Positions 1 to 64,000 of a stretch of DNA of 64,000 nucleotides are shown here, one piece after another. The stretch covers positions 10,602-74,601 of the forward strand of contig DUOD01000003.1 in assembly GCA_012838995.1 (NCBI GenBank), read 5' to 3'. Position 1 is the first letter of the stretch. Each line of letters begins with the position of its first letter. Both the position numbers and the translations under genes were made by a program. Below the pieces are notes generated by a model, which was given only the letters and a program-made list of their open reading frames with translations, made no database searches and was not told the origin of the DNA. The DNA is from Clostridiales bacterium. GTDB lineage: Bacteria > Bacillota > Clostridia > DUOD01.

Positions 1-275
1 AACCGGCCATACTTATACTGGATGACAGTACCAGTGCGGTTGATATGGGTACCGAATCCAAGATACAAAAAAATCTGAAGAAAATACTTAAAACTACAAC
101 TTGCATAGTAATAGCCCAACGGATAAGTTCGGTTAGGGATGCTGATAAAATACTGGTTTTGGATGACGGTCAAATAGTAGATCAGGGCACCCACGACCAA
201 CTAATAAAAACCAGTGCTATTTACCGGGATATATATAGATCACAAATGGGGGAGGAGGCCCTAAGCAATGGTTAA
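1..275 (+). CDS. ABC exporter ATP-binding/permease subunit, 3' end (partial, gene starts upstream of window); NBD with degenerate catalytic site
   Basis: The frame-3 translation covers Walker B ILILDDSTSAVD and H-loop IAQRIS, then D-loop/C-terminal residues typical of a type I ABC exporter NBD. The ORF runs off the 5' edge of the window and overlaps the next ABC gene by 8 nt. Confidence 0.8.
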   Translation, partial: PAILILDDSTSAVDMGTESKIQKNLKKILKTTTCIVIAQRISSVRDADKILVLDDGQIVDQGTHDQLIKTSAIYRDIYRSQMGEEALSNG

Positions 276-2103
276 TGATAAAACGGACAGACAACATGGA
301 AAATCGGCGGGCGGGGTTGCCGGCGGCCATCGCCATGGGGCATTTGCCCCCGTTGCCAAGGCCAAGGACGCAAAGGGAACCCTAAAGCGGCTGTGGACAT
401 ATATGAGACGTAAAAGGGCTGTGTTAATACTGGTATTTTGCTTGGTTGCCTTGAGTACAGTTTTTACCTTGATAGGTCCCATGCTTATCGGATGGGCAAT
501 AGACTATTATATAGTTCCCCAAGACTTTAAAGGACTGGCAGGCATTTGCCTTATTATGTTAGCCGTTTTCGGTTTGGGTTCTCTGTCAACCTGGTTGCAA
601 AACCATTTTATGGTGGGTGCCGCCCAGGATATAGTAAAAGAAATAAGAAAGGATCTGTTTGATAAGCTTCAGCAGCTTCCCCTTAAATTTTTCGATACCA
701 GCGCCCGTGGCGATCTAATGAGCCGGTTAACCAATGACGTGGACAATATCAGTCAGGTATTGAATATGAGTACCACCCAGATATTTTCCAGTTTGGTTAC
801 CGTTGTAGGTACGTTGGTTATGATGATTATATTAAGTCCTATCTTAACATTGTTTACGGTGCTGATAATACCTATTATGCTACTCGCCACCGGCAAGATT
901 GCCAAGCGAACGCGAAAGAACTTTATGGAACAGCAACAGCGCTTGGGCGATTTAAACGGTTTTGTGGAAGAGGATATAACGGGCATGAGGGTTGTTAAGG
1001 TATTTGGACATGAGCAGGAAAGCCTGAAGGAGTTTACAAGGCGTAATAATTTATTAAGCGAGGTATCCATACGGGCCCAAATCTTTTCCGGAATAGTATT
1101 TCCCCTTATGAATGCACTAAATAATGTAGGCTTTGCAATTGTCGCCGGAATAGGAGGTTATTTAGCAGTAAAGGGCGTTATATCGGTTGGGATTATAGCG
1201 AGTTTTATTGCTTATTCCAAACAGTTTACCAGGCCGCTAAATGAGCTGGCCAACCAGTTCAACATGGTTCAATCGGGGTTGGCGGGGGCCGAGAGGGTGT
1301 TTGAAATAATGGATCAAGTTCCCGAGCCTGAAGATGAGCCCGGGGCTGTTGAACTTAAATATGTGGCGGGGGCGGTGAAGTTTAAGGATGTATATTTTTC
1401 CTATAAGGAAGGCGTACCCGTCCTCAAGAATATCAACTTTGATGTTAAACCCGGCCAGACAATAGCTCTGGTAGGCCCGACCGGTGCGGGCAAAACCACG
1501 GTAATTAATCTTTTAACCCGTTTTTATGATATAGACAGCGGTGCTATTACCATCGACGGTGTGGATATCAGAAATATCAAAAGAAAAAGCTTGAGGTCCA
1601 ATTTGGGAATAGTACTGCAGGATACCTACCTGTTTTCCGAGTCGGTAAGGGATAATATACGATACGGACGATTGGACGCCACCGACGACGAGGTGGAAAG
1701 GGCAGCCCGTCTGGCCAACGCCCATCATTTCATCAAAAGACTGCCAAAGGGTTATGATACCGTCTTAACCGATGAGGGCAGCAACCTGAGCCAGGGACAA
1801 AGACAGCTTTTATCCATTGCCCGGACCATCCTTGCAGATCCCGCCATATTGATACTGGACGAGGCCACCAGCAATGTGGATACCCGGACCGAGGTCCATA
1901 TCCAGGAGGCCATGCTCCAGCTCATGAAGGGCAGGACCAGTTTTGTTATTGCCCATCGCCTCAGTACCATAAGAAATGCCGATGTGATATTGGTTATAAG
2001 TGGCGGTGAAATCATTGAAAGGGGCAGCCACAAGGAATTGTTGGCCCAAAGGGGATTTTACTACAACCTGTATACCAGCCAGTTGAGGGGAGAGGGTGCG
2101 TAG
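268..2103 (+). CDS. ABC exporter ATP-binding/permease subunit (MsbA/LmrD-like half transporter, canonical NBD)
   Basis: 611 aa with an N-terminal 6-TM domain. The NBD has Walker A GPTGAGKTT, signature LSQGQRQL, Walker B ILILDEATS and H-loop IAHRLST. A GGAGGAGG RBS sits upstream and the gene is translationally coupled to the preceding ABC gene. Confidence 0.9.
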   Translation: MVNDKTDRQHGKSAGGVAGGHRHGAFAPVAKAKDAKGTLKRLWTYMRRKRAVLILVFCLVALSTVFTLIGPMLIGWAIDYYIVPQDFKGLAGICLIMLAVFGLGSLSTWLQNHFMVGAAQDIVKEIRKDLFDKLQQLPLKFFDTSARGDLMSRLTNDVDNISQVLNMSTTQIFSSLVTVVGTLVMMIILSPILTLFTVLIIPIMLLATGKIAKRTRKNFMEQQQRLGDLNGFVEEDITGMRVVKVFGHEQESLKEFTRRNNLLSEVSIRAQIFSGIVFPLMNALNNVGFAIVAGIGGYLAVKGVISVGIIASFIAYSKQFTRPLNELANQFNMVQSGLAGAERVFEIMDQVPEPEDEPGAVELKYVAGAVKFKDVYFSYKEGVPVLKNINFDVKPGQTIALVGPTGAGKTTVINLLTRFYDIDSGAITIDGVDIRNIKRKSLRSNLGIVLQDTYLFSESVRDNIRYGRLDATDDEVERAARLANAHHFIKRLPKGYDTVLTDEGSNLSQGQRQLLSIARTILADPAILILDEATSNVDTRTEVHIQEAMLQLMKGRTSFVIAHRLSTIRNADVILVISGGEIIERGSHKELLAQRGFYYNLYTSQLRGEGA

Positions 2104-2408
2104 CAGGTCGGTGGCAAAAACGTATTTGACAAGGATAGCTATACAGCCGCCAAATTCATAGGGTACGTGGCAAACCGTTAAGGTGGCAGTAAGATAAGGA
2201 CTAAATATGGGCAAATCCTATAACAGGACATAAACGCACAGCATATAATAAAACTGGGTGGCAAAAACCCAATAAAAAACCTTTACCGAATTATAATTAT
2301 TATAGATAAGTCATTTGTTGCGGGAACGGGCTTAAAGAAGGATTGTGCAGAAGTGTTTGGTGGGTGAGTTGATATAATAAATAGCCATGATACGAGGGGG
2401 ATTTATTG

Positions 2409-3278
2409 ATGGCGCTGGATGGAACGCTTAAAATGAAGGAAGGCATTGAGGGTGCAAGGCAATCGGTTTCATTGATGGCAATGGACGGACCGCTTCGGAC
2501 CGACGGAATTAAATGGCTGGTGGAAGTGCCTTTTGCCCACAGAGGCTTTCATACCGGTGACGGTATAATACCCGAAAATTCAACGGCCGCCTTTAAAAGG
2601 GCCATCGATTACGGTTATGCCATTGAACTGGATGTTCGTTTGTCCTCCGATGGTAAAGTGGTGGTTTTTCACGACAAAAGTTTATACAGAATGACCGGAA
2701 TAAGTAAATTTATTGACGATCTTACCTGGGAGGAAATTAAGCATATAAAGCTTCTTGGGTCAAGGTATACCATTCCTTTGTTGGAGCATGTGCTAAAGCT
2801 GGTTAACGGAAGGGTACCAATGCTGATAGAAGTAAAAAACAATGGCGTACCCGGCCCCCTGGAGCAGGCCCTTATTGATGTGCTCAGAGACTACAAAGGA
2901 CACTTTGCCGTCCAGTCCTTTAACCCCTTATCGCTGAGGTATTTTAAGCAAAATGCACCCCAAATAATAAGGGGACAGTTATCGGGCTCATTCAAAGGCG
3001 AGAACCTGATGTTTTTCAATAAATTTCTTTTAAGGTATCTTCTTTTGAACGGTTTAAGCAAACCCTCCTATGTGGCCTATGAAATAGGCTACTTTCCTAA
3101 ATGGTTGGCAAACCTCCAGCGGAGAATGGGCATTTATCTTTTAGGTTGGACTGCCAAATCCCCTAAGGATCATGAGAGGGCCAAAGGAATATATGATAAC
3201 GTAATCTTCGAAGGGTATATGGCTCAACCCTTTAAAAAGCCATTGTCCGTTGGAAAGGGTCCGGGCATCCTAAGTTGA
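2409..3278 (+). CDS. glycerophosphodiester phosphodiesterase family protein
   Basis: GDPD hallmarks are present: the AHRGF(H) motif, then NSTAAFKRAIDYGYAIELDVRLSSDGKVVVFHD. A GAGGGGGA RBS lies 8 nt upstream of ATG 2409, and the ORF could also begin at TTG 2406. Confidence 0.8.
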   Translation: MALDGTLKMKEGIEGARQSVSLMAMDGPLRTDGIKWLVEVPFAHRGFHTGDGIIPENSTAAFKRAIDYGYAIELDVRLSSDGKVVVFHDKSLYRMTGISKFIDDLTWEEIKHIKLLGSRYTIPLLEHVLKLVNGRVPMLIEVKNNGVPGPLEQALIDVLRDYKGHFAVQSFNPLSLRYFKQNAPQIIRGQLSGSFKGENLMFFNKFLLRYLLLNGLSKPSYVAYEIGYFPKWLANLQRRMGIYLLGWTAKSPKDHERAKGIYDNVIFEGYMAQPFKKPLSVGKGPGILS

Positions 3279-3323
3279 AGCACCATCCTTATAGGGACTA
3301 AGGTAAGGTGTGAGGCATTTTTG

Positions 3324-3749
3324 CTATTTGGTTAGCAGAATCAGACCTATTATACAAACGGCAATGCCGATGACCTGTCTGGCGGTTATGGTTTCCCTAT
3401 AAAGGAGCAGCCCGACAAAAATCAGTGCACAGGCAAGGCATATATTGGCCACCAGTGATGCTGTGCTGATTTTCCATCCGGCACGATAAACACAGATGTA
3501 GCCAAACTCCAGTGCAACAATGGAGAGACCGAGTACAATCGAAGTCCAGTTTAGCTTTGTAAATTCTGTACCTATGCTGTATCGCTGACCCTTTGCAAGA
3601 AACAATGTAAATGATATGACAGCCGCAGTAAGGTATGTTACCGTAAGGGATAAAAATACATTTGCGTTGTTTGGAGTTGACTTTGTACAAATGTTATAAA
3701 AAACGTTTGCAAACACGACCATTGCAATCGGCCAAATATAATTCCACAT
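3324..3749 (-). CDS. small DMT-superfamily (EamA-like) 4-TM membrane protein
   Basis: 141 aa with four hydrophobic helices and EamA-like half-domain character. A GGAGGAAGGG RBS lies immediately upstream of ATG 3749. Confidence 0.6.
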   Translation of the reverse strand: MWNYIWPIAMVVFANVFYNICTKSTPNNANVFLSLTVTYLTAAVISFTLFLAKGQRYSIGTEFTKLNWTSIVLGLSIVALEFGYICVYRAGWKISTASLVANICLACALIFVGLLLYRETITARQVIGIAVCIIGLILLTK

Positions 3750-3770
3750 TTCCCTTCCTCCATAAAAAAT

Positions 3771-3810
3771 AGAGATTGCCGCAATGACTGGGCAATCTCA
3801 AGGCAATCTG
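3771..3810 (-). promoter_or_regulatory. 5'-leader hairpin (9-bp perfect inverted repeat GAGATTGCC-N10-GGCAATCTC) followed by a U-tract, directly upstream of the RBS of the DMT gene; attenuator-like
   Basis: Read on the - strand the sequence is AGATTGCC-ttg-AGATTGCCcagtcattgcGGCAATCTCtatttttt, followed by ATGGAGGAAGGG and the ATG. A third copy of AGATTGCC lies just upstream and could pair alternatively with the 3' arm. Confidence 0.4.
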
Positions 3811-3831
3811 TTTTGATTTCTCACAAAAAAT

Positions 3832-3860
3832 ATCATAACATAAAGAACTATACTTTTCAA
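3832..3860 (-). promoter_or_regulatory. sigma-A type promoter for the small DMT gene (-35 TTGAAA, 17-bp spacer, extended -10 TGtTATGAT)
   Basis: Reverse complement of 3832..3860 reads TTGAAAagtatagttctttatgtTATGAT. The hexamers are near-consensus and the spacer is 17 bp. Confidence 0.45.
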
Positions 3861-4059
3861 TTATAAGGCCGGTTTTAAAAAAATTACCGGGACAATTTTT
3901 TATAGCGCAAAAAAGTTAGCAAGTGCAATACTTCATGACTCCCAATTTTTGTCGATATTTATCCTGTTATTTATTTGAATTGGGTGATATGATAGTTGAG
4001 CGGTGAGTTAATTGAGTGATAAGATATAAGTAACAAATACCCGAAAGGAGAATAGATCA

Positions 4060-4533
4060 TTGGCCAGACCTACCAAGTGGAGACGGGTAGAATTTATACC
4101 CAACTTTTCGTATTTCGTACCCTCGGATTTGGCCGGAGGGAAAATACAGGAAAATATCATAAAAATAGAAGAAGCGGAGGCCCTGCGCCTAAAGGATCTT
4201 GAAGGTCTTGAGCAAGAAGACTGTGCCGCAAAGATGGAAATTTCACGACAGACCTTCCAGCGTATATTAAACAGTGCCCGTAGAAAGGTGGCTGACAGTA
4301 TCATTAACGGCAAGGCCATTAGAATAGAAGGGGGTACCTATACAAGAAATATCTGCCCCGTGAAATGCCTAAGTTGCGGTAAGGAATGGAAGGAAAGCTT
4401 CGAAAACTTTGAAAAAATCTTAGAGGGTAATTACAATTGTCCAAACTGCCATTCAAAAAGAATTGTATGTGCCCGAAATGATAAAAAAAGGTTTTGCAGG
4501 CGTAATTGCTGGCGGCACGGCAGAAACTTTTAA
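4060..4533 (+). CDS. DUF134 (UPF0251) putative DNA-binding protein fused to a C-terminal Cys4 zinc-ribbon
   Basis: Start is TTG 4060 with a GAAAGGAG RBS 8 nt upstream. The N-terminal ~95 aa match the DUF134 pattern (MARPTKWRRV...LEALRL.DLEGL.QEE.A.KM.ISRQTF.RIL..ARRKVAD.I.NGKAIRIEGG). The C-terminal 60 aa carry CPVKC...CGKEW...CPNCHSKR. Confidence 0.75.
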   Translation: MARPTKWRRVEFIPNFSYFVPSDLAGGKIQENIIKIEEAEALRLKDLEGLEQEDCAAKMEISRQTFQRILNSARRKVADSIINGKAIRIEGGTYTRNICPVKCLSCGKEWKESFENFEKILEGNYNCPNCHSKRIVCARNDKKRFCRRNCWRHGRNF

Positions 4534-4592
4534 GCGGAAGGGAGACCATCCAACTTAAAATTGGTGGCCTCTCACCCTTGTTTACATTGTAG

Positions 4593-5681
4593 CTAAACAT
4601 TAAATCTGAAGCTTATGATATCCCCGTCCTGGACAATATAATCCTTACCTTCTACGGATAACAATCCCATCTCCTTAACCTTGCCCATAGAACCCAGTTC
4701 CTTTAGATCATCAAACTTACACACCTCTGCCCTAATAAAACCCCTTTCTATATCCGAATGTACCTTGCCGGCTGCCTTCTTTGCCGTGGTATTGCGTTTT
4801 ATGGTCCACGCCTTGACCTCGTCCTGTCCGGTGGTTAAAAAAGATATCAATCCTAAATGCTCGTAGGCGGTTTTTGCCAAGCGGTCTATTCCCGATTCTG
4901 ATATACCTAGGTCTTCCAGGAAGGCCTGCCTGTCCTCAGGGTCCAGCTGGGCTATTTCCAGCTCGGATTTAACACACAGTTCAATTAGGGGTGTGTTGAC
5001 CTTCCGGCTGTATTCCATAAGGCTGTCCCTGGACGGGTAGTCCTTGGTAATTAACTGTTGTTCATCCAAATTAGCCACCAGTATTATTGGCTTTTCCGAC
5101 AGAAATTCGAAGGTTTTAAGATGACGCTTTTCTTCGTCGTCCAGCTCAAGGTTGTGTATTAACAGACCCTGTTCCAACCCGGCCTTGCATTTTTTCAGCA
5201 CTTCCAATTCTGAGAGGTTTTCCTTGGTGACCTTTTTAGCTGTTTCTATCCTTTTTATGCGGTTGTCTATAACTCCAAGGTCTGCAAAGAGAAGCTCCAT
5301 GTTAACGGTTTCTATATCCCTCATGGGATCTATACTGCCGTCTACATGGGGGACGTTATCATCCTCAAAGACTCTGAGTACATGTACCAGGGCATCCACT
5401 TTCCTTATTGTATCCAGAAATTGATTGCCTACTCCCTTTCCTGTACTGGAACCGCTAACAAGACCGGGAACATCTATTGTTTCTATGGTGGCATAAGTGG
5501 TTTTTTTCGGTTTATATAGTTTGCTTAAAAAATCTATTCTACTATCGGGTATTTTACATATGCCGATATTAGCATCGATTTTTGCCACCGAAAATTCCGA
5601 CACGGCAACATCCGAGCCCGTTAAAAGGTTAAACAGGGTTGTTTTTCCCACAGAGGGTAGCCCGACTATTCCTATTTTCAT
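4593..5681 (-). CDS. ychF: ribosome-binding ATPase YchF (Obg-family GTPase/ATPase)
   Basis: Begins MKIGIVGLPSVGKTTLFNLLTG with a G1 P-loop, followed by a coiled-coil region and a C-terminal TGS domain (DIERGFIRAEV). The ORF track extends 4 codons further, to TTG 5693. Confidence 0.9.
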   Translation of the reverse strand: MKIGIVGLPSVGKTTLFNLLTGSDVAVSEFSVAKIDANIGICKIPDSRIDFLSKLYKPKKTTYATIETIDVPGLVSGSSTGKGVGNQFLDTIRKVDALVHVLRVFEDDNVPHVDGSIDPMRDIETVNMELLFADLGVIDNRIKRIETAKKVTKENLSELEVLKKCKAGLEQGLLIHNLELDDEEKRHLKTFEFLSEKPIILVANLDEQQLITKDYPSRDSLMEYSRKVNTPLIELCVKSELEIAQLDPEDRQAFLEDLGISESGIDRLAKTAYEHLGLISFLTTGQDEVKAWTIKRNTTAKKAAGKVHSDIERGFIRAEVCKFDDLKELGSMGKVKEMGLLSVEGKDYIVQDGDIISFRFNV

Positions 5682-5871
5682 TTTTGATAACAAGACGGCG
5701 TGTCTTGTATTTCAACTCCTTTCTTTATATGTATTCCATTGTATTACCATTTAAAATTATAGCAATCAACGAATGGCCGTGTAAAGGGTTGAGTATTGTT
5801 GTTGGCCATAATATAATAAACAAAAGAGCGCCGGAAGTATTAATATTTTTATAATATAAAGGAAGGCTGTA

Positions 5872-6378
5872 ATGAATACTATTTACTATAGGCCCTTTGA
5901 AAGCCTTATAGGCAGGTTGATCCTGGCATGGACGTCCAAGGGTATATGCAGGCTAGTGCTGCCGGGATATGGCCTGGACTCCCTTGATGCCTGGGCTGCA
6001 CGGTATATAAGGGAATATAGGTTAATGGCTTATCACGATCAATACGAAGGAGTAACCCAACTTGAGGAATATTTCCAAGGAAAGAGGCGTTATTTTGAAT
6101 GTCCGCTGGACCTTTACGGACCTGGCTTTTCCAAGAAAGTATGGAGGGCGGTGTCTACCGTGGCCTATGGTACAACCGCCACCTATAAAGATATAGCCGT
6201 AGCAGTCGGTAAACCGTCGGCCTGTAGGGCTGTGGGAAATGCAAACAGAAAAAATCCGGTGCCCATAATTATCCCGTGCCATAGGATTATAGGAAGCGAC
6301 AACAGTCTTACGGGCTATGCAGGGGGTTTACATATAAAAAAGGCATTATTGGATTTAGAAAAAATCACAAAAATATAA
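5872..6378 (+). CDS. ogt: methylated-DNA--protein-cysteine methyltransferase
   Basis: Active-site motif IPCHRIIGS and the C-terminal DNA-binding domain are present. A GGAAGG RBS lies upstream. Confidence 0.85.
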   Translation: MNTIYYRPFESLIGRLILAWTSKGICRLVLPGYGLDSLDAWAARYIREYRLMAYHDQYEGVTQLEEYFQGKRRYFECPLDLYGPGFSKKVWRAVSTVAYGTTATYKDIAVAVGKPSACRAVGNANRKNPVPIIIPCHRIIGSDNSLTGYAGGLHIKKALLDLEKITKI

Positions 6379-6628
6379 AAGATTTATTTGAAAACCATGT
6401 TAAATATAATCTTGAAACGGGTATATAAATATGATAATATCTATTGTGAATATGCGGATATATGCGTATTAACCAATGGATATACAAAACCATTGGTTAT
6501 ATATTATTAGGAACATTATCCGGCATTTCGCTCTCTGGGGTTTATAGATAGGTTGAGCGATCTGTGATATAATGTAATGAGCATATTTTATACAAAAGTA
6601 AAAGTAATAGTAAACAAGGAGGACCATG

Positions 6629-7927
6629 ATGAGTTCAAAGTTACAGTCACTGGAGAATAATACTGCAATTTTGGAAATAGAAGTGGATGCTGAGAAATTT
6701 GCAGAAGGCATGCAAAAATCCTATTTAAAAAACAGGAGCAAGTTTAATATACCCGGTTTCAGAAAGGGCAGAGCGCCTAAAAAGCTGGTGGAAGCCTATT
6801 ACGGCGAGGCCGTCTTTTATGAAGATGCCATAAAATATGTATATCCTGAGTCGTACCAACAGGCCATAGAAGAACACGGCCTGGAGCCGGTGGATCAACC
6901 GGAAATAGAGATAGAAAGCATCGGCCAGGGTCAAAGCCTGGTTTACAAGGCTAAAGTTGTGGTAAAACCCGATGTGCAATTGGGCCAGTACAAAGGCATA
7001 GAAGCGGAAAGAGTAGTATATGGTGTCAACGACAAGGATGTCGATGAGGAACTGGAAAATATCAGGCAAAGAAATGCAAGGCTTGTAACCGTCGAAGACA
7101 GGGCGGTGGAGAAGGGTGACGTTGTCACCATTGATTACAAAGGTTTTATCGAAGGCGAGGAGTTTGAAGGCGGCACAGCGGAAAACCAAAACCTGGAGAT
7201 AGGTTCCAATCGTTTTGTACCGGGTTTTGAAGAGCAGCTGATAGGTGCTAAAATTGGTGACCAGAGGGATGTAAAGGTTACCTTTCCCGAGGACTACTTT
7301 GCAAAGGAACTGGCCGGAAAAGAAGCCGTTTTTGAAGTTAAGGTAAACGAAATTAAAATGAAGGAATTACCCGAACTGGATGATGAATTCGCGAAGGATG
7401 TAAGCGAATATGATACCCTTGATGAGTATAAGAAACATATAAGGGAAAAATTAGAAGAAAATGCGCAAAGCAGGACGAATTTTGAATATGAAAACAAAGT
7501 TGTCGAACAAGTAACTAAAAATGCCAAGGTTGATATTCCTGAGGTTATGGTCGAAAGGCAGATAGACATTATTATGCGGGATTTTAGCATGAGACTTATG
7601 TATCAGGGTATCACCCTTGATAAGTATCTCGAGCATATAGGCACATCTATGGAGGACTTTAGGGCACAATATAAAGATGAGGCATATAATAGAGTAAAGA
7701 CACAGCTGGTACTAGAAAAAATTGCAAAGGTAGAAAATATTCAACCAAGCGATGAAGACGTGGAAGAAGAAATAAAAAAACTTGCCGAGCAGTACCAGAA
7801 GGATCCTGAGGAGTTCAAGAAAACTCTTCAGGAGCAAGATTACGAGCATATAAAAGATGGCATAAGAGTACAAAAAACCATCGACCTAATTGTTAATGAG
7901 AGCAAGCCTATTTTAAAAGGAGAATAA
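6629..7927 (+). CDS. tig: trigger factor (ribosome-associated PPIase chaperone)
   Basis: The N-terminal ribosome-binding motif GFRKGRAP, a central FKBP domain and an acidic C-terminal arm are present. An AAGGAGGA RBS lies upstream. Synteny is tig-clpP-clpX. Confidence 0.95.
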
Positions 7928-7943
7928 TCGGAGGTGGTTGATT

Positions 7944-8528
7944 ATGAACCTAGTTCCTATGGTGGTAGAACAGACCAATAGAGGGGAACGTTCCTATGAC
8001 ATTTACTCGAGGCTATTGAAGGAACGTATAGTATTCTTGGGCACGGAAATAACCGATGTTAATGCCAGTTTAATAGTCGCCCAGTTGCTGTTCTTAGAGG
8101 CGGAAGATCCTGACAAGGATATACATCTATATATAAACAGCCCCGGAGGTTCGGTTACTGCCGGACTGGCCATATACGATACCATGCAGTATATAAAACC
8201 GGATGTATCAACCATCTGTATGGGTATGGCGGCCTCCATGGGTGCATTTCTGTTGGCATCCGGAGCAAAGGGCAAGAGATTTGCACTTCCCAATAGCGAA
8301 ATAATGTTACACCAGCCCATGGGCGGCGCAAGGGGTCAAGCCACGGATGTGGCCATCCATGCGGAACATATATTAAAGGTTAAAAAAAGACTCAATAAAA
8401 TTTTGAGCGAAAGGACCGGCCAACCGCTGGAGAGGATAGAAAAGGATACCGACAGAGATTTTTTTATGTCGGCCGAGTCTGCTAAAGAATATGGTATTGT
8501 GGATGATGTGATAACATACAGAAAATAA
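7944..8528 (+). CDS. clpP: ATP-dependent Clp protease proteolytic subunit
   Basis: Begins [24 protein letters not shown]. The catalytic Ser is in the GMAASMGA context and the His/Asp triad region is present. A GGAGGTGG RBS lies 6 nt upstream. Confidence 0.95.
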
Positions 8529-8550
8529 TCCTTAGTTTTGAGGTGAAACA

Positions 8551-9837
8551 ATGTCGAGATATGATGAAAAAAAGCAGCTCAAATGTTCTTTCTGTGGGAA
8601 AACCCAGGATCAGGTAAGACGTTTGGTTGCTGGACCTGGCGTGTATATATGCGATGAATGCATAGAACTATGCCAGGAGATTATTGAGGAAGAGTTCGAA
8701 GATACTTCTGAACTTGAATTGAAGGATATACCCAAACCAATAGAAATAAAGAATATATTAGACCAGTATGTAATAGGACAAGAACTGGCCAAAAAATCAT
8801 TGGCGGTTGCCGTATACAATCATTACAAGAGAATAAACAGCGATGCAAAAAACGATGATGTTGAACTGCAAAAAAGCAATATAATAATGCTAGGTCCTAC
8901 GGGTTCGGGTAAGACTCTGCTGGCTCAAACCCTGGCAAAGATTTTAAACGTTCCCTTTGCCATAGCAGACGCTACTTCCCTAACCGAAGCAGGATATGTC
9001 GGAGAAGACGTTGAAAATATTCTCTTAAAGCTCATACAGGCAGCCGATTACGACGTAGAGAAGGCAGAAAAGGGTATTATCTACATCGATGAAATAGATA
9101 AAATAGCCAGGAAATCGGAAAACCCCTCCATTACCCGGGATGTATCGGGTGAAGGGGTGCAGCAGGCTTTGCTGAAGATCCTGGAGGGCACCGTTGCGAG
9201 TGTACCGCCCCAGGGTGGAAGAAAGCACCCCCATCAGGAGTTTATACAGATAGATACTACTAATATTCTGTTTATATGCGGCGGGGCTTTTGACGGGATC
9301 GATAAAATAATACAGGCCAGAACGGGCAAGAAGTCCATGGGTTTTGGTGCCGAGGTGACAAGCAGAAAAGATGTTCCTATCGGTGAAATATTGGCTAATA
9401 TTTTACCGGAAGACTTGTTGAAATACGGTTTAATACCGGAGTTTGTGGGAAGATTACCCATCATAGTCACCTTGAATTCCCTGGATGAGGATGCCCTTAT
9501 TAAAATACTTAAAGAGCCCAGAAATGCCCAGGTTAAACAATATCAGAAGTTGTTTGAAATGGACGGCGTAACCTTGGAATTTGAGGAAGACGCCTTAAGG
9601 GCAATAGCTCGAAAGGCCATAGAACGCAAAACCGGGGCAAGGGGTTTAAGATCAATTTTAGAAGAGACCATGTTAAATGTAATGTATGATATCCCTTCCA
9701 GGGACGACATAGAAAAATGCATTGTCACAAAGGAAACAATCGAAACCAATAGCGATCCCATACTGATAATATCAGACAGTCAAAAGCCTAAGAAAGGCGC
9801 AAAAAAGCAAAAATCAAAGCGTGAATCAGCTTCTTAA
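8551..9837 (+). CDS. clpX: ATP-dependent Clp protease ATP-binding subunit ClpX
   Basis: An N-terminal C4 zinc finger (CSFCGK...CDEC) is present, followed by Walker A GPTGSGKT and the GYVG pore loop. Confidence 0.95.
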
Positions 9838-9863
9838 AACCGGATTTTATCCGGTTTTTTCTA
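9837..9863 (+). terminator. rho-independent terminator after clpX
   Basis: Sequence AAACCGGAT-ttt-ATCCGGTTT followed by TTTTC. Confidence 0.7.
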
Positions 9864-9889
9864 TAGTGAGCTTCACTATTCATTGCCTC

Positions 9890-9918
9890 GGATAAAAATG
9901 TACCAGATACACATACTA
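9890..9918 (+). promoter_or_regulatory. forespore-type (sigma-F/sigma-G-like) promoter candidate for lonB: GGATA-N17-CATACTA
   Basis: The match to a forespore -35 element (gnATA) and to the sigma-G -10 consensus CATnnTA, with 17-18 bp spacing, lies ~40 nt upstream of the lonB start. B. subtilis lonB is forespore-expressed. Confidence 0.3.
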
Positions 9919-9958
9919 ATAAAGAAGTCGGGTACATCAGAAGGAGGTAATGAAAGGC

Positions 9959-11641
9959 ATGTCCAATGCTATAATTCTAATCCAATTCTTTTTTGCCGTG
10001 ATAATTGGATTATATTTTTTAAATTTGCTCAGAGGCCAGCAGAGTAACAAGTCGGCGGTGGAGAGGGAATCCAGAAAGGAAATGGAAAAACTACAAAGAT
10101 TAAGGGAAATTAAGCTGAGCGAACCTTTATCTGAAAAGACCCGACCTACATCTTTCCAGGATATAATAGGTCAGGATCAAGGCATTAAAGCTTTGAAAGC
10201 CGCACTATGCGGACCCAATCCCCAACATGTAATAATTTATGGACCTCCCGGGGTAGGCAAAACAGCCGCCGCTCGATTGGTATTGGAGGAGGCAAAGAAA
10301 AATCGTCAGTCTCCCTTTAATATAGATGCCAAGTTTGTCGAAATGGATGCAACTTCCATAAGATTTGACGAAAGGAGTATAGCCGACCCGTTGATTGGGT
10401 CTGTTCATGACCCCATATATCAGGGGGCAGGCCCGTTGGGCGTGGCGGGCATACCGCAACCAAAGCCCGGCGCTGTGACCAAAGCCCATGGAGGCGTGTT
10501 ATTCCTCGATGAGATAGGGGAATTGCACCCAATACAGATGAATAAACTGCTCAAAATATTGGAGGATCGAAAGGTATTTTTAGAAAGTGCATACTATAAT
10601 TCGGAGGACGCTAACATACCCAGGCATATACATGATATATTCCAAAATGGTCTGCCTGCCGATTTTAGGCTGGTGGGTGCCACTACCAAGAATCCTGAAG
10701 AAATACCTCCTGCCATACGATCCAGATGCCTGGAAATCTTTTTTAGGGCGTTAACACCGTCAGAAATAGTGCAAATAGCCAAGAATGCGGCAGCTAAGGG
10801 CGGCTTTACCATAGAGGAAAAGGCAGCCGAGCTCATCGGTAATTATTCCAGCAACGGCAGGGAAGCCGTAAACATTATACAGCTGTCAGGCGGTTTGGTG
10901 CTCACCCGAGGCGGCAATTGTATTACCCTAAAGGATGTGGAGTGGGTAATAAACAGCGGTCACTACAACCCCAGACCGGATAAAAAGATAAAGGACGCGC
11001 CCCAGGTGGGGTATGTAAACGGTTTGGCCGTTTATGGGCCCAATTTGGGAACCATCATAGAGATAGAAGCCTCCGCCATACCCACCGCAAAGGGTAAGGG
11101 AGCACTGATGATAAGCGGTATAGTGGATGAGGAGGAAGTGGGCTCGCCTGCCAGGCGCCTAAGAAGGAGAAGTACCGCCAGGGGTTCGGTGGACAATGTG
11201 TTAACGGTAATTAGGAAGTTTTTAGATGTGGACCCCAGGGATTACGATATTCACATTAACTTTCCCGGGGGCATCCCGATAGACGGACCGTCGGCGGGTA
11301 TAACCATCGCCACCGTAATCTATTCGGCCATAACCAATAAAAAAATCGATAACGAAATAGCCATGACGGGCGAGGTATCCATTAGGGGTGAAGTAAAACC
11401 CGTGGGTGGAGTGGTTTGTAAAATAGAAGCGGCACAACAGGCGGGAGTTAAGAAAGTATTAATTCCAAAGGACAATTACCAGCAAAGTTTTGAAGACAGG
11501 GAAATTGAAATTATTCCCGTTCAAAGGATAGAAGAAGTAATAAAACATTCGGTAATGACGGAAGAAATAAAGGAGACGTATAAGGATCCAATGAGATCAA
11601 CGGATGTTTTAACCGCTTCAGGGTTTGCAATGAAGGAATAA
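9959..11641 (+). CDS. lonB: ATP-dependent protease LonB (membrane-anchored, sporulation-type Lon)
   Basis: An N-terminal TM helix is followed by an AAA+ module ([13 protein letters not shown]) and a Lon protease domain with DGPSAGIT. An AGGAGG RBS lies 11 nt upstream of ATG 9959. Position between clpX and lon matches B. subtilis. Confidence 0.85.
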   Translation: MSNAIILIQFFFAVIIGLYFLNLLRGQQSNKSAVERESRKEMEKLQRLREIKLSEPLSEKTRPTSFQDIIGQDQGIKALKAALCGPNPQHVIIYGPPGVGKTAAARLVLEEAKKNRQSPFNIDAKFVEMDATSIRFDERSIADPLIGSVHDPIYQGAGPLGVAGIPQPKPGAVTKAHGGVLFLDEIGELHPIQMNKLLKILEDRKVFLESAYYNSEDANIPRHIHDIFQNGLPADFRLVGATTKNPEEIPPAIRSRCLEIFFRALTPSEIVQIAKNAAAKGGFTIEEKAAELIGNYSSNGREAVNIIQLSGGLVLTRGGNCITLKDVEWVINSGHYNPRPDKKIKDAPQVGYVNGLAVYGPNLGTIIEIEASAIPTAKGKGALMISGIVDEEEVGSPARRLRRRSTARGSVDNVLTVIRKFLDVDPRDYDIHINFPGGIPIDGPSAGITIATVIYSAITNKKIDNEIAMTGEVSIRGEVKPVGGVVCKIEAAQQAGVKKVLIPKDNYQQSFEDREIEIIPVQRIEEVIKHSVMTEEIKETYKDPMRSTDVLTASGFAMKE

Positions 11642-11925
11642 TCTCCATTTTCCCGTGTTTATGTGGCCCATTCCGGAAAGGAATGACGGCCCATTGTTTT
11701 TGACAAGTTAAACCGTACTTAAGATGAAGCTTGATCCACCTTAAGCAAGGTATTGCACTGCCGGCCTGAAATCCGGTCGACTGCAGCCCGGTAGTTTTCA
11801 TTGAGACGCAGTTGAAAGCCGAGGGAGTAAAAGGTATAATATTACCAGTTACTAAAATGCCGGAATGCGGCCTTTTTTATATAGAACCGTATTTTGCCAT
11901 TCGATGCAGGAAAGGAGTGATTTGA

Positions 11926-14274
11926 ATGGAAGACAGAGAGACTAAAGAGAAAATACTGCCTTTATTGCCACTGAGAGGGTTAACCATATTTCCCTATATG
12001 GTACTTCACTTTGATGTGGGCAGGCAAAAGTCCATTGCTGCCTTAGAAGAGGCCATGGTGAAGGATCAGTCCATTTTTCTGGTAACCCAAAAGGATGCCA
12101 AGGTAGATTCGCCTACCGTGGATGATATCTATAAAGTGGGTACCGTATCCAAGATAAAGCAACTTTTGAAACTGCCGGGGGATACCATAAGGGTGCTGGT
12201 GGAAGGTATTAATAGGGGCGAAATAATAGAGATAACCAAGGAAGACCCTTACTTTGAAGCGAAGATAGGCCTGCGAGAGGAAGTTAGCAGCGATGAGGAC
12301 AAGATGGAAGAAGAGGCCTTGATGCGCAGTATTATAAATATTTTCGAGAAATATGTGAAATTAAGCAACAGGATTTCTCCTGAAACCCTTTTGTCGGTAA
12401 CCACCGTTGAAGACGCTGCCCAGCTGGGGGATTTGATTGCCGCCAATGTACTGGTAAAAACCGAGGATAAGCAGGAAATATTGGAGGCCTTTGAACCTAA
12501 GACCAGGCTGGAAAAGCTTTACGGCATTCTTACTAAGGAGATAGAGATACTGGAGATAGAGAGAAAAATAAGCCTAAGGGTAAAGAAACAAATAGATAAG
12601 GTGCAGCGAGAGTATTATCTAAGGGAGCAAATGAAGGCTATCCAGAAGGAATTGGGAGAAAACGACGGTTTAGCTGGCGAAATTGAAGAATACAGAGAGA
12701 GGATCGAAAAGGCCAATTTGCCCGAAGAAGCCAATGAAAAGGCTTTGAAGGAGCTTGAACGCCTGAGAAAAATGTCCCCGGGGTCGGCGGAGGGTTCGGT
12801 AATAAGAACGTATTTAGACTGGATTTTGGATCTTCCGTGGAACAATGAAACCGATGACCACTTGGATTTAAAGGAAGCAAAAAGAATTCTCGACGAAGAT
12901 CACTATGGTCTCGATAATGTAAAGGAACGGGTATTGGAATACCTGGCCATACGAAAGCTTACCAACAAGATGAAGGGGCCTATTCTTTGTTTTGTCGGTC
13001 CTCCGGGCGTGGGAAAGACTTCGATAGCCAGGTCCATAGCCAGGGCCCTTAACAGAAAATTTGTTAGGATGTCCCTGGGAGGTGTCAGGGATGAAGCCGA
13101 AATTCGTGGTCATAGGAGGACCTATGTAGGAGCCATTCCCGGCAGGGTGATTTATTCCATAAAACAGGCAGGTACAAAAAATCCGGTGTTTTTATTCGAT
13201 GAAATAGACAAAATGAGCTCTGATTTCAGGGGTGATCCGGCCTCTGCGATGTTGGAGGTACTAGACGCCGAGCAAAACTATGCTTTTACCGATCATTATC
13301 TTGAGTTGCCCTTTGATTTGTCCAGGGTGATGTTTTTAACCACTGCAAATACCCTGGATACCATACCAAGGCCGCTGTTGGACAGGATGGAAGTAATCAA
13401 CATTACCGGTTATACAGAAGAGGAAAAGGTAAATATCGCCCAGCGACACTTGATACCCAAACAATTAAAGGAGCATGGCTTGTCTAAGGACAGTTTGATG
13501 ATATCGGAAACCACAATAAGGGATATCATAAATTATTATACTCGGGAGTCGGGGGTTAGAAATCTTGAAAGGGAGATAGCCAATATATGTCGTAAGGCTG
13601 CCCGTAAGATAGTAGAAACCGGCAGAAAAAGGATTAGAGTTACCGGTAAAAACTTAGAAAAATATCTGGGCATACGTAAGTACAGGTATGAAAAGGCCGG
13701 TAAAAAGGATCAAATGGGTATTGCTACCGGTTTGGCATGGACGGTTGGGGGTGGAGATACCCTTTCCATTGAGGTTACGCCCATGGCCGGTACCGGTAAA
13801 TTGGTATTAACCGGTCAATTGGGAGATGTTATGCAGGAATCGGCCAAAGCCGGACTGAGTTATGTAAGAGCAAACGCCGAGTCGCTGAAGATAGACAGCC
13901 AGTTTTATAAAAATACCGATATCCATATTCACATACCGGAGGGAGCCATACCTAAGGACGGCCCGTCGGCCGGCATAACAATGACTACTGCCTTGATTTC
14001 CGCCCTTACCAAGATACCCGTTAGGCGAAACGTTGCGATGACAGGGGAAATAACCCTGCGGGGCAGGGTGCTGCCTGTTGGTGGTTTAAAGGAAAAAGCG
14101 CTGGCTGCCATCAGGGCGGGGATAGATACGGTGATCGTACCTGAGGACAATAAGAAGGAGATAGACGATATTCCTGACAATATAAGGCGAAAGGTTAAGT
14201 TCCTTTTCGTAAATTCCATGGATCAGGTATTAGAATATGCATTAGTCCGGGAGACGCCTAATGAGGATAAATAA
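11926..14274 (+). CDS. lon: ATP-dependent protease La
   Basis: The Lon N-terminal LAN domain, an AAA+ module (GPPGVGKTS) and a protease domain ([10 protein letters not shown], catalytic Ser-Lys dyad) are all present. Confidence 0.95.
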
Positions 14275-14866
14275 CGCCCGCTACGTCATAAGTGCGGTAA
14301 ACAAAGAGCAGTATCCCCGCCATGATCTTCCGGAGTTTGTTTTGGTGGGTAAGTCCAACGTCGGGAAATCTTCCTTTATAAACAGTATCACCAACAGAAA
14401 AAAACTGGCCCATGTAAGTTCCCAACCTGGCAAAACCCGAACCATAAATTTTTACAATATAGACGACAAGTTTTATTTTGTGGATTTACCCGGGTATGGT
14501 TTTGCCAAGGTATCCAGAAGGGAAAAGGCACGCTGGGCTAATATGGTGAATGAATATTTGTCCCAAAGGGATAACATAAAACTGATTATACAGTTGCTGG
14601 ATATACGTCACCCCCCAACCAAGGATGACGTAACCATGTATGAATATATAACCTACTATAACCTAAACCGTATAATTGTAGCCACAAAGGTTGATAAAAT
14701 ATCGCGTAATAAGGTAAAGGCTAATTTGGATATTATCGGCAAGCATCTTAACCTATCCGACCGGACTTTAATAATACCCTATTCTTCATACAGCGGACAG
14801 GGAAGGGAAGAAATTTTAAAAATTCTTCAACAAAATTATAAAAATATACAATTGCGGGAAAAATAA
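14261..14866 (+). CDS. engB: ribosome biogenesis GTP-binding protein EngB/YsxC
   Basis: G1 motif [12 protein letters not shown] and G3 motif DLPGYG are present. The gene overlaps the lon stop and sits downstream of lon as in B. subtilis. Confidence 0.85.
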
Positions 14867-14898
14867 CCCTGTAACAATTTAAGAAAGGGTGGATAATT

Positions 14899-15060
14899 AT
14901 GGGCAGTGTGTTCTGCTTAATTTGCGGATGTCCGGTGGATGCTGAAACATCGGAAACCTGTGGACAATGCGGCAGCCCGATATGCGACGAATGTATAGAT
15001 TCCTTTGACGGCTTTTGTGAAGGCTGTTATGAAGAAATATCAGATGATGAAGACTATTAA
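14899..15060 (+). CDS. small (53 aa) cysteine-rich acidic protein, putative zinc-ribbon (not in supplied ORF track: below length cutoff)
   Basis: Product is MGSVFCLICGCPVDAETSETCGQCGSPICDECIDSFDGFCEGCYEEISDDEDY, with 9 Cys in CxxCxC, CxxC, CxxC and CxxC spacing. A GGGTGG RBS lies 8 nt upstream and a strong terminator lies immediately downstream. Confidence 0.4.
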   Translation: MGSVFCLICGCPVDAETSETCGQCGSPICDECIDSFDGFCEGCYEEISDDEDY

Positions 15061-15062
15061 AA

Positions 15063-15090
15063 AGAGGACCCAATCCTGGGTCCTCTATCA
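15063..15090. terminator. bidirectional rho-independent terminator between engB/small ORF (+) and EamA gene (-)
   Basis: Sequence GAGGACCCA-atcc-TGGGTCCTC (9-bp GC-rich stem) with T-runs on both sides, TTTTAATAG on the - strand. Confidence 0.7.
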
Positions 15091-15103
15091 TTTTCGCAGT
15101 AGT

Positions 15104-15988
15104 TTATAAAGACGGTTTATCCGAATTTTTATTGAACTTAAATTCCGCCAGCACCACTCCCGCAATTATAAGGCAAGCGCCTACTATGTGACGAGGGGTT
15201 AGTACTTCTTGGTGCACAAAATATGCGAACATGGCACCGAAGATAGGTTCTGCAGTAAAAATCAAGGCGGTGTGGGTGGCGGTGGTATATCTTTGTACGG
15301 TGTTTTGGATGACAAATGCTAAACCGGTGGCTAAAATACCGGTGATTAATATGGCTGTTATTACATTCGCGGAAAATATAATAGATGTATAAATACTTCT
15401 TTCCAAAGCAAGGGAAAACCCACCGCTTATCGCGGCTATAAAAATAATCTGCAGCATGGCCAATAAAATTGAATCTACCTTATTGGTAAACCTTTCTATC
15501 AGTATAACTGAAGCGCCAAAACAAATGGCGCACATAAAGGTATAAATATCACCTGTATTAATGGATAAACCTTCGTCCAAAGTCAGCAAAGCCAAGCCGA
15601 GTATGGCAACAGGTATACCAAAAAGGGCTGACCTGTCAGGTGCCTTTCTAAAGAACAATAAGGACATTATGGGTACAAAAACAACCGATAGGGATGTTAT
15701 AAAGACGGAATTGGATGCCGTTGTATATATCAATCCTACGGTCTGGAGGGCAGAGCCTGCAAATAAAAAAACGGCAATTATGAGGCTGTATATCAGTACA
15801 TGTTTATTGATACTTTTGTATCTTCTTATAAATACTATGGACAGAAAAATAAAAGCTAACAAGTGCCTAATAAATATAAAGGTATAAGGCGGTATATCAT
15901 TGATGGCATTTTTTATTAAGACAAAGGTTGATCCCCATATAAAGGCTACCAATAACAGCAGCATATCGGCTTTCAGTTGTTTTGACAT
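15104..15988 (-). CDS. EamA-family (DMT superfamily) transporter, 10-TM
   Basis: 294 aa with two EamA repeats. It is hydrophobic throughout. Confidence 0.8.
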   Translation of the reverse strand: MSKQLKADMLLLLVAFIWGSTFVLIKNAINDIPPYTFIFIRHLLAFIFLSIVFIRRYKSINKHVLIYSLIIAVFLFAGSALQTVGLIYTTASNSVFITSLSVVFVPIMSLLFFRKAPDRSALFGIPVAILGLALLTLDEGLSINTGDIYTFMCAICFGASVILIERFTNKVDSILLAMLQIIFIAAISGGFSLALERSIYTSIIFSANVITAILITGILATGLAFVIQNTVQRYTTATHTALIFTAEPIFGAMFAYFVHQEVLTPRHIVGACLIIAGVVLAEFKFNKNSDKPSL

Positions 15989-16267
15989 ACCTTCACCCCG
16001 TTAAACTCTAAAGCAACATAATCTATATATTAAAGATTTTATTGATTGCTGTCAATGGCCGCCCATGCATAAATATGGATGTCCACAGTAAAAAAGTGAA
16101 ATAGTACTTAAACAAAAGTTAACATAAAATAAATAATATTGTAATACAATCGTAACACTATACGGCAAATGACAGGGGGGACGGTTTATTATATAATAGT
16201 CCAAAACAAAGGCAAGGATTAAGGATATACCGTTAATTCTTGGCATTTTATTGGGAGGGTGTTAAGG

Positions 16268-16891
16268 GTGAGAAAGACGATTAAAATAGGCTTGATAGCA
16301 ATATTATGTATAGCAATTATGTCTACAATATTTGTCGGCACGGCCATGGCCGACAGCCGTCATACGGTTAAGCCGGGTGATACACTGTGGTTGATTTCAA
16401 GGTGGTATGGTACCACCGTCAATGCAATAAAACAGAGAAACGGTTACTGGAGTAACATGATATATCCCGGTCAGGTGTTTACAATACCGTCCGGTGCTCC
16501 TAAGACCAAAACTGCAACTGCGGCAAGGACTCAACAAAACAGTTGGGACATAAATCTTTTGGCTAAGGCCATATACGCCGAAGCCAGAGGCGAGCCCCTG
16601 GAGGGACAGGTGGCCGTAGGCGCTGTTATATTAAACAGGGTTAAACATAAGAATTTTCCCAATACCTTGAAGGGAGTTATTTACCAAGCAGGTGCATTTT
16701 GTGTTGTCAGGGACGGACAGATAAACCTGCAGCCCAGCAGTACTGCCAAAAAAGCCGCTGAATTGGCTGTTAAGGGTTGGGATCCCACCAACGGTGCCAT
16801 ATACTTCTACAACCCGGCAAAGACCACAAACAAATGGATATGTAGCAGGCCGATTACTGCAAAGATTGGCAGTCATTGGTTTGCAAAATAA
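16268..16891 (+). CDS. LysM-domain cell-wall hydrolase, SleB/CwlJ (Hydrolase_2) family; probable spore cortex-lytic enzyme
   Basis: A signal peptide is followed by LysM (HTVKPGDTLWLISRWYGTTVNAIKQRNGY...GQVFTIP) and then a Hydrolase_2 domain (LLAKAIYAEARGEPLEGQVAVGAVILNRV...FYNP). A GGGAGGG RBS lies 8 nt upstream of GTG 16268. Confidence 0.75.
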   Translation: MRKTIKIGLIAILCIAIMSTIFVGTAMADSRHTVKPGDTLWLISRWYGTTVNAIKQRNGYWSNMIYPGQVFTIPSGAPKTKTATAARTQQNSWDINLLAKAIYAEARGEPLEGQVAVGAVILNRVKHKNFPNTLKGVIYQAGAFCVVRDGQINLQPSSTAKKAAELAVKGWDPTNGAIYFYNPAKTTNKWICSRPITAKIGSHWFAK

Positions 16892-16896
16892 AAAAA

Positions 16897-16923
16897 CCGG
16901 CATATGCCGGTTTTTTTATTTTT
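16897..16923 (+). terminator. rho-independent terminator after the SleB-like gene
   Basis: Palindrome CCGGCATATGCCGG followed by TTTTTTTATTTTT. Confidence 0.85.
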
Positions 16924-17193
16924 ATGATAAGGGGAATACCTTTGGGGCTTCTTGTAACAACATGGTAAAAATGTTATTCTTAACTTATGGATAATGTTAG
17001 ATAAACATCCCAAGTTTTTTCCATCCGTCATGGGAAATTATGGCAGATCGACAGATAAATGACTTTGTATTGCCAAGGGGAGAATGGAAAAAATACAATT
17101 ATAATAAAAAAATGCACTGGCGGTGTAACTATAGCCGAAATGATAATTGTCAGTATATTTTATATAGACAATTAAACAAAAGGAGATGATTTT

Positions 17194-18627
17194 ATGGAAA
17201 AATTCCGGCAGCAAAAATGGAAGGAAGATATGAGAATACGTTTTGATTTCAACAATATGATGGAAGAATTTGTGGGCACCGAAGAAGGAATACAAAAGAA
17301 AGATATATTGGCCATGGAGGATAGAATACATAGGGCAGCCGCCGGGATGAAGGAAAAGCGTAAAAAAGGCGGTATGGCCTGGAGAGACCTGCCCTATAAC
17401 CAGGCCGAAGTTGTAGCTGACATTAAAAAAACAGCAGCCGAGATCCAGCGTTCCTTTGAAAATTTTGTCGTTTTAGGTATAGGGGGATCGGCATTGGGGC
17501 CCATTGCCGTCCATCAAGCCCTCAATCATATATATTATAATGAGTTGCCAAAGGACTTAAGAGGGTATCCCAGGTTTTACGTAGTGGACAATATAGACCC
17601 TGAGAGAATGGCGGCTTTATTTGATATCATAGAGCCTAAGGAAACCATGTTTAACGTTATTACCAAATCGGGTGCAACATCGGAAACCATGGCCCAATTT
17701 TTGATAGTTCGCAATATGCTAAGGGAAGCAGTGGGAGATAAGTATAACAACCATATCATTGCCACTACCGATAAAGAAAAGGGCAACCTTGTGAAAATTG
17801 CCCGGGAGGAAGGATTTAAAACCTTTTATATACCCGCCGGTGTGGGGGGTAGGTTCTCTGAGCTTTCACCGGTAGGCTTGCTGCCGGCTGCCGTTACCGG
17901 TATAGATATTGATGAATTATTGGCAGGTGCTGCCTTTATGGATGAGGCATGCAGCGTCGACAATGTCTTTGAAAATCCCGCCTATATGGCTGCCACACTG
18001 CAGTACATAGCTATAAACAAAGGGAAAAATATATCTGTCATGATGCCCTATTCCGACGGACTAAAATATATGGCCGATTGGTATGCCCAGTTATGGGCCG
18101 AAAGCCTGGGAAAGAGATATGATGTGGACGGTAATCAGGTGTTTACCGGTCAGACCCCGGTTAAAGCCCTGGGGGTAACCGACCAACATTCCCAAGTCCA
18201 GCTTTATACGGAGGGGCCCTTTGATAAGGTAATAACCTTTTTAAGGGTGGATAGATACAGGGCTGAAATGAATATTCCCTCCGGGTATCAAGACATGCCT
18301 GCTGTTTCCTTTTTAGGCGGCCATAGTTTAAATGAACTTATTCGCGCCGAGCAGTGGGCTACGGAATATGCCCTGCTCAAGGCCAATAGGCTGAATCGTA
18401 CCATCGTGCTGCCTGAGATAAATCCGTTTACCATTGGCCAACTTTTGTATTTCCTGGAATTAGAGACGGCCTTTTGTGGGGAGTTACTTAATATTAATGC
18501 CTTTGACCAGCCCGGTGTGGAAGAGGGCAAAAAAGCCACCTTTGCTTTGCTGGGCAGAGAGGGCTATGAAGAAAAGAGGGCCGAACTTGAAAAAGGTCTG
18601 AATAAAAAAAAGGAGTACATATTATAG
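17194..18627 (+). CDS. pgi: glucose-6-phosphate isomerase
   Basis: 477 aa of the PGI family with VLGIGGSALGP and GGRFSELSPVGLLP. An AAGGAG RBS lies upstream. Confidence 0.9.
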   Translation: MEKFRQQKWKEDMRIRFDFNNMMEEFVGTEEGIQKKDILAMEDRIHRAAAGMKEKRKKGGMAWRDLPYNQAEVVADIKKTAAEIQRSFENFVVLGIGGSALGPIAVHQALNHIYYNELPKDLRGYPRFYVVDNIDPERMAALFDIIEPKETMFNVITKSGATSETMAQFLIVRNMLREAVGDKYNNHIIATTDKEKGNLVKIAREEGFKTFYIPAGVGGRFSELSPVGLLPAAVTGIDIDELLAGAAFMDEACSVDNVFENPAYMAATLQYIAINKGKNISVMMPYSDGLKYMADWYAQLWAESLGKRYDVDGNQVFTGQTPVKALGVTDQHSQVQLYTEGPFDKVITFLRVDRYRAEMNIPSGYQDMPAVSFLGGHSLNELIRAEQWATEYALLKANRLNRTIVLPEINPFTIGQLLYFLELETAFCGELLNINAFDQPGVEEGKKATFALLGREGYEEKRAELEKGLNKKKEYIL

Positions 18628-18775
18628 TTGAGATGAACAAAAAGTATTACCCTCTTATTGTCTGGGTCACATAAAAAGCTGCATTGTTTTATCAAAGGGG
18701 AAGGGTTCAAGATCCTTTTAGCAAAAAAGCCGTTGCAAAACATTTATTTGATAAAAAATAAGCAAAGGAAGGATT

Positions 18776-18814
18776 AAACGCCATGGTTTTTTCGAAATCA
18801 TGGCGTTTTTTCTT
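18776..18814 (+). terminator. probable rho-independent terminator downstream of pgi
   Basis: Sequence AACGCCATG...CATGGCGTT followed by TTTTTTC. Confidence 0.55.
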
Positions 18815-18951
18815 TGTAGCCAGGGCCGGTGGTTAGATATTATATAAATAATTTCATAATTTAGGAGGAAAATAACAAAACAGGAAGAATATATACATAT
18901 TATACCTTATATGGAAAAATGTAGAATAATGTATTATTGTGGGGGAAGGGT

Positions 18952-19845
18952 ATGAGATATTCAAGGTTACGAAGAAAAAAGCAAGGCAGGAAACATATAA
19001 AAATTCTGTCCATATTACTTATTGTTTTTTTAGTACTTTTTTTTGGTCTGGCCGGATTTTTAGGAAAGTTCATAAGCAACTTTATTATTTCACCGATTTT
19101 TACCCAGCAAGGGTCGACCGTAGATGATGAAACCTTACCCCCCGATGGGAATGAATCGGAAAGTCAAAGGACAAAGGATGAAGCAGACGGTCTTTCGGAT
19201 CAAAGGCTTACCGAGAATATACAATTAAAACCTATAAATTTTTATGCACTTCAGGTAGGAGCCTATGAAGATATAAAAAACTGCCAATTAAAAGTTAATG
19301 AAATAAAACCCCTTGGCGAGGGCGGATATGTCCTTGAAGATAACTATTTTAGAGCCATTGCCGGCATGTATACCACAAATAAACAAATAGAGGAGGCCGA
19401 AAAAGCATTACATAAAAAGGGCATAGAATACAGGGTGCATTCCATACCCTGTAAGGGTTTAAATTTAAAAGTGAGTGCCTCTTCTGATAGGGTTGAATTT
19501 ATCGATGAAAGCATTCAGCTTATCCATCAGGTCTTAAACCAAATGCCCCAGCTAACGGTGGAAGTCCAAAAGGGCGATAAAGACGTTGCGACGGCGGTAA
19601 AGGAACTGAAAATTATCTATGAACAAATAAAGGAAAAGTTAAAAACCTTATCATCGCTGGCCAAAGGAGATAACAAGCCGCTGACCGGCATGAAAAATAT
19701 ATACGAAAATTATGAACAAAGGGTTAAAATTATAATTGACGAAAATTTCACAAATTCAATGGTCTTTTTGTCTCAAATAAAGTATACTTATAGTGAAATG
19801 GTGATTATGTATAGAGATTTTATAAACCATCTGTCCACGAAATAA
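18952..19845 (+). CDS. membrane-anchored SPOR-domain protein with uncharacterised C-terminal domain
   Basis: A basic N-terminus and TM helix are followed by an acidic linker. The SPOR fold is suggested by INFYALQVGAYEDIKNCQLKVNEIKPLGEGGYVLEDNYFRAIAGMYTTNKQIEEAEK. A GGGGGAAGGG RBS lies upstream of ATG 18952. Confidence 0.6.
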   Translation: MRYSRLRRKKQGRKHIKILSILLIVFLVLFFGLAGFLGKFISNFIISPIFTQQGSTVDDETLPPDGNESESQRTKDEADGLSDQRLTENIQLKPINFYALQVGAYEDIKNCQLKVNEIKPLGEGGYVLEDNYFRAIAGMYTTNKQIEEAEKALHKKGIEYRVHSIPCKGLNLKVSASSDRVEFIDESIQLIHQVLNQMPQLTVEVQKGDKDVATAVKELKIIYEQIKEKLKTLSSLAKGDNKPLTGMKNIYENYEQRVKIIIDENFTNSMVFLSQIKYTYSEMVIMYRDFINHLSTK

Positions 19846-19864
19846 AGGGGGTAAATTTTTAATA

Positions 19865-20215
19865 GTGAAACTTCGACAAATAATTGAAATACTAGACGGA
19901 CAACTCATTTGCGGAAGTCAGCTTTTAGATACTGAAATAAAATCTGCCTGTGGTTCTGATCTGATGAGCGATGTTTTGCTCTTTGTCAAAAAAAACAGCA
20001 TCCTGCTGACGGGCTTAACCCATCCTCAGGTTATAAGGACGGCAGAGATGCTTGATGTTAAGGCGATTGTACTGGTTAGGGGAAAAAGACCCAGTCCCAT
20101 GTTAATTCAAATGGCCCGGGAAAACAATATTGCCATCGTTACCACCGACTATACCTTATACACCGCCTGCGGCAAGCTGTACGTTAATGGTCTGTCGGGG
20201 GAAATGGACGAATAA
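19865..20215 (+). CDS. DRTGG-domain protein (hydrogenase-associated regulatory module)
   Basis: 116 aa of DRTGG type (...VLLTGLTHPQVIRTAEMLDVKAIVLVRGKRPSP.MI..A.ENNIAIV.T). Start is GTG. Confidence 0.7.
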   Translation: MKLRQIIEILDGQLICGSQLLDTEIKSACGSDLMSDVLLFVKKNSILLTGLTHPQVIRTAEMLDVKAIVLVRGKRPSPMLIQMARENNIAIVTTDYTLYTACGKLYVNGLSGEMDE

Positions 20216-20218
20216 ATT

Positions 20219-20656
20219 ATGAAAAACAACAAACCGTCGATTAAGCAAACATTCGATATATCGGCAGGGAACTTCTCGGTTGCAGGCAGTGCGTCAAGCA
20301 GAATAAAAAACATGCTTAAACGGATTGGTATAGACGACAAAATAATCCGTCGGGTTGCTGTGGCCACCTATGAGGCGGAAATGAACATCGCAATCCATTC
20401 CCACGGTGGAACGCTATGTATTGAAATTTTCCCGGATGTAATAATTATAGTTGCAAAGGACAAAGGTCCCGGCATCAAGAATGTAGCCTTAGCCATGGAG
20501 GAGGGGTATTCAACGGCAACGGATGAAATCAGGGCAATGGGCTTTGGTGCGGGTATGGGATTGCCGAATATGAAAAAATGTTCTGACGAATTTGATATAC
20601 AATCAACATTGGGTGTTGGTACCAGGGTGGAAATGAAAATGTATAATAAAGAATAA
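20219..20656 (+). CDS. SpoIIAB/RsbW-like anti-sigma-factor-type serine kinase (HATPase_c_2)
   Basis: 145 aa with a GHKL ATPase core: N-box AVATYEAEMNIAIHS and G-boxes DKGPGI and GFGAGMGL. Confidence 0.7.
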   Translation: MKNNKPSIKQTFDISAGNFSVAGSASSRIKNMLKRIGIDDKIIRRVAVATYEAEMNIAIHSHGGTLCIEIFPDVIIIVAKDKGPGIKNVALAMEEGYSTATDEIRAMGFGAGMGLPNMKKCSDEFDIQSTLGVGTRVEMKMYNKE

Positions 20657-20673
20657 TAATAGGGGATGAGGCT

Positions 20674-21984
20674 ATGAATAATAACTACTTCCATTCAGTA
20701 AGGCTTGATAAGGAAAAATGCAAGGGCTGTACAAATTGCATAAAACGATGCCCCACTGAAGCCATTAGGGTAAGGGACGGCAAAGCGAAAATAATGGATG
20801 AGCGGTGTATCGACTGTGGTGAATGTATAAGGATATGCCCGTATCATGCCAAGAAGGCCGTTACCGATGATTTGAAGGCCCTTGATAAATACAAGTACAA
20901 TATAGCGCTACCCGCCCCGACTCTGTATGGACAGTTTAAGGGGCTGACCGATATCAATTATGTATTATCCGCCCTGTTATCCCTTGGCTTTGATGATGTT
21001 TATGAGGTAGCTTGGGCTGCGGATATTGTATCTGCTAAAATACGTTCCCTTATTAAGGATAAAAAAGGAAAGAAACCCTATATATCATCGGCTTGTCCTG
21101 CCATTGTAAGGCTTATACAAGTAAGGTTTCCAAATCTTATAGATAATATAATAGATGTTCAATCCCCCATGGAGGTTGCGGGGTTATTGGCAAGAAAGGA
21201 GGCGGCGGGAAAATACTCTCTTGACGATAAAGACATAGGCGTGTTTTTTATCACTCCCTGTGCAGCCAAAATGACCAGCATCAAAAATCCGGTGGGCATG
21301 GCAAAGTCATATGTAAATGGTGCCATTGCCATACCCAGTGTATATGGGATGCTGTCTTCAACCATGAAAAAGGAAAACGTTAAGAAACTTCAACGTTCAA
21401 CGGCCTACGGAATCGGCTGGGCAAATTCCGGCGGAGAAAGCAATGCCTTAGGTGTGGAAAACTATCTTGCAGTGGATGGCATCCAAAATGTTATTAAAGT
21501 ACTCGATGAGATAGAGAACAACAAGTTAAATGACCTGGATTTCTTCGAAGGGTTGGCCTGTACCGGTGGTTGCGTCGGGGGTCCCCTTACCGTAGAGAAC
21601 GGTTTTGTTGCAAAAAACAGGATAAAGAGGCTTGTTAAAAACAATGAAAAGGTAAGGCTGTCACAGCATCAATTAGATGATGTGTGTAAAGATATTGCTA
21701 TCCATTACTCGGAAGAAATTTTGCCCAAAAGCATCATGAAGCTGGATGACGATGTGGCCAAAGCCATAGAAAAGATGAACTTAATTGACAAAATATACGA
21801 CGATCTTCCGGGTCTTGATTGCGGTTCGTGCGGCTCCCCCAGTTGTAAGACTCTGGCGGAGGATATAGTAAGGGGCTATGCTTCGGAGATGGACTGTATA
21901 TTTAAGCTCCGTGAAAAGGTGAAGGGACTGGCGCAACAGATGATTGAATTGTATAATAAAATACCTACCGGCAAAGAACGATAG
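20674..21984 (+). CDS. HydS-like putative sensory [FeFe]-hydrogenase paralog (2x[4Fe-4S] + H-cluster domain with non-catalytic substitutions + C-terminal Cys4 cluster)
   Basis: The N-terminus has CKGCTNCIKRCP and CIDCGECIRICP. The H-cluster motifs are altered: L1 is SSACPAIV where the canonical motif is TSCCPGW, L2 is TPCAAK where it is MPCxxK, and L3 is EGLACTGGCVGGP with Leu in place of Met. The C-terminus has CGSCGSPSC. Confidence 0.8.
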   Translation: MNNNYFHSVRLDKEKCKGCTNCIKRCPTEAIRVRDGKAKIMDERCIDCGECIRICPYHAKKAVTDDLKALDKYKYNIALPAPTLYGQFKGLTDINYVLSALLSLGFDDVYEVAWAADIVSAKIRSLIKDKKGKKPYISSACPAIVRLIQVRFPNLIDNIIDVQSPMEVAGLLARKEAAGKYSLDDKDIGVFFITPCAAKMTSIKNPVGMAKSYVNGAIAIPSVYGMLSSTMKKENVKKLQRSTAYGIGWANSGGESNALGVENYLAVDGIQNVIKVLDEIENNKLNDLDFFEGLACTGGCVGGPLTVENGFVAKNRIKRLVKNNEKVRLSQHQLDDVCKDIAIHYSEEILPKSIMKLDDDVAKAIEKMNLIDKIYDDLPGLDCGSCGSPSCKTLAEDIVRGYASEMDCIFKLREKVKGLAQQMIELYNKIPTGKER

Positions 21985-21996
21985 GGGTGTATGCTA

Positions 21997-22338
21997 ATGA
22001 AGGTAAAGGTTTTGTGTGAAAAGCTCGGTCTGTCCGTAATAGCAGGAAATGAATATTTAAACAGGGAAATAAAATCGGGGTATTGTTGCGATCTTCTTAG
22101 TTTAGTGATGTCCAAGGCTGACAAGGGATGTTGCTGGGTTACGGTACAAACCCATCCAAATATTGTGGCTGTGGCTTCCCTGCTGGAGGTGGGATGTATA
22201 ATAATTCCCGAAGCCATTCAAGTGGAAGATAATACGCGCAAAAAGGCGGAGCAGGAGGGTATTCCCATCCTTTCTTCGGATATGAACGGATTTGAGCTGT
22301 GCGGGAGATTGTATAGCCTACTGGGGGAGGGCCGATAG
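21997..22338 (+). CDS. DRTGG-domain protein (second copy)
   Basis: ~113 aa, paralogous to the gene at 19865. A GGGGTG RBS lies 8 nt upstream of ATG 21997. Confidence 0.7.
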   Translation: MKVKVLCEKLGLSVIAGNEYLNREIKSGYCCDLLSLVMSKADKGCCWVTVQTHPNIVAVASLLEVGCIIIPEAIQVEDNTRKKAEQEGIPILSSDMNGFELCGRLYSLLGEGR

Positions 22339-23052
22339 TTGAGCAAATGGTCCTATGATCTCCATATTCATACAGCTCTATCCCCTTGTGCCTCTGACGA
22401 TATGACTCCCAACAATATTGTTAACATGTCCGTATTAAAGGGTTTGGATGTGATAGCCATAACCGATCATAACAGCTGCAACAACGCCCAGGCCGTTATA
22501 AAGGTGGGGTTTGATAAGGGTCTTAAAGTTTTGCCCGGTATGGAGGTGCAAACCCAGGAAGAAGTCCACTTGCTTTGTTTGTTTGGAGACATAGACAGGG
22601 CGATGGGTTTTCAGGATATCTTATATAAAACATGGCCTTACCTGCCCAATGACCCACAGCTTTTCGGCGAACAGTTAATTTTCGATGATAAGGACAATAT
22701 TATCGGTAAAGAGGACAGGCTGCTTCTAACATCGGTAAACATGTCCATAGAAGAGGTATGTTATCATGTGACTGAAAGGGAGGGCATAGTAATACCCGCC
22801 CATATAGACAGACAGTCGTACAGCATTATCTCAAACCTCGGGTTTATACCCGAAACGGCAAATTTCACCCTTGTGGAAATAAGCAAGGATTGTGACTTTG
22901 ATGAGCTTCGTAAAAAATATCCTTATCTGAAAAATTATTATCCTATTATCAATTCAGATTCCCACTCCCTTGGGTCCATCATGGAACCCATTCATTTCCT
23001 TACTCCCCATCATTTAAATTTATTGCGAACGGTTATGAAAAAAATAAGATAA
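22339..23052 (+). CDS. PHP-domain metal-dependent phosphoesterase
   Basis: PHP motifs YDLHIHTALSPCAS and DVIAITDHN are present. Start is TTG with a GGGGGAGGG RBS 7 nt upstream, and the start overlaps the preceding stop. Confidence 0.75.
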   Translation: MSKWSYDLHIHTALSPCASDDMTPNNIVNMSVLKGLDVIAITDHNSCNNAQAVIKVGFDKGLKVLPGMEVQTQEEVHLLCLFGDIDRAMGFQDILYKTWPYLPNDPQLFGEQLIFDDKDNIIGKEDRLLLTSVNMSIEEVCYHVTEREGIVIPAHIDRQSYSIISNLGFIPETANFTLVEISKDCDFDELRKKYPYLKNYYPIINSDSHSLGSIMEPIHFLTPHHLNLLRTVMKKIR

Positions 23053-23208
23053 ATATTTGTTAAATTTTTGCCAAAACTAATGCAAACTTATAAGTTTTAT
23101 GTTAAAATGGTATAGAATTTATATTGATAAATTTTTATCAATAATAAATTAGAGCTCTTATGGGACTTATATTTATTTTTATGTGTATTTTGAGGGGGGA
23201 GAGAAAAA

Positions 23209-23688
23209 ATGTCTCGATGCAAAAATTGCACCAATAAACTAAGTTTTGAAAAATTAGAAAAAGTAATTGAAAAATACAAGGATAAGGAAGGGGCATTAAT
23301 GCCGATAATGCACGAAGCTCAAGAAATCTTCGGCTATCTTCCTATAGAAGTGCAGAATTATATAGCAGAAGCATTGAAAATACCCATAACCGATGTATAT
23401 GGCGTAGCCACCTTTTATTCCCAGTTTTCTTTGAAGCCAAAGGGAAAATATAATATTTCCGTTTGTATGGGCACCGCTTGTTATGTCAAAGGGGCCCAAA
23501 AAATATTAGACAGGCTTAAAGAGGAATTAAATGTAGAAGTCGGAGAAACCACAGAAGACGGAAAATTTACCATTACCGCCACCCGTTGTCTGGGAGCTTG
23601 TGGATTGGCACCTGTAATAATGGTAAATGATGATGTCTACGGCAGATTGGTAGAGGATGATATACCGGGCATTATCAAAAAGTATTAA
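23209..23688 (+). CDS. NADH-linked [FeFe]-hydrogenase NuoE-like [2Fe-2S] subunit (HndA/HydC type)
   Basis: NuoE/thioredoxin-like fold with CMGTACYVKG and CLGACGLAP. A GAGGGGGGAG RBS lies upstream. Confidence 0.9.
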   Translation: MSRCKNCTNKLSFEKLEKVIEKYKDKEGALMPIMHEAQEIFGYLPIEVQNYIAEALKIPITDVYGVATFYSQFSLKPKGKYNISVCMGTACYVKGAQKILDRLKEELNVEVGETTEDGKFTITATRCLGACGLAPVIMVNDDVYGRLVEDDIPGIIKKY

Positions 23689-23690
23689 AA

Positions 23691-24233
23691 ATGCGCGACT
23701 TATCCCTTCATATACTGGATATCGTTCAGAATTCCATAGATGCGGCCGCTGATTTTATACAAGTAACGGTAGATGTACAACCGAAAGAAGACCGGCTGGT
23801 AATAACCGTTAGCGATAACGGGAGGGGAATGGATGAAGCGCTGGTGGAAAAAATAACCGATCCCTTCGTAACGGGAAGGACTACCAGAAAAGTAGGTCTT
23901 GGGTTGGCTTTACTGGAAGCGGCGGTGCAAAGAAGCGACGGCGATCTTAGCATCAGCTCCCGGCCGGGAGTGGGGACAACGGTAACGGCGCGGTTTAGAT
24001 ACCGACATATAGACAGGCCTCCCATGGGGGATTTAACGCAAACAATAATCAGTTTGATCCTATGTAATCCTGATATAGATTTTTTATTTCGTTATATATA
24101 CGGCCAAAGGGAATTCAAACTGGATACCAGGGAGATAAGGGCACATATCGGCGATATGGACATCAACGATATAAGGATTGTTGATTGGATAAGGGAATAT
24201 GTGCAGGCAGGAATAGAAGGAAAAATTGATTAA
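23691..24233 (+). CDS. stand-alone histidine-kinase-like ATPase (HATPase_c) protein embedded in hydrogenase operon
   Basis: N-box HILDIVQNSIDA, then SDNGRGMD and GLGLALLEA. There is no DHp/His-phosphotransfer domain and no sensor domain. Confidence 0.7.
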   Translation: MRDLSLHILDIVQNSIDAAADFIQVTVDVQPKEDRLVITVSDNGRGMDEALVEKITDPFVTGRTTRKVGLGLALLEAAVQRSDGDLSISSRPGVGTTVTARFRYRHIDRPPMGDLTQTIISLILCNPDIDFLFRYIYGQREFKLDTREIRAHIGDMDINDIRIVDWIREYVQAGIEGKID

Positions 24234-24251
24234 CTAATGGAGGTGTCGAGA

Positions 24252-24632
24252 GTGAAGAGTATAAAAGAGCTGGAAGAAATAAGGAAAAAAACTTTGGAAA
24301 AGGTCAATCTACGGAAGGACAGGAAAGGTACCAGAGTGGTTGTGGGTATGGCCACATGTGGCATAGCCGCAGGCGCAAGACCGGTACTTTTATCATTCGT
24401 AGAAGAGATAAATAAGCGAAAATTAATGGATGTGACCGTATCTCAAACGGGGTGCATAGGTGTATGTAGATTGGAACCCATTGTAGAAGTTTATAAACCG
24501 GGACAGGATAAAGTAACATATGTAAAGATGACACCGGATAAGGTTGCAAAGGTGGTATCTGAACATATAGTCAATGACAGGCCGGTTATAGAATATACAA
24601 TAGGATATGTAGAAAATAGACAGAACAAGTAA
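24252..24632 (+). CDS. thioredoxin-like [2Fe-2S] ferredoxin subunit (HndB type)
   Basis: Cys ligands lie in VVGMATCGIAAG and TGCIGVCRLEP. A GGAGGTG RBS lies 6 nt upstream of GTG 24252, and the ORF track start 24237 is an alternative. Confidence 0.75.
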   Translation: MKSIKELEEIRKKTLEKVNLRKDRKGTRVVVGMATCGIAAGARPVLLSFVEEINKRKLMDVTVSQTGCIGVCRLEPIVEVYKPGQDKVTYVKMTPDKVAKVVSEHIVNDRPVIEYTIGYVENRQNK

Positions 24633-24653
24633 TTTGTAAGGGAGGTATAAAAA

Positions 24654-26450
24654 ATGGATTTTTTTCGTTCTCATGTTTTGATATGTGGCGGGACCGGATG
24701 CCATGCATCGGGTTCTGATGATCTGATAGAGGAATTTGACAGGCTCATTGAAGAGAAAAAATTGCAAAGGGAAGTAAAGGTAGTAAGAACAGGTTGTTTT
24801 GGTCTTTGCGAATTAGGCCCTGTGGTGATTGTCTATCCCGAAGGAGCGTTTTACAGCAGGGTTAATAAAGAGGACGTACAGGAAATAGTAGAGGAACATT
24901 TAATAAAGGGTAGGATAGTAAAGAGGCTGTTATACCACGATAGCATCGCCAAAGACGATACAATAAAATCTTTATCGGATGTTGGTTTCTACAAAAAGCA
25001 GAAGAGAATAACTTTGAGAAACTGTGGTGTAATAGATCCCGAGAACATCGACGAATATATCGCCTTTGACGGATATAAAGCCCTGGCCAAGGTACTGACG
25101 GAAATGTCCAGAGAAGAAGTTATCCAAACCATTAAATTGTCCGGCCTTAGGGGAAGGGGCGGCGGTGGTTTCCCTACGGGTTTGAAATGGGAGTTCACCT
25201 ATAGGGCCAAGGGCGACAAGAAGTATGTATGCTGTAACGCCGACGAGGGAGACCCTGGTGCCTTCATGGACAGGAGTATCCTTGAAGGTGATCCCCATTC
25301 AGTGCTGGAAGCCATGGCCATAGCAGGTTATGCGGTAGGCTCTGATCAAGGGTATATATATGTCAGGGCGGAATATCCCATAGCGGTAAGAAGGCTTAAC
25401 ATTGCCATTGAACAGGCCAGGGAATACGGACTGTTGGGCAATAATATTTTCGGTTCGGGGTTTAATTTCGACATCGAACTTAGACTGGGTGCAGGTGCTT
25501 TTGTCTGTGGAGAGGAAACGGCGCTAATGGCTTCAATAGAAGGCAAAAGAGGAGAACCCAGACCCAGGCCTCCGTTCCCTGCCAGCAAGGGTTTGTTTGG
25601 CAAGCCAACCTTGCTCAATAATGTGGAAACCTATGCCAATATTCCCCCGATAATTCTAAAGGGTAGCGAATGGTTTTCCTCAATAGGAACGGAAGGCAGT
25701 AAAGGTACCAAGGTATTCGCCCTGGGCGGCAACATAAATAACACCGGTTTGTTGGAGATACCCATGGGTACCACTCTAAGGGAAATTGTATATGAAATAG
25801 GCGGTGGCATACCCGGCGGTAAGGAATTTAAAGCGGCTCAAACCGGAGGACCGTCCGGCGGTTGTATACCCGCTTCCCACCTGGATACGCCCATAGACTA
25901 TGACTCTCTTATGGAAGTCGGGTCGATGATGGGTTCGGGCGGATTAATAGTCATGGATGAAGATACATGTATGGTGGATATAGCAAGGTTTTTCCTGGAT
26001 TTTACCGTTGAAGAATCCTGCGGTAAGTGTCCGCCCTGCAGAATAGGTACCAAGAGGATGCTTGAGATACTGGATAGGATAACCAGTGGTAAGGGTCAGG
26101 AAGGTGACATCGAAAAACTTGAAACTCTGGCAAAAAATATTAAGGCTTCCGCCCTGTGCGGACTGGGGCAAACGGCACCAAACCCGGTATTGAGCACCTT
26201 GAGGTATTTCAGGGATGAATACGAAGCCCATATAAAAGAAAAGAAATGTCCGGCAGGGGCATGTACGGCCCTTTTAACCTACACCATTATCGATGATCTG
26301 TGCAAGGGTTGTAGCTTATGTGCAAAGCATTGTCCTGTAGAGGCGATAAGCGGGAAACCAAAATCTCCTTATGTTATTGACCAGGAAAAATGCATTAAAT
26401 GCGGTGTATGTATGGAAAAATGCCCCTTCAAGGCAATAGAGAAGAAATAG
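24654..26450 (+). CDS. NADH-binding NuoF-like flavoprotein subunit of [FeFe]-hydrogenase (HndC/HydB type)
   Basis: An N-terminal thioredoxin-like [2Fe-2S] domain precedes the NuoF core, with GLRGRGGGGFPTGLKWEF (FMN/NADH), a SLBB domain and C-terminal 2x[4Fe-4S] (CKGCSLCAKHCP, CIKCGVCMEKCP). Confidence 0.9.
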   Translation: MDFFRSHVLICGGTGCHASGSDDLIEEFDRLIEEKKLQREVKVVRTGCFGLCELGPVVIVYPEGAFYSRVNKEDVQEIVEEHLIKGRIVKRLLYHDSIAKDDTIKSLSDVGFYKKQKRITLRNCGVIDPENIDEYIAFDGYKALAKVLTEMSREEVIQTIKLSGLRGRGGGGFPTGLKWEFTYRAKGDKKYVCCNADEGDPGAFMDRSILEGDPHSVLEAMAIAGYAVGSDQGYIYVRAEYPIAVRRLNIAIEQAREYGLLGNNIFGSGFNFDIELRLGAGAFVCGEETALMASIEGKRGEPRPRPPFPASKGLFGKPTLLNNVETYANIPPIILKGSEWFSSIGTEGSKGTKVFALGGNINNTGLLEIPMGTTLREIVYEIGGGIPGGKEFKAAQTGGPSGGCIPASHLDTPIDYDSLMEVGSMMGSGGLIVMDEDTCMVDIARFFLDFTVEESCGKCPPCRIGTKRMLEILDRITSGKGQEGDIEKLETLAKNIKASALCGLGQTAPNPVLSTLRYFRDEYEAHIKEKKCPAGACTALLTYTIIDDLCKGCSLCAKHCPVEAISGKPKSPYVIDQEKCIKCGVCMEKCPFKAIEKK

Positions 26451-26479
26451 AGCAAATAAGCGGAAAAGGAGTGAAAGGG

Positions 26480-28222
26480 ATGGATATGGTAACAATAACC
26501 ATAGACGGAAAGGAAGTAAAAGTTCCCAGCAATTATACCGTTCTCGAAGCTGCAAGAAGCGTTAATATAGATATACCCACCCTTTGTTATTTAAAGGGTA
26601 TAAACGAAATAGGTGCATGCAGGATGTGTCTTGTGGAAGTTAAGGGGGCAAGGTCGCTGCAGGCTGCCTGTGTCTATCCGGTGTCGGACGGCTTAGAGGT
26701 CGTGACCAATTCCCCCGCGGTGAGGGAGGCAAGAAAGGTTAATTTGGAGCTTATTCTGTCCAACCATGACAGAAAATGCCTGACTTGTGTCAGAAACGGC
26801 AATTGTGAGCTCCAAAAACTGGCGGAACAATTAAATGTACAAGAGATCAGGTTTGACGGTGAAAACATTAAACGAAATATTGATAATGCATCGCCTTCTA
26901 TAGTAAGGGATGCAAACAAGTGCATCCTGTGTAGAAGATGTGTCAGCGTATGCCACGATGTACAGGGTGTTGGGGTAATCTCGGCAACTGAGCGGGGCTT
27001 TGATACAATAATAGAGCCTGTTTTCAACAAAAGCCTGGATGAGGTGCCCTGCGTTAAGTGTGGACAGTGTATTATGGCTTGTCCTGTAGGCGCGCTAAGG
27101 GAAAAGGATGATATTGATAAGGTATGGGATGCCATCAATGATCCCGAGCTTCATGTTGTGGTACAGACGGCACCGGCAATAAGGGTTTCTCTGGGTGAAG
27201 AATTCGGCCTGCCCATGGGGACCAGGGTTACCGGAAAAATGGTATCCGCATTAAGGAAGCTAGGCTTTGATAAGGTGTTCGATACGGATTTCGCAGCCGA
27301 CCTAACTATAATGGAGGAAGGAACAGAACTTTTAGATAGGTTGAAAAATGGCGGCAAGCTGCCACTTATTACATCCTGCAGCCCTGGATGGATAAAATAT
27401 TGCGAGCATTTCCATCCGGACATGTTGGAAAATTTATCAACCTGTAAGTCTCCCCATGAAATGTTGGGGGCGTTGGTTAAATCCTACTACGCCGAAAAAG
27501 AAGGGATAGATCCCTCCAAGATAGTCGTGGTTTCAATCATGCCCTGTACGGCTAAAAAGTTTGAGGCCCAAAGACCGGAATTGAGCGCAACGGGCTATCC
27601 TGATGTGGATATTGTATTAACCACCAGAGAGCTGGCCCGTATGATAAAGGAGGCCGGTATAGACTTTAATACTTTAGAGGATGAAGACTTTGATGATACG
27701 CTGGGCATATCAACGGGTGCCGGGGTTATATTCGGAGCCACCGGCGGTGTTATGGAGGCAGCCTTAAGGACGGTAGCTGAATTGGCCACGGGTAAAGAGT
27801 TGAAAAATATTGAATATAAAAATGTAAGGGGTATAGACGGCGTAAAGGAAACCCAGGTGGAAATGGGCGATATGAAGATTAATGCTGCCGTTGCCCATGG
27901 TTTGGGAAATGCAAAAAAATTGCTGGATAAGGTAAAATCCGGTGAAAAGGAATACCATTTTATTGAGATAATGGGTTGCCCCGGCGGCTGTGTAACAGGG
28001 GGTGGACAGCCCATACTAAGCGCTAAGGAGCTTATGGATATAGATCCCAAGGTTGAAAGGGCCAAGGCTATTTATTCCGAGGATGAATCCTTAACCTTTA
28101 GGAAGTCCCATGAAAACCCGCAGATTAAAGCATTATACGAAGAATTTTTGAAGGAACCCAACAGTCATAAGGCCCATCAACTCCTTCATACCCATTACAA
28201 AAAAAGGATTAAATACTGCTAA
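26480..28222 (+). CDS. hydA: [FeFe]-hydrogenase catalytic subunit (HydA/HndD type) with atypical L1 motif TSCSPGW
   Basis: An N-terminal [2Fe-2S] plant-type ferredoxin domain, a His-ligated [4Fe-4S] and 2x[4Fe-4S] precede the H-cluster domain. The H-cluster domain has L1 TSCSPGW, L2 MPCTAKKFE and L3 EIMGCPGGCVTGGGQP. An AAAAGGAGTG RBS lies upstream. Confidence 0.9.
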   Translation: MDMVTITIDGKEVKVPSNYTVLEAARSVNIDIPTLCYLKGINEIGACRMCLVEVKGARSLQAACVYPVSDGLEVVTNSPAVREARKVNLELILSNHDRKCLTCVRNGNCELQKLAEQLNVQEIRFDGENIKRNIDNASPSIVRDANKCILCRRCVSVCHDVQGVGVISATERGFDTIIEPVFNKSLDEVPCVKCGQCIMACPVGALREKDDIDKVWDAINDPELHVVVQTAPAIRVSLGEEFGLPMGTRVTGKMVSALRKLGFDKVFDTDFAADLTIMEEGTELLDRLKNGGKLPLITSCSPGWIKYCEHFHPDMLENLSTCKSPHEMLGALVKSYYAEKEGIDPSKIVVVSIMPCTAKKFEAQRPELSATGYPDVDIVLTTRELARMIKEAGIDFNTLEDEDFDDTLGISTGAGVIFGATGGVMEAALRTVAELATGKELKNIEYKNVRGIDGVKETQVEMGDMKINAAVAHGLGNAKKLLDKVKSGEKEYHFIEIMGCPGGCVTGGGQPILSAKELMDIDPKVERAKAIYSEDESLTFRKSHENPQIKALYEEFLKEPNSHKAHQLLHTHYKKRIKYC

Positions 28223-28273
28223 TTCCATGTTGTTGTAGCAACAGATTTTACAGTCCGTAGAATAAAGTTTTAT

Positions 28274-28311
28274 GGGGGACCGGTCCGATTACGAACGGGT
28301 CCCCTTTTTTT
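28274..28311 (+). terminator. rho-independent terminator after hydrogenase operon
   Basis: Sequence GGGGACCGGTCCgattacgaacGGGTCCCC followed by TTTTTTT. Confidence 0.8.
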
Positions 28312-28366
28312 ATGCTGAATCAAGAACTTCGAAAAAGCCAATAATAACCCAGAAGCTTTTTTAAGG

Positions 28367-28735
28367 ATGATGGGAATGAGGAAGATGGAATATATAAAGG
28401 TTATTATCTGCGGACTGGCTACAGGATTGTTTAACGGTTTGTTCGGGGCCGGCGGTGGTATAGTTTTAGTTCCGTCCCTGGTATTGTTGCTGGGCGTTGA
28501 GGAACATGATGCCCATGCCACCGCCATTTCAGTTATACTGCCCCTCACCCTGATAAGCGCTTTTATATACTATACCAAGGGCATTGCTAATTGGGATATC
28601 ACCTTGAGGGTGGCTTTAGGCGGAATGTTGGGGGGTTATATAGGGGCAAAGGTAATGAACCGGTTATCGGCAAATCTTCTGAGAAAGATTTTTTCAATAT
28701 TTATGGTGGCGGCAGCCATTAGGATGATGGTGTAA
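28367..28735 (+). CDS. TSUP/TauE-SafE family half-size (4-TM) membrane protein
   Basis: DUF81 pattern with GLFNGLFGAGGGIVLVPSLVLLLG. The exact start is ambiguous among ATG 28367, 28376 and 28385. Confidence 0.7.
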   Translation: MMGMRKMEYIKVIICGLATGLFNGLFGAGGGIVLVPSLVLLLGVEEHDAHATAISVILPLTLISAFIYYTKGIANWDITLRVALGGMLGGYIGAKVMNRLSANLLRKIFSIFMVAAAIRMMV

Positions 28736-29103
28736 TGCTGTTGTTTTTGATCGGTTTGTTATCCGGTATCATAGGCGGCATGGGGATAGGGGGCGGCACC
28801 ATATTAATACCTGCCTTGATATTGGTCGTTGGTCTAAAACAGCATATGGCCCAAAGTGTAAATCTTTTATCCTTTATTCCTACCGCAATTATTGCATTGA
28901 CAATACATTGGAAAAATAAGAACATTAAATGGAAGCTGGCCCTTCATATAATCCTTTTCGGAATTGTTGGAGCGGTTATAGGCTCATATCTGGCGGTCTG
29001 CCTTGCGCCGGGATCTTTAAGGAGAATTTTCGGTGCATTTTTACTAATTATGGGAGTGTATGAATTTTTCAGGAAGGGGAAGGTAGGCGAAAAAAAGACG
29101 TAA
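28735..29103 (+). CDS. TSUP/TauE-SafE family half-size (4-TM) membrane protein, second half
   Basis: Contains GIIGGMGIGGGTILIPALILVVG. The start overlaps the upstream stop in a TAATG arrangement, consistent with a split two-gene TSUP transporter. Confidence 0.7.
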   Translation: MLLFLIGLLSGIIGGMGIGGGTILIPALILVVGLKQHMAQSVNLLSFIPTAIIALTIHWKNKNIKWKLALHIILFGIVGAVIGSYLAVCLAPGSLRRIFGAFLLIMGVYEFFRKGKVGEKKT

Positions 29104-29273
29104 CATATGGGCTTTGGCATTTAACAAATAAATCTATATAAACATTCGAAGAAAATATGTTATAATAACATGGATTGTAAATTAAGCCCTATAAAATAAA
29201 AATTTTAGTTTTTTAATATACAAAACAGTAGATGGTTATTTTCTGTATCCAGATAAAAAGTGAGGTGTAAGCG

Positions 29274-30605
29274 GTGGATTTCAAGTTATTAACATTTAAA
29301 GGGGGAATCTATCCACCCCATAACAAATCGGCTACCGAAAAAAAGCCAATAAAGGACGCGAAAGAAGGCAAACAAGTTATTATCCCTATGCAGCAACATG
29401 CAGGGGCACCCTGTAAGCCTTTGGTTTCCAAGGGTGATTATGTAAAAGTAGGTCAAAGGATAGGTGAACCCGATGGATTTGTGAGCGCCCCCGTTCATTC
29501 CAGCGTATCGGGTACTGTGACATCGGTTGGGCCCATGCTCCATCCTGCGGGTCAAAGGGTGATGTCGGTTGTAATTGAGCCCGATGGGTTAAACGCAATT
29601 GATGAGGGCATAGCACCAAAGGGTGACATTGACACCTTAAGTCCGAATGATATTAAATCCATTATCCAAGAATCCGGCATTGTGGGACTGGGCGGCGGGG
29701 TTTTTCCTACCCATGTAAAGTTATCGCCTCCGGAAGGGAAAAAGATAGATGCCATAATATTAAACGGTGCGGAATGCGAGCCTTATCTGACCGCCGATCA
29801 TAGGTTGATGCTGGAACGCCCGGAAGACGTTGTCTACGGACTGCGTGCCATGTTGAGGGCTACAGGCGTGAAAAGGGGATATATCGGCATTGAAAACAAT
29901 AAAAAGGATGCCATTGAAAGAATAAGGAAATGTATAAAGGACTCTCCCAATATAGAGCTTAAAGTATTGAAAACCAAATACCCCCAGGGCGCGGAAAAAC
30001 AGCTTATTTATGCCATTACCAAGCGTGTTGTGCCTTCCGGCGGATTACCCATGGATGTCGGAGTAATTGTAAATAATGTAGGAACGGCAGCGGCAATAGC
30101 CGAAGCTATTAAAACAGGTATGCCGTTAATCCAAAGGATAGTCACTGTCGCCGGTGATGGGGTTAAAGAGCCACAAAATCTAAGGGTAAAATTGGGCACG
30201 ACTTTCAAAGACGTGATTAATCAATGTGGCGGTATGGTAGGAGATGTGGGAAAGATAATCATGGGGGGCCCCATGATGGGAATCGCCCAATACGATTTAA
30301 ACGTTCCCGTCATTAAGTGCACTTCCGGTATATTGGTGTTAAGCAGGCAAAGCGCTTCACTCCCCGAGCAGGGACCATGTATTAGATGCGGCAAATGTAT
30401 AACCGTGTGTCCCGTAAACCTCATGCCGTTATTAATCAGCCAGTATATCCTGGATGATAACTTTGAACAGGCTGAAAAACACCATGCTTTAGACTGTATT
30501 GAATGCGGTTCATGTTCATATATTTGTCCGGCAAAAAGGCCGTTGTTACAGTCCATAAGGGTTGCCAAGGGTGTGATTATGGCCAACAAGAAGAAATGTA
30601 ACTAG
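29274..30605 (+). CDS. rnfC: Rnf electron transport complex subunit C
   Basis: RnfC family with an NADH-binding SLBB-like domain and C-terminal 2x[4Fe-4S] (CIRCGKCITVCP, CIECGSCSYICP). Start is GTG with an AAGTGAGGTG RBS. Confidence 0.9.
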   Translation: MDFKLLTFKGGIYPPHNKSATEKKPIKDAKEGKQVIIPMQQHAGAPCKPLVSKGDYVKVGQRIGEPDGFVSAPVHSSVSGTVTSVGPMLHPAGQRVMSVVIEPDGLNAIDEGIAPKGDIDTLSPNDIKSIIQESGIVGLGGGVFPTHVKLSPPEGKKIDAIILNGAECEPYLTADHRLMLERPEDVVYGLRAMLRATGVKRGYIGIENNKKDAIERIRKCIKDSPNIELKVLKTKYPQGAEKQLIYAITKRVVPSGGLPMDVGVIVNNVGTAAAIAEAIKTGMPLIQRIVTVAGDGVKEPQNLRVKLGTTFKDVINQCGGMVGDVGKIIMGGPMMGIAQYDLNVPVIKCTSGILVLSRQSASLPEQGPCIRCGKCITVCPVNLMPLLISQYILDDNFEQAEKHHALDCIECGSCSYICPAKRPLLQSIRVAKGVIMANKKKCN

Positions 30606-30617
30606 GGGGTCATTGAA

Positions 30618-31550
30618 ATGAATAAACTAATAGTTTCATCATCGCCTCATATTCTTTCCAAAAATTCGATTCAACGAATAATGCTCGATGTCATCATAGC
30701 TCTAATGCCCGCTCTTGTAGCAGCAATTATATTTTTTGGACATAGGGCATTGGTTATTACTATAGTATCGGTGGCAGCTGCCGTTTTGACCGAAGCAGTG
30801 TTACAAAAGCTTTGTAAAAAACCGGTTACCGTCAATGATTTAAGTGCGGTGGTTAGCGGAATATTAATTGCATTTAATTTACCGGTGAGTGTACCCTTAT
30901 GGATGCCCGTAGTGGGTTCGGTTTTTGCCATGGCACTAGTGAAGTTCGTCTTTGGTGGTTTGGGACATAATTTCATGAACCCTGCCTTGGCTGCACGGGC
31001 CTTATTAACAGTATCCTGGCCTGCCAGGATGGCGGGTGCGGTATGGACCCAGCCGGGCAACATAGACGTTATCGGTATTGCAACACCTTTGGAGCTTTTA
31101 AAAGCAGGAGAAAATCTGCCTGGTATATATGATCTTTTCATGGGAAACGTGGCGGGTTGTCTGGGGGAAACCTCTGCCCTTGCTTTATTGATAGGCGGTA
31201 TATACCTTCTTTTAAGGGGTGTTATTAACTGGAGAACGCCGGTTACCTTTATAGGCAGTGTGGCTTTGATTAGCTGGATATTTGGCGTAAATCCATTGTA
31301 TAGCATCCTTGCCGGAGGTTTAATGCTGGGTGCCCTGTTCATGGCTACCGATTATGCCACTGCTCCGGTAACGCCCAAGGGGCAGTTAATAATGGGTGTT
31401 GGATGCGGGGTAATAACTACTTTTATCCGCTTGTTCGGAGGTTACCCCGAAGGGGTAAGTTATTCAATATTGTTTATGAATGTTATGACACCACTGATTG
31501 ATAAATTTACCATGCCTAAAAAATTTGGTGGGGTGAAGACACATGCGTGA
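30618..31550 (+). CDS. rnfD: Rnf complex subunit D (NqrB-like)
   Basis: A polytopic membrane protein of the RnfD/NqrB family, carrying the FMN-attachment region. Confidence 0.9.
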   Translation: MNKLIVSSSPHILSKNSIQRIMLDVIIALMPALVAAIIFFGHRALVITIVSVAAAVLTEAVLQKLCKKPVTVNDLSAVVSGILIAFNLPVSVPLWMPVVGSVFAMALVKFVFGGLGHNFMNPALAARALLTVSWPARMAGAVWTQPGNIDVIGIATPLELLKAGENLPGIYDLFMGNVAGCLGETSALALLIGGIYLLLRGVINWRTPVTFIGSVALISWIFGVNPLYSILAGGLMLGALFMATDYATAPVTPKGQLIMGVGCGVITTFIRLFGGYPEGVSYSILFMNVMTPLIDKFTMPKKFGGVKTHA

Positions 31551-32115
31551 CATATTAAACCTAGGAATTAGATTATTCATAATAACGGTGGTTGCTGTTT
31601 TTTGTCTGGCTATTACCAATGCATATACTAAAGAGCCCATAAGAATAACCGCGGAAAATGCAAATAATGAGGTCAGACGCATGGCATTGCCGCAGGCCCA
31701 AAATTTTGAAGTTGTGGATATACAAGGCAAAAATATCGATGGTTTCAGCAATATTCTTGAAGTATATACCGGCCTTGATCCTCAGGGCCAGGTAATAGGC
31801 TATACCGTAAAGACCATATCCAAGGGTTATGGCGGGGATGTTGAAGTTATTGTCGGAATAAAGAAAGACGGTAAGATATCCAGTGTACAAATAGGAGATC
31901 ATAGCGAAACGCCCGGGTTGGGATCCAAGGCAACCGAACCTGGGTTTATTGATCAGTTTGTAGGCAAATCAGCTTCCGAATCTCTTGCATTGTCCAAGAG
32001 TTCCGCTGCTGCCGACAACGAGATACAGGCTGTTACAGGAGCTACCGTGACATCCCAAGCGGTAATAAACGGTGTTAATACGGCCATCCAGTTTTACAAT
32101 GAAATATTAAAGTAG
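31543..32115 (+). CDS. rnfG: Rnf complex subunit G (FMN-binding)
   Basis: An N-terminal TM helix precedes an FMN_bind domain ending AVTGATVTSQAV. The gene overlaps rnfD by 8 nt. Confidence 0.85.
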   Translation: MRDILNLGIRLFIITVVAVFCLAITNAYTKEPIRITAENANNEVRRMALPQAQNFEVVDIQGKNIDGFSNILEVYTGLDPQGQVIGYTVKTISKGYGGDVEVIVGIKKDGKISSVQIGDHSETPGLGSKATEPGFIDQFVGKSASESLALSKSSAAADNEIQAVTGATVTSQAVINGVNTAIQFYNEILK

Positions 32116-32161
32116 AAATATAAATATTTGGGTTTTACAATGTATTTTGGAGGTGTAATCC

Positions 32162-32755
32162 TTGTTATTACGGACTTTAACCAACGGTATAATAAAAGAA
32201 AACCCGATTTTCAGGTTGGTGTTGGGTATGTGTCCTACCTTGGCTGTTACAACGGCAGCCATTAACGGTCTGGGTATGGGTTTTGCAACGATGTTGGTGC
32301 TCATTGGTTCCAATATTGTTATTTCATTATTAAAGAAATTTATTCCCGATAAGGTGAGGATACCGGCTTACGTAGTGGTAATAGCCTCTTTTACAACCAT
32401 AGTGGGTATGTTTTTAAAGGCCTTTGCCCCAGAACTTGACAAGTCACTGGGACTGTTTATACCATTGATAGTTGTAAATTGTTTAATATTGGCCAGGGCG
32501 GAAGCCTTTGCTTCTCAAAATTCCGTACTCCATTCTATTTTGGACGGCTTGGGTATGGGTCTGGGCTTTACATTGGCTTTAACGATCCTTGGGATTATCA
32601 GGGAGCTAATCGGTGCAGGCAGCATATTCGGTATAAATGTTATGGGTAGCGCCTACGAACCCGCTATTATAATGATTTTACCTCCAGGGGCCTTTTTAAC
32701 CCTCGGTTTGCTACTAGGGCTAATAAATAAGCTGACTGTCAAGTCGAGTTCGTAG
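32162..32755 (+). CDS. rnfE: Rnf complex subunit E
   Basis: RnfE/NqrD family 6-TM protein. Start is TTG with a GGAGGTG RBS 6 nt upstream. Confidence 0.9.
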   Translation: MLLRTLTNGIIKENPIFRLVLGMCPTLAVTTAAINGLGMGFATMLVLIGSNIVISLLKKFIPDKVRIPAYVVVIASFTTIVGMFLKAFAPELDKSLGLFIPLIVVNCLILARAEAFASQNSVLHSILDGLGMGLGFTLALTILGIIRELIGAGSIFGINVMGSAYEPAIIMILPPGAFLTLGLLLGLINKLTVKSSS

Positions 32756-32774
32756 ATGAAAGGGGCTGAGATAA

Positions 32775-33368
32775 ATGGTCGCAACTTCTGTTTCTAAGAT
32801 TTTTATAATATTGCTGAGTTCAATATTGGTCAATAATTTTGTAATGTCGAGATTTTTGGGCATCTGTCCATTTTTAGGCGTATCTAAAAAGGTAGAAACA
32901 GCGGTGGGCATGGGTGCGGCTGTTACCTTTGTAATGGCCTTAGCATCGGTTATAACATACGCGATACAATATGCAATTTTGGAACCTTTGGGGATTGGAT
33001 ATTTGCAAACAATTGCTTTTATACTTGTTATCGCCACCCTGGTACAATTTGTGGAAATGGTCATCCAAAAGAGCAGTCCCTCTTTGTATCAATCACTGGG
33101 CGTGTATCTGCCTTTGATAACCACCAATTGTGCGGTTCTTGGTGTGGCAATATTGAATATACAAGAACAGTATACCTTACTTGAAACGTTGATTAACGGA
33201 ATAGGCGCGGCATTGGGCTTTACGTTGGCAATTGTGTTATTTGCCGGCATAAGGGAAAGGTTGGAAACGGCGCCTATACCCAAATCCCTTAAGGGATTCC
33301 CCATTGCCCTTATTACTGCAGGGCTGATGTCCATTGCCTTTTTAGGATTCCAAGGATTGATAAAGTAA
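32775..33368 (+). CDS. rnfA: Rnf complex subunit A
   Basis: RnfA/NqrE family 6-TM protein, paralogous to rnfE. Confidence 0.9.
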   Translation: MVATSVSKIFIILLSSILVNNFVMSRFLGICPFLGVSKKVETAVGMGAAVTFVMALASVITYAIQYAILEPLGIGYLQTIAFILVIATLVQFVEMVIQKSSPSLYQSLGVYLPLITTNCAVLGVAILNIQEQYTLLETLINGIGAALGFTLAIVLFAGIRERLETAPIPKSLKGFPIALITAGLMSIAFLGFQGLIK

Positions 33369-33382
33369 AGGGGTGAAAAGCT

Positions 33383-34363
33383 ATGCTTGAAAATATATTA
33401 TGGCCGGTGGTCAGCCTGGGGATCATGTCTTTGGTATTCGGTGTAGGTCTGGCCTTGGCATCAAAGAAATTTGCTGTGGAAATAGATCCCAAGGTTGAAG
33501 AAGTAAGGCAAGTGCTGCCGGGGGCCAACTGCGGCGGATGCGGATTTGCCGGTTGCGACAGTTATGCGGAGGCAGTAGTTGCCGGCGAAGCTTCGGCAGC
33601 GGCATGTCCGCCGGGAGGCAGTGATGTGATGGCAAAGATAGCCGATATATTAGGTATACCATTGGATGCCCAAGAAAGAAATGTGGCCTCGGTTATGTGT
33701 GCAGGTCCTTGTACGGAGGAAAACAAAAAATACCAGTACCATGGTATAGCCGGCTGCAGAGCTGTAAGTATGTTATCAGGAGGAAACAAAGGCTGTAGCT
33801 ATGGATGTTTAGGATTGGGTACCTGTAAGAATAACTGTCCCTTTGATGCAATTTCCATATCAGGAGATGGGATAGCGGTGGTGAATGAAGATAAGTGCAC
33901 CGGATGCGGTAGATGTACTGAAGTTTGCCCCAGGGGCATTATACAACTTGTGCCGGCATCCCAAGGCGTAAGGGTACTGTGTTCCAGCAAAGACAGGGGC
34001 AAAACGGTGAAGGAATATTGTAAGGTAGGATGTATTGGCTGTCAAATATGCGTCAGAGCATGTAAGTTCGATGCCATAACATTTGAAGACAATCTCCCTA
34101 AAATCGACTATGATAAGTGCACGGGTTGCATGGTATGTGTTGAAAAATGCCCGACAAAGTCGATACATGGGGATTTATCCAAGAGGAAGACCGCTTCCAT
34201 CGACCAGGATGGGTGTATTGGATGTACCGTCTGTATAAAGGCATGTAAGTTTGATGCCATAGAAGGAGAAAGGAAGCAAAAACATAAGGTGTTGGAGGAT
34301 AAATGCGTAGGATGCGGACTGTGCGCAGTTAAATGTCCAAAGGATGCAATTACAATTCAATAG
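33383..34363 (+). CDS. rnfB: Rnf complex subunit B (polyferredoxin)
   Basis: An N-terminal TM helix is followed by multiple [4Fe-4S] CxxCxxCxxxCP motifs. Confidence 0.9.
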   Translation: MLENILWPVVSLGIMSLVFGVGLALASKKFAVEIDPKVEEVRQVLPGANCGGCGFAGCDSYAEAVVAGEASAAACPPGGSDVMAKIADILGIPLDAQERNVASVMCAGPCTEENKKYQYHGIAGCRAVSMLSGGNKGCSYGCLGLGTCKNNCPFDAISISGDGIAVVNEDKCTGCGRCTEVCPRGIIQLVPASQGVRVLCSSKDRGKTVKEYCKVGCIGCQICVRACKFDAITFEDNLPKIDYDKCTGCMVCVEKCPTKSIHGDLSKRKTASIDQDGCIGCTVCIKACKFDAIEGERKQKHKVLEDKCVGCGLCAVKCPKDAITIQ

Positions 34364-34377
34364 TCATATTAAGGTCC

Positions 34378-34409
34378 AAGGGGCGAATTTTACGCCCCTT
34401 GACTTTTTT
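34378..34409 (+). terminator. rho-independent terminator after rnf operon
   Basis: Sequence AAGGGGCG-aatttta-CGCCCCTT followed by gacTTTTTT. Confidence 0.8.
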
Positions 34410-34531
34410 GAACACATAAAAATATCCTGTTAAATAACAGTGTTTTTAATGCATCTCTGGTATATAATAAGACTATTGAACTAAAGACTGTATTATGTCT
34501 ATTAGGTATAATATAATCGGGGTGTGATGGT

Positions 34532-34699
34532 ATGTTTTATTTAATAAATAGCCTTTTACCCGATGACATAAAAAGACTGGGAAGGAAATTTATTGTATCT
34601 AAGTACAAATATGGCATAGACTCACCAAAGACCATAAGCATACTCCTTAAATTAGAAAAAAAGAAAAAAGAACAGGCCACGGCGGGTACAATAGCCTAA
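34532..34699 (+). CDS. hypothetical small basic protein (55 aa; not in supplied ORF track: below length cutoff)
   Basis: Product is MFYLINSLLPDDIKRLGRKFIVSKYKYGIDSPKTISILLKLEKKKKEQATAGTIA. A GGGGTG RBS lies 7 nt upstream, and an extended -10 (TGgTATATAAT) lies ~65 nt upstream. No homology is recognised. Confidence 0.25.
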   Translation: MFYLINSLLPDDIKRLGRKFIVSKYKYGIDSPKTISILLKLEKKKKEQATAGTIA

Positions 34700-34714
34700 A
34701 ACTATACAATTGGG

Positions 34715-35941
34715 TTATTGTTTAAAAACCATGCTATTTAGTTGGCCGGTATAGAATTTTTCAAGGACGATGGCTGCAGCACCCACAACCGGGGATTCCC
34801 TTGCAAATTTTGATATCCTTATGTCCATCTTTCTAAAGTTTTCGGCAAACATCCGTTGACTTACTTTTGCCTTTAGCCTGTCTACCAGAAGACTGCCGGC
34901 TATAGATAGTTCATTTCCTAAAAATACAGCCTGAGGGTCGAAGGTGTTAAGAATGTTGGTGAGGCCGGTGGACAGATAAAAGGATATTTTGTCTATAATG
35001 TTTAACGCCAATCCATCGCCTTGCAAAGCGCCTTTTATAATCATGGGCCACGTTACCCGGTTAATATCGGGACATATATTCCTTAATATGCTTTTGGTCT
35101 CTGCCAAGAGGGCTGTTTTAACCTGTTCAATTATCCTAGGTATGCTGACATACAGTTCAAGACAGCCGTAGTTTCCACAGGGGCACTTCTCTCCCGACAG
35201 GTCCACTGTGGTATGACCGATCTCTCCCGCAAAGCCACTTTGTCTCCTATATAATTGTCCGTTTATAATTATTCCGGCTCCCAAGCCATTGGTTACCCCT
35301 AAATAAACAAAGTTTTCTATCCTCTTGCCGTAACCTCAAAACCTTTCGGCCAGGGCACACCCGTTCATGTCATTGTCTATGAATATGGGACAAGCAAACT
35401 GTTCTTTTAAAATGGATACTATGGGTATACCCTTCCAGTTCCTAAAATTCGGAGGTTCCAGAATAACCCCTTTCTTTACGTCGATGGGTCCGATGGAACC
35501 TATACCTATACCTAATATGTTATCCGAATTAATACTTATCAAATCCTTTGTAAGTTTGATTATTCTTGACAGTACGCTATCAATGCTGTCTCCCAATTTA
35601 AATTCAAAATGCCGCCTTGCCCTAATGTTACCGAAAAGATCGGTCCTTGCGATAATAGAATAATCCCTTGAGATGTATATTCCGATAATATTATAGGCAT
35701 CCCTATTAATGGATATTAAAACCGGTTTTCTCCCTACCGAAGTATTGGGTTGATGGCCATGCTCCACTACGAGATTATGGGATAATAATTTATTTATTAT
35801 GTTTGTTATGGTGGTTTTTGTCAATCCTGTCAACCGGGATAATTGGATGCGTGATATACGGCCTTCCATATTAATAAGCCTTAAGATCAGGCTTACATTA
35901 TCCCTTTTGTTTGCATTGTAAACATTATTGTCAAAATTCAT
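34715..35941 (-). pseudogene. ROK-family transcriptional regulator (HTH + sugar-kinase fold) interrupted by an in-frame TGA
   Basis: The N-terminal part (MNFDNN...LSRLTGLTKTTITNIINKLL) ends ...NGCALAERF* at a TGA at 35336..35338. The same frame continues GYGKRIENFVYLGVTNGLGAGIIINGQ...AGEIGH..CPCGNYGCLE, which is the C-terminal half of a ROK protein. The stop sits where ROK proteins carry a conserved Trp (E.WFG.G). Confidence 0.7.
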
Positions 35942-36099
35942 AATGCTACACAACCTTGATAAAGTAAATTTACTATTATATAAAATATTAAGTCTTAATA
36001 AGAAAGATGTCGAATAACCAATTGCCAATACCGGTGTTTTATATATTGTTCTGTACATGTTACTGTGGTATCATTAAATTAGTAAATTAATTTTACAAA

Positions 36100-37056
36100 A
36101 TGCGGGGGGGATGGGTTGTGTGCCATATTGTGTGCTTAGGGGTTTTATGTGCAGATGTAATAGTAAAGCCGGTTGACAAGTTCCCCGACAAGGGAAAGCT
36201 AAACTTGGTTGATAAGCTGGAATTACACACCGGGGGTTGTGCCACCAATGCAGCCATAGACCTTGCAAAGCTTGGCATAAAGCCCGCCATAATAGGCAAG
36301 GTTGGAGATGACGGATTCGGTAATTTTTTGCGCAGCACACTGGAAAAAGAAGGAGTGGATGTTGGGGGTCTAAAACTTTCTAAAAACGATAGCACCTCGG
36401 CGTCTGTTGTGTTATCAGGCAGTGACGGAGAGCGGACCTTTCTCCATTGTCTGGGTTCAAACGCCCAATTTCAGGAGACTGACATCGACTTTTCTATTAT
36501 AAAAAATACCAAGATATTATTCGTTGCCGGTTCCCTTTTAATGCCGAAGTTCGATGGTCAGCAGACAGCAAACACTTTAAGAAAAGCCCAGGAGATGGGT
36601 GTATATACCGCTCTGGATACCGCTTGGGATTCAACCGGCAGATGGATGAGGGCTATAAAACCCTGCTTGCCCTATCTTGATTTGTTTATGCCCAGCATTG
36701 AAGAGGCAGAAATGATAAGCGGAAAAAGCGATGTCAACGACATGGCGGATGTATTTATTGACCTGGGTGCCAAATTAGTGGTTATAAAAATGGGTGAAAA
36801 GGGCTGTTTTATTAAAAAACCTGATGGCACTGCTTATACAATACCTGCCTATCTGGATGTTGAGGCCGTTGACACTACCGGCGCCGGGGATGCCTTTGCT
36901 GCGGGGTTTATAACGGGTATTCTTAAAGGTTGGGACTTGGAAAGGTGCGGTAAATTCGCCAACGCTGTGGGTGCCCATTGTGTAATGGCTGTGGGTGCAT
37001 CCAGCGGCATAAAATCTTTAGACGAGATTATGGCTTTTATTAAGGAAAGGGAATGA
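36100..37056 (+). CDS. PfkB-family carbohydrate kinase (fructokinase/ribokinase-like)
   Basis: Contains GGCATNAAIDLAKLG and the anion-hole/ATP motif DTTGAGDAFAAGF. The gene is divergent from the ROK gene. The start may be GTG 36118, which follows a G-rich RBS. Confidence 0.8.
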   Translation: MRGGWVVCHIVCLGVLCADVIVKPVDKFPDKGKLNLVDKLELHTGGCATNAAIDLAKLGIKPAIIGKVGDDGFGNFLRSTLEKEGVDVGGLKLSKNDSTSASVVLSGSDGERTFLHCLGSNAQFQETDIDFSIIKNTKILFVAGSLLMPKFDGQQTANTLRKAQEMGVYTALDTAWDSTGRWMRAIKPCLPYLDLFMPSIEEAEMISGKSDVNDMADVFIDLGAKLVVIKMGEKGCFIKKPDGTAYTIPAYLDVEAVDTTGAGDAFAAGFITGILKGWDLERCGKFANAVGAHCVMAVGASSGIKSLDEIMAFIKERE

Positions 37057-37241
37057 CGGGAAGTATTGGTTATGTCCATAAAAAAAAATTTTCATTCTAA
37101 TCTGAAACTCTAAGACCCTATACCCTGCATCGGTTCCAAGCCGGGAAGGAGGACTTGGGTTGTACCGCCTGTAGGCAGTATTTACTTTTTTCAATGAAAA
37201 AGTACACCTGAAAAACGGGTGCGGCATAATTTAACATTCTC

Positions 37242-37282
37242 GGTCGGAAAAACATATCTTTTTTTCGGCCTTTTTTATTTTT
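37242..37282 (+). terminator. terminator-like hairpin + T-tract inside the long PfkB-DUF4321 spacer (possible 3' end of an unannotated small RNA or long 3'UTR)
   Basis: Sequence GGTCGGAAAAA-acatatctt-TTTTTCGGCC (10 bp including two G.U pairs) followed by TTTTTTATTTTT. It lies 185 nt after the PfkB stop. Confidence 0.4.
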
Positions 37283-37522
37283 GTGTTCATAAATCCTTAA
37301 GTAATTTCCAAATTTTTATCCCCGAGTTTTGCAATATACTGATATTTTAATACTTGTTTTGGCTTTAAAAAGTGTTATACTTATATAAGAAAGAAACTGA
37401 ACTTTACAAAACCAAATAGCGTATAAATGTCACAGTTGGGGAAAATCAACATTTAACTTGTCACAATAAGTCTGTTTGTGTTTTTCCTAATTTGTCCATG
37501 AGCCATTAAAGGAGGAAACGCT

Positions 37523-37783
37523 GTGCGCCTAAGGGGAAGAAGCCAAAGAAATCCATGGACTCTGGTACTGTTTTTATTGGCCGGTCTGATCATCGGGGGA
37601 GTCGTGGGCGACATTTTGAGCTCTTATTTTTCTTTATTTGACTATACCTATAAATTTGGAATAATTGATCCCATTGGCTTGGATCTTAGGGTGATAACCA
37701 TCACCTTTGGTCTGATATTCAATTTAAACCTGGGAAGTGCCATTGGAGTGGTTATCGGTATAATTAGCTATATGAAATCTTAA
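37523..37783 (+). CDS. DUF4321-family small membrane protein
   Basis: 86 aa with 2 TM helices. Start is GTG with an AAAGGAGGA RBS. It is encoded immediately upstream of maf-mreBCD, as in many Clostridia. Confidence 0.6.
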   Translation: MRLRGRSQRNPWTLVLFLLAGLIIGGVVGDILSSYFSLFDYTYKFGIIDPIGLDLRVITITFGLIFNLNLGSAIGVVIGIISYMKS

Positions 37784-37793
37784 TGGAGGTTTT

Positions 37794-38399
37794 ATGAGAC
37801 TGGTTTTAGCATCTGCATCACCCAGAAGGAAGGAATTGTTGAGCATCTTGGGCGTTGAGTTCCAAGTGTTTGAATGTGATGTTGACGAGAACATTGATAT
37901 ACAATGTCCCCATGATTATGTTATGGAGTTGGCCATGCTGAAAGCCCGGACAGCTGCCAGCAAACTGCCTGAGGATGTACTCGTTATAGCAGCCGATACC
38001 ATAGTGTACAAAAACGGAATTCTAGGTAAGCCCGTGGATAGGGAGGATGCTTTTAACATGATAAAGTTTTTGCAGGGCAGCTACCATGAAGTATATACAG
38101 GAATAGCGTTATATTCCTCGGGCGGGAATATTTATAAAAAGGGATATGAAAGAACTGTTGTAAAAATGAAAGAAATGAGCCATGATGAGATAGAATGGTA
38201 TTTAAATCGCAATGAATATAAGGATAAGGCCGGTGCATACGGGATACAAGGTACCGCTTCCATATTTATTGAATATATTCAAGGATGCTACTTTAACGTG
38301 GTTGGACTACCGGTGTCCAAGTTGTATAGCATGCTTAAAGAGATAAATGCAGTTAATAGGCTTAAGATTGGACTGGGTGGTTTAAAAGATGACGGCTAG
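37794..38399 (+). CDS. maf: Maf-like nucleoside triphosphate pyrophosphatase / septum formation protein
   Basis: Begins MRLVLASASPRRKELL, then GIALY and AYGIQG motifs. Confidence 0.9.
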   Translation: MRLVLASASPRRKELLSILGVEFQVFECDVDENIDIQCPHDYVMELAMLKARTAASKLPEDVLVIAADTIVYKNGILGKPVDREDAFNMIKFLQGSYHEVYTGIALYSSGGNIYKKGYERTVVKMKEMSHDEIEWYLNRNEYKDKAGAYGIQGTASIFIEYIQGCYFNVVGLPVSKLYSMLKEINAVNRLKIGLGGLKDDG

Positions 38400-38505
38400 C
38401 TATATATAGCCGTGCATTGGACCAAATCATGGGTTATTTAAATTGTAGATAATGGAAATACTTATTAATGAAAATATTCTTTGTAATATGAGTTAGAAAA
38501 AATAA

Positions 38506-39582
<1,077 letters not shown>

Positions 39583-39595
39583 AGGAATGATGTAG

Positions 39596-40447
39596 ATGCC
39601 GCAGTTGATAAAAAGAAGGCAGATAATGATAGTAACGATCGTTACTATCATTATTCTTGTTCTTATAGGCTTTACTTCCGGTGACAGACAAAACTTATCG
39701 CAGATGGAAGGAATTCTCGGATCGGTTTTTGGACCCGTGCAAAGGGTTTTATACAGCGGAGCCACGTCCATATCCGATTTTATAAAGGATATCCAAAAAA
39801 GGGGAGAATCGGTACATCTGGTAAAGGAGATGGAAGAAAAGCTTAGGGTGCTGGAACAGGATAACCTGCGACTGAGGGAATTGGAACGGGAAAACAGGCG
39901 TCTTAAGGCATTACTGGATTTTAAGCAGGATAATCAAGGTTGGGTAGTCACCGGTGCCAGGGTTATAGGTAAAAGCCCGGGTAATTGGTTCAATATGTTG
40001 GCTGTTGACAAAGGAAGCAATGACGGTGTGCAACAAAATATGACGGTGGTATCCCAGAACGGATTGGTGGGAAGGGTAGTAGAGGTGAGTACCACATGGT
40101 CTAAAGTACTTGCCATAGTCGACGGCAGGAGTTCTGTAAGTGCCATAGTTGAAAGAACAAGGGATAACGGGGTAGTAAGGGGTAATAACACCTTGGTATT
40201 TGAGGACGGCTTGTGTACCATGTATTATTTACCGGATGATTCGGAGGTTATACCGGGAGATAAAGTGATAACATCGGGCTTGGGAGGCGTATTCCCAAAG
40301 GGGATTTATATAGGTGAAGTAACGGAAGTGGTAAAGGAAAAACAAAATCTTTTTAAATATGCGGTAATAAAACCTGCAGTAGATTTTCAAAGAATTGAAG
40401 AGGTATTGATTGTTAAATCAGGGATTGATGTTATCGAGATGGAGTAA
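39596..40447 (+). CDS. mreC: rod shape-determining protein MreC
   Basis: An N-terminal TM helix, a coiled coil (LRVLEQDNLRLRELERENRRL) and a C-terminal beta domain. Confidence 0.9.
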   Translation: MPQLIKRRQIMIVTIVTIIILVLIGFTSGDRQNLSQMEGILGSVFGPVQRVLYSGATSISDFIKDIQKRGESVHLVKEMEEKLRVLEQDNLRLRELERENRRLKALLDFKQDNQGWVVTGARVIGKSPGNWFNMLAVDKGSNDGVQQNMTVVSQNGLVGRVVEVSTTWSKVLAIVDGRSSVSAIVERTRDNGVVRGNNTLVFEDGLCTMYYLPDDSEVIPGDKVITSGLGGVFPKGIYIGEVTEVVKEKQNLFKYAVIKPAVDFQRIEEVLIVKSGIDVIEME

Positions 40448-40461
40448 AGGGGTAGGGCTTT

Positions 40462-40974
40462 ATGAAACTGTTGGTAATCGCCGCTATAGTTGTGGCTAAT
40501 TTTATTGTACAATCTACGATTATTCCCCATATCGGCATCGCGGGGGTGGAACCGAACACATTAATAGCCATAGTTGTGTCTTTAAGTCTTTTGGACGGTA
40601 GTTTTGTAGGGGCCGTTGCGGGGTTTTTCGGTGGATTACTGCAGGACATTTTTTTCAGCGGTGCTTTAGGCATCAATGCTTTAATATATTTATTGATTGG
40701 TTGGTCGGTGGGTTTGGCCCACGGAAAGGTATTCAGCGAAAGGTTCTTTATGCCGGTGCTGTTTATCTTTGTTTCGACGGCTATTTATGAGCTGTATATG
40801 CTTATTGTAATTTTTTTCTATAGGTATGATATAAATATATACCATACTTTTATGAGATTAATTTTGCCAGGGGGAATATATACATCTATATTAGGAGCCA
40901 TCATATACAATTATACTTTTAAGCTGTATAAACACAAGTTTATGGAAAGAAAGTGGTTGTTTATTAAATCGTAA
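40462..40974 (+). CDS. mreD: rod shape-determining protein MreD
   Basis: A 170-aa polytopic membrane protein placed after mreC. Confidence 0.8.
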   Translation: MKLLVIAAIVVANFIVQSTIIPHIGIAGVEPNTLIAIVVSLSLLDGSFVGAVAGFFGGLLQDIFFSGALGINALIYLLIGWSVGLAHGKVFSERFFMPVLFIFVSTAIYELYMLIVIFFYRYDINIYHTFMRLILPGGIYTSILGAIIYNYTFKLYKHKFMERKWLFIKS

Positions 40975-41186
40975 GTTTCTAAATATCCGGTACCAATTGA
41001 AAAGTTCGCCGTTATGATAGATTATTCATACAATAAACAATTCTTACACCATCTAAGTTATGACCTTATGTGGAAAAACATTTCTTATAAAAGGCTGCGA
41101 GGTATAAACACCTCTTTTTTCTTTTGCAACTCAATGTTAAAATTATAATAATACAACTTATAGTATATGCAGAAGGAATTAAAAAT

Positions 41187-43595
41187 ATGAGAAAAAATAA
41201 GAAAAAGAAAAAAATAAATATAAGATCGGTTAGACATGTAATCTTTATTTTTATAATTGTTATATGCTTTATCGTTTTGGCGTTCCGATTAATGGAACTT
41301 CAAATTAATATGGGCGATTATTATTTAAAGGAGTCCAGCGTTCGAAAGACCAGGAGCTTAACGGTTAACGGTACCAGGGGTAAGATATACGATCGATTCG
41401 GGGTGGAATTGGCCCGGGATGAGGTTAGTTTTTCCGTGGAGATTTTTAAAAATGAATTAATTGACCAACGGACCAACGATGTAATATTAAAGACCATCAA
41501 AATACTTGAACAAAACCAAGATACCTACATCGACAATTTTCCCATTAAAATAGTACCGGTTCAAACCGGTGGATCCAATGGATTGGTGTCACTTGAGAAT
41601 AAGTTTGTTTTTGATTGGGGTACAGAGGATAAAAAAATTGCCCAAAATAAGGAAAAAAGTTGGAAGGAAACATTTAAAATTCCCCAGGATGAGGATGCTG
41701 AGCAGGCCTTTGACAGGCTGAGGCAAAGATATGATATAGATGATGATATAAGCGACATTGATGCCAGGAAGATAATGGCCATAAGACAAGAAATAGATCA
41801 AAGTGGGTACAGGGCATACATCCCAATAAAAATAGCCACCAACATCAGTGAAAATTCGGTGGCCCAACTGGAAGAGAGAAGGGTGGAGCTTCCCGGAGTT
41901 AATATTAAAGAAGAAAGCACAAGGGTTTATCCCTTGGGTAGTTTAGCTGCCCATACCATCGGATATTTAGGTAAGATTTCGGACAGCGAAAAGGAATACT
42001 ATACACAATTGGGTTATGATATTGCCGAAGATCTGGTTGGGAAAGCGGGTATAGAAAAGGAGTTTGAGGAATATCTGACCGGAAGTTCGGGCGATAGGAA
42101 GGGTAGCAAGAGGGTAGAGGTGGATGTATACGGAAAAATAAACAGGGAACTTGAATACATTGAACCTATACCCGGAAATAACATTGTCCTAACCCTGGAT
42201 GCACGGCTGCAAAAAGTAGCCGAAGAAAAGCTGATTGAAACCATACAAGATATCCGGGCGGGCAAATTTGGAAAGCCCGGCCTTGCAAGGGAAAGTGCCG
42301 GTGCCGCTGTGGCCGTGCTGGATGCAAAAACCGGGGAAGTGTTGGCGCTGGCCAGTTATCCCACCTATGATCCCAATGATATAGTACAAGGGCGTTTGAC
42401 GCCGGAAGAACTGGCTAATTTGCCCCAGTATCACTATGCCATACAAGGAACTTATGCGCCGGGCTCGGTTTTTAAAATGCTAACGGGTATTGCCGGGCTT
42501 GAAGAGGGCAAGTTGAGTCCCAATATAAAGATTACCACTAAAGGGGTTTACAAAAAGTATGATTCGAGACGGGGCATATCATGTTTGGCCTGGAGTAATT
42601 ACAGGACTACCCATGGTAGTATAAATGTGGCGGATGCCCTAAGGGTATCTTGCAATTATTTCTTTTTGGAGGTTATGGATAGACTGGGGCTTGATAAGTT
42701 AACCCGATGGGCCGATTTATTAGGACTAAATTCAAAAACCGGTATAGAAATACCGGGTGAAAGGGCGGGGCATGTACATGGCGAACATACAAATGAAATC
42801 AGGGAGAAGATCCTGCCCCATTACCATGCCGTAAATGACCAGGAGGGCCAGGGGGAAGAAACCCTAAGCAGAGTAGTAGAAGCCATAGCCCGTTTAAATA
42901 TATATGATACCAGATATGAGCTGGGCCAGACTTTGTTTGAATCACAAAGGGAAAACTACAAAGATAAAATAACAGATTATCTGACTAATGATTTAAATAT
43001 AAAATTGGATGAACTGCAATTTAATAAACTGGTGGAAGATTTGCTGGAAATTATTGAGAAAAATCCCTGGAACGGAAATGACATGGTTTCTGCCGGTATA
43101 GGTCAGGCTACTACAAACCTTACTCCTCTTGGTATAGCAAGATATGTTGCCGCCATCGTCAACGGTGGATATGTATACGATACTACCATAATAAAGGAGG
43201 TTATTGACTATAAGGGAGCGGTGGTAAAGGAACAACAGCCCAAGCTGGTAAATAAGGTTAACTTTGATGCCGCAAATATTGCTGCAATAAAAGAAGGGAT
43301 GGGCCGGGTAACCGAGGAAGGAGGTACGGCTGCAGTATATTTTAGGGATTTCCCCATCAGGGTTGGAGGTAAAACCGGTACTTCCCAAAAGAGCGGCGGC
43401 GGTCCGGAAACCAATAACGGTATATTTGTAGCCTTTGCTCCATATGATGACCCGGAACTGGTGGTGTCGGTAGTAATAGGCGAGGGCCGGATAGGCGGAT
43501 ACGGAGCACCTATAGCTCGGGCCATATTTGAAGAATATTTTCAACTGAATAAGGGCTATCAACAAGAGATACAGCAGGATGCGTTGGTACCCTAA
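41187..43595 (+). CDS. mrdA: penicillin-binding protein 2 (elongasome transpeptidase), unusually long with two insertions
   Basis: An N-terminal TM helix and PBP dimerisation domain precede the transpeptidase domain, with SVFK, SCN and KTGT motifs. Its position between mreD and minC fits the elongasome PBP2. Confidence 0.85.
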   Translation: MRKNKKKKKINIRSVRHVIFIFIIVICFIVLAFRLMELQINMGDYYLKESSVRKTRSLTVNGTRGKIYDRFGVELARDEVSFSVEIFKNELIDQRTNDVILKTIKILEQNQDTYIDNFPIKIVPVQTGGSNGLVSLENKFVFDWGTEDKKIAQNKEKSWKETFKIPQDEDAEQAFDRLRQRYDIDDDISDIDARKIMAIRQEIDQSGYRAYIPIKIATNISENSVAQLEERRVELPGVNIKEESTRVYPLGSLAAHTIGYLGKISDSEKEYYTQLGYDIAEDLVGKAGIEKEFEEYLTGSSGDRKGSKRVEVDVYGKINRELEYIEPIPGNNIVLTLDARLQKVAEEKLIETIQDIRAGKFGKPGLARESAGAAVAVLDAKTGEVLALASYPTYDPNDIVQGRLTPEELANLPQYHYAIQGTYAPGSVFKMLTGIAGLEEGKLSPNIKITTKGVYKKYDSRRGISCLAWSNYRTTHGSINVADALRVSCNYFFLEVMDRLGLDKLTRWADLLGLNSKTGIEIPGERAGHVHGEHTNEIREKILPHYHAVNDQEGQGEETLSRVVEAIARLNIYDTRYELGQTLFESQRENYKDKITDYLTNDLNIKLDELQFNKLVEDLLEIIEKNPWNGNDMVSAGIGQATTNLTPLGIARYVAAIVNGGYVYDTTIIKEVIDYKGAVVKEQQPKLVNKVNFDAANIAAIKEGMGRVTEEGGTAAVYFRDFPIRVGGKTGTSQKSGGGPETNNGIFVAFAPYDDPELVVSVVIGEGRIGGYGAPIARAIFEEYFQLNKGYQQEIQQDALVP

Positions 43596-43694
43596 TAATT
43601 GAAATGTAAAAATAAGCAGGAAATACTATGTACATGCAGAATATTATAGTGTATTTTAATGGTGCTAATAGTTAAACGCCGGGGGTAGTAGCTT

Positions 43695-44378
43695 ATGGAT
43701 GAATATGTAACTTTTAAGGGCAGTAAAAACGGACTCCATATTATACTAAATGAAAAGGCTACATTTGAAGAAATTGTATCAAGATTGGAAAAAAAACTTA
43801 ACTCCGCAAAAAATTTCTTTAAGGGTTGTAGCGTAACCATTCAACATGGCAATAGGGTGTTGGACGAGGATCAGAGATTGTTATTAGAGGATATTTTAAT
43901 TAATAGAAACGGTATTACAGATGTTACCTTTACCGCTGACAGCAGTTTTATAACCAATGACGACACCTCTTCTACAGTGCAATACCAACCGACGGCTCAA
44001 GGGTTTAATGCCATAGCCGAAGGGGCTTCTAAGTTTTATAGGCAAACAGTCAGGAATGGCCAGAAGATAAGTTTTGACGGTCACGTCATTATTATAGGCG
44101 ATGTTAATCCGGGAGGAGAGATATCGGCATCGGGCAATATAATAGTCATCGGTGCCTTAAGGGGTATTGCCCATGCAGGTGCTAAGGGTGACAGAAATGC
44201 CGTAGTAGTTGCTTTTTCCCTACAACCTACCCAGTTAAGGATTTCTGACATTATAGCCAGATCGCCGGACGGTGACAATACAAAACCGGATTGGCCGGAA
44301 ATAGCCTATATAAAAGATAATGCCCTTGTAATCGAACCTTGTGTGTTCCCCAGGGCAGACAATGTCATTAAGATCTAG
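43695..44378 (+). CDS. minC: septum site-determining protein MinC
   Basis: The MinC N-terminal domain plus the C-terminal beta-helix repeat (GDVNPGGEISASGNIIVIGALRG) are present. Confidence 0.85.
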   Translation: MDEYVTFKGSKNGLHIILNEKATFEEIVSRLEKKLNSAKNFFKGCSVTIQHGNRVLDEDQRLLLEDILINRNGITDVTFTADSSFITNDDTSSTVQYQPTAQGFNAIAEGASKFYRQTVRNGQKISFDGHVIIIGDVNPGGEISASGNIIVIGALRGIAHAGAKGDRNAVVVAFSLQPTQLRISDIIARSPDGDNTKPDWPEIAYIKDNALVIEPCVFPRADNVIKI

Positions 44379-44462
44379 GCATAAGTCTATACAGCCCAAT
44401 GAAAAAGAGGCAAATTTTTGTACAATTGTTTTTACCAAATATTAAACACAGGAGGAATGAAA

Positions 44463-45266
44463 ATGGGAGAGGTAATTGTGGTAACTTCCGGCAAAGGTGG
44501 AGTTGGTAAGACAACGACGACCGCCAACATCGGGGCCGGCCTTGCGTTAATGGGGAAAAAAGTAGTGTTGGTGGATGCGGATATAGGTCTTAGAAATCTG
44601 GATGTGGTTATGGGACTGGAAAATAGGATTGTATATGATCTGGTGGATGTGGTAGAAGGGGTATGTCGATTAAAACAAGCCCTAATTAAGGACAAAAGGT
44701 ATGACAGTCTATACCTGCTGCCGGCCGCTCAAACCAGGGACAAGAGCGCTGTATCCCCGCAACAGATGCAGGATTTATGCGACCAGTTGAAGGAGCAGTT
44801 TGATTTTATTATCATTGATTGCCCGGCCGGTATAGAACAGGGTTTTAAAAATGCCATTGCGGGGGCAGAACGAGCTATAGTTGTAACCGTTCCTGAGGTA
44901 TCATCTGTTAGAGACGCCGATAGGATCATCGGGCTTTTATCTGCCCATGACTTACCCAACCCTCAACTTATAATAAACAGGCTGCGAATAGATATGGTAA
45001 AAAAGGGAGATATGATGAATATCGAGGATACCATGGATATTCTAGGCGTAGACCTGTTAGGCGTTGTGCCGGATGATGAAAGCATAGTAATCGCCACTAA
45101 TAAGGGCGAGCCGGTGGTAAATGATAACAAGGCCATGGCAGGACAGGCCTTTAGAAACATCGCCAATAGGATACTCGGAGAAGATGTACCCTTTATGAAT
45201 TTAGAAATGGAAGAGAGTTTTATGACAAAGTTAAAGAATCTATTTAGACGCAGGCCGAGGCATTAG
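44463..45266 (+). CDS. minD: septum site-determining ATPase MinD
   Basis: Deviant Walker A SGKGGVGKTTTTAN. An AGGAGG RBS lies 7 nt upstream of ATG 44463. Confidence 0.95.
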   Translation: MGEVIVVTSGKGGVGKTTTTANIGAGLALMGKKVVLVDADIGLRNLDVVMGLENRIVYDLVDVVEGVCRLKQALIKDKRYDSLYLLPAAQTRDKSAVSPQQMQDLCDQLKEQFDFIIIDCPAGIEQGFKNAIAGAERAIVVTVPEVSSVRDADRIIGLLSAHDLPNPQLIINRLRIDMVKKGDMMNIEDTMDILGVDLLGVVPDDESIVIATNKGEPVVNDNKAMAGQAFRNIANRILGEDVPFMNLEMEESFMTKLKNLFRRRPRH

Positions 45267-45292
45267 GCGATAAAGAAAGGGGGAGCTGGGAA

Positions 45293-45583
45293 ATGGATTT
45301 ATTTAGGTTTTTCAGTAAAGATGATACCGCCAGTAAAAATATAGCCAAAGAGAGATTAAAGCTTCTGTTGGTGCATGATAGGACTAATGTTTCTCCACAG
45401 TTTTTGAACATGGTCAAAGCGGATATTATAAAAGTTGTATCCGATTATATAGAAATTGACCATAGCGGTTTGGAAGTCAGGCTGGGCAGACATAGGAAAA
45501 GTGATGACACGATAGTGTCAACTTTGACGGCCAACATACCTATAAAGCGAATGAAAAAGATCGGGAAGAATACCTATAAATAA
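45293..45583 (+). CDS. minE: cell division topological specificity factor MinE
   Basis: 96 aa beginning MDLFRFFSK. with the anti-MinCD helix. Confidence 0.9.
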   Translation: MDLFRFFSKDDTASKNIAKERLKLLLVHDRTNVSPQFLNMVKADIIKVVSDYIEIDHSGLEVRLGRHRKSDDTIVSTLTANIPIKRMKKIGKNTYK

Positions 45584-45705
45584 TTGTCGGCACCCATTGG
45601 CTTATCACCTCTGGGTGCTTTTTCTATGTTTGATGGATTCATCCAGTAGATGGTTGCAAGATTTATATGCTATAATACATGTGTAAAAATTTTTGGAGCG
45701 TGGAT

Positions 45706-46815
45706 ATGGACAAGAAGAAGTTGGTTAAGAACCTGGATTTTTTGATTATAATAGTTGTTGTTCTGTTAGTAATATATAGCCTTGTAATGATTAGCAGCGC
45801 AACCTATAACGGCGAAGGGAGTAAAATATCAAGCCTTGTTAAACAACAGATCTTTTGGTTTATAGTAGGGTTGGGGGCCATGGTTTTAACCCTGGTATTC
45901 GATTATCATATTCTGGGTAAGATGTCTAAGTTTATTTATATAGCCGTTATACTGGCATTGGTTGCCGTTGAAGCGTATGGTTATACAAGGGGCGGCGCTC
46001 AAAGATGGATAGAAATAGGCGGTTTTTCCCTACAGCCTTCGGAGTTTGCAAAACTGGGGATTATTATTACCCTGGCATGGTCGTTATACAAAAAAGAGGA
46101 TAAGCTGAACAGCTTTACAAGTCTTATTCCGGCTATTATTCATGTAGCTATACCCATGGTTTTGGTACTTAAACAGCCGGATTTGGGTACCTCCCTTGTA
46201 TTTGCGGTAATCCTAATATCCATGCTGTTTATGGCGGGCGTTAAGTTTAAGGTGCTGATATCGTTAATCGGTGCCGGGGTAGCTGCCATACCGCCCATGT
46301 GGTTCTTTGTACTGGATGATTATCAAAGGAATAGGATATTGACCCTTTTTAATCCCCATAGCGATCCTTTGGGTACCGGTTATAATGTGATACAATCCAT
46401 TATCGCGGTGGGATCCGGAAAATTAACCGGCAGGGGCCTGTATAGCGGCAGCCAGAGCCAGCTGAATTTTGTACCCGAACAGCACACCGATTTTATTTTT
46501 ACCGTGGTGGGCGAGGAACTGGGGTTTATAGGGGCCATAATATTGTTAACTTTGTATCTCATACTTATAATGCGATTGATGGCTATTGCCAGGAAGGCTA
46601 AGGATCTTTTTGGCAATCTGGTGGTTGTCGGGATTGTGGCGGTGCTGATGTTCCAGATAGTAGAAAATATCGGGATGACCATAGGGATTATGCCGGTTAC
46701 GGGTATACCGCTGCCCTTTATGAGTTACGGGGGCAGTTCCTTACTGGTGAACATGATTTCGGTGGGGATGGCCCTTAATATAGGCATGAGACGTCACAAA
46801 ACAGAGTTTTTCTAG
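45706..46815 (+). CDS. rodA: rod shape-determining protein RodA (SEDS family)
   Basis: FtsW/RodA/SpoVE 10-TM fold ending ...[12 protein letters not shown]. Confidence 0.85.
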
Positions 46816-46822
46816 AGGGGGA

Positions 46823-47251
46823 ATGGTTTTGAACGTAGCATTAATAGCCCATGATAAAAAGAAATCCCAGATGGTGGATTTTTGCATAGCCTATAGGGAT
46901 ATATTGGCAAAACACAGGCTTTATGGAACCGGTACCACCGGTAGGCTTATTCATGAAGCCACCGGTCTTAAAATATATAGATTTCTATCCGGCCCCTTGG
47001 GCGGTGACCAGCAGATAGGCGCCATGGTGGCAAACAACAAGATGGATTTGGTTATTTTTATGAGGGATCCCTTGACTGCACAGCCCCACGAACCGGATAT
47101 AAACGCCCTTTTACGGCTTTGTGACGTACATAATATTCCCCTGGCCACCAATATGGCCACGGCGGAAATTATGGTAAAAGCATTGCAGCGGGGGGATTTA
47201 GGGTGGAGGGCTATTGTAAATCCTCCGGATAATGACGGGACGGCAAAATAA
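46823..47251 (+). CDS. mgsA: methylglyoxal synthase
   Basis: Contains [10 protein letters not shown], then LYGTGTTG and the catalytic region. Confidence 0.9.
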
Positions 47252-47263
47252 AGGAAAGTATGA

Positions 47264-47292
47264 AACAGTCCGCAAAGGACTGTTTTTTTATT
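47264..47292 (+). terminator. rho-independent terminator after mgsA
   Basis: Sequence AACAGTCC-gcaaa-GGACTGTT followed by TTTTTTATTT. Confidence 0.8.
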
Positions 47293-47369
47293 TGTAATAA
47301 TATTAGTTCAATTCCATATACATTATAGAAGGAGGTTATTACCCATGCCTTGAAGAGGAGGGGATGCAG

Positions 47370-48182
47370 ATGGACGGAAAAAGAAGGCCCAGACGACGAT
47401 TGACCGAAAAGCAGATAGAGGCAATGATGTCCTCCGATGCCAGGAGGAGAAGTTATGATTATGGAATAAGGAGGGGCATGAGGGACAGGTACGACGAAAT
47501 TGAGGAAGAAGAGATAAGGGCCGCCAACAGGCTGCTGATAAGAATAGGTGTATGCATTGCCATTATACTTTTTGTGGTGATAGTTAAAACCGTTGATACT
47601 CCCCTTGCCAATAAGATTACCAAGGAACTAAGGACAGCCCTTACCAGTACCATGGATGTGGAAAATACCCTGGGTCAGTTAAAATTCGTCAAGAACTTAT
47701 TCTCATCCAGAGAGGAGACGGCACAACCAGTTTTTCAAAACAGCGATGATGCCGGGGACAGTCGGGATAACAGCGATATCGGCCAACCACGGCTTGTTAG
47801 GATGATTTATCCGGTAAAGGGCGAGATAACATCGCCTTTTGGTAGCCGGGAGCATCCTGTTTTTAAAACTCAAATTGAGCATACAGGTATAGACATTTCG
47901 GCTGTTGAAGGTGATGACATACTGGCGGCGGCCGACGGCGTTGTCAACCAAACGGGAGAGGATCCCCAACTTGGCAAGTATGTGGTGATAGATCATGGTC
48001 AGAATATACAAACACTATACGCCCACTGTTCTTCTGTTACATGTCGTATCGGTCAACAAATAAAACAGGGAGATATAATTGCAAGGGTAGGCAGTACAGG
48101 GAATGCTACCTCCAGCCATCTTCATTTTGAAGTGCTGGTGGAGGGACAGCCGGCAGATCCACAGCCTTGGCTGGAATCCTAG
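47370..48182 (+). CDS. spoIVFA: SpoIVFA-like membrane protein with C-terminal M23/LytM peptidase domain
   Basis: A basic N-terminus and a TM helix precede a C-terminal M23 domain (HTGIDISA...YAHCSS...SHLHFE). Its position immediately upstream of an M50 SpoIVFB-type protease matches B. subtilis spoIVFA-spoIVFB. Confidence 0.65.
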   Translation: MDGKRRPRRRLTEKQIEAMMSSDARRRSYDYGIRRGMRDRYDEIEEEEIRAANRLLIRIGVCIAIILFVVIVKTVDTPLANKITKELRTALTSTMDVENTLGQLKFVKNLFSSREETAQPVFQNSDDAGDSRDNSDIGQPRLVRMIYPVKGEITSPFGSREHPVFKTQIEHTGIDISAVEGDDILAAADGVVNQTGEDPQLGKYVVIDHGQNIQTLYAHCSSVTCRIGQQIKQGDIIARVGSTGNATSSHLHFEVLVEGQPADPQPWLES

Positions 48183-48209
48183 GCATTATAGCAGCCTGAG
48201 GAGACTCCC

Positions 48210-49103
48210 ATGCGACTGGCCAATGTTCATGGTATAGAAGTAAAAGTAAATATCCTTTTGGTGATTATTTTTTTTGTGGGTGCCGTAATGGGTTACATTA
48301 AGGAACTGGCCGTCCTTTTCGTCCTGGTAAGCATACATGAAACCTTTCACGTAATAACGGCGAAATATTATGGTATTAGCGTAACCTCTATAGAATTTAT
48401 GCCCTTTGGCGGCGTTGCACGGATGGAAAGCATATCCCACGTTGAACCAAGCACCGAAGTTATTATAGCACTGGCAGGTCCCTGGGCAAATTTTATGCTT
48501 ACTTTATGTGCACTGCTGCTGGAATACTTCGGCGTGGTGCCCTTTCAAAAGCTTAAATTTTTTATAAATGCCAATTTAATGTTGGGTTTTTTTAATCTAT
48601 ATCCTGCCCTACCGCTGGACGGGGGCAGGATTCTAAGGGCCGTTTTATCCACCAGGATGGGGACAAAGGCTGCTGACACCATATGTATAACCATTGGTAA
48701 GATAACCGGCGCCGTATTAATATTTTTATATTTTTATCTTTTTTTCGGCCGTATTACAAATAATCCTTCCATCTTATTGATAGGTTTTTTTATCTTTATT
48801 TTAGCCGGCAGACAGCAAAGTACTACGGTACTTATGGCCTTAGAAGACGTTGTCCGCAAAAAAAAGAAGCTGGCCCGTCATGGTGCCATCAGGGTACATG
48901 AAATAGCCCTAAGCCAATCCACTCCTGTTAAAAAAGTGCTGGACAGGTTTGGAGTAAACAGATATCATATAGTGCTGGTATTGGATAGCAATCTCAATAT
49001 GGTTGGGTATTTAAGCGAATATGAAATCCTTGATTTGGTAATGCAATACGGGCTTGATCTTTCCCTGGGTAAATTATTATTAATAAGAAATAATAAAAAA
49101 TAA
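48210..49103 (+). CDS. spoIVFB: site-2 protease SpoIVFB-type (M50 peptidase with CBS domain; pro-sigma-K processing)
   Basis: The HETFH zinc motif in TM2, an LDGG motif and a C-terminal CBS domain are present. Confidence 0.75.
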   Translation: MRLANVHGIEVKVNILLVIIFFVGAVMGYIKELAVLFVLVSIHETFHVITAKYYGISVTSIEFMPFGGVARMESISHVEPSTEVIIALAGPWANFMLTLCALLLEYFGVVPFQKLKFFINANLMLGFFNLYPALPLDGGRILRAVLSTRMGTKAADTICITIGKITGAVLIFLYFYLFFGRITNNPSILLIGFFIFILAGRQQSTTVLMALEDVVRKKKKLARHGAIRVHEIALSQSTPVKKVLDRFGVNRYHIVLVLDSNLNMVGYLSEYEILDLVMQYGLDLSLGKLLLIRNNKK

Positions 49104-49177
49104 AGGAATTATAAAAAATATGTAGAAAATTATTTTAATGCACCTTTACCTTTATATAAAGAACTGGAGGATGGAAT

Positions 49178-51034
49178 TTGACGGGACGAGGAAGAAAGCT
49201 TACAGAGCAATACTTGGATAAAATTCTCATGACGGTGGAAAAACCGGGTAGGTACACGGGAAATGAGTACAATATGGTGGTAAAGGATCCCGGCAGTGTC
49301 AAGATTAATTTTGCCTTTGCTTTTCCCGATGTTTATGAGGTAGCAATGTCCCATTTGGGCATGAAGATTATGTACCATTTGTTAAATGACCATAGGGATA
49401 TATACTGTGAACGGGTATTTGCGCCATGGGTGGACATGGAAAAGAAAATGAGGGAAGGCCGCATACCCCTTTTTTCCCTAGAGACCAAAAGACCCATTGA
49501 GGAATTTGATTTTGTCGGTTTTACCTTGCAATATGAAATGAGTTATACAAATGTAATAAATATGTTGGACCTGGGAAATATACCTCTTATGAGTACGGAA
49601 AGGGGTGATGACCATCCCATAATAATAGCAGGCGGTCCCTGTGCATATAACCCTGAACCACTGGCGGATTTCATTGATATATTTGTGCTAGGGGAAGGGG
49701 AAGAGGTTACTTTCGAGATCCTTGAATTATACATGGACTGTAAACAGTCCGGCTGGGACCGGGAAGGGTTTTTAAAAAGGGCTGCCACAATTCAAGGGGT
49801 TTATGTTCCCAAGTTTTATCATGTACAGTACAACGACGACGGTACCGTCGGTTCGGTTACTCCCCTATATGACGGTATCCCAAAGGTTATAAAGAAAAGG
49901 GTTATAAAAAACTTAGACGACAGCTATTTCCCGGACAAAATGATAGTGCCCTATATTAATATTGTTCACGACAGGATTACGCTGGAACTTTTCAGGGGAT
50001 GCACCAGGGGTTGCAGGTTTTGCCAGGCCGGCATGATATACCGCCCGGTGCGGGAAAAGTCAGTAAAAAGATTGGTCCAATCTGCCCGGAATTTGATAAG
50101 TTCTACGGGTTACGAAGAATTGTCCCTATCTTCCCTAAGTACCACCGATTATAAACAACTGGATAAGCTGATAGAGCAGTTAATGGAAGAAAACCTAGAC
50201 AAAAAAGTCGGATTATCCCTTCCTTCCCTAAGACTGGATTCTTTAGAAAAAGAGTATATACAAAAAGTTATAAAGGTTAGAAAGACGGGCCTAACCTTTG
50301 CTCCGGAGGCCGGTACCCAGAGGCTCAGGGATGTTATAAATAAAAACGTTACCGACCAAGACCTGGATAAAGCAGTGCGTTTTGCCTTTGAGGCGGGATG
50401 GCATAATATCAAGTTATATTTTATGATAGGACTTCCTACTGAAACGGAAGAGGATCTTTATGGGATTGTAGAAATGGCCAAAAGAGTCCTTGATATTTAT
50501 AAGTCGGTAAAGAATGGAATACAAAGAAAACCGGTAAGAGTGACCATCAGCACTTCTTCTTTTGTGCCCAAGCCCTTTACTCCCTTCCAATGGGTTTCCC
50601 AATGCACCGTGGACGAGCTTAAGGAAAAACAGCGGATGCTTAAGCAGTTGCTGAGGATAAAAGGCGTGGTATACAATTGGCACGACCCGGAATTAAGTTT
50701 TTTAGAAGGCGTATTTGCCAGGGGGGACAGGAGGCTGGGACGGGTGTTGCTTGAGGCCTGGCGGAGGGGATGTAAATTTGACGGTTGGAGCGATCAGCTT
50801 AACATGGCAGGTTGGAGGGCGGCCTTTGACAGTACGGGTATCCGCCCAAAGTTTTACAGTAGCAGGAAACGGCCGGAAGGCGAGGTACTGCCATGGGATC
50901 ATATCGACGTTGGCATTACCAAGGATTTTTTGTTAAGGGAATACCGCAGGGCCCTTAAGGGAATAACCACGGAGGATTGTAGAGTCCATTGCAAAAATTG
51001 CGGATTATCCTACTTCGGGGAGGGGCTGTGTTAG
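49178..51034 (+). CDS. TIGR03960-family B12-binding-domain radical SAM protein
   Basis: Begins EKPGRYTGNEYN..V...FAFAFPDVYEVAMSHLGMKI.Y..LN....ERVFAPW and carries the CxxxCxxC radical-SAM motif (CTRGCRFC). Start is TTG. Confidence 0.8.
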   Translation: MTGRGRKLTEQYLDKILMTVEKPGRYTGNEYNMVVKDPGSVKINFAFAFPDVYEVAMSHLGMKIMYHLLNDHRDIYCERVFAPWVDMEKKMREGRIPLFSLETKRPIEEFDFVGFTLQYEMSYTNVINMLDLGNIPLMSTERGDDHPIIIAGGPCAYNPEPLADFIDIFVLGEGEEVTFEILELYMDCKQSGWDREGFLKRAATIQGVYVPKFYHVQYNDDGTVGSVTPLYDGIPKVIKKRVIKNLDDSYFPDKMIVPYINIVHDRITLELFRGCTRGCRFCQAGMIYRPVREKSVKRLVQSARNLISSTGYEELSLSSLSTTDYKQLDKLIEQLMEENLDKKVGLSLPSLRLDSLEKEYIQKVIKVRKTGLTFAPEAGTQRLRDVINKNVTDQDLDKAVRFAFEAGWHNIKLYFMIGLPTETEEDLYGIVEMAKRVLDIYKSVKNGIQRKPVRVTISTSSFVPKPFTPFQWVSQCTVDELKEKQRMLKQLLRIKGVVYNWHDPELSFLEGVFARGDRRLGRVLLEAWRRGCKFDGWSDQLNMAGWRAAFDSTGIRPKFYSSRKRPEGEVLPWDHIDVGITKDFLLREYRRALKGITTEDCRVHCKNCGLSYFGEGLC

Positions 51035-51757
51035 ATGAGAATGGCATTAAAATTTGCAAAGGGTTCCGATGTTAAATATATATCCCATCTTGATTTGCAA
51101 AGGGCTTTTCAACGGGCCTTCAGGCGGTCAGGTCTTCCTATAAAGTATTCCCAGGGGTTTAATCCCCATGCCAAAATATCCTTTGCCTCCGCTTTAGCGG
51201 TGGGAGTAACCAGTTCAGGAGAATATTTGGACGTGGAACTGGAAGACGGGCCATGCCCAGTCGATATCTGCAACAGGTTGAACCAGGTTTTACCCAAGGG
51301 TTTGGAGATGCTGGGAGGGAAATATCTGGACAAAGGGTTTCCTTCCTTAATGTCGATAATTGACAGGGCAGAATATGATTTAACCTATGTTGAAGAAGGC
51401 GAAGACCGAATTGGCGACCTTCAGGCAGTGGAGAGATTTTTTAACCAAAGTGAAATAATAGCGGTTAAGAAGGGGAAAAAAGGTCAGAGGGAGATTAATA
51501 TTGCCCCCTTTATTCATAAACATTATGTACGGCGGAATGAAGAAGGAATAGTCATTAAGGCTGTATTAAGCACGGGATTGAAGAAAAATTTAAATCCGTT
51601 GTTGATGGTTCAAACCCTCAATAATTTTCTTAATATTGGAGGTGAAGGTTTTTGGCGTATTCATCGGGTAGGGTTGATGGTGGCATTTGAAGGGCAAATA
51701 CTGGACGTTTTTGATGCAATTGATTTATACAACGATTTGAGGTGTAGGGGTATATGA
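51035..51757 (+). CDS. TIGR03936-family (DUF2344) radical-SAM-associated protein
   Basis: 240 aa beginning MRMALKFAKGSDVKYISHLDLQRAFQRAFRRSGLP. It is coupled to the radical SAM gene, and its stop overlaps the rng start. Confidence 0.75.
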   Translation: MRMALKFAKGSDVKYISHLDLQRAFQRAFRRSGLPIKYSQGFNPHAKISFASALAVGVTSSGEYLDVELEDGPCPVDICNRLNQVLPKGLEMLGGKYLDKGFPSLMSIIDRAEYDLTYVEEGEDRIGDLQAVERFFNQSEIIAVKKGKKGQREINIAPFIHKHYVRRNEEGIVIKAVLSTGLKKNLNPLLMVQTLNNFLNIGGEGFWRIHRVGLMVAFEGQILDVFDAIDLYNDLRCRGI

Positions 51758-53259
51758 GCAAGGAAATCGTAATTGATGTAAGCTACAACCAAGTAAGGAT
51801 AGGACTGCTGGAGGAAGGTGACCTGGTAGAGATATATATTGACAATAAAGAATGTCAAAGAAAAGTGGGCAATATATATCAAGGCAAGGTAGAAAATGTA
51901 CTGCCGGGTATGCAGGCAGCTTTTGTAAATATAGGTTTGGAGAAAAATGCTTTTCTTTATAAAAGCGATATTAATAAATCATTATATGAACTTGAAGATA
52001 CGGATGACTGCGTTATAGAAAAATTGAAAGACCTGTCCATTAGCGATGTAATAAAACAGGGCCAACATATAACCGTCCAGGTTGTCAAGGATGCCATTGG
52101 CACCAAGGGGCCCAGGGTAACCACCCACATAACACTGCCCGGAAGATACTTAGTACTCATGCCCACCGTCAATTATGTGGGAGTGTCCAGGAAAATAGAG
52201 GATGAATGTGAAAGGAACAGATTAAAGGGTATAGTAGAGGATATAAAGCCCGAAAATATCGGTGTAATAGTCCGTACAGCCGCAGAAAAGAAGGAAGCTA
52301 AAAGGTTAAAGGAAGATTTGCACTGTCTGCTGAAGATTTGGGAGAATATAAGAAAAAAGGCCGGATCAGGAAGGGTACCCAAGCTAATATATAAGGAAGA
52401 AAGTCTAATAAATAGAATCATAAGAGATTTGTTCACAGACGATATTGATAAGCTGATAATAAACGATGAAAAAGAGTACAAAAATATTTTGGAATTACTG
52501 GATGGAGTTTCACCCGCCCTAAAAGACAGGGTGTTCCATTATCAAGGAGATGTTGATATTTTTGACTATTACCAGGTAGAGACCAAAATTAACAAGGCTT
52601 TGAATAAAAAGGTATGGCTTAAATGCGGGGGGTATATCGTAATCGATCAAACCGAGGCCTTAAGCTCCATAGATGTAAATACCGGTAAGTTTGTAGGTAC
52701 CGTTAATCTCCAGGATACCGTTTTAAAGACCAATTTGGAAGCGGCTGAAGAAATAGCCAAGCAATTGCGTTTAAGAAACATCGGAGGAATAATAATCATA
52801 GATTTTATCGACATGGATAACGATCAACATAAACAGATGGTAATAGATCACCTGAAACAGGCCCTAAAAAAGGATAAAACCAAGACCAGCGTCTTAGGCT
52901 TCACCGCCCTGGGGTTAGTTGAAATGACCAGGAAAAAGGTAACTCCCAGGCTGTCTTCCATACTGCAAAAACCCTGTCCATACTGCCATGGATTGGGCAA
53001 GGTTTTGGACGAAAACGCCATGATTGCCAAGATATTAAAAGAAATAGAACGGAAGTTTCGGCATACAAAGGGCCAGGCCGTATGGGTACAGGTACACCCG
53101 TCCATTGCGTCATTACTCGAAAAGGGCTGCTATCGAAAGCTTGTTAAAGACTTAGAGAGTAAGTACAATAGGAATATATATATTATCAAATCTTCAGATG
53201 TCCATGCAGAAAAAATGAATATAAAAATGGGAGATGTAGAGGTTTCAAAGGAGGTTTAA
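51754..53259 (+). CDS. rng: ribonuclease, Rne/Rng family (RNase G-like)
   Basis: An S1 domain (NIYQGKVENVLPGMQAAFVNIG), a DNase-I-like catalytic region (IIIDFID) and a zinc link (CPYCHGLG) are present. Confidence 0.85.
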   Translation: MSKEIVIDVSYNQVRIGLLEEGDLVEIYIDNKECQRKVGNIYQGKVENVLPGMQAAFVNIGLEKNAFLYKSDINKSLYELEDTDDCVIEKLKDLSISDVIKQGQHITVQVVKDAIGTKGPRVTTHITLPGRYLVLMPTVNYVGVSRKIEDECERNRLKGIVEDIKPENIGVIVRTAAEKKEAKRLKEDLHCLLKIWENIRKKAGSGRVPKLIYKEESLINRIIRDLFTDDIDKLIINDEKEYKNILELLDGVSPALKDRVFHYQGDVDIFDYYQVETKINKALNKKVWLKCGGYIVIDQTEALSSIDVNTGKFVGTVNLQDTVLKTNLEAAEEIAKQLRLRNIGGIIIIDFIDMDNDQHKQMVIDHLKQALKKDKTKTSVLGFTALGLVEMTRKKVTPRLSSILQKPCPYCHGLGKVLDENAMIAKILKEIERKFRHTKGQAVWVQVHPSIASLLEKGCYRKLVKDLESKYNRNIYIIKSSDVHAEKMNIKMGDVEVSKEV

Positions 53260-53286
53260 TGACTGGGTGTGCCCTTTTTTCCGGCA

Positions 53287-53315
53287 TTGACAGGCCATAT
53301 TTCATATGTTAAAAT
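53287..53315 (+). promoter_or_regulatory. strong sigma-A promoter for rplU-prp-rpmA (TTGACA-17 bp-TGtTAAAAT); followed by ~90-nt L21-type leader
   Basis: A consensus -35 hexamer, exact 17-bp spacing and an extended -10 element are present. Confidence 0.6.
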
Positions 53316-53404
53316 ATTTCAATGTGAAGCCGCTCAGGAAAGGTTATAAAAATCCTTGGGATTACCTTGTTCTGGCGAGACTGGTTTGAGGAGGTGTAAA
53401 CGGC

Positions 53405-53719
53405 ATGTATGCGATAATTAGGACAGGCGGAAAGCAGTATCGGGTTCAGGAAGGCGATGTGATTAACATCGAAAAGTTGAACGGACAGCCTGGGGATATG
53501 GTGACCTTTGAGGAAGTATTGGCCGTAGGCAGTGAAGACGGTATAAAGATAGGTACTCCCGTGCTGCAGGGAGCCAAGGTTGATGCAAAAGTACTGGGTC
53601 ATGGCAAAGGAAAGAAGATCATAGTATATAAATATAAGGCAAAAAAGGGCTATAGGAGAAAACAAGGCCACAGACAGCCTTTTACCAGGGTTGAAATATC
53701 TAAAATAAACTGTGATTGA
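53405..53719 (+). CDS. rplU: 50S ribosomal protein L21
   Basis: Begins [29 protein letters not shown] lies upstream. Confidence 0.95.
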
Positions 53720-53748
53720 TTTTTTCATAAAGGTTTGGGTATATAGCC

Positions 53749-54093
53749 GTGATTAAGATTACAATTTCCAGAAATGCCCATGGAAGTATCGTAGGCTATT
53801 CCATCTCAGGTCATGCAAACTTTGATCAATACGGCAAAGATGTGTTGTGTGCCGCGGTTTCCATGGCAGGTCAAACGGCACTGTTGGGCTTAGTACAATT
53901 TTTATCTGCCGATGTTGAATGGAAAGTGACCGAAGGCAATCTTTGCTGCAGGTTGAATGAGCGAATGGATAGCGATAAAATGGACAAATGCCAGGCAATT
54001 CTTGAGACCATGGTTTTGGGTCTTAAGAACGTAGCAAAACAGTATAAGTCTCATATATATATAGTTGAAGAGGAGGTGCAACCAAATGTTTAA
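53749..54093 (+). CDS. prp: ribosomal-processing cysteine protease Prp (YsxB)
   Basis: Contains [13 protein letters not shown]. Its position between rplU and rpmA is conserved. Start is GTG. Confidence 0.85.
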
Positions 54094-54379
54094 CATAAAT
54101 ATTCAATTGTTTGCCCAAAAAAAGGGTGTAGGCAGTTCCAGGAACGGTAGGGACAGTGAATCCAAAAGACTGGGCGTGAAAAGGGGTGACGGTCAGTTTG
54201 TGTTGGCCGGAAATATCCTCGTTAGGCAAAGGGGTACAAAGATATATCCCGGTTTGAATGTAGGTATGGGAAAGGATAACACTCTATTTGCAAAGATAGA
54301 CGGTATAGTAAAGTTTGAACGTAAGGGAAGAGATAAAAAACAGGTGAGCGTATATCAAGAGGAGTACGCAGTTCATTAA
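54086..54379 (+). CDS. rpmA: 50S ribosomal protein L27 (with Prp-cleaved N-terminal extension)
   Basis: Begins [10 protein letters not shown]|[20 protein letters not shown], which is the Firmicutes pro-L27 form. A GAGGAGGTG RBS lies upstream. Confidence 0.95.
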
Positions 54380-54380
54380 A

Positions 54381-54410
54381 AAGAATGCACCCGGGGGTGC
54401 ATTCTTTAAT
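54381..54410 (+). terminator. rho-independent terminator after rpmA
   Basis: Sequence AAGAATGCACCC-gg-GGGTGCATTCTT followed by T. Confidence 0.6.
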
Positions 54411-54442
54411 ATATATAAGAACTTAATTGGGATGTTGTATAA

Positions 54443-55753
<1,311 letters not shown>

Positions 55754-55792
55754 TACATACTAAAACTAAAATCCGGGAAAGGATAAAACATT

Positions 55793-56083
55793 ATGCTAAA
55801 CAACAAGCAAAGGAAGCATTTACGTGTTCTTGCCAACAGGATAAATTCCATCTTTCAGATAGGCAAGGCAGGTATAAGTGATAACCTGATAGCCCAGGTT
55901 GATGATGCCTTAGAGGCCAGGGAAATTATAAAGGTGACCGTTTTAAAAAACAGTCAATTAGACGTGAAGGATGCTTGCCATGAACTGGCCCGGCGTACCA
56001 ATTCCGAGCCGGTGCAGGTGATAGGCAATAAATTTGTATTATACAGGGAATCTAAGGAGCATAAAAAAATATACTTGGATTAA
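55793..56083 (+). CDS. yhbY: ribosome assembly RNA-binding protein YhbY (CRS1/YhbY domain)
   Basis: Contains LRVLANRINSIFQIGKAGISDNLIAQVDDALEAREIIKV. Confidence 0.85.
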   Translation: MLNNKQRKHLRVLANRINSIFQIGKAGISDNLIAQVDDALEAREIIKVTVLKNSQLDVKDACHELARRTNSEPVQVIGNKFVLYRESKEHKKIYLD

Positions 56084-56149
56084 TTTATACTCTTAAAAAC
56101 CTCCACTCTTACATAGATATATAGTAATAATGCATGTAGGGGTGGTAGT

Positions 56150-56395
56150 GTGGAGTATGAAGGAATATTGTTGGTCCCTTTAATTATGGGCATTGTTGAG
56201 TTGGCTAAACACATAGGAATGCCAAAAAGATACGGTTCATTATTGTCTACCGTTATAGGCATTATTTTTGGAATGTTATATTTGTACCCGGAGGACCTGA
56301 AAAAGGGTTTTATATTTGGCCTTGTAATAGGCCTTACCGGTCCCGGGCTGTATACCACGGCAAAGAATACCATACAGCAGCTAAGAAAAAAATGA
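56150..56395 (+). CDS. hypothetical 2-TM small membrane protein (holin-like topology)
   Basis: 81 aa with two hydrophobic helices and a basic C-terminus. Start is GTG with an AGGGGTGG RBS. Confidence 0.4.
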   Translation: MEYEGILLVPLIMGIVELAKHIGMPKRYGSLLSTVIGIIFGMLYLYPEDLKKGFIFGLVIGLTGPGLYTTAKNTIQQLRKK

Positions 56396-56407
56396 TCAAT
56401 ACCATCC

Positions 56408-56881
56408 TTAACGCTTAACCGTTTTCCAAGGCTTTATGAATTTAAAAATACATTGCCTGGATTTTTTGGCCATCCATGTGGCGTGCAGATCTTCGTCTAT
56501 GTAGTGTGACCACAACATTTTCAACAAATAGGGATCCCGAACACCGTCTATAAATTTAAGGTAATCGCTTTTGGCTTTCTGTTCGATGGATATATTAAGT
56601 CTGAGCATTAAAAATTCACCCATTGCCGGAGCGGTCTTTCCGACAATCCTTCCTATCCAAGGAGGTATAACGGTAGCTGATGGGTTGGGCTTTGCTCCAA
56701 ACCTGGCCAACTGGTGGCGTATATTATTTGCGTGCTGCTGTTCAATGTATGCAAAACGTTCCAGGGCATGGCATATCTGTGGATTCTTTGAAAGACGGGA
56801 CTGGTTTATATAGCTGTCTACCTGCATAAGTTCCAGCATATAAAACCAATTAAGTTTATTAATAATGTTTTGTACATCCAT
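56408..56881 (-). CDS. ferritin-like domain protein (COQ7/demethoxyubiquinone-hydroxylase-like family)
   Basis: 157 aa with four-helix-bundle ExxH-type patterns (LELMQVDSY...IEQQHANNI...LWSHYIDEDLHATW). Confidence 0.5.
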   Translation of the reverse strand: MDVQNIINKLNWFYMLELMQVDSYINQSRLSKNPQICHALERFAYIEQQHANNIRHQLARFGAKPNPSATVIPPWIGRIVGKTAPAMGEFLMLRLNISIEQKAKSDYLKFIDGVRDPYLLKMLWSHYIDEDLHATWMAKKSRQCIFKFIKPWKTVKR

Positions 56882-57093
56882 GGTTCTTTCTCCTAAAATG
56901 GGTTATATATATAGTGTGCGTATATTTTAAAAGATTATTTTCGGCAAAATGTAGAATTAAAAAGGCGGCTATATGGCAGTACGCCACTGCAATCATAGCT
57001 GAATTTTTAGGGGTTTACGGGCAACGGCCTTTAAATATACGAAATAATTGTGTATAATCTAAGTGATGTTATTGAGAGGGTTCAGCGTGAGAT

Positions 57094-57744
57094 ATGGATA
57101 CAAAAGATAATGAAAACTTAGGCAGTAAGGATGGAATACGTAGACTGGGGATTATGGGAGGGACCTTTGATCCCATACATTACGGCCACCTTGTTACCGC
57201 CGAGGTGGCAAGGCACAAATATAACCTGGAAAAGGTTATATTTGTAACGGCGGGTAATCCTCCCCACAAAAAAGATAAATATGTAACCGACGCCATTCAC
57301 AGACATTATATGACGGTGCTGGCTACCATAACCAATCGATACTTTCAGGCATCTTCCGTAGAAATAAATAGAAAAGGATGTACCCATACCATAGATACCA
57401 TCAAATACTTTAGAAAGCTATATGGAAACAAATATAAACTTTATTTTATAACCGGTGCGGATGCAGTAATGGAAATATTAGCATGGAAGGATGCCGAAGA
57501 ACTGGTTAAATTGTGTGATTTTATTGCTGCTACGCGGCCCGGCTATCACATTTCCGCTATTAATGATGCCATTGAAAACATCAGGGACAATTATGGGAAG
57601 GTTCACTTTGTAGAGGTACCCTCCCTTGCCATATCTTCCACCGATATCAGAAATCGTGTTAGAACAGGGCAGCCCATAAAGTATTTATTACCTGAATCGG
57701 TTGAATCATATATAAGAAAATTTGACTTGTATACGGAGAAGTAG
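57094..57744 (+). CDS. nadD: nicotinate-nucleotide adenylyltransferase
   Basis: Contains [15 protein letters not shown] (H/TxGH motif) and the SSTDIR motif. Confidence 0.9.
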
Positions 57745-58331
57745 TGACAGTCATGAAGGATGAAGCATATATCCTTAAAACCCTTGAAAATTTGTTGGAT
57801 AAAAAAAGGCTTGAACACTCTATCGGAGTCAGTAATACATCCCAGCAATTGGCCGCTCGTTTCGGAGCACACCCCCATAAGGCCAAAATAGCGGGCCTGG
57901 TCCATGATTGTGCCAAAGGTTTGACCCGACAGCAAATGATAGACGCCATTAAGCGTTACAATCTCCGTTTGGATACCGTCACCATTATGGAGCAAGAACT
58001 GATACACGGTCCCTTGGGAGCGGCTATGGCTGCGGATATTTTCGAGATAGATGATTTGGATATCTTAAATGCCATCCGGTACCACACAACGGGAAGGGCA
58101 AATATGACCATTTTGGAAAAGATAGTCTATCTTTCGGATTTTATAGAACCTTCAAGGTGCTACCCCGGGGTGGATCGGCTGAGGGATTTGGCTTTTAAAG
58201 ACCTGGATGATGCCATAATTAAGGCCTTTAGTAATACCATTGATTATGTGTTGCGCTTGGGTTCATTGATACACCCTCTAACCATTGATGCCCGAAATGA
58301 TATGCTGATTAGGAGAAAATACAATTTATGA
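57744..58331 (+). CDS. yqeK: bis(5'-nucleosyl)-tetraphosphatase (HD-domain) YqeK
   Basis: HD domain with HSIGVS and GLVHDCAKG. Start overlaps the nadD stop. Confidence 0.85.
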   Translation: MTVMKDEAYILKTLENLLDKKRLEHSIGVSNTSQQLAARFGAHPHKAKIAGLVHDCAKGLTRQQMIDAIKRYNLRLDTVTIMEQELIHGPLGAAMAADIFEIDDLDILNAIRYHTTGRANMTILEKIVYLSDFIEPSRCYPGVDRLRDLAFKDLDDAIIKAFSNTIDYVLRLGSLIHPLTIDARNDMLIRRKYNL

Positions 58332-58357
58332 CTTACTGGTTATTTTTTTACCCGTAA

Positions 58358-58395
58358 AAAACATACACTTTAGTTAAGTGTATGTTTTTTATTTT
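58358..58395 (+). terminator. rho-independent terminator after yqeK
   Basis: Sequence AAAACATACACTT-tagtt-AAGTGTATGTTTT followed by TTATTTT. Confidence 0.8.
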
Positions 58396-58408
58396 AGGGG
58401 GTATATAA

Positions 58409-59371
58409 ATGGACAGTATCCTGGCTTTTGCGTTATTTGCCGTGGGGCTGGTTGTGATAATTAAGGGCGGGGATTGGTTCGTGGAATCGGCAGTCAGCAT
58501 AGCTAAAAAGACGGGCATCCCCAGTATAGTTATAGGTGCTACCATTGTAAGTTTTGCCACCACCCTGCCGGAGCTGTTGGTATCGTCCCTGGCCATGGTG
58601 GACGGTTTTCCGGATGTTGCCCTGGGAAATATAATCGGATCTTGCATATGTAACATAGGCTTAATTCTTGCATTGGGGATATTCTTTTTGCCCGGTAAAA
58701 TAAAGTTTAAGTCCTTTGTCATTAAAGGGCTGCTCATGATATCGGTTACCCTATTTATTTTCCGTTTTGTGGCAGATAGGAAGATCGACTCCCTAGAAGG
58801 CAATTATCTTTTTTTATGTATGATTATTTATATGATAGCCAATTTGCTGGAAATCAGAAGGATTAAACAGCGGTCATCCCAGAATTTTAGTCTAACGGAA
58901 CTTGTTCCAAAAAGGGAAAGAATGTCCATGAGCATATTAAAATTTATATTGGGCGCCGGCCTGGTGGTGGTAGGGGCGGAGCTTTTGATTCATTATGGGG
59001 TGGAAATAGCTGACATCATTGGGGTGCCAAAGGCCGTGGTGAGCCTTACCATGATAGCTTTAGGTACCTCTTTACCTGAACTGGTTACTACAATTACAGC
59101 CATATTAAAAAAATATGAGGGTATATCGGTGGGAAATATTATTGGTGCAAATATTATAAATCTTACCATGGCTTTAGGCGTGAGTGCCAAGATAGATGAT
59201 ATAGCCATAAAAAGGCAAACGGTGGCCTTAGACCTTCCCGTGGCCCTTATCCTCATGATCCTACTGGTGGTCCCAGGCATATTAAAGGGCAGATTGACAA
59301 GGGGGCATGGGATTCTATTGATGGTTATATATTTGTGTTATCTGGGGATATTAGGTATAATGTTTTTGTAA
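58409..59371 (+). CDS. CaCA-family sodium/calcium antiporter (YrbG-like)
   Basis: Two alpha-repeats (GNIIGSCICNIGLILALG and GNIIGANIINLTMALG) separated by a cytoplasmic loop. A TAGGGGGT RBS lies upstream. Confidence 0.8.
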   Translation: MDSILAFALFAVGLVVIIKGGDWFVESAVSIAKKTGIPSIVIGATIVSFATTLPELLVSSLAMVDGFPDVALGNIIGSCICNIGLILALGIFFLPGKIKFKSFVIKGLLMISVTLFIFRFVADRKIDSLEGNYLFLCMIIYMIANLLEIRRIKQRSSQNFSLTELVPKRERMSMSILKFILGAGLVVVGAELLIHYGVEIADIIGVPKAVVSLTMIALGTSLPELVTTITAILKKYEGISVGNIIGANIINLTMALGVSAKIDDIAIKRQTVALDLPVALILMILLVVPGILKGRLTRGHGILLMVIYLCYLGILGIMFL

Positions 59372-59508
59372 ATGTTTTAATAGAAAATCCATGGGTGGAC
59401 TGGTGTTATTTATGATATTCTTTTTAATGGGGTTTATTAATTGTATTTATTTAAATTTCGAATAATATTACAATAATTTACAAATAATAGGTTTCAGGAG
59501 GGAGATTA

Positions 59509-59856
59509 TTGGCAAATTCCAGGGAACTGGCTTTGTTGGCGGCAAAGATCCTGCATAACAAGAAAGCCGATGACATAGTACTGTTGGATGTCTCGGCTCT
59601 GACCATTATTACGGATTACTTCGTGATCTGCAGCGGCAAATCCTTTTTGCAGGTAAAGGCATTACAAAATGAATTGGAATCCAAACTATCAGAGCATGGC
59701 TATACACAGTTGAGAAAAGAAGGGCATAACGAAGGGCGTTGGGTGGTAATGGACTATGGAGATGTTGTCGTCCATATATTCCATCAGGATGATCGGCAGT
59801 TTTATGATTTGGAACGGTTGTGGACCGGAGCCCAGAGCATTCATATTGACATGTGA
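59509..59856 (+). CDS. rsfS: ribosome silencing factor RsfS (Iojap)
   Basis: Contains DDIVLLDVS....TDYFVICSG.S...V.A and VVVHIF. Start is TTG with a CAGGAGGGAG RBS. Confidence 0.85.
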   Translation: MANSRELALLAAKILHNKKADDIVLLDVSALTIITDYFVICSGKSFLQVKALQNELESKLSEHGYTQLRKEGHNEGRWVVMDYGDVVVHIFHQDDRQFYDLERLWTGAQSIHIDM

Positions 59857-59945
59857 TTTATAATGAAATATAATATTTAAAGACTGTGCCAAAGAGCATT
59901 TAAAGGATAATAACTTGTCCGGTGGGCATGATGGTATAGGCGCTT

Positions 59946-59982
59946 ACCTCTCGTCTCTAAAGTGAAGGGATGAGAGGTTTTT
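59946..59982 (+). terminator. terminator hairpin between rsfS and leuS
   Basis: Sequence ACCTCTCGTC...GATGAGAGGT (10 bp with one G.U pair) followed by TTTTT. Confidence 0.55.
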
Positions 59983-60037
59983 AAAATAAGTCCCTTTGTT
60001 TGTCGTCTGCCGGGTGGCGGTAAGAAGGAGGATATAT

Positions 60038-62518
60038 ATGAACTATAATTTTAAGGATATAGAGAAAAAGTTTCAGCAGCAATGGGAAAGGGACCAAAAG
60101 TATAAAGTCAAAGAGGATGCCGGCAAGGAAAAATATTATATACTGGAGATGTTTCCCTATCCTTCAGGAAAACTCCATATGGGCCATGTGAGGAACTATT
60201 CTATTGGAGATGTTATAGCCAGATTCAAGACGATGAACCAATATAATGTTCTTCATCCCATGGGATGGGATGCCTTTGGATTGCCTGCGGAAAATGCTGC
60301 CATAAAGAATAATGTCCATCCCAACAAATGGACATGGGATAATATAGAAAGCATGAGAAAACAGTTAAAGAGTCTGGGTATAAGCTATGATTGGGACAGG
60401 GAAGTGGCAACTTGCCATCCCAATTATTATAAATGGACACAGTGGCTGTTTCTGCAATTGTATAAAAAGGGTTTGGCCTATAAAAAGAAATCCGCAGTGA
60501 ATTGGTGTCCGTCCTGTAAAACGGTATTGGCCAATGAACAGGTGGTAAACGGTCTGTGCGAACGTTGCAGCACACAGGTGGGCAAGAGGGAACTGGAACA
60601 ATGGTTTTTCAAAATTACCGACTATGCCGAAAGACTGCTTAAGGATATAGAAAAACTTGAAGGCTGGCCTGAAAAGGTAAAGACTATGCAAAAAAACTGG
60701 ATAGGAAAGAGCAAAGGCGCACTTATAACCTTTAAGGTGGAAGAGACGGATGACCAAATTGATGTGTTCACCACCAGACCCGATACCATCTTCGGTGTTT
60801 CGTATATGACCTTGGCGCCGGAACATCCATTGGTCCTTAAGCTGGTGGAAGGTACTGAGTACGAACAGGAAGTTAGGGATTTTATAGAAAAAGTGCAAAG
60901 TATGAACGAGATAGCGCGGACTTCAACTGAAGGTGAAAAGGAAGGGGTATTTATAGGCAAATATGTGGTCAATCCGGTAAACGGTGAAAAAGTGCCCATT
61001 TATATAGCTAATTATGTTTTAATGGATTACGGCACCGGTGCCGTTATGGGTGTGCCCGCCCATGACCAACGGGATTTTGAATTTGCCATGAAATATGAAC
61101 TGCCCATTTTGCCCGTGATAAGACCCGAAGAGGGTGACATTGACGCAGAAAATATGGAACGGGCCTTTACTGAAGACGGGATTATGATCAATTCCGGACA
61201 GTTTAACGGTCTTAGCAACAAAGAAGCCATAAAAAAGGTAATAGAATTTTTACAAAAGAATGGTCTGGGTCAGCCAAAGGTTACATACAGACTTAAGGAT
61301 TGGCTGATTTCCAGGCAAAGATACTGGGGAGCGCCCATACCCATTATTTACTGTGATAAGTGCGGTATGGTGGCGGTGCCCGAAGACCAGTTGCCCGTTA
61401 TGCTGCCCACCGATGTTAAGTTCACGGGTGCCGGTCAATCGCCTTTGAGCACGTCGGAGGAGTTTGTTAATACCACCTGTCCCGAGTGTGGAGGCAAGGC
61501 CCGTAGGGAAGTGGATACCATGGACACATTTGTATGTTCATCATGGTATTTTTTCAGATATACTGATGCTAATAACGATCAAGAAGCCTTTAATATAAAT
61601 AAAGTAAGATACTGGATGCCGGTGGAACAATATGTGGGCGGGGTAGAGCATGCAATATTGCATCTGCTGTATTCCAGGTTTATCACCAAGGTAATGTATG
61701 ACCTTAATTTTAGCGATGTGGATGAACCCTTTGTCAATCTATTGACCCAGGGTATGGTTTTGAAGGACGGTTCAAAAATGTCCAAATCCAAGGGCAATAC
61801 CGTAAGTCCCGAGGATATAATAAACCGGTACGGAGCCGACACTGCAAGGTTATTCATTCTATTTGCATCTCCCCCGGAAAAGGACCTGGAATGGAGCGAC
61901 GAAGGCGTAGAAGGTTGTTTTAGGTTTTTAAACAGGGTATGGCGTTTGGTAACGTCCTATCCTGGATTGGCGGAGGAGCAATTGGGTGAATGTGATGTCA
62001 GTGTATTTAACAAGGAAGACAAAAAACTCTACTTTGCCATCAATTGGGCAATAAAAAATGTGACAAGGGATATTGAAAACAGGTTTAATTTCAACACGGC
62101 CATTAGCAGAATAATGGAACTGGTTAACGAGCTGTATCATTACAGGGACAAAGTGGCCCAGGATGAACAAAAGAAGGGCTTGATTCTTCAGGGAATTACC
62201 GCTTTATTGCTTTTGTTGGCTCCCTTTGCACCCCATATAACGGAAGAACTGTGGCAGGTAATAGGCAAGAAGGGAAGTATACATGACCAAAAATGGCCTG
62301 TTCATGACGAAGCTGCGCTAATTATAGAAGAAGTTGAAATGGTGGTTCAAATAAACGGCAAAATAAAGAGTAAGATCATAGTAGACATGGACACTCCCAA
62401 AGAACAGTTGGAAGAGCTGGTATTGGAATTACCGAGGATAAAGTCACTTGTAGAGGGTAAGAATATAGTTAAGCTAGTGGTAATACCCAATAAATTGGTT
62501 AATATAGTTGTACAGTAA
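60038..62518 (+). CDS. leuS: leucine--tRNA ligase
   Basis: Class I motifs HMGHVRNY (HIGH) and KMSKS are present, along with the CP1 editing domain and zinc knuckles. An AAGAAGGAGGA RBS lies upstream. Confidence 0.95.
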
Positions 62519-62577
62519 CCGGAAACGGCGGACGTATTTAACAAATCAATATCAAAAGAAGTGCTGGTATAAAGTTA

Positions 62578-62600
62578 GGGGGCTTTAAAAGCCCCCTTTG
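62578..62600. terminator. bidirectional terminator between leuS (+) and DD-carboxypeptidase (-)
   Basis: Sequence GGGGGC-tttaaaa-GCCCCC followed by TTTGTTTATTT. Confidence 0.75.
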
Positions 62601-62601
62601 T

Positions 62602-63912
62602 TTATTTCCTATGGTGCCTGTAATAACCTGAACTGTAAAACCTTCTTCGCCTTCTCTTTCTTCTAATAACCAGTCCTATTATCCTTATCAGCAGAAATAG
62701 CAATAACAGTATAAATAATACTTTTAGCCACAACGGCAATTCTTTTTTAGGTTTAATTAGATTGCTTATTGTTTTTTGGGCCACATCCCTGCCGGCCACC
62801 AGGTCAATGGATGCCAATTCCCTGCCCTTAATACTGTAGCTTATCTTACCCAGGGTTTGACCCTTGGTTATGGGAGCGGTTATTTCTTCATCAATGGTTA
62901 TTTCTTTAGAAATCAAAGGGATTTCGTCCTTGGCAAACACGTCGATGTATTCATCACTGCTAACTAATACCAAAGGTATATCTTGCTCTTCAATTGCCGC
63001 GTTTTCCACTTTTACTTCGGCAATGTCCTGGCCGCTGTCTATAAGTTTGACCTCAACAAAATTATTGAAACCATAATCAAATAATGCTTTGGTATTTTCA
63101 TATACGGTATGCTGTCTGTCATTTAAAATGACCGCCAGAAGTTCAAACCCGTCCTTGTTGGCCGAGGAAACTAAGGCGTTTCCTGCCTGGGATGTGTAAC
63201 CGGTCTTAATTCCGGTGGCGTATTCATAGTAATGTTTACTTGTTTTATGGAGCATTTTATTGCTGTTATACCATTTTCTTTCCTCTTTTTGTTTGTTTGT
63301 CGGGGGAAGGGAGTAAAAGTCAGTGCCCACAATTTCTCTGAATTTCGGCAGATTTTCCATAGCGTACCTGGCGATTATCGCCATGTCATACGCAGTGGTA
63401 TAATGGTTATCATTATGTAGCCCATGGGGATTTACAAAATGGGAGTTTAACGCTCCGATTTCCCTTGCCTTATCATTCATCAGTTTAACAAATTCGTCAA
63501 TCGAACCCGATATGTGTTCTGCTATGGCAACGGCTGCATCATTACCCGAAGGTAGCATTAGTCCATACAGCAACTGTTCTAAAGTGAGCACCTCTCCTTC
63601 ATTGAGCCATATTATACTGGTATCCCTGCCCACCTGAGTTACCGGTGAGCTGGTGGCTGTCACCTTGTCGGACAGGTTACCCCTTTCCAAGGCAATAATG
63701 GCAGTTAAAATTTTGGTGGTACTGGCGGGATACAGTCTCTTATGCGCGTTCTTTTGAAACAGTATGTTTCCATGGTTCATATCCAGCAAAATGGCGGCTC
63801 CATCGGTTATAACCGGAGGACTTGACTGTATCTGGGTTTCGTCTTGTGCATGTGCCCAACAAGGTACAAAAAGAAAGGATAGTGTCAGAACAAATACTAT
63901 AATTTTTTTCAT
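62602..63912 (-). CDS. D-alanyl-D-alanine carboxypeptidase (peptidase S11, DacB/DacF-like) with C-terminal TM anchor and poly-Arg tail
   Basis: A signal peptide (MKKIIVFVLTLSFLFVPCWAHA) is followed by SxxK (YPASTTK), SGN (LPSGND) and KTG motifs. The C-terminus is a hydrophobic anchor followed by RRKRRRRRF...RHHRK. Confidence 0.85.
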   Translation of the reverse strand: MKKIIVFVLTLSFLFVPCWAHAQDETQIQSSPPVITDGAAILLDMNHGNILFQKNAHKRLYPASTTKILTAIIALERGNLSDKVTATSSPVTQVGRDTSIIWLNEGEVLTLEQLLYGLMLPSGNDAAVAIAEHISGSIDEFVKLMNDKAREIGALNSHFVNPHGLHNDNHYTTAYDMAIIARYAMENLPKFREIVGTDFYSLPPTNKQKEERKWYNSNKMLHKTSKHYYEYATGIKTGYTSQAGNALVSSANKDGFELLAVILNDRQHTVYENTKALFDYGFNNFVEVKLIDSGQDIAEVKVENAAIEEQDIPLVLVSSDEYIDVFAKDEIPLISKEITIDEEITAPITKGQTLGKISYSIKGRELASIDLVAGRDVAQKTISNLIKPKKELPLWLKVLFILLLLFLLIRIIGLVIRRKRRRRRFYSSGYYRHHRK

Positions 63913-64000
63913 TCTAAAGCCCCCATATTCTAGCACTTTATACTTCAATAGTATAACAAATTAATGCCATCCTTGACAAAGGTTAATTATGTTAGATGCT

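Follow-up and report, generated by a model that had tools for sequence, protein, structure and literature searches.

The 64,000-nucleotide window analyzed here (contig DUOD01000003.1, Clostridiales bacterium) contains, as judged by domain and motif content, a standard group D (M2e) H2-sensing cassette located ahead of an electron-bifurcating HydABC-type hydrogenase, with both catalysis and sensing being predicted functions. The cassette itself is already known, and the present copy is an ordinary one of an arrangement found in hundreds of anaerobic bacteria. Five genes on the + strand (positions 19865–23052) encode DRTGG1, a SpoIIAB-like kinase (Kin), HydS, DRTGG2 and PHP, with intergenic gaps of 0–17 bp, and a 156-bp gap separates the block from a hydrogenase operon with the order NuoE-HATPase-ferredoxin-NuoF-HydA. 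A sequence-only reading of this DNA had described five co-directional genes preceding the operon, and the open reading frames, found exactly at the coordinates in Table 1, agree with that description in strand and in domains matched against Pfam and NCBIfam. Independent public gene calls on three further assemblies of this organism give the same products, of 116, 145, 436, 115, 237, 159 and 180 aa.

Table 1. Features of the cassette and the hydrogenase operon (window coordinates)
Feature	Position	Strand	Description
DRTGG1	19865..20215	+	Single-domain DRTGG, 116 aa; Pfam 7e-9; candidate kinase partner/antagonist
Kin	20219..20656	+	SpoIIAB/RsbW/RsbT-type GHKL Ser/Thr kinase, 145 aa
HydS	20674..21984	+	Group D (M2e) putative sensory [FeFe] hydrogenase, 436 aa
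DRTGG2	21991..22338	+	DRTGG1 paralogue, 115 aa
PHP	22339..23052	+	PHP-family metal-dependent phosphoesterase, 237 aa; Pfam 6e-9; proposed cassette phosphatase
Rex-operator-like palindrome TTGTTAAATTTTTGCCAA	23057..23074	.	PHP-NuoE intergenic region
Second Rex-operator-like palindrome TTGATAAATTTTTATCAA	23124..23141	.	PHP-NuoE gap
HydC	23209..23688	+	NuoE-like [2Fe-2S] subunit; Pfam 2Fe-2S_thioredx 8e-58; NCBIfam nuoE_fam above cut-off
HATP	23691..24233	+	Stand-alone histidine-kinase-type CA domain; Pfam HATPase_c 7.8e-21
HydD-like ferredoxin	24237..24632	+	Small, thioredoxin-like [2Fe-2S]; NCBIfam fdxn_Clost 8e-11; Pfam 2Fe-2S_thioredx weak
HydB	24654..26450	+	NuoF-like flavin/NADH subunit; Pfam Complex1_51K 3e-45, NADH_4Fe-4S 2e-36
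HydA	26477..28222	+	Predicted catalytic subunit, NADH-dependent bifurcating-type group A [FeFe] hydrogenase
Terminator-like hairpin after hydA	28282..28301	+	Consensus match only

The HydS-like protein belongs, by its sequence, to the group D (M2e) [FeFe] hydrogenases and resembles TamHydS, with a putative sensory role. Hallmarks of the group are the lack of a PAS domain, a C-terminal Cx2Cx4Cx16C motif, a non-conserved C299, replacement of M353 by Ser or Thr and of M497 by Leu, and a set of charged residues (Land 2020 PMC8163306; Schumann 2026 PMC13104023). High H2 affinity, slow irreversible catalysis and sensory behavior also characterize the group and would be predicted for HydS. In HydS, Pfam detects two Fer4 domains (residues 9–68), Fe_hyd_lg_C (3e-35) and a PF04060 FeS domain (2e-11; residues 378–410), and no PAS family at E ≤ 0.01. 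The sensor-type L1, L2 and L3 motifs and the extra C-terminal cluster motif noted earlier are all present in the translation: ISSACPAIV, ITPCAAK, EGLACTGGC and CGSCGSPSC...C, the last corresponding to C383, C386, C391 and C408 and followed by 28 residues to the C-terminus. In CpI numbering the substitutions are C299A (Ala140), M353T (Thr194) and M497L. The H-cluster cysteines C141 (SSAC), C196 (TPC), and C296 and C300 (LACTGGC) equate to CpI C300, C355, C499 and C503; none of the four varies among 27 relatives, and Thr194 is conserved at ≥90%. By motif register, rather than by alignment with TamHydS, the TamHydS residues R30, R32, R42, K35 and K58 correspond to HydS R32, R34, R44, K37 and K60, and D378, S384, E392, D393 and D403 correspond to D382, S388, E396, D397 and D407. 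The genomic context is likewise that of group D: a kinase-like gene adjoins HydS, and a trimeric bifurcating hydrogenase of group A is encoded downstream.

The closest described protein is TamHydS from Thermoanaerobacter mathranii, which shares the domain plan (two [4Fe-4S] motifs, H-domain, C-terminal Cx2Cx4Cx16C, no PAS), the loss of C299, a hydroxyl residue at M353, Leu at M497, and the charged residues around the clusters; the hydroxyl residue is Ser in TamHydS and Thr here. Relatives of HydS in Thermoanaerobacteraceae and Thermoanaerobacterium, as distinct from TamHydS itself, are 57–59% identical. TamHydS turns over H2 at low rates (Land 2020 PMC8163306; Schumann 2026 PMC13104023), the redox state of its C-terminal cluster is unchanged by H2 (Schumann 2026 PMC13104023), and its gene adjoins that of an AraC-family regulator (Land 2020 PMC8163306). 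The TamHydS papers (PMC8163306, PMC13104023) mention this regulator and are silent on the DRTGG, PHP and second HATPase genes. A 2012 paper, in a passage that cites the 2010 classification, lists group D genes ahead of bifurcating hydrogenases, with kinases as neighbors, in organisms that include C. thermocellum, C. bescii and Caldanaerobacter. The suggestion that the locus lacks its usual partners is therefore not upheld, and the missing PAS and PP2C partners are no anomaly, because group D is defined by PAS absence (Land 2020 PMC8163306). The accompanying point that the signaling logic is unexplained does stand: papers from 2020, 2024 and 2026 call group D function or signaling unknown, and the 2024 review describes the group as functionally undefined.

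The group C (M2f) HydS proteins of T. maritima and R. albus and the hfsABCD cluster of T. saccharolyticum have in common with the present cassette a sensor-type H-domain without the proton-relay Cys, a C-terminal [4Fe-4S] motif, protein kinase genes and hydrogenase operons. Group C proteins, however, carry PAS (or, in locus L063, MCP) domains and pair with PP2C phosphatases, whereas this cassette has DRTGG proteins and a PHP phosphoesterase instead; no PAS domain follows the extra [4Fe-4S] motif of HydS, and no SpoIIE-type PP2C was found in the cluster and searched flanks (about 17.2–30.6 kb). The hfs-type cluster, raised earlier as a possible known match, is thus a PAS-containing group C system that neither matches nor refutes the module. 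Among the loci compared, L131 encodes a HydS-PAS protein (571 aa, PAS at 413–510), a SpoIIE-type PP2C and an HATPase_c protein.

A neighborhood comparison found the cassette in at least 589 species, which removes the notion of a module special to this DNA. Synteny was counted in the best 80 of these at least 589 species loci, with presence scored where the flank allows. In this set the kinase is adjacent in 75/75, DRTGG1 is present in about 66/69, DRTGG2 in about 70/79 and PHP in 67/74, an arrangement far beyond chance. The hydrogenase operon with HATP lies downstream in 39 of 64, and in about 40% of the loci cassette and operon lie apart, so its target need not be the neighboring enzyme. Two units can be told apart, DRTGG1-kinase-sensor and DRTGG2-PHP-HATPase: DRTGG2 and PHP are jointly missing in seven loci that retain DRTGG1, kinase and HydS, whereas L131 and L158 have PHP and HATP but no kinase. 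The sensor can be exchanged, as five loci (L104, L118, L127, L135 and L144) have a CBS-CBS-kinase fusion in place of HydS, where no group D HydS lies between the cassette genes and, for L127, L135 and L144, none was found anywhere on the fragments. All five retain a downstream DRTGG gene and HATP, with DRTGG1 and PHP each kept in four; the gene order of L127 and L135, DRTGG2-HATP-PHP, resembles that of an antagonist-kinase pair.

CheW is associated with the cassette in L019 and L079, and in L063 HydS is fused to an MCP. A sensor-kinase/response-regulator pair encoded upstream in L063 and L079 provides the only DNA-binding proteins found among the cassette-adjacent ORFs in a non-systematic scan.

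The kinase matches Pfam HATPase_c_2 (8e-8) and, as its top NCBIfam match, SpoIIAB (8e-13); its closest family is SpoIIAB/RsbW, both being close structural relatives, and the N, G1 and G2 boxes and the full SpoIIAB catalytic signature are intact. The two DRTGG proteins are, by sequence comparison, paralogues: DRTGG2 scores under the Pfam cut-off (DRTGG, 9.8e-5) and matches the DRTGG1 family at 99.7% probability in profile-profile comparison (hhalign). Both have other residues in place of the canonical DR and TGG, and a family-specific Ser motif is invariant, D-L-M-S in DRTGG1 (Ser35) and D-L-L-S in DRTGG2 (Ser37), with the Ser retained in 217/218 DRTGG ORFs. The helix bearing this Ser has the lowest confidence within the protein in AF2 models. 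Structurally, DRTGG1 is nearest to AF1212, the DRTGG domain of CBS-pyrophosphatase, and the N-terminal domains of HPrK and MurE/F. A DRTGG1-kinase fusion modeled in AF2 reached a pTM of 0.54, so confident packing was not obtained.

PHP has a complete set of metal ligands, with invariant H9, H11, D43, H44, E69, H77, H155, D207 and H209, and an invariant S15-P16-C17 after the HxH. Its nearest solved relatives (RNase AM 7UG9, 3E0F, TM0559, EndoQ and Cv1693) are nucleotide or nucleic-acid phosphoesterases rather than PHP-type protein phosphatases, which counts against its proposed role as a protein phosphatase. In HATP (180 aa), HATPase_c spans residues 7–104, and Pfam finds no HisKA or other DHp/His domain, as the sequence-only reading had it for this gene within the operon. 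Profile comparison with the PDB matches the CA domain alone (KinB CA domain, 7e-15). Invariant residues are D10, N14, D42xGxG and PF.T.R..R.VGLG, and the C-terminal region of about 75 aa is conserved. HATP travels with the cassette and behaves as a sixth component: of 34 metagenome loci anchored on HATP and extending ≥5 kb upstream of it, 27 have the kinase cassette adjoining, and HATP is often directly 3' of PHP or between DRTGG2 and PHP. The small ferredoxin gene has a conserved place after HATP.

HydA, the NuoF-like HydB and the NuoE-like HydC are encoded together, and electron bifurcation, with H2 production coupled to both NADH and ferredoxin, is predicted; HydA scores 960.8 bits against NCBIfam NF040763 (FeFe_hydrog_A6; cut-off 765) and 846 bits against A. 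woodii HydA1 (7Q4V). The 156-bp PHP-NuoE gap holds two Rex-like boxes, TTGTTAAATTTTTGCCAA and TTGATAAATTTTTATCAA, which are candidate operators with two mismatches each to the clostridial consensus TTGTTAAnnnnTTAACAA and the only matches at ≤2 mismatches in the 64 kb (0.82 expected). A Rex-like box occurs in the orthologous gap of 18 of 45 related loci. C. bescii Athe_1295–1299 forms the same five-gene NuoE-HATPase-ferredoxin-NuoF-HydA unit, with an M2e cassette just upstream and a Rex operator in front, whereas the boxes here are candidates only; the Rex operator sites tested by gel shift in C. bescii include the orthologous position in front of Athe_1295 (Sander 2018 PMC6391272). Because of these boxes and the C. 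bescii site, transcription of the structural operon is probably under separate control by the NADH sensor Rex. The earlier proposal that the cassette controls hydrogenase activity or expression was overstated as regards expression, for which Rex is a known candidate controller.

In its proposed composition (two kinases, two paralogous small partners, one phosphatase) and in gene order (partner-kinase-(sensor)-partner-phosphatase-kinase-target), the locus resembles the sigma-B and sigma-F modules (RsbR/S-RsbT-RsbU-RsbV-RsbW; SpoIIAA-SpoIIAB-SpoIIE), to whose SpoIIAB and RsbW the HATPase_c_2 Ser/Thr kinase is structurally related. No PAS, PP2C, STAS or sigma-factor gene was found by Pfam among the cluster and flanking genes over about 17.2–30.6 kb, in line with the earlier statement on PP2C and STAS, and PHP is the only phosphoesterase there. 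The cluster genes have neither a HisKA/DHp domain nor a Response_reg match, and so lack the two-component pairing of HisKA/DHp and receiver domains. The regulatory [NiFe] hydrogenase system HoxJ/HoxA shares the concept of a slow hydrogenase acting as H2 sensor to control a kinase; its proteins are unrelated. HoxJ, a histidine kinase with a PAS domain, works with a response regulator, and Pfam found none of these domains in this cluster.

The reading we favor, to which we give about an even chance, is that of a partner-switching cascade in two tiers, responsive to H2 and similar to the sigma-B system but composed of non-homologous parts, with Rex acting separately on transcription. HydS would bind H2 at the H-cluster, as shown for TamHydS, and report it rather than turn it over because the proton relay is disabled. 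The SpoIIAB-type kinase encoded directly upstream may read the state of HydS, since its adjacency is invariant and a CBS-fused kinase replaces HydS in some loci. DRTGG1 would be the antagonist or substrate of this first kinase, DRTGG2 a phospho-switch protein phosphorylated at the invariant Ser of D-L-[LM]-S, and PHP the phosphatase of DRTGG2; DRTGG is not known as a phospho-acceptor. The stand-alone HATPase could serve as second kinase or binder, acting post-translationally on the neighboring hydrogenase subunits. The H2-insensitive redox state of the TamHydS C-terminal cluster (PMC13104023) counts against this cascade, in which HydS would signal to the kinase.

Alternatively, the kinase could be an anti-sigma factor or anti-activator; it would sequester a sigma factor or regulator whose gene lies elsewhere and release it depending on the state of HydS, controlling expression rather than activity. 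Its closeness to SpoIIAB/RsbW and the detached cassettes are consistent with such an output, which the AraC regulator beside TamHydS (PMC8163306) would fit in some species. We nevertheless consider it unlikely, since a non-systematic scan of cassette-adjacent ORFs revealed no sigma factor and DNA-binding proteins only in L063 and L079, the structural operon has candidate Rex-type operators of its own, and HATP sits among the hydrogenase subunit genes.

Small-molecule signaling is another reading of low probability. Here DRTGG would bind a nucleotide or metabolite, in the manner of the CBS-DRTGG pyrophosphatases, PHP would hydrolyze a nucleotide or oligonucleotide signal, and the GHKL proteins would be ATP-dependent switches rather than DRTGG kinases. 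The relatives of PHP, including the 3',5'-bisphosphate nucleotidase Cv1693, the structural neighbors of DRTGG1 and the kinase-fused CBS pairs all point this way; CBS pairs are adenine-nucleotide sensors. Against it stand the absence of a nucleotide cyclase or synthetase from the cassette, the replaced DR and TGG residues beside an invariant Ser motif, and the complete catalytic signature of the kinase.

A non-signaling role appears more doubtful, namely that HydS works in catalysis or electron transfer as a hydrogenase of low activity, with the small genes supplying assembly, protection or maintenance factors for HydS or HydABC. The low-rate turnover of TamHydS (PMC8163306, PMC13104023) and the undefined function of group D leave some room for it, but two GHKL ATP-binding proteins and a phosphoesterase, a CBS pair able to occupy the sensor position, the CheW and MCP associations, and a proton relay disabled by sequence all speak for signaling. 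That this is an unusual HydS module, peculiar to this genome, whose PAS and phosphatase partners were lost is very improbable and is refuted by its occurrence in at least 589 species and published model organisms, by synteny, by the 2012 listing and by the definition of group D (PMC8163306), even though the absence of PAS, PP2C and STAS from the cluster and searched flanks is real.

It is possible, if rather less than evenly probable, that DRTGG, kinase, PHP and HATPase constitute an undescribed modular cascade of the partner-switching type, in which the partners are not STAS proteins, the phosphatase is not a PP2C and the sensor can be either group D HydS or a kinase-fused CBS pair, sometimes with CheW. 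This cascade would exert post-translational control over bifurcating hydrogenases in parallel to Rex. If so, flavin-based electron-bifurcating hydrogenases would be regulated after translation, alongside the control of their transcription by Rex.

ORF calling places ten closely packed ORFs on the + strand, five at 19865-23052 with gaps of 3, 17, 6 and 0 bp between them and, after a further 156 bp, five more ending at 28222; the same products are predicted by independent gene calls on three public assemblies of this organism. The first block is a cassette of DRTGG1, a SpoIIAB-like kinase, a HydS-like protein, DRTGG2 and PHP, and the second is the structural operon of a bifurcating-type hydrogenase, NuoE(HydC)-HATP-ferredoxin-NuoF(HydB)-HydA. 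The Pfam and NCBIfam assignments (table) bear out the sequence-only reading, which had described five co-directional genes ahead of a hydrogenase operon and, within that operon, a stand-alone HATPase without a His-phosphotransfer domain. All motifs quoted there for the HydS-like protein are present in the translation: ISSACPAIV (L1), ITPCAAK (L2), EGLACTGGC (L3) and a C-terminal CGSCGSPSC followed 16 residues on by a fourth Cys. Pfam detected no PAS, PP2C, STAS or receiver domain in the cluster genes or in the flanking genes searched (pgi, a 302-aa ORF without family match, two half-size TauE genes and rnfC), which upholds the reported absence of the first three. What was observed is confirmed; its interpretation is supported in part.

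Features of the hydrogenase cluster and its surroundings (window positions)
Feature	Position	Strand	Evidence
Strong terminator-like hairpin	18776-18808		ahead of 302-aa ORF
302-aa ORF	18937-19845	+	membrane anchor at N-terminus; 19-bp gap to DRTGG1; no Pfam match
DRTGG1	first cassette gene	+	Pfam DRTGG 7e-9
Kinase	second cassette gene	+	Pfam HATPase_c_2; best named NCBIfam match SpoIIAB 8e-13
HydS-like	third cassette gene	+	two Fer4 motifs, Fe_hyd_lg_C 3e-35, PF04060 Fe-S motif; no PAS
DRTGG2	fourth cassette gene	+	under Pfam cut-off; profile-profile vs DRTGG1 family 99.7% probability
PHP	fifth cassette gene	+	Pfam PHP 6e-9
Two Rex-operator-like palindromes	23057-23074, 23124-23141		156-bp PHP-NuoE gap; <=2 mismatches to clostridial Rex box
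HATP	second gene of structural operon	+	bare HATPase_c 7.8e-21; no HisKA
NuoE-like, small [2Fe-2S] ferredoxin, NuoF-like	structural operon with HATP, HydA	+	Pfam/NCBIfam
HydA	26477-28222	+	above NCBI cut-off, NADH-dependent group A6 (961 vs 765 bits)
Two adjoining half-size TauE/SafE genes	28367-28735, 28735-29103	+	122 aa each; first matches C-terminal half of Pfam model, second N-terminal half; split also in public gene calls
Six co-directional ORFs	29274-34363	+	start ~1 kb past hydA; first is rnfC (Pfam)
L21 leader	53318-53392	+	Rfam RF00559, 40.9 bits; sole Rfam match in window

HydA aligns with A. woodii HydA1 at 846 bits. Its motif at LITSCSPGWIKY reads TSCSPGW, as against TSCCPxW in CpI and T. 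kivui HydA1, placing a Ser opposite the cluster-ligand Cys300; the identical TSCSPGW occurs in A. woodii HydA1 (7Q4V).

Its sequence places the HydS-like protein among the group D (M2e) [FeFe] hydrogenases, of which TamHydS is the characterized member. Group D enzymes have two N-terminal clusters and a C-terminal Cx2Cx4Cx16C motif, have lost the proton-relay Cys299 and bear a hydroxyl residue where Met353 would stand, and in TamHydS Leu replaces Met497 (Land 2020, PMC8163306); the window protein shows all of these features, with Ala140, Thr194 and Leu294 at the three substituted positions. The charged residues reported as conserved across 70 group D enzymes (Schumann 2026, PMC13104023) likewise have counterparts here at equivalent positions. 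A PAS domain marks group C, and its absence is explicit in the definition of group D (Land 2020, PMC8163306), so that its absence here is a class-defining trait and not a loss, and the idea of a HydS module missing its usual PAS partner is not sustained. Nor is the hfs cluster a match for this group D module since hfs, like R. albus HydS, is PAS-bearing group C. Group C is exemplified by the metagenome locus L131, in which a 571-aa HydS with PAS lies beside a SpoIIE-type PP2C, whereas the window protein has no PAS. Besides HydS-PAS and the PP2C, the group C system of L131 (L131:1-4000) includes a 1146-aa HydA and a small ferredoxin. It is separated by ~5 kb from a PHP-HATP-NuoE-ferredoxin-NuoF unit, and its neighbours include a kinase-like ORF and a second HATPase_c ORF. 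High-affinity H2 binding and slow turnover have been shown for group D homologues. In TamHydS, H2 leaves the C-terminal cluster unreduced (Schumann 2026, PMC13104023).

The arrangement had been put forward as novel, which the neighbourhood comparison it called for does not support. Relatives occur in at least 589 species (scan with one genome per species), and the context is already described by Carere et al., whose examples include Cthe_0335, Athe_1292, Csac_1857, TTE0887, Cphy_3798 and Teth39_1463. Synteny was counted in the best 80 of these at least 589 loci, with ORFs called and classified using profiles from the window proteins and with denominators restricted to loci whose flank is long enough to show the gene; the 80 span Christensenellales, Oscillospiraceae, Thermoanaerobacterium, Peptococcaceae, Herbivorax and Coprothermobacterota, among others. 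Within this set the kinase lies directly upstream of HydS in 75/75 loci and DRTGG1 upstream of the kinase in ~66/69, DRTGG2 is present in ~70/79 and PHP in 67/74, and NuoE-HATP-ferredoxin-NuoF-HydA follows the cassette in 39/64. Where no hydrogenase follows, the genes after the cassette are heterogeneous and no alternative target emerged. Since the cassette is conserved across the best 80 loci, the window, part of a MAG of uncultured Clostridia, is one further instance of a known and widespread gene context, to which it contributes nothing unique. Four loci (L027, L037, L048 and L055) carry a second hydrogenase operon, NuoE-NuoF-HydA, directly upstream of the cassette, with an extended NuoF (~1050-1080 aa) and neither HATPase nor small ferredoxin; in L037 and L055, Rex-like boxes lie between this operon and DRTGG1.

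Variant loci show how the parts are linked. Metagenome contigs anchored on HATP include 34 loci whose upstream flank reaches 5 kb or more. In 27 of these the kinase cassette adjoins HATP (divergently oriented in 5 of the 27), and in many HATP-anchored loci PHP is followed directly by HATP, with NuoE relocated to the operon end; HATP belongs to the cassette. In five such loci (L104, L118, L127, L135 and L144) a CBS pair forms the N-terminal part of the kinase and the cassette genes have no group D HydS between them; in the last three group D HydS is absent from the entire fragment. The downstream DRTGG gene and HATP are retained in 5/5, and DRTGG1 and PHP in 4/5 each, next to hydrogenase or NuoEF-type genes. 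The sensor position is therefore swappable, the CBS pair being fused to the kinase in place of group D HydS. In L104 and L118, NuoB-, NuoC- and NuoD-like genes are inserted between kinase and DRTGG2. The order kinase-DRTGG2-HATP-PHP in L127 and L135, preceded in L127 by DRTGG1, gives a second partner-kinase pair and then the phosphoesterase. Further variants occur: L079, which lacks DRTGG1, has CheW (9062-9526) immediately ahead of the kinase, L019 has it (8490-8942) upstream of DRTGG1, and in L063 the M2e HydS is directly followed by a second HydS with a fused MCP signalling domain (11407-13317). DRTGG2 and PHP are jointly missing in 7 loci that keep kinase and HydS (DRTGG1 is also kept in 5/7), and L131 and L158 have PHP and HATP without kinase; the cassette parts segregate as two units.

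We propose that the SpoIIAB-like kinase would be gated by HydS or, in the variants, by the CBS pair, with DRTGG in place of STAS, PHP in place of PP2C, hydrogenase subunits as the target in place of a sigma factor, and the invariant Ser of the DRTGG motif as candidate phospho-site. The two-tier sigma-B cascade comprises RsbS-RsbT, RsbU, RsbV-RsbW and sigma-B. The cassette parallels it in composition (a pair of GHKL proteins, a pair of small paralogous partners and a single phosphoesterase) and in gene order (partner-kinase-sensor-partner-phosphoesterase-kinase-target). It would work in the manner of the partner-switching family but falls outside it, because the cluster and searched flanks encode no STAS, PP2C or sigma factor. 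We give even odds to the general reading, in which an H2-sensing kinase cassette regulates the bifurcating hydrogenase, and consider the specific two-tier mapping less likely than not.

PHP has a full set of metal ligands and an invariant Ser-Pro-Cys after HxH, and its nearest solved relatives (RNase AM, 3E0F, TM0559, EndoQ and Cv1693) are not protein phosphatases. These relatives, together with DRTGG/CBS biology, favour one rival reading, nucleotide-based signalling. A transcriptional, anti-sigma-type output is a second; the cluster's SpoIIAB-like kinase would then act on a sigma factor or regulator encoded elsewhere. A non-regulatory role of the cassette is the third. In HATP, a CA domain of histidine-kinase type (KinB 7e-15) whose ATP-binding boxes are intact is joined to ~75 conserved C-terminal residues that match no family. 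The DRTGG2 profile found no match among PDB sequences. The 120 best kinase homologues contain no natural fusion, all being stand-alone proteins of ~140 aa; CBS-kinase fusions were seen only among the HATP-anchored metagenome loci. An AF2 model of a DRTGG1-kinase fusion (17-row alignment) gave a pTM of 0.54 and no confident packing.

After years of spectroscopy on group D hydrogenases, we know of no signalling partner for them. A 2024 paper terms the class functionally undefined, Schumann 2026 (PMC13104023) likewise leaves its signalling undefined, and a literature search found no relevant paper joining DRTGG with hydrogenases; the earlier statement that the signalling logic is unexplained therefore stands. 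Searches on the C. thermocellum cassette locus tags returned omics tables only, and those on flanking kinase genes or post-translational HydABC control returned nothing.

Transcription of the structural operon appears to be a separate matter. At up to 2 mismatches to the clostridial Rex box, the two palindromes between PHP and NuoE are the only matches in the 64-kb window, where 0.82 are expected, and in related loci Rex boxes are nearly confined to the PHP-NuoE gap (18/45) or the region just upstream of DRTGG1. The strict Thermoanaerobacter-type consensus TTGTGAAnnnnTTCACAA at 3 mismatches gave 3 matches against 4.3 expected and, being below chance, is uninformative, unlike the clostridial consensus. 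The Rex operator sites listed as tested by gel shift in C. bescii include one upstream of Athe_1295, annotated there as "5 genes; Hyd hydrogenase system" (Sander 2018, PMC6391272). With Athe_1292 as the M2e gene (Carere et al.), Athe_1295 would be the NuoE gene, from locus-tag spacing and assuming the window's gene order. Based on these observations, the structural operon is probably its own Rex-controlled unit, with predicted boxes, and the cassette a separate layer. An Rfam scan found no RNA element in the cluster region.

Homologues of the 302-aa ORF occupy the same position in 17/80 genome loci and several metagenome loci, and its middle resembles, by eye, a SPOR-type repeat; as the hairpin precedes it, the ORF may be co-transcribed with the cassette. 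The six-ORF run begins with rnfC; should it prove a full rnf operon, the ferredoxin:NAD+ oxidoreductase would be a neighbour of the bifurcating hydrogenase.

The proportions of H2, ethanol and acetate made by fermenting Clostridia, by biofuel strains and by gut and rumen communities are set by electron-bifurcating hydrogenases. As a member of a known, widespread kind with an unsolved mechanism, the locus would not surprise a hydrogenase specialist. The comparison names testable partners, namely the kinase, which is invariant, the two DRTGG paralogues and their invariant Ser, PHP, the HATPase that accompanies the cassette and swappable sensors, and with these partners and residues in hand the "putatively sensory" group D becomes directly testable in tractable organisms that carry the cassette, which is where the value of the locus lies.

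What the first reader, a model, noticed from the sequence alone, without database searches (positions are those of the whole stretch)
27371..27391. Catalytic [FeFe]-hydrogenase HydA carries TSCSPGW instead of the near-universal TSCCPGW L1 motif
In HydA (26480..28222) the L1/P1 H-cluster motif reads ITSCSPGW, with Ser encoded by AGC at 27380..27382. The canonical motif is TSCCPGW. In that motif the two adjacent cysteines are the proton-relay Cys and a ligand of the H-cluster [4Fe-4S] sub-cluster (Cys299 and Cys300 in C. pasteurianum CpI numbering). Anchoring the alignment on PGW, the replaced residue is the second one, the cluster-ligating position. L2 (MPCTAKKFE) and L3 (EIMGCPGGCVTGGGQP) are fully canonical, including both conserved Met residues. 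A single nucleotide separates AGC from TGC. There are three possible explanations. It could be a natural Ser-ligated or otherwise unusual H-cluster. It could be an inactivating point mutation of the main hydrogenase, which would be interesting next to the intact sensory and regulatory module. It could be a base-call error.
Basis: partly seen in the sequence, partly recalled or inferred. Interest (0 to 1): 0.75.

Follow-up and report, generated by a model that had tools for sequence, protein, structure and literature searches.

The report
Known serine-for-cysteine variant in hydrogenase HydA
The serine in place of a cluster-binding cysteine in this hydrogen-producing enzyme is real, but it is the normal, conserved signature of a large enzyme lineage whose characterised member (Acetobacterium woodii HydABC) is fully active, so it is ordinary and already described.

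Summary
Window 27371-27391 encodes T-S-C-S-P-G-W, with AGC (Ser301) where CpI has Cys300, a ligand of the H-cluster [4Fe-4S] sub-cluster. L2, L3, the relay Cys and the proton-pathway residues are all intact.

It is neither a mutation nor a base-call error, and it is not new:
- All 120 closest database homologues (72-100% identity) have TSCSPGW.
- 77 of 80 genomic loci from other species (56-73% identity) have Ser, encoded by all six serine codons.
- Four independent metagenome assemblies of the same organism carry the identical AGC.
- About 29 of the 150 nearest 50%-identity cluster representatives are Cys-Ser, so "near-universal TSCCPGW" is overstated.

The closest solved structure is A. woodii HydA1 of the electron-bifurcating HydABC complex (64% identical), which has the identical ITSCSPGW. 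Katsyv et al. 2023 (JACS, PMC10021017) state that this Ser301 replaces a cysteine ligand of the cluster. They report no apparent effect on the H-cluster FTIR signature and activities similar to the Cys-type T. kivui enzyme.

The gene scores well above the NCBIfam cut-off for "NADH-dependent [FeFe] hydrogenase, group A6". It sits in a HydC/HydD-like/HydB/HydA operon next to an Rnf cluster.

Verdict: already known, low interest.

The parts
26480..28222 (+). hydA: catalytic subunit of a group A6 (A. woodii-type) NADH/ferredoxin-dependent [FeFe] hydrogenase, 580 aa. Many database entries call it from ATG 26399 (607 aa), which overlaps hydB.
   Evidence: Pfam finds Fer2_4, NADH-G_4Fe-4S_3, Fer4, Fe_hyd_lg_C and Fe_hyd_SSU. 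NCBIfam NF040763 scores 960.8 bits against a cut-off of 765. The best PDB hit is A. woodii HydA1 7q4v_A at E 1.4e-253, 64% identical.
27371..27391 (+). L1/P1 motif TSCSPGW. Cys300 (27377-27379) is the proton-relay Cys. Ser301 (27380-27382, AGC) takes the place of the [4Fe-4S]H ligand Cys.
   Evidence: It equals Ser301 of A. woodii HydA1 and Cys299 of T. kivui HydA1, as described by Katsyv et al. 2023.
27539..27565 (+). L2 motif MPCTAKKFE (Cys356 is a ligand; Met354 and Lys359 are conserved).
   Evidence: invariant in alignment A1.
27965..28012 (+). L3 motif EIMGCPGGCVTGGGQP (Cys500 and Cys504 are ligands; Met498 is conserved).
   Evidence: invariant in alignment A1.
24654..26450 (+). hydB: NuoF-like FMN/NAD(H) subunit with an N-terminal [2Fe-2S] domain and a C-terminal 2x[4Fe-4S] domain.
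   Evidence: Pfam finds Complex1_51K, NADH_4Fe-4S, 2Fe-2S_thioredx and Fer4. The best PDB hit is A. woodii HydB 7q4v_B at 1011.6 bits.
24237..24632 (+). Small thioredoxin-like [2Fe-2S] protein (HydD/HndB-like).
   Evidence: Weak Pfam 2Fe-2S_thioredx hit and NCBIfam 2Fe-2S ferredoxin hit below cut-off. The assignment as HydD/HndB-like is from position in the operon and my own knowledge, and was not tested.
23691..24233 (+). Stand-alone HATPase_c protein between hydC and the hydD-like gene.
   Evidence: Pfam HATPase_c at 7.8e-21. Conserved in sibling assemblies. Its role was not tested.
23209..23688 (+). hydC: NuoE-like [2Fe-2S] subunit.
   Evidence: Pfam 2Fe-2S_thioredx at 8.3e-58. The best PDB hit is A. 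woodii HydC 7q4v_C at E 2e-58.

Best explanation
The window encodes an ordinary, functional A. woodii-type (NCBIfam 'group A6') electron-bifurcating/confurcating [FeFe] hydrogenase, HydABC. In this lineage the H-cluster [4Fe-4S] sub-cluster is held by three cysteines (Cys356, Cys500 and Cys504) plus Ser301, in place of the fourth cysteine (CpI Cys300). Cys300 of the window protein, equivalent to CpI Cys299, remains the proton relay to the adt amine. The Glu/Ser/Glu/Arg proton pathway is intact. Catalysis should therefore run as in canonical group A enzymes: H2 and 2H+ + 2e- interconvert at the H-cluster, and electrons pass through the HydA F-clusters to HydB/HydC, where NAD(H) and ferredoxin are coupled. 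What is shown here: the sequence, its conservation, and homology of all three subunits to the solved A. woodii complex. What comes from the literature: the Ser is modelled as the cluster ligand, and the A. woodii enzyme is active with normal FTIR bands. What is inferred: the window enzyme behaves the same way.
For: Motif and intact L2/L3. Proton-pathway residues (CpI E279, E282, R286, S319, C299) are conserved in the gapless alignment and invariant in alignment A1. TSCSPGW occurs in 120 of 120 homologues at 72-100% identity, including the isolates Mahella australiensis and Acetivibrio clariflavus. It occurs in 77 of 80 genomic loci at 56-73% identity, with Ser encoded by TCA, AGC, TCT, TCG, AGT and TCC. 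AGC is identical in 4 independent assemblies. A. woodii HydA1 (7q4v/8a5e) has ITSCSPGW, and window S301 aligns with its Ser301 and with Cys299 of T. kivui. Katsyv et al. [quoted passage not shown] NCBIfam NF040763 scores 960.8 against a cut-off of 765. HydB and HydC best match A. woodii HydB and HydC. No alternative Cys co-varies with the Ser.
Against: No activity or spectroscopy exists for this particular protein, which comes from an uncultured Clostridiales MAG. Ser-Fe coordination in A. woodii rests on a cryo-EM model of moderate resolution, so actual O-Fe bonding is not proven, as opposed to an open or water-bound site. Identity to A. woodii HydA1 is only 64%.
Confidence: 0.93

Rival explanations
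1. Ser301 is not a real Fe ligand. The [4Fe-4S]H sub-cluster is three-Cys coordinated with a water, hydroxide or open site, or the alkoxide ligation measurably shifts the cluster potential. In either case the Ser-type enzymes would be functionally tuned (catalytic bias, potential matching for bifurcation, O2 or CO sensitivity) relative to Cys-type enzymes.
For: Ser is under strong purifying selection across the clade, with all six codons in use. Cys and Ser appear to have interchanged several times in group A (about 13 parsimony steps over 121 H-domains), which could reflect adaptive toggling. No compensating Cys exists. The only published assessment is FTIR plus bulk activity, which does not measure the cluster potential.
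Against: Katsyv et al. model the Ser as the ligand and see no apparent spectroscopic or activity difference from the Cys-type T. kivui enzyme. The deep NJ topology behind the switch count is unreliable.
Confidence: 0.12
2. An inactivating TGC-to-AGC point mutation of the main hydrogenase in this strain, making it a pseudo-enzyme.
For: One nucleotide separates AGC from TGC.
Against: The Ser is invariant in 120 of 120 close homologues and present in 77 of 80 distant loci, encoded by both the AGY and TCN codon families. The rest of the protein is under normal conservation. The A. woodii enzyme with the same motif is active.
Confidence: 0.01
3. A base-call or assembly error at 27380.
For: None beyond the single-base distance to TGC.
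Against: Four independent assemblies from different samples (JGI 3300002898; ENA ERZ941574, ERZ773358, ERZ18327520) have the same 21-nt motif sequence and only 0-1 differences over the 1824-nt gene. Homologues at 88-90% identity also encode Ser.
Confidence: 0.01

Closest known systems
Acetobacterium woodii HydA1 of the electron-bifurcating HydABC(D) hydrogenase (PDB 7q4v, 7q4w, 8a5e; Katsyv et al. 2023, PMC10021017)
   Same: Same domain architecture and 64% identity. The L1 motif ITSCSPGW is identical, with Ser301 at the same residue number. L2 and L3 are the same. The HydB and HydC partners are the best PDB matches of the neighbouring genes.
   Different: The window comes from an uncultured Clostridiales/Mahellales-like MAG, not an acetogen. 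Its operon is preceded by a HydS-like/PHP/DRTGG module and followed by Rnf. There are no biochemical data for this protein.
Thermoanaerobacter kivui HydA1 (PDB 8a6t, 8bew)
   Same: The same HydABC complex type and architecture, at 53% identity.
   Different: It has the canonical FTSCCPSW, with Cys299 ligating the cluster where the window has Ser301.
Clostridium pasteurianum CpI (PDB 4xdc, 1feh and others), the prototypical monomeric group A enzyme
   Same: The same M3 domain layout, H-domain, L2 and L3 motifs and proton pathway. The alignment around L1 has no gaps.
   Different: CpI has TSCCPGW (C299 relay, C300 ligand). It is monomeric and ferredoxin-dependent, with no HydB/HydC partners.
Melainabacteria trimeric confurcating hydrogenases noted by Di Rienzi et al. 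2013 (PMC3787301)
   Same: That paper also recorded TSCSPGW in place of TSCCPAW in L1 of trimeric confurcating [FeFe] hydrogenases.
   Different: Those two proteins also lose a Cys in L3. The window protein has an intact L3.

Membership tests
NCBIfam NF040763, NADH-dependent [FeFe] hydrogenase, group A6 | Full-length HMM score above the curated cut-off (765 bits) | tested here: met
   960.8 bits, E 2e-289, profile positions 1-571 of 571.
Catalytic group A [FeFe] hydrogenase (H-cluster signatures of Vignais) | L1 motif TSCCPxW with both the relay Cys and the ligand Cys | tested here: not met
   The window has TSCSPGW. The relay Cys is present and the ligand Cys is replaced by Ser. The same deviation occurs in the active A. 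woodii enzyme, so the strict motif is too narrow a definition.
Catalytic group A [FeFe] hydrogenase (H-cluster signatures of Vignais) | L2 MPCxxKxxE and L3 ExMxCxxGCxxG | tested here: met
   MPCTAKKFE and EIMGCPGGCVTG are present and invariant in A1.
Catalytic group A [FeFe] hydrogenase | Proton-transfer pathway residues (CpI C299, E279, S319, E282, R286) | tested here: met
   All are conserved in the gapless alignment to CpI. Window C300, E280, S320, E283 and R287 are invariant in A1.
Electron-bifurcating HydABC complex | Co-encoded NuoF-like HydB (FMN/NAD site plus extra Fe-S domains) and NuoE-like HydC | tested here: met
   The adjacent genes 24654-26450 and 23209-23688 carry the Pfam domains. 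Their best PDB hits are A. woodii HydB (1011.6 bits) and HydC (E 2e-58).
Electron-bifurcating HydABC complex | NAD(H)- and ferredoxin-coupled H2 turnover | not testable with these tools
   This needs enzyme assays. It is inferred from homology to A. woodii HydABC.
Ser-ligated [4Fe-4S]H variant (A. woodii type) | Ser at the position of CpI C300 / T. kivui C299, with no alternative Cys available | tested here: met
   Window S301 aligns to Ser301Aw and Cys299Tk. The only conserved H-domain Cys columns are 300, 356, 500 and 504. Cys322 is equally frequent in Ser-type and Cys-type enzymes.
Ser-ligated [4Fe-4S]H variant (A. woodii type) | Actual Ser O-gamma to Fe coordination | not testable with these tools
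   Reported from the cryo-EM model of A. woodii HydABC.

The most novel reading that the evidence does not exclude
The Cys-to-Ser exchange at the [4Fe-4S]H ligand may not be neutral. It could be an adaptive switch, toggled repeatedly in group A evolution, that tunes the H-cluster potential or catalytic bias of bifurcating hydrogenases. This property has not been measured: the one published comparison used only FTIR and bulk activity.
Probability: 0.15. Interest if true: 0.45.

Novelty: already known. Interest (0 to 1): 0.08.

Why it matters
It matters little as a discovery. The Ser ligand is a published feature of a structurally and spectroscopically characterised enzyme and a clade-wide signature. 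The practical value is for annotation: TSCSPxW should not be read as a defective H-cluster motif, and motif-based screens that require TSCCP will wrongly discard a large lineage of bifurcating hydrogenases. One modest open question remains, namely whether Ser ligation tunes the redox properties of the H-cluster.

Tried and rejected
1. A first regex tally missed 6 of 80 loci and 39 of 150 representatives. I redid it with direct translation and BLASTP column mapping.
2. I looked for a compensating cysteine or a strongly co-varying residue that could replace the lost ligand. None was found; the best non-motif column differs by only 0.47 in frequency.
3. I considered selenocysteine for the TGA at the relay-Cys codon in L071. 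There is no SECIS-like hairpin: MFE is -12.8 against -11.1 +/- 3.3 kcal/mol in homologous regions. It is a single TGA on a 2-kb MAG contig, so I judged it a probable error or pseudogene.
4. I did not run structure prediction. Models carry no cofactor and their coordinates cannot be read here, so Ser-Fe geometry could not be measured.
5. Literature searches for 'TSCSP', 'TSCCP + serine' and 'serine ligand + H-cluster' returned only Katsyv 2023 and Di Rienzi 2013 as relevant. The CpII and CpIII papers concern other motif variants.
6. One search call failed on a syntax error.

Full report
**Observation.** Window 27371-27391 reads ACA TCC TGC AGC CCT GGA TGG, which is T-S-C-S-P-G-W, with AGC (Ser) at 27380-27382. 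The ORF also contains SIMPCTAKKFE (L2) and EIMGCPGGCVTGGGQP (L3). Alignment to solved homologues supports the ATG at 26480 as the start, giving 580 aa. In that numbering the motif is T298-S299-C300-S301-P302-G303-W304. Pfam finds the M3-type architecture plus the C-terminal small-subunit domain: Fer2_4, NADH-G_4Fe-4S_3, 2x Fer4, Fe_hyd_lg_C and Fe_hyd_SSU.

**Which residue is replaced.** phmmer alignments around L1 have no gaps. The window's LITSCSPGW lies opposite CpI's MFTSCCPGW (C299/C300) and T. kivui HydA1's MFTSCCPSW (C298/C299). The proton-pathway residues (CpI E279, E282, R286, S319) are conserved and invariant among relatives.

**Is it a private mutation or an error?** No, on several grounds.
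- All 120 best database homologues (72-100% identity) carry TSCSPGW. They include proteins named 'NADH-dependent [FeFe] hydrogenase, group A6' or HndD from Mahella australiensis, Acetivibrio clariflavus and many MAGs.
- Among 80 loci from species-representative genomes (56-73% identity; Bacillota of many families, Desulfotruncus, Holdemania, Faecalicatena, Syntrophus and deltaproteobacterial MAGs), 77 encode Ser at this position and 2 encode Cys (L049, L072). The remaining locus, L071, has TGA at the neighbouring relay-Cys codon.
- Ser is encoded by all six codons: TCA 21, AGC 16, TCT 12, TCG 9, AGT 8, TCC 8. Use of both the AGY and TCN families shows long-standing selection for Ser itself.
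- Four independent assemblies from different samples carry this very gene with 0-1 nucleotide differences in 1,824 nt, and the 21-nt motif sequence is identical in all of them, including AGC.

**How common is it?** In an exhaustive HMMER search of 1.84 billion 50%-identity cluster representatives, I mapped the best 150 hits onto the query. About 105 are Cys-Cys and about 29 are Cys-Ser at these two positions. All representatives above 55% identity are Cys-Ser, and 7 of 10 at 50-55% are. 'Near-universal TSCCPGW' is therefore an overstatement, because the Ser form is the signature of a large lineage. A rough NJ tree of 121 H-domains, with the motif column masked, needs about 13 parsimony steps for the Cys/Ser character. 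That hints at repeated exchange, but the deep NJ topology is not reliable.

**What is known.** The closest solved structure is A. woodii HydA1 of the electron-bifurcating HydABC complex (7q4v/7q4w/8a5e; E 1.4e-253; 64% identity). Its L1 is the identical ITSCSPGW, and its Ser301 aligns with the window's Ser301. Katsyv et al. [quoted passage not shown] Di Rienzi et al. 2013 (PMC3787301) had already noted TSCSPGW in trimeric confurcating hydrogenases of Melainabacteria. The variant is thus documented, structurally modelled and associated with an active enzyme.

**No hidden substitute ligand.** Comparing 19 Ser-type and 91 Cys-type representatives, the only conserved H-domain Cys columns are 300, 356, 500 and 504. 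Cys322 (in 'STCKSP') is about as frequent in Ser-type (63%) as in Cys-type (58%) enzymes, and no other column co-varies strongly. This is consistent with three-Cys-plus-Ser coordination.

**Family and context.** HydA scores 960.8 bits against NCBIfam NF040763 'NADH-dependent [FeFe] hydrogenase, group A6', where the cut-off is 765. The adjacent NuoF-like gene (24654-26450) and NuoE-like gene (23209-23688) best match A. woodii HydB (1011.6 bits) and HydC (E 2e-58). Between them lie a stand-alone HATPase_c protein and a small thioredoxin-like [2Fe-2S] protein. Upstream is a HydS-like putative sensory hydrogenase with DRTGG, HATPase_c_2 and PHP neighbours. Downstream are two half-size TauE genes and a full RnfCDGEAB cluster. 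This is a coherent NADH/ferredoxin/H2 energy-metabolism locus of a fermentative Clostridia-class MAG; the 100%-identical database entry is named 'Clostridiales bacterium' and the 90% relative 'Mahellales bacterium'.

**Mechanism.** Most likely (0.93) this is a normal, active HydABC hydrogenase. Its [4Fe-4S]H is ligated by Cys356, Cys500 and Cys504 (one of which also bridges to the 2Fe sub-site) and by Ser301. Cys300 relays protons. The sequence, its conservation and the homology are shown here. The Ser ligation and the activity come from the A. woodii literature. Equivalence of the window enzyme is an inference. One rival is not excluded (about 0.12): the Ser could subtly tune the cluster's potential or bias, or might not be truly Fe-bound, because only FTIR and bulk activity have been compared. 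The inactivating-mutation and base-call-error readings are each at about 0.01 or less.

**Verdict.** The finding is already known and of low interest (0.08).

Noticed in passing
L071 1242-1244 (contig CAYYOY010000302.1, uncultured Oscillospiraceae MAG, 2056 bp): The homologous hydA has an in-frame TGA exactly at the proton-relay Cys codon (LPMITS*SPGW). It is the only in-frame stop in 571 codons. A Sec at this position would be remarkable, but the downstream 63 nt fold no better than in homologues (-12.8 against -11.1 +/- 3.3 kcal/mol) and the contig is short. A probable error or pseudogene.
   Followed up: partly
L051, L064, L068, L077, L080 (hydA L2 motif): Five Ser-type HydA homologues from gut or rumen MAGs have L2 = AIPCTAKKFE, that is Ile instead of the conserved Met (CpI Met353) next to the bridging CO. 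This is a second natural deviation from the textbook motifs.
   Followed up: no
window 19865-23052: A sensory-type module lies directly upstream of hydCBA: DRTGG protein (19865-20215), HATPase_c_2 anti-sigma-like kinase (20219-20656), a HydS-like [FeFe] hydrogenase homologue (20674-21984), a second DRTGG protein (21991-22338) and a PHP-domain protein (22339-23052). The HydS-like protein has SSACP in L1 (relay Cys replaced by Ala, ligand Cys kept), TPC in L2 and a C-terminal PF04060 Fe-S domain.
   Followed up: partly
window 28367-29103: Two adjacent 122-aa ORFs each match half of the Pfam TauE/SafE profile, in swapped order. The first matches profile positions 127-237 and the second 1-113. They are conserved as two genes in four sibling assemblies, which suggests a split or heterodimeric half-size TauE rather than a frameshift.
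   Followed up: no
window 23691-24233: A 180-aa protein consisting only of a histidine-kinase-type ATPase domain (HATPase_c), with no HisKA or sensor domain, is inserted between hydC and the small [2Fe-2S] gene inside the hydrogenase operon. It is conserved in sibling contigs.
   Followed up: no
window 26399-26479: Several public gene calls start hydA at ATG 26399 (607 aa; P0002, P0003), overlapping the end of hydB by 52 nt. Alignment to A. woodii and T. kivui HydA1 supports the ATG at 26480 (580 aa; P0001).
   Followed up: partly
P0121 (representative library hit, 4122 aa): The top-scoring representative is a 4,122-residue protein with 7 separate stretches matching HydA. It may be a giant multi-hydrogenase fusion or a mis-called gene.
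   Followed up: no
window 29274-34363: A complete Rnf cluster (RnfC, D, G, E, A, B) lies immediately downstream of the hydrogenase operon. This fits a coupled ferredoxin/NADH/H2 economy.
   Followed up: no

Follow-up and report, generated by a model that had tools for sequence, protein, structure and literature searches.

A probable recent loss-of-function allele of a ROK-family regulator in an eroding sugar locus of an uncultured clostridial species

Described ROK regulators and the locus under study

The NagC and Mlc regulators of E. coli combine an N-terminal winged helix-turn-helix (HTH) with the ROK fold and its zinc motif (GH...CxCGxxGCxE), and act at AT-rich palindromic operators; two operators lie in the divergent intergenic region of nagE-nagB. 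In Firmicutes, ROK repressors of the XylR type are divergently transcribed from xylAB, and their operators overlap the start of the operon transcript. Nonsense and frameshift alleles of Clo1313_1831, an HTH-ROK regulator of Clostridium (Acetivibrio) thermocellum, have been shown to derepress a fructokinase (PMC8091016). In-frame stops in bacterial genes may also be maintained; many have been argued to be under purifying selection, the pattern being that of one nonsense codon within a gene that is otherwise well preserved and has a dN/dS well below 1 (Belinky et al., 2021; PMC7918605).

The 64-kb stretch of DNA analyzed here (the window) comes from an uncultured Mahellales-like clostridial species represented in biogas and anaerobic-digester samples, and carries an interrupted ROK regulator gene that faces a PfkB-family sugar kinase gene (Table 1). 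The regulator shares the winged HTH, the ROK fold and the zinc motif with the NagC/Mlc group, and can be aligned full-length with Mlc and the 1z05 ROK regulator (structures 1z6r and 1z05; residues 12–401); palindromic AT-rich operators and a pair of operator-like sites in the divergent region are further points of likeness. It is not an orthologue of either protein, scoring 215.3 bits with the NCBIfam equivalog model for NagC (NF047937) and 206.7 bits with that for Mlc (NF049930), for which the curated cut-offs are 650 and 530 bits, and its apparent target is a PfkB kinase/isomerase operon rather than nag or pts genes. The XylR structure 4ija was matched at E 1.2e-27, and the ancestral locus resembles the XylR systems in that a ROK regulator faces an isomerase and kinase operon, with an operator overlapping the start of the transcript predicted from the candidate promoter. 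However, the isomerase at loci of the window type is a cupin D-lyxose/mannose isomerase (PF07385) and the kinase belongs to the PfkB family, in contrast to the TIM-barrel XylA and the FGGY kinase XylB, and in the window the isomerase gene has been deleted and the regulator truncated. As with Clo1313_1831, a regulator of the same HTH-ROK type from a clostridium and one that readily acquires premature stops and frameshifts, the proposed consequence would be derepression of a sugar kinase; the Clo1313_1831 alleles came from laboratory selection, whereas that of the window is natural and fixed, and may represent a natural counterpart of laboratory-selected ROK nulls that unlock hexose use. The lone stop in an otherwise well-preserved gene of low dN/dS also recalls the maintained stops cited above, but here dN/dS is uninformative because of synonymous saturation, and the surrounding locus is independently eroding. 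We consider the most probable account, at odds of roughly three in four (0.74), to be a recently inactivated and fixed loss-of-function allele of a ROK sugar repressor in an eroding sugar locus.

Table 1. Features of the ROK-pfkB locus, in window coordinates
Feature	Position	Strand	Details
ROK-family (NagC/Mlc-like) transcriptional regulator gene	34715..35941	-	408 codons, interrupted at codon 202
Zinc motif GH-x9-CxCGxxGCxE	35156..35215	-	H243..E262, downstream of the stop
Codon 233, AGA (Arg)	35243..35245	-	Gly in at least 90% of 119 homologues, in both sister genomes and in lineage B
Tract identical in lineage B contigs	35270..36198	.	5' end of pfkB, intergenic region, N-terminal half of ROK gene with TGA
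In-frame TGA, codon 202	35336..35338	-	Column where homologues have F/Y/L
Winged HTH DNA-binding region	35732..35908	-	Residues ~12–70
Operator-like site O2 (weaker)	35956..35976	.	Three mismatches; in leader before ATG 35941, 123 bp from O1
Candidate ROK promoter	35985..36013	-	-35 TCGACA, 17 nt, -10 TAATAT; from scan
Candidate pfkB promoter	36046..36074	+	-35 TTGTTC (36046..36051), extended TG (36066..36067), -10 TATCAT (36069..36074); read from sequence
Operator O1	36079..36099	.	TTAGTAAATTAATTTTACAAA; matches the 21-bp palindrome at all but one position
PfkB-family sugar kinase gene	36118..37056	+	Intact, 312 aa; ORF opens at 36100
Degenerate 3' remnant of D-lyxose/mannose isomerase gene (PF07385)	about 37100..37215	+	tblastn, blastn, alignment
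Intrinsic terminator-like hairpin	37242..37270	+	End of pfkB(-isomerase) unit; conserved in L003

An in-frame TGA in a single ROK reading frame

An earlier note on this DNA had proposed that two minus-strand ORFs (34715..35284 and 35336..36058) are the halves of one ROK gene split by a TGA. Both ORFs were recovered and their frame is continuous across the TGA, which is the sole internal stop of the gene (...ALAERF*GYGKR...). With the stop bridged, the Pfam ROK profile matched residues 86–394 at E 1.3e-57 over positions 2–293 of 294, covering both halves. The opening of the upstream ORF at 36058 does not mark the start of the gene, which is ATG 35941. From residue 12 the N-terminal region aligns to DNA-binding domains of the Mlc/NagC type, both models and structures, and residues 18–60 gave weak matches to MarR_2 (21.8 bits) and HTH_24 (20.5 bits), both just below the Pfam cut-offs; this winged HTH places the protein among the ROK regulators, as opposed to the ROK kinases. 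The zinc-motif residues H243, C253, C255, G256, G259, C260 and E262 are all present, and H243, C253, C255, G256, N257, G259 and C260 are invariant in a 17-sequence alignment. Pfam matches, alignments and residue conservation agree with the HTH, sugar-kinase-fold domain and CxCGxxGCxE motif originally read from this gene. In GenBank the halves are entered as two proteins, and annotators should join these "ROK family" entries (HHU62649.1 and HHU62648.1) as one disrupted gene. Taken on its own, the lesion is a routine regulator pseudogene.

The stop had been thought to fall exactly at a conserved Trp and to have arisen by a single G-to-A change from TGG, but it actually lies one residue beyond that Trp. 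In an alignment column of 119 homologues, the position of the stop is occupied by Phe in 82, Tyr in 30, Asn in five, and Leu and His in one each, with Trp absent; the Trp column is that of the preceding residue (W52, L36, Y20), occupied by Phe201 in the window. The nearest intact orthologues, which are syntenic and 78% identical, are those of two sister genomes (P0001/L001 and L003), and both have TTG (Leu) at the position of the stop codon. The single change from TGG is thus unsupported, and TGA lies two steps away from the sister codon, via TTA or TGG. Scans of genome and metagenome contigs returned no intact relative closer than 78% identity; one sequence (L023) is 81% identical, but it begins at residue 214, and the stop position falls outside its coverage.

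It is most improbable that a sense codon is really present in the genome and has been masked by a sequencing or assembly artefact, a reading for which nothing was found beyond the prior that applies to any single-base lesion in sequence derived from metagenomes. An identical N-terminal product of 201 aa was recovered on at least 10 contigs of independent metagenome projects (ENA, JGI, Logan, NCBI), generated by different assemblers (metaSPAdes, MEGAHIT, Logan, JGI), and every contig with this product carries the TGA (examples are L052–L060). Sequencing error was rejected on account of this recurrence; furthermore, the lesion is a substitution and not a homopolymer indel. Exact look-up of the protein with a sense residue at position 202, in eight versions (W, L, C, R, G, S, F or Y), among approximately 15 billion proteins found none, in a search that is blind to intact alleles differing elsewhere in the protein. 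The population carrying the stop is near-clonal, and its few ROK variants, a +1 frameshift (L054) and E251V (L055), both lie downstream of the stop.

Similarly slight is the chance that the UGA is recoded, either as selenocysteine or through reassignment (genetic code 4 or 25), or that the halves constitute a split regulator of two polypeptides, even though both halves are intact and in the same frame. Cys occurs at the stop column in none of the 119 homologues, and the RNA 3' of the UGA is no more stably folded than its shuffled counterparts (z = -0.58) and contains no SECIS-like hairpin, leading to the rejection of selenocysteine; the 64-kb window has no tRNA genes of any kind, hence no tRNA-Sec there. 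The assertion that TGA serves as an ordinary stop elsewhere in the window was upheld, since five other long ORFs, those of GDPD (2406..3278), RnfD, DUF2344, an HD-domain gene and PfkB, end in TGA at homology-predicted positions, RnfD doing so exactly where the Pfam profile reaches its last position. No further in-frame UGA was found among the 50 long ORFs of the window, and codes 4 and 25 were rejected on these two grounds. A split regulator would have to contend with a first canonical in-frame start, TTG 35284, that lies 17 codons downstream of the stop, and a protein initiated there would lack the conserved strand that precedes the LGAG segment.

The divergent operon, its operators and the lost isomerase gene

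Orthologous ROK regulators, including all of the more distant ones, face a PfkB and D-lyxose/mannose isomerase operon, and a palindromic operator recurs with this synteny in every orthologous locus, in agreement with the divergent repressor-target arrangement first suggested for the ROK-PfkB pair. The ROK-type operator sought in the spacer was found as O1, which is conserved across the orthologous loci and starts 5 nt beyond the candidate -10 box of pfkB. The 21-bp palindrome TTAGTAAA-N5-TTTACTAA was present with no more than one mismatch at the operon start in the window and in L001, L003, L061/62, L063, L064 and L065, and was absent elsewhere in those loci and from 19 unrelated ROK loci. The weaker site O2 holds a perfect palindrome, AGTAAATTTACT, at 35963..35974 and is positioned downstream of the candidate -10 box that would serve the ROK gene itself; in L001 and L061, an equivalent second site occurs at a distance of 124 bp from O1. 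By itself, this short palindrome is no more frequent in the window than expected (6 matches vs 6.5, at up to two mismatches); specificity is confined to the 21-bp form with N5 spacing.

In L064 and L061, too, a TATCAT/TATTAT box lies ahead of the operator. A C/T polymorphism at 36012 affects the -35 of the candidate ROK promoter: the sister species and most of the other assemblies have TTGACA, and the TCGACA of the window haplotype is derived. An Rfam scan gave no matches in the locus. One orthologous locus (P0107/L065) resembled a second split ROK gene but was discarded as evidence of one, its contig being full of split genes and probably a long-read assembly with frameshifts. The recurring arrangement points to a previously undescribed ROK regulon, an operon for PfkB and D-lyxose/mannose isomerase that carries a 21-bp operator, and this assignment could be extended to intact relatives.

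The kinase gene of the window, which most likely starts at GTG 36118 and not at ATG 36100, encodes a protein matching Pfam PfkB at E 1.9e-61. The protein is 86.6% identical to the PfkB of L003 (tblastn), with a dN/dS of 0.08, and 60% identical to the PfkB encoded beside the orthologue P0002. It fell below the cut-off of every NCBIfam equivalog, the best being IolC-N (176 vs 300 bits) and then ribokinase (147 vs 300), and the label "fructokinase/ribokinase-like" given to it is only a guess. In L003, the PfkB gene is accompanied by one for a 181-aa isomerase matching PF07385, and D-lyxose/mannose isomerase genes are likewise present in L061, L063, L064 and L065; relative to L003, approximately 375 nt of the isomerase gene have been deleted in the window.

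In related bacteria, the NagC/Mlc-like regulator presumably represses the divergent operon by binding TTAGTAAA-N5-TTTACTAA just after the operon -10 box, with a weaker second site some 124 bp away at the regulator's own promoter. In the window lineage codon 202 has become TGA, so that translation should end after 201 residues, giving a product with the HTH and half of the sugar-binding domain but with neither zinc motif nor C-terminal half. We infer from sequence that the ancestral protein acted as a repressor rather than an activator, and that the truncated product should be inactive in this role. Most of the isomerase gene has also been deleted in this lineage, and erosion thus extends to the whole locus. 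With an intact kinase gene, its promoter and operator retained and full-length repressor missing, expression of pfkB would probably be constitutive, and the kinase, by analogy with described ROK nulls, is probably permanently derepressed. The ROK gene is likely a recent pseudogene, a call strengthened by the presence of the stop in at least 10 independent assemblies, the lack of an intact allele on record and the loss of the isomerase.

Selection signals and a tract shared with a second lineage

In comparisons with the orthologues of L001 and L003, dN/dS of the ROK gene was 0.12–0.14 overall and 0.10–0.12 for the post-stop half, no higher than the 0.17 found between the two intact orthologues, although with dS to the nearest intact orthologue at about 1 (saturated) dN/dS per half is blind to a recent lesion and hence uninformative. 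The low values fit a very recent lesion and fit equally well a gene under selection, for example through low-level read-through of the UGA. A near-cognate tRNA, most plausibly that for Trp, might rarely read the codon and yield some functional full-length regulator, in which case the TGA would be an expression throttle and not a knock-out. We regard this as unlikely. The post-stop half carries no signal of decay, and surveys argue that purifying selection keeps many bacterial in-frame stops (PMC7918605), but a recent lesion would be invisible at this level of synonymous divergence, and the population variants downstream of the stop comprise one frameshift and one non-synonymous substitution. 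The zinc motif is intact and all conserved columns but one are kept, a number of deviations within the normal range of homologues; the exception is the derived G233R, which replaces an almost invariant Gly in the ROK signature (...YRG...). Trp would probably be accepted at a column that takes large hydrophobic or aromatic residues (F, Y, L, H), yet no structure that would promote read-through was found in the RNA, and elsewhere in the window UGA acts as a normal terminator. No allele other than the one with TGA was seen, and it has also spread to a second lineage (lineage B), while deletion of the partner isomerase gene indicates that the locus is under relaxed selection. Derived changes in codons 225–288 (four non-synonymous and six synonymous in the window lineage, one and seven in lineage B) are suggestive of relaxation in the former but too few to separate the lineages.

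Lineage B, represented by two short contigs only (L058 and L060), is identical to the window over a tract of approximately 0.93 kb that includes the promoter/operator region, while the flanks are 8–10% diverged, a pattern best read as a patch of homologous recombination. A stop-bearing tract in a second lineage would be unexpected for a neutral defect unless it had hitch-hiked or the null allele were advantageous. If the loss of function is real, the knock-out may itself have been selected, constitutive expression of the kinase being of advantage in digesters; this refines the preferred reading of an inactivated repressor rather than opposing it, and we hold it as a tentative elaboration whose likelihood is conditional on that reading and is not to be added to those of the alternatives. 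It would explain both fixation of the TGA, the only allele seen in at least 10 assemblies, and its transfer into the second lineage within an otherwise diverged background, and has a precedent in the evolution of C. thermocellum in the laboratory on fructose/glucose, which repeatedly picked ROK nonsense and frameshift alleles that activate fructokinase (PMC8091016). However, drift or hitch-hiking could give fixation in so near-clonal a population, and the evidence from lineage B amounts to those two contigs. More doubtful still than simple read-through is the combined proposal that the UGA is maintained as a leaky stop, probably read as Trp, throttling a functional ROK regulator, and that an advantage of the throttled (or null) state in anaerobic digesters drove homologous recombination of the stop-bearing cassette of promoter and N-terminal half between lineages 8–10% apart. 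The shared tract is a modest, testable instance of recombination transferring a null or leaky allele within an engineered ecosystem.

A ROK gene split by an in-frame stop

The two minus-strand ORFs that the earlier note had read as halves of one ROK gene do form a single frame of 408 codons (34715..35941), interrupted once, at codon 202, and translated as ...NDMNGCALAERF-stop-GYGKRIENFVYLGV.... Bridging the stop gives a Pfam ROK match across both halves (residues 86-394, E 1.3e-57, nearly the entire profile), and residues 12 to 401 can be aligned to the Mlc and NagC models and to the Mlc and 1z05 structures. Weak MarR_2 and HTH_24 matches at residues 18-60 bear out the HTH domain proposed in that note, as does H243...C253-P-C255-G-N-Y-G-C260-L-E the zinc motif, the residues of which are invariant among homologues. 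The regulator reached no NCBIfam equivalog. ATG 35941 is the start called in ten other assemblies and indicated by orthologue alignment, and on these grounds the mechanical ORF start at 36058 was rejected. The divergent gene was correctly named a PfkB kinase (Pfam, E 1.9e-61), and the split ROK gene facing it is a real observation.

The stop had been placed exactly at the conserved Trp of ROK proteins and attributed to a single G-to-A change from TGG; neither point survives comparison. In an alignment with 119 full-length homologues the stop column holds F82, Y30, N5, L1, and H1 with no Trp, and the conserved Trp/aromatic column (W52, L36, Y20; Phe201 in the window's protein) directly precedes it. 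The closest intact orthologues, in GCA_040364295.1 (L001) and a Mahellales MAG (L003), are 78% identical and syntenic, with the rnf operon on one side and pfkB on the other. At the stop position each has TTG (Leu), two steps from TGA via TTA or TGG, so a single G-to-A change is unsupported.

The exact 201-aa N-terminal product occurs on at least ten contigs from different projects in public collections (ENA, JGI, Logan, and NCBI), several labelled biogas fermenter. The locus in these contigs is 97.6-99.9% identical to the window, with TGA in every one, and in GenBank each half has its own protein record (HHU62649.1 and HHU62648.1). Eight full-length versions in which codon 202 was repaired to W, L, C, R, G, S, F, or Y found no match among approximately 15 billion proteins. 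Sequencing error is excluded by the recurrence of the TGA and the absence of these repaired alleles, leaving an artefact of sequencing or assembly with next to no probability.

In this organism UGA functions as a normal stop codon, as previously proposed: it terminates RnfD (Pfam profile complete), PfkB, the GDPD gene, a DUF2344 gene, and an HD-domain gene, and the other long ORFs of the window contain no in-frame UGA. Recoding is hardly conceivable. Selenocysteine at codon 202 is very unlikely because no homologue has Cys at the stop column, a 76-nt segment spanning the UGA and the sequence after it is no more prone to fold than its shuffled versions (z = -0.58), and a small stem that forms near the UGA is absent from the orthologue. 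A functional split protein is just as improbable, since the first canonical in-frame start past the stop, TTG 35284, lies 17 codons downstream and its use would remove a conserved strand.

Putative operators and the presumed ancestral sugar operon

More distant orthologues (40-46% identity in L064, L061, and L063; also L065) bear out the divergent arrangement, as each regulator faces an operon containing a PfkB kinase and a 181-aa D-lyxose/mannose isomerase (PF07385), in some loci with mannitol dehydrogenase, GH38 alpha-mannosidase, or FBP aldolase. In L065, which carries the isomerase and mannitol dehydrogenase, the genes for ROK, PfkB, DUF4432, and GxGYxYP each look split, a pattern that resembles the frameshifts of a long-read assembly more than real biology. 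The window's PfkB, 60% identical to that of L064, reached no NCBIfam equivalog; mannose, fructose, or lyxose are guesses at the sugar from the isomerase family. The likeliest start of the kinase gene is GTG 36118, preceded by a G-rich Shine-Dalgarno (312 aa, as called elsewhere), and the gene is intact and conserved (dN/dS 0.08 against L003).

The search for an operator in the ROK-pfkB spacer, suggested in the earlier note, yielded a 21-bp palindrome, TTAGTAAA-N5-TTTACTAA, which adjoins the operon start with 0-1 mismatch in every one of the orthologous intergenic regions. Scans allowing up to two mismatches gave no further copy in those loci or in the 64-kb window, and none in 19 unrelated ROK loci. 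ROK regulators bind palindromes of roughly this size (PMC3553997). The window's copy, O1, starts 5 nt past the -10 of the candidate pfkB promoter. A second, weaker site (O2 in the window) lies past the regulator's own candidate promoter, within its leader, 123-124 bp from the O1-type site in the window, L001, and L061. From this geometry, operon repression together with autoregulation is predicted.

Features of the ROK-pfkB locus in the window
Feature	Position	Strand	Basis
In-frame TGA	35336..35338	-	translation
O2, 3 mismatches, contains perfect palindrome AGTAAATTTACT	35956..35976		palindrome scan
Candidate ROK promoter	-35 36013..36008, -10 35990..35985	-	sequence scan
Candidate pfkB promoter, good extended -10 (TTGTTC, 17 nt, TG-n-TATCAT)	36046..36074		sequence reading
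Operator O1, TTAGTAAATTAATTTTACAAA	36079..36099		copy of 21-bp palindrome
Degenerate 3' remnant of PF07385 D-lyxose/mannose isomerase gene	~37100..37215	+	comparison with L003
Conserved terminator after isomerase remnant	37242..37270

Erosion, possible selection and exchange

In L003, pfkB is followed by an intact isomerase gene (PF07385, 181 aa; 3856-4401, minus strand), approximately 375 nt of which are missing in the window's lineage, all assemblies of which share the short spacer at this position. Further small signs of decay are an Arg derived in this lineage for a Gly at least 90% conserved (codon 233), and a ROK -35 of TCGACA at 36012, where the consensus TTGACA stands in both sister species and in the majority of other assemblies. 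Another is that only two variants occur inside the ROK gene in this nearly clonal population: L054 has a +1 frameshift and L055 has E251V, each lying past the stop. Positions 36012 and 36024 are C/T polymorphisms on the minus strand. By these signs the sugar locus is eroding in the window's lineage.

We consider the stop, with a probability of about three in four, to be a recent loss-of-function allele, found throughout the species, of a ROK repressor whose sugar locus is being dismantled. The intact kinase would be left with an unoccupied operator and pfkB presumably expressed constitutively. C. thermocellum offers a precedent: growth on hexoses selected nonsense and frameshift alleles of a ROK gene, and deletion turns on a fructokinase (PMC8091016). 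The stop is a fresh instance of a well-known type of event; useful by-products are its corrected position and ancestry, a defined operator and regulon, the deletion of the isomerase gene, and a recombination patch.

Two findings sit badly with a plain pseudogene reading. The first is dN/dS: measured against the intact orthologues it is 0.12-0.14 over the whole gene and 0.10-0.12 in the post-stop half, no higher than the 0.17 between the two intact orthologues. With dS of approximately 1, these values show only that the lesion is young relative to orthologue divergence. The main rival, that low-level UGA read-through keeps some regulator, fits survey evidence for in-frame stops that are maintained (PMC7918605) and is judged unlikely.

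The second finding concerns L058 and L060, two short contigs that come from separate samples and were built by different assemblers. They represent a second lineage, 8-10% diverged from the window on both flanks. Their pfkB differs at 39 positions (29 synonymous against 8 non-synonymous codons) and ROK codons 225-288 show 16 synonymous against 5 non-synonymous changes. Across ~35270..36198, a tract that takes in the 5' end of pfkB, the two operators and two promoters, and the N-terminal half of ROK with the TGA, they are identical to the common haplotype of the window's lineage. The tract is a homologous-recombination patch of ~0.93 kb that carried the stop between the two lineages; it could reflect hitch-hiking or selection for a null allele, and could also be a sign of an allele that is not null.

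Neighbouring observations

In L051, otherwise ~99.9% identical, eight differences fall within 80 nt of maf (37967-38046), probably another small recombination patch. An Rfam scan of the window matched nothing besides a ribosomal protein L21 leader (RF00559; 53318-53392, plus strand; 40.9 bits, above the gathering score). A 7-nt length polymorphism affects a T-rich run 3' of the ROK gene (34657-34672), where most other assemblies are 7 nt shorter than the window. The gap between rnfB and ROK holds a 55-aa ORF (34532-34699, plus strand) matching no Pfam family, called at 51-54 aa in other assemblies and in L001 (2150-2314). A complete rnfCDGEAB operon (29274-34363, plus strand) lies directly upstream of the locus, and the order rnf - small ORF - ROK - pfkB - DUF4321 - maf - mreBCD is kept in the sister genomes.
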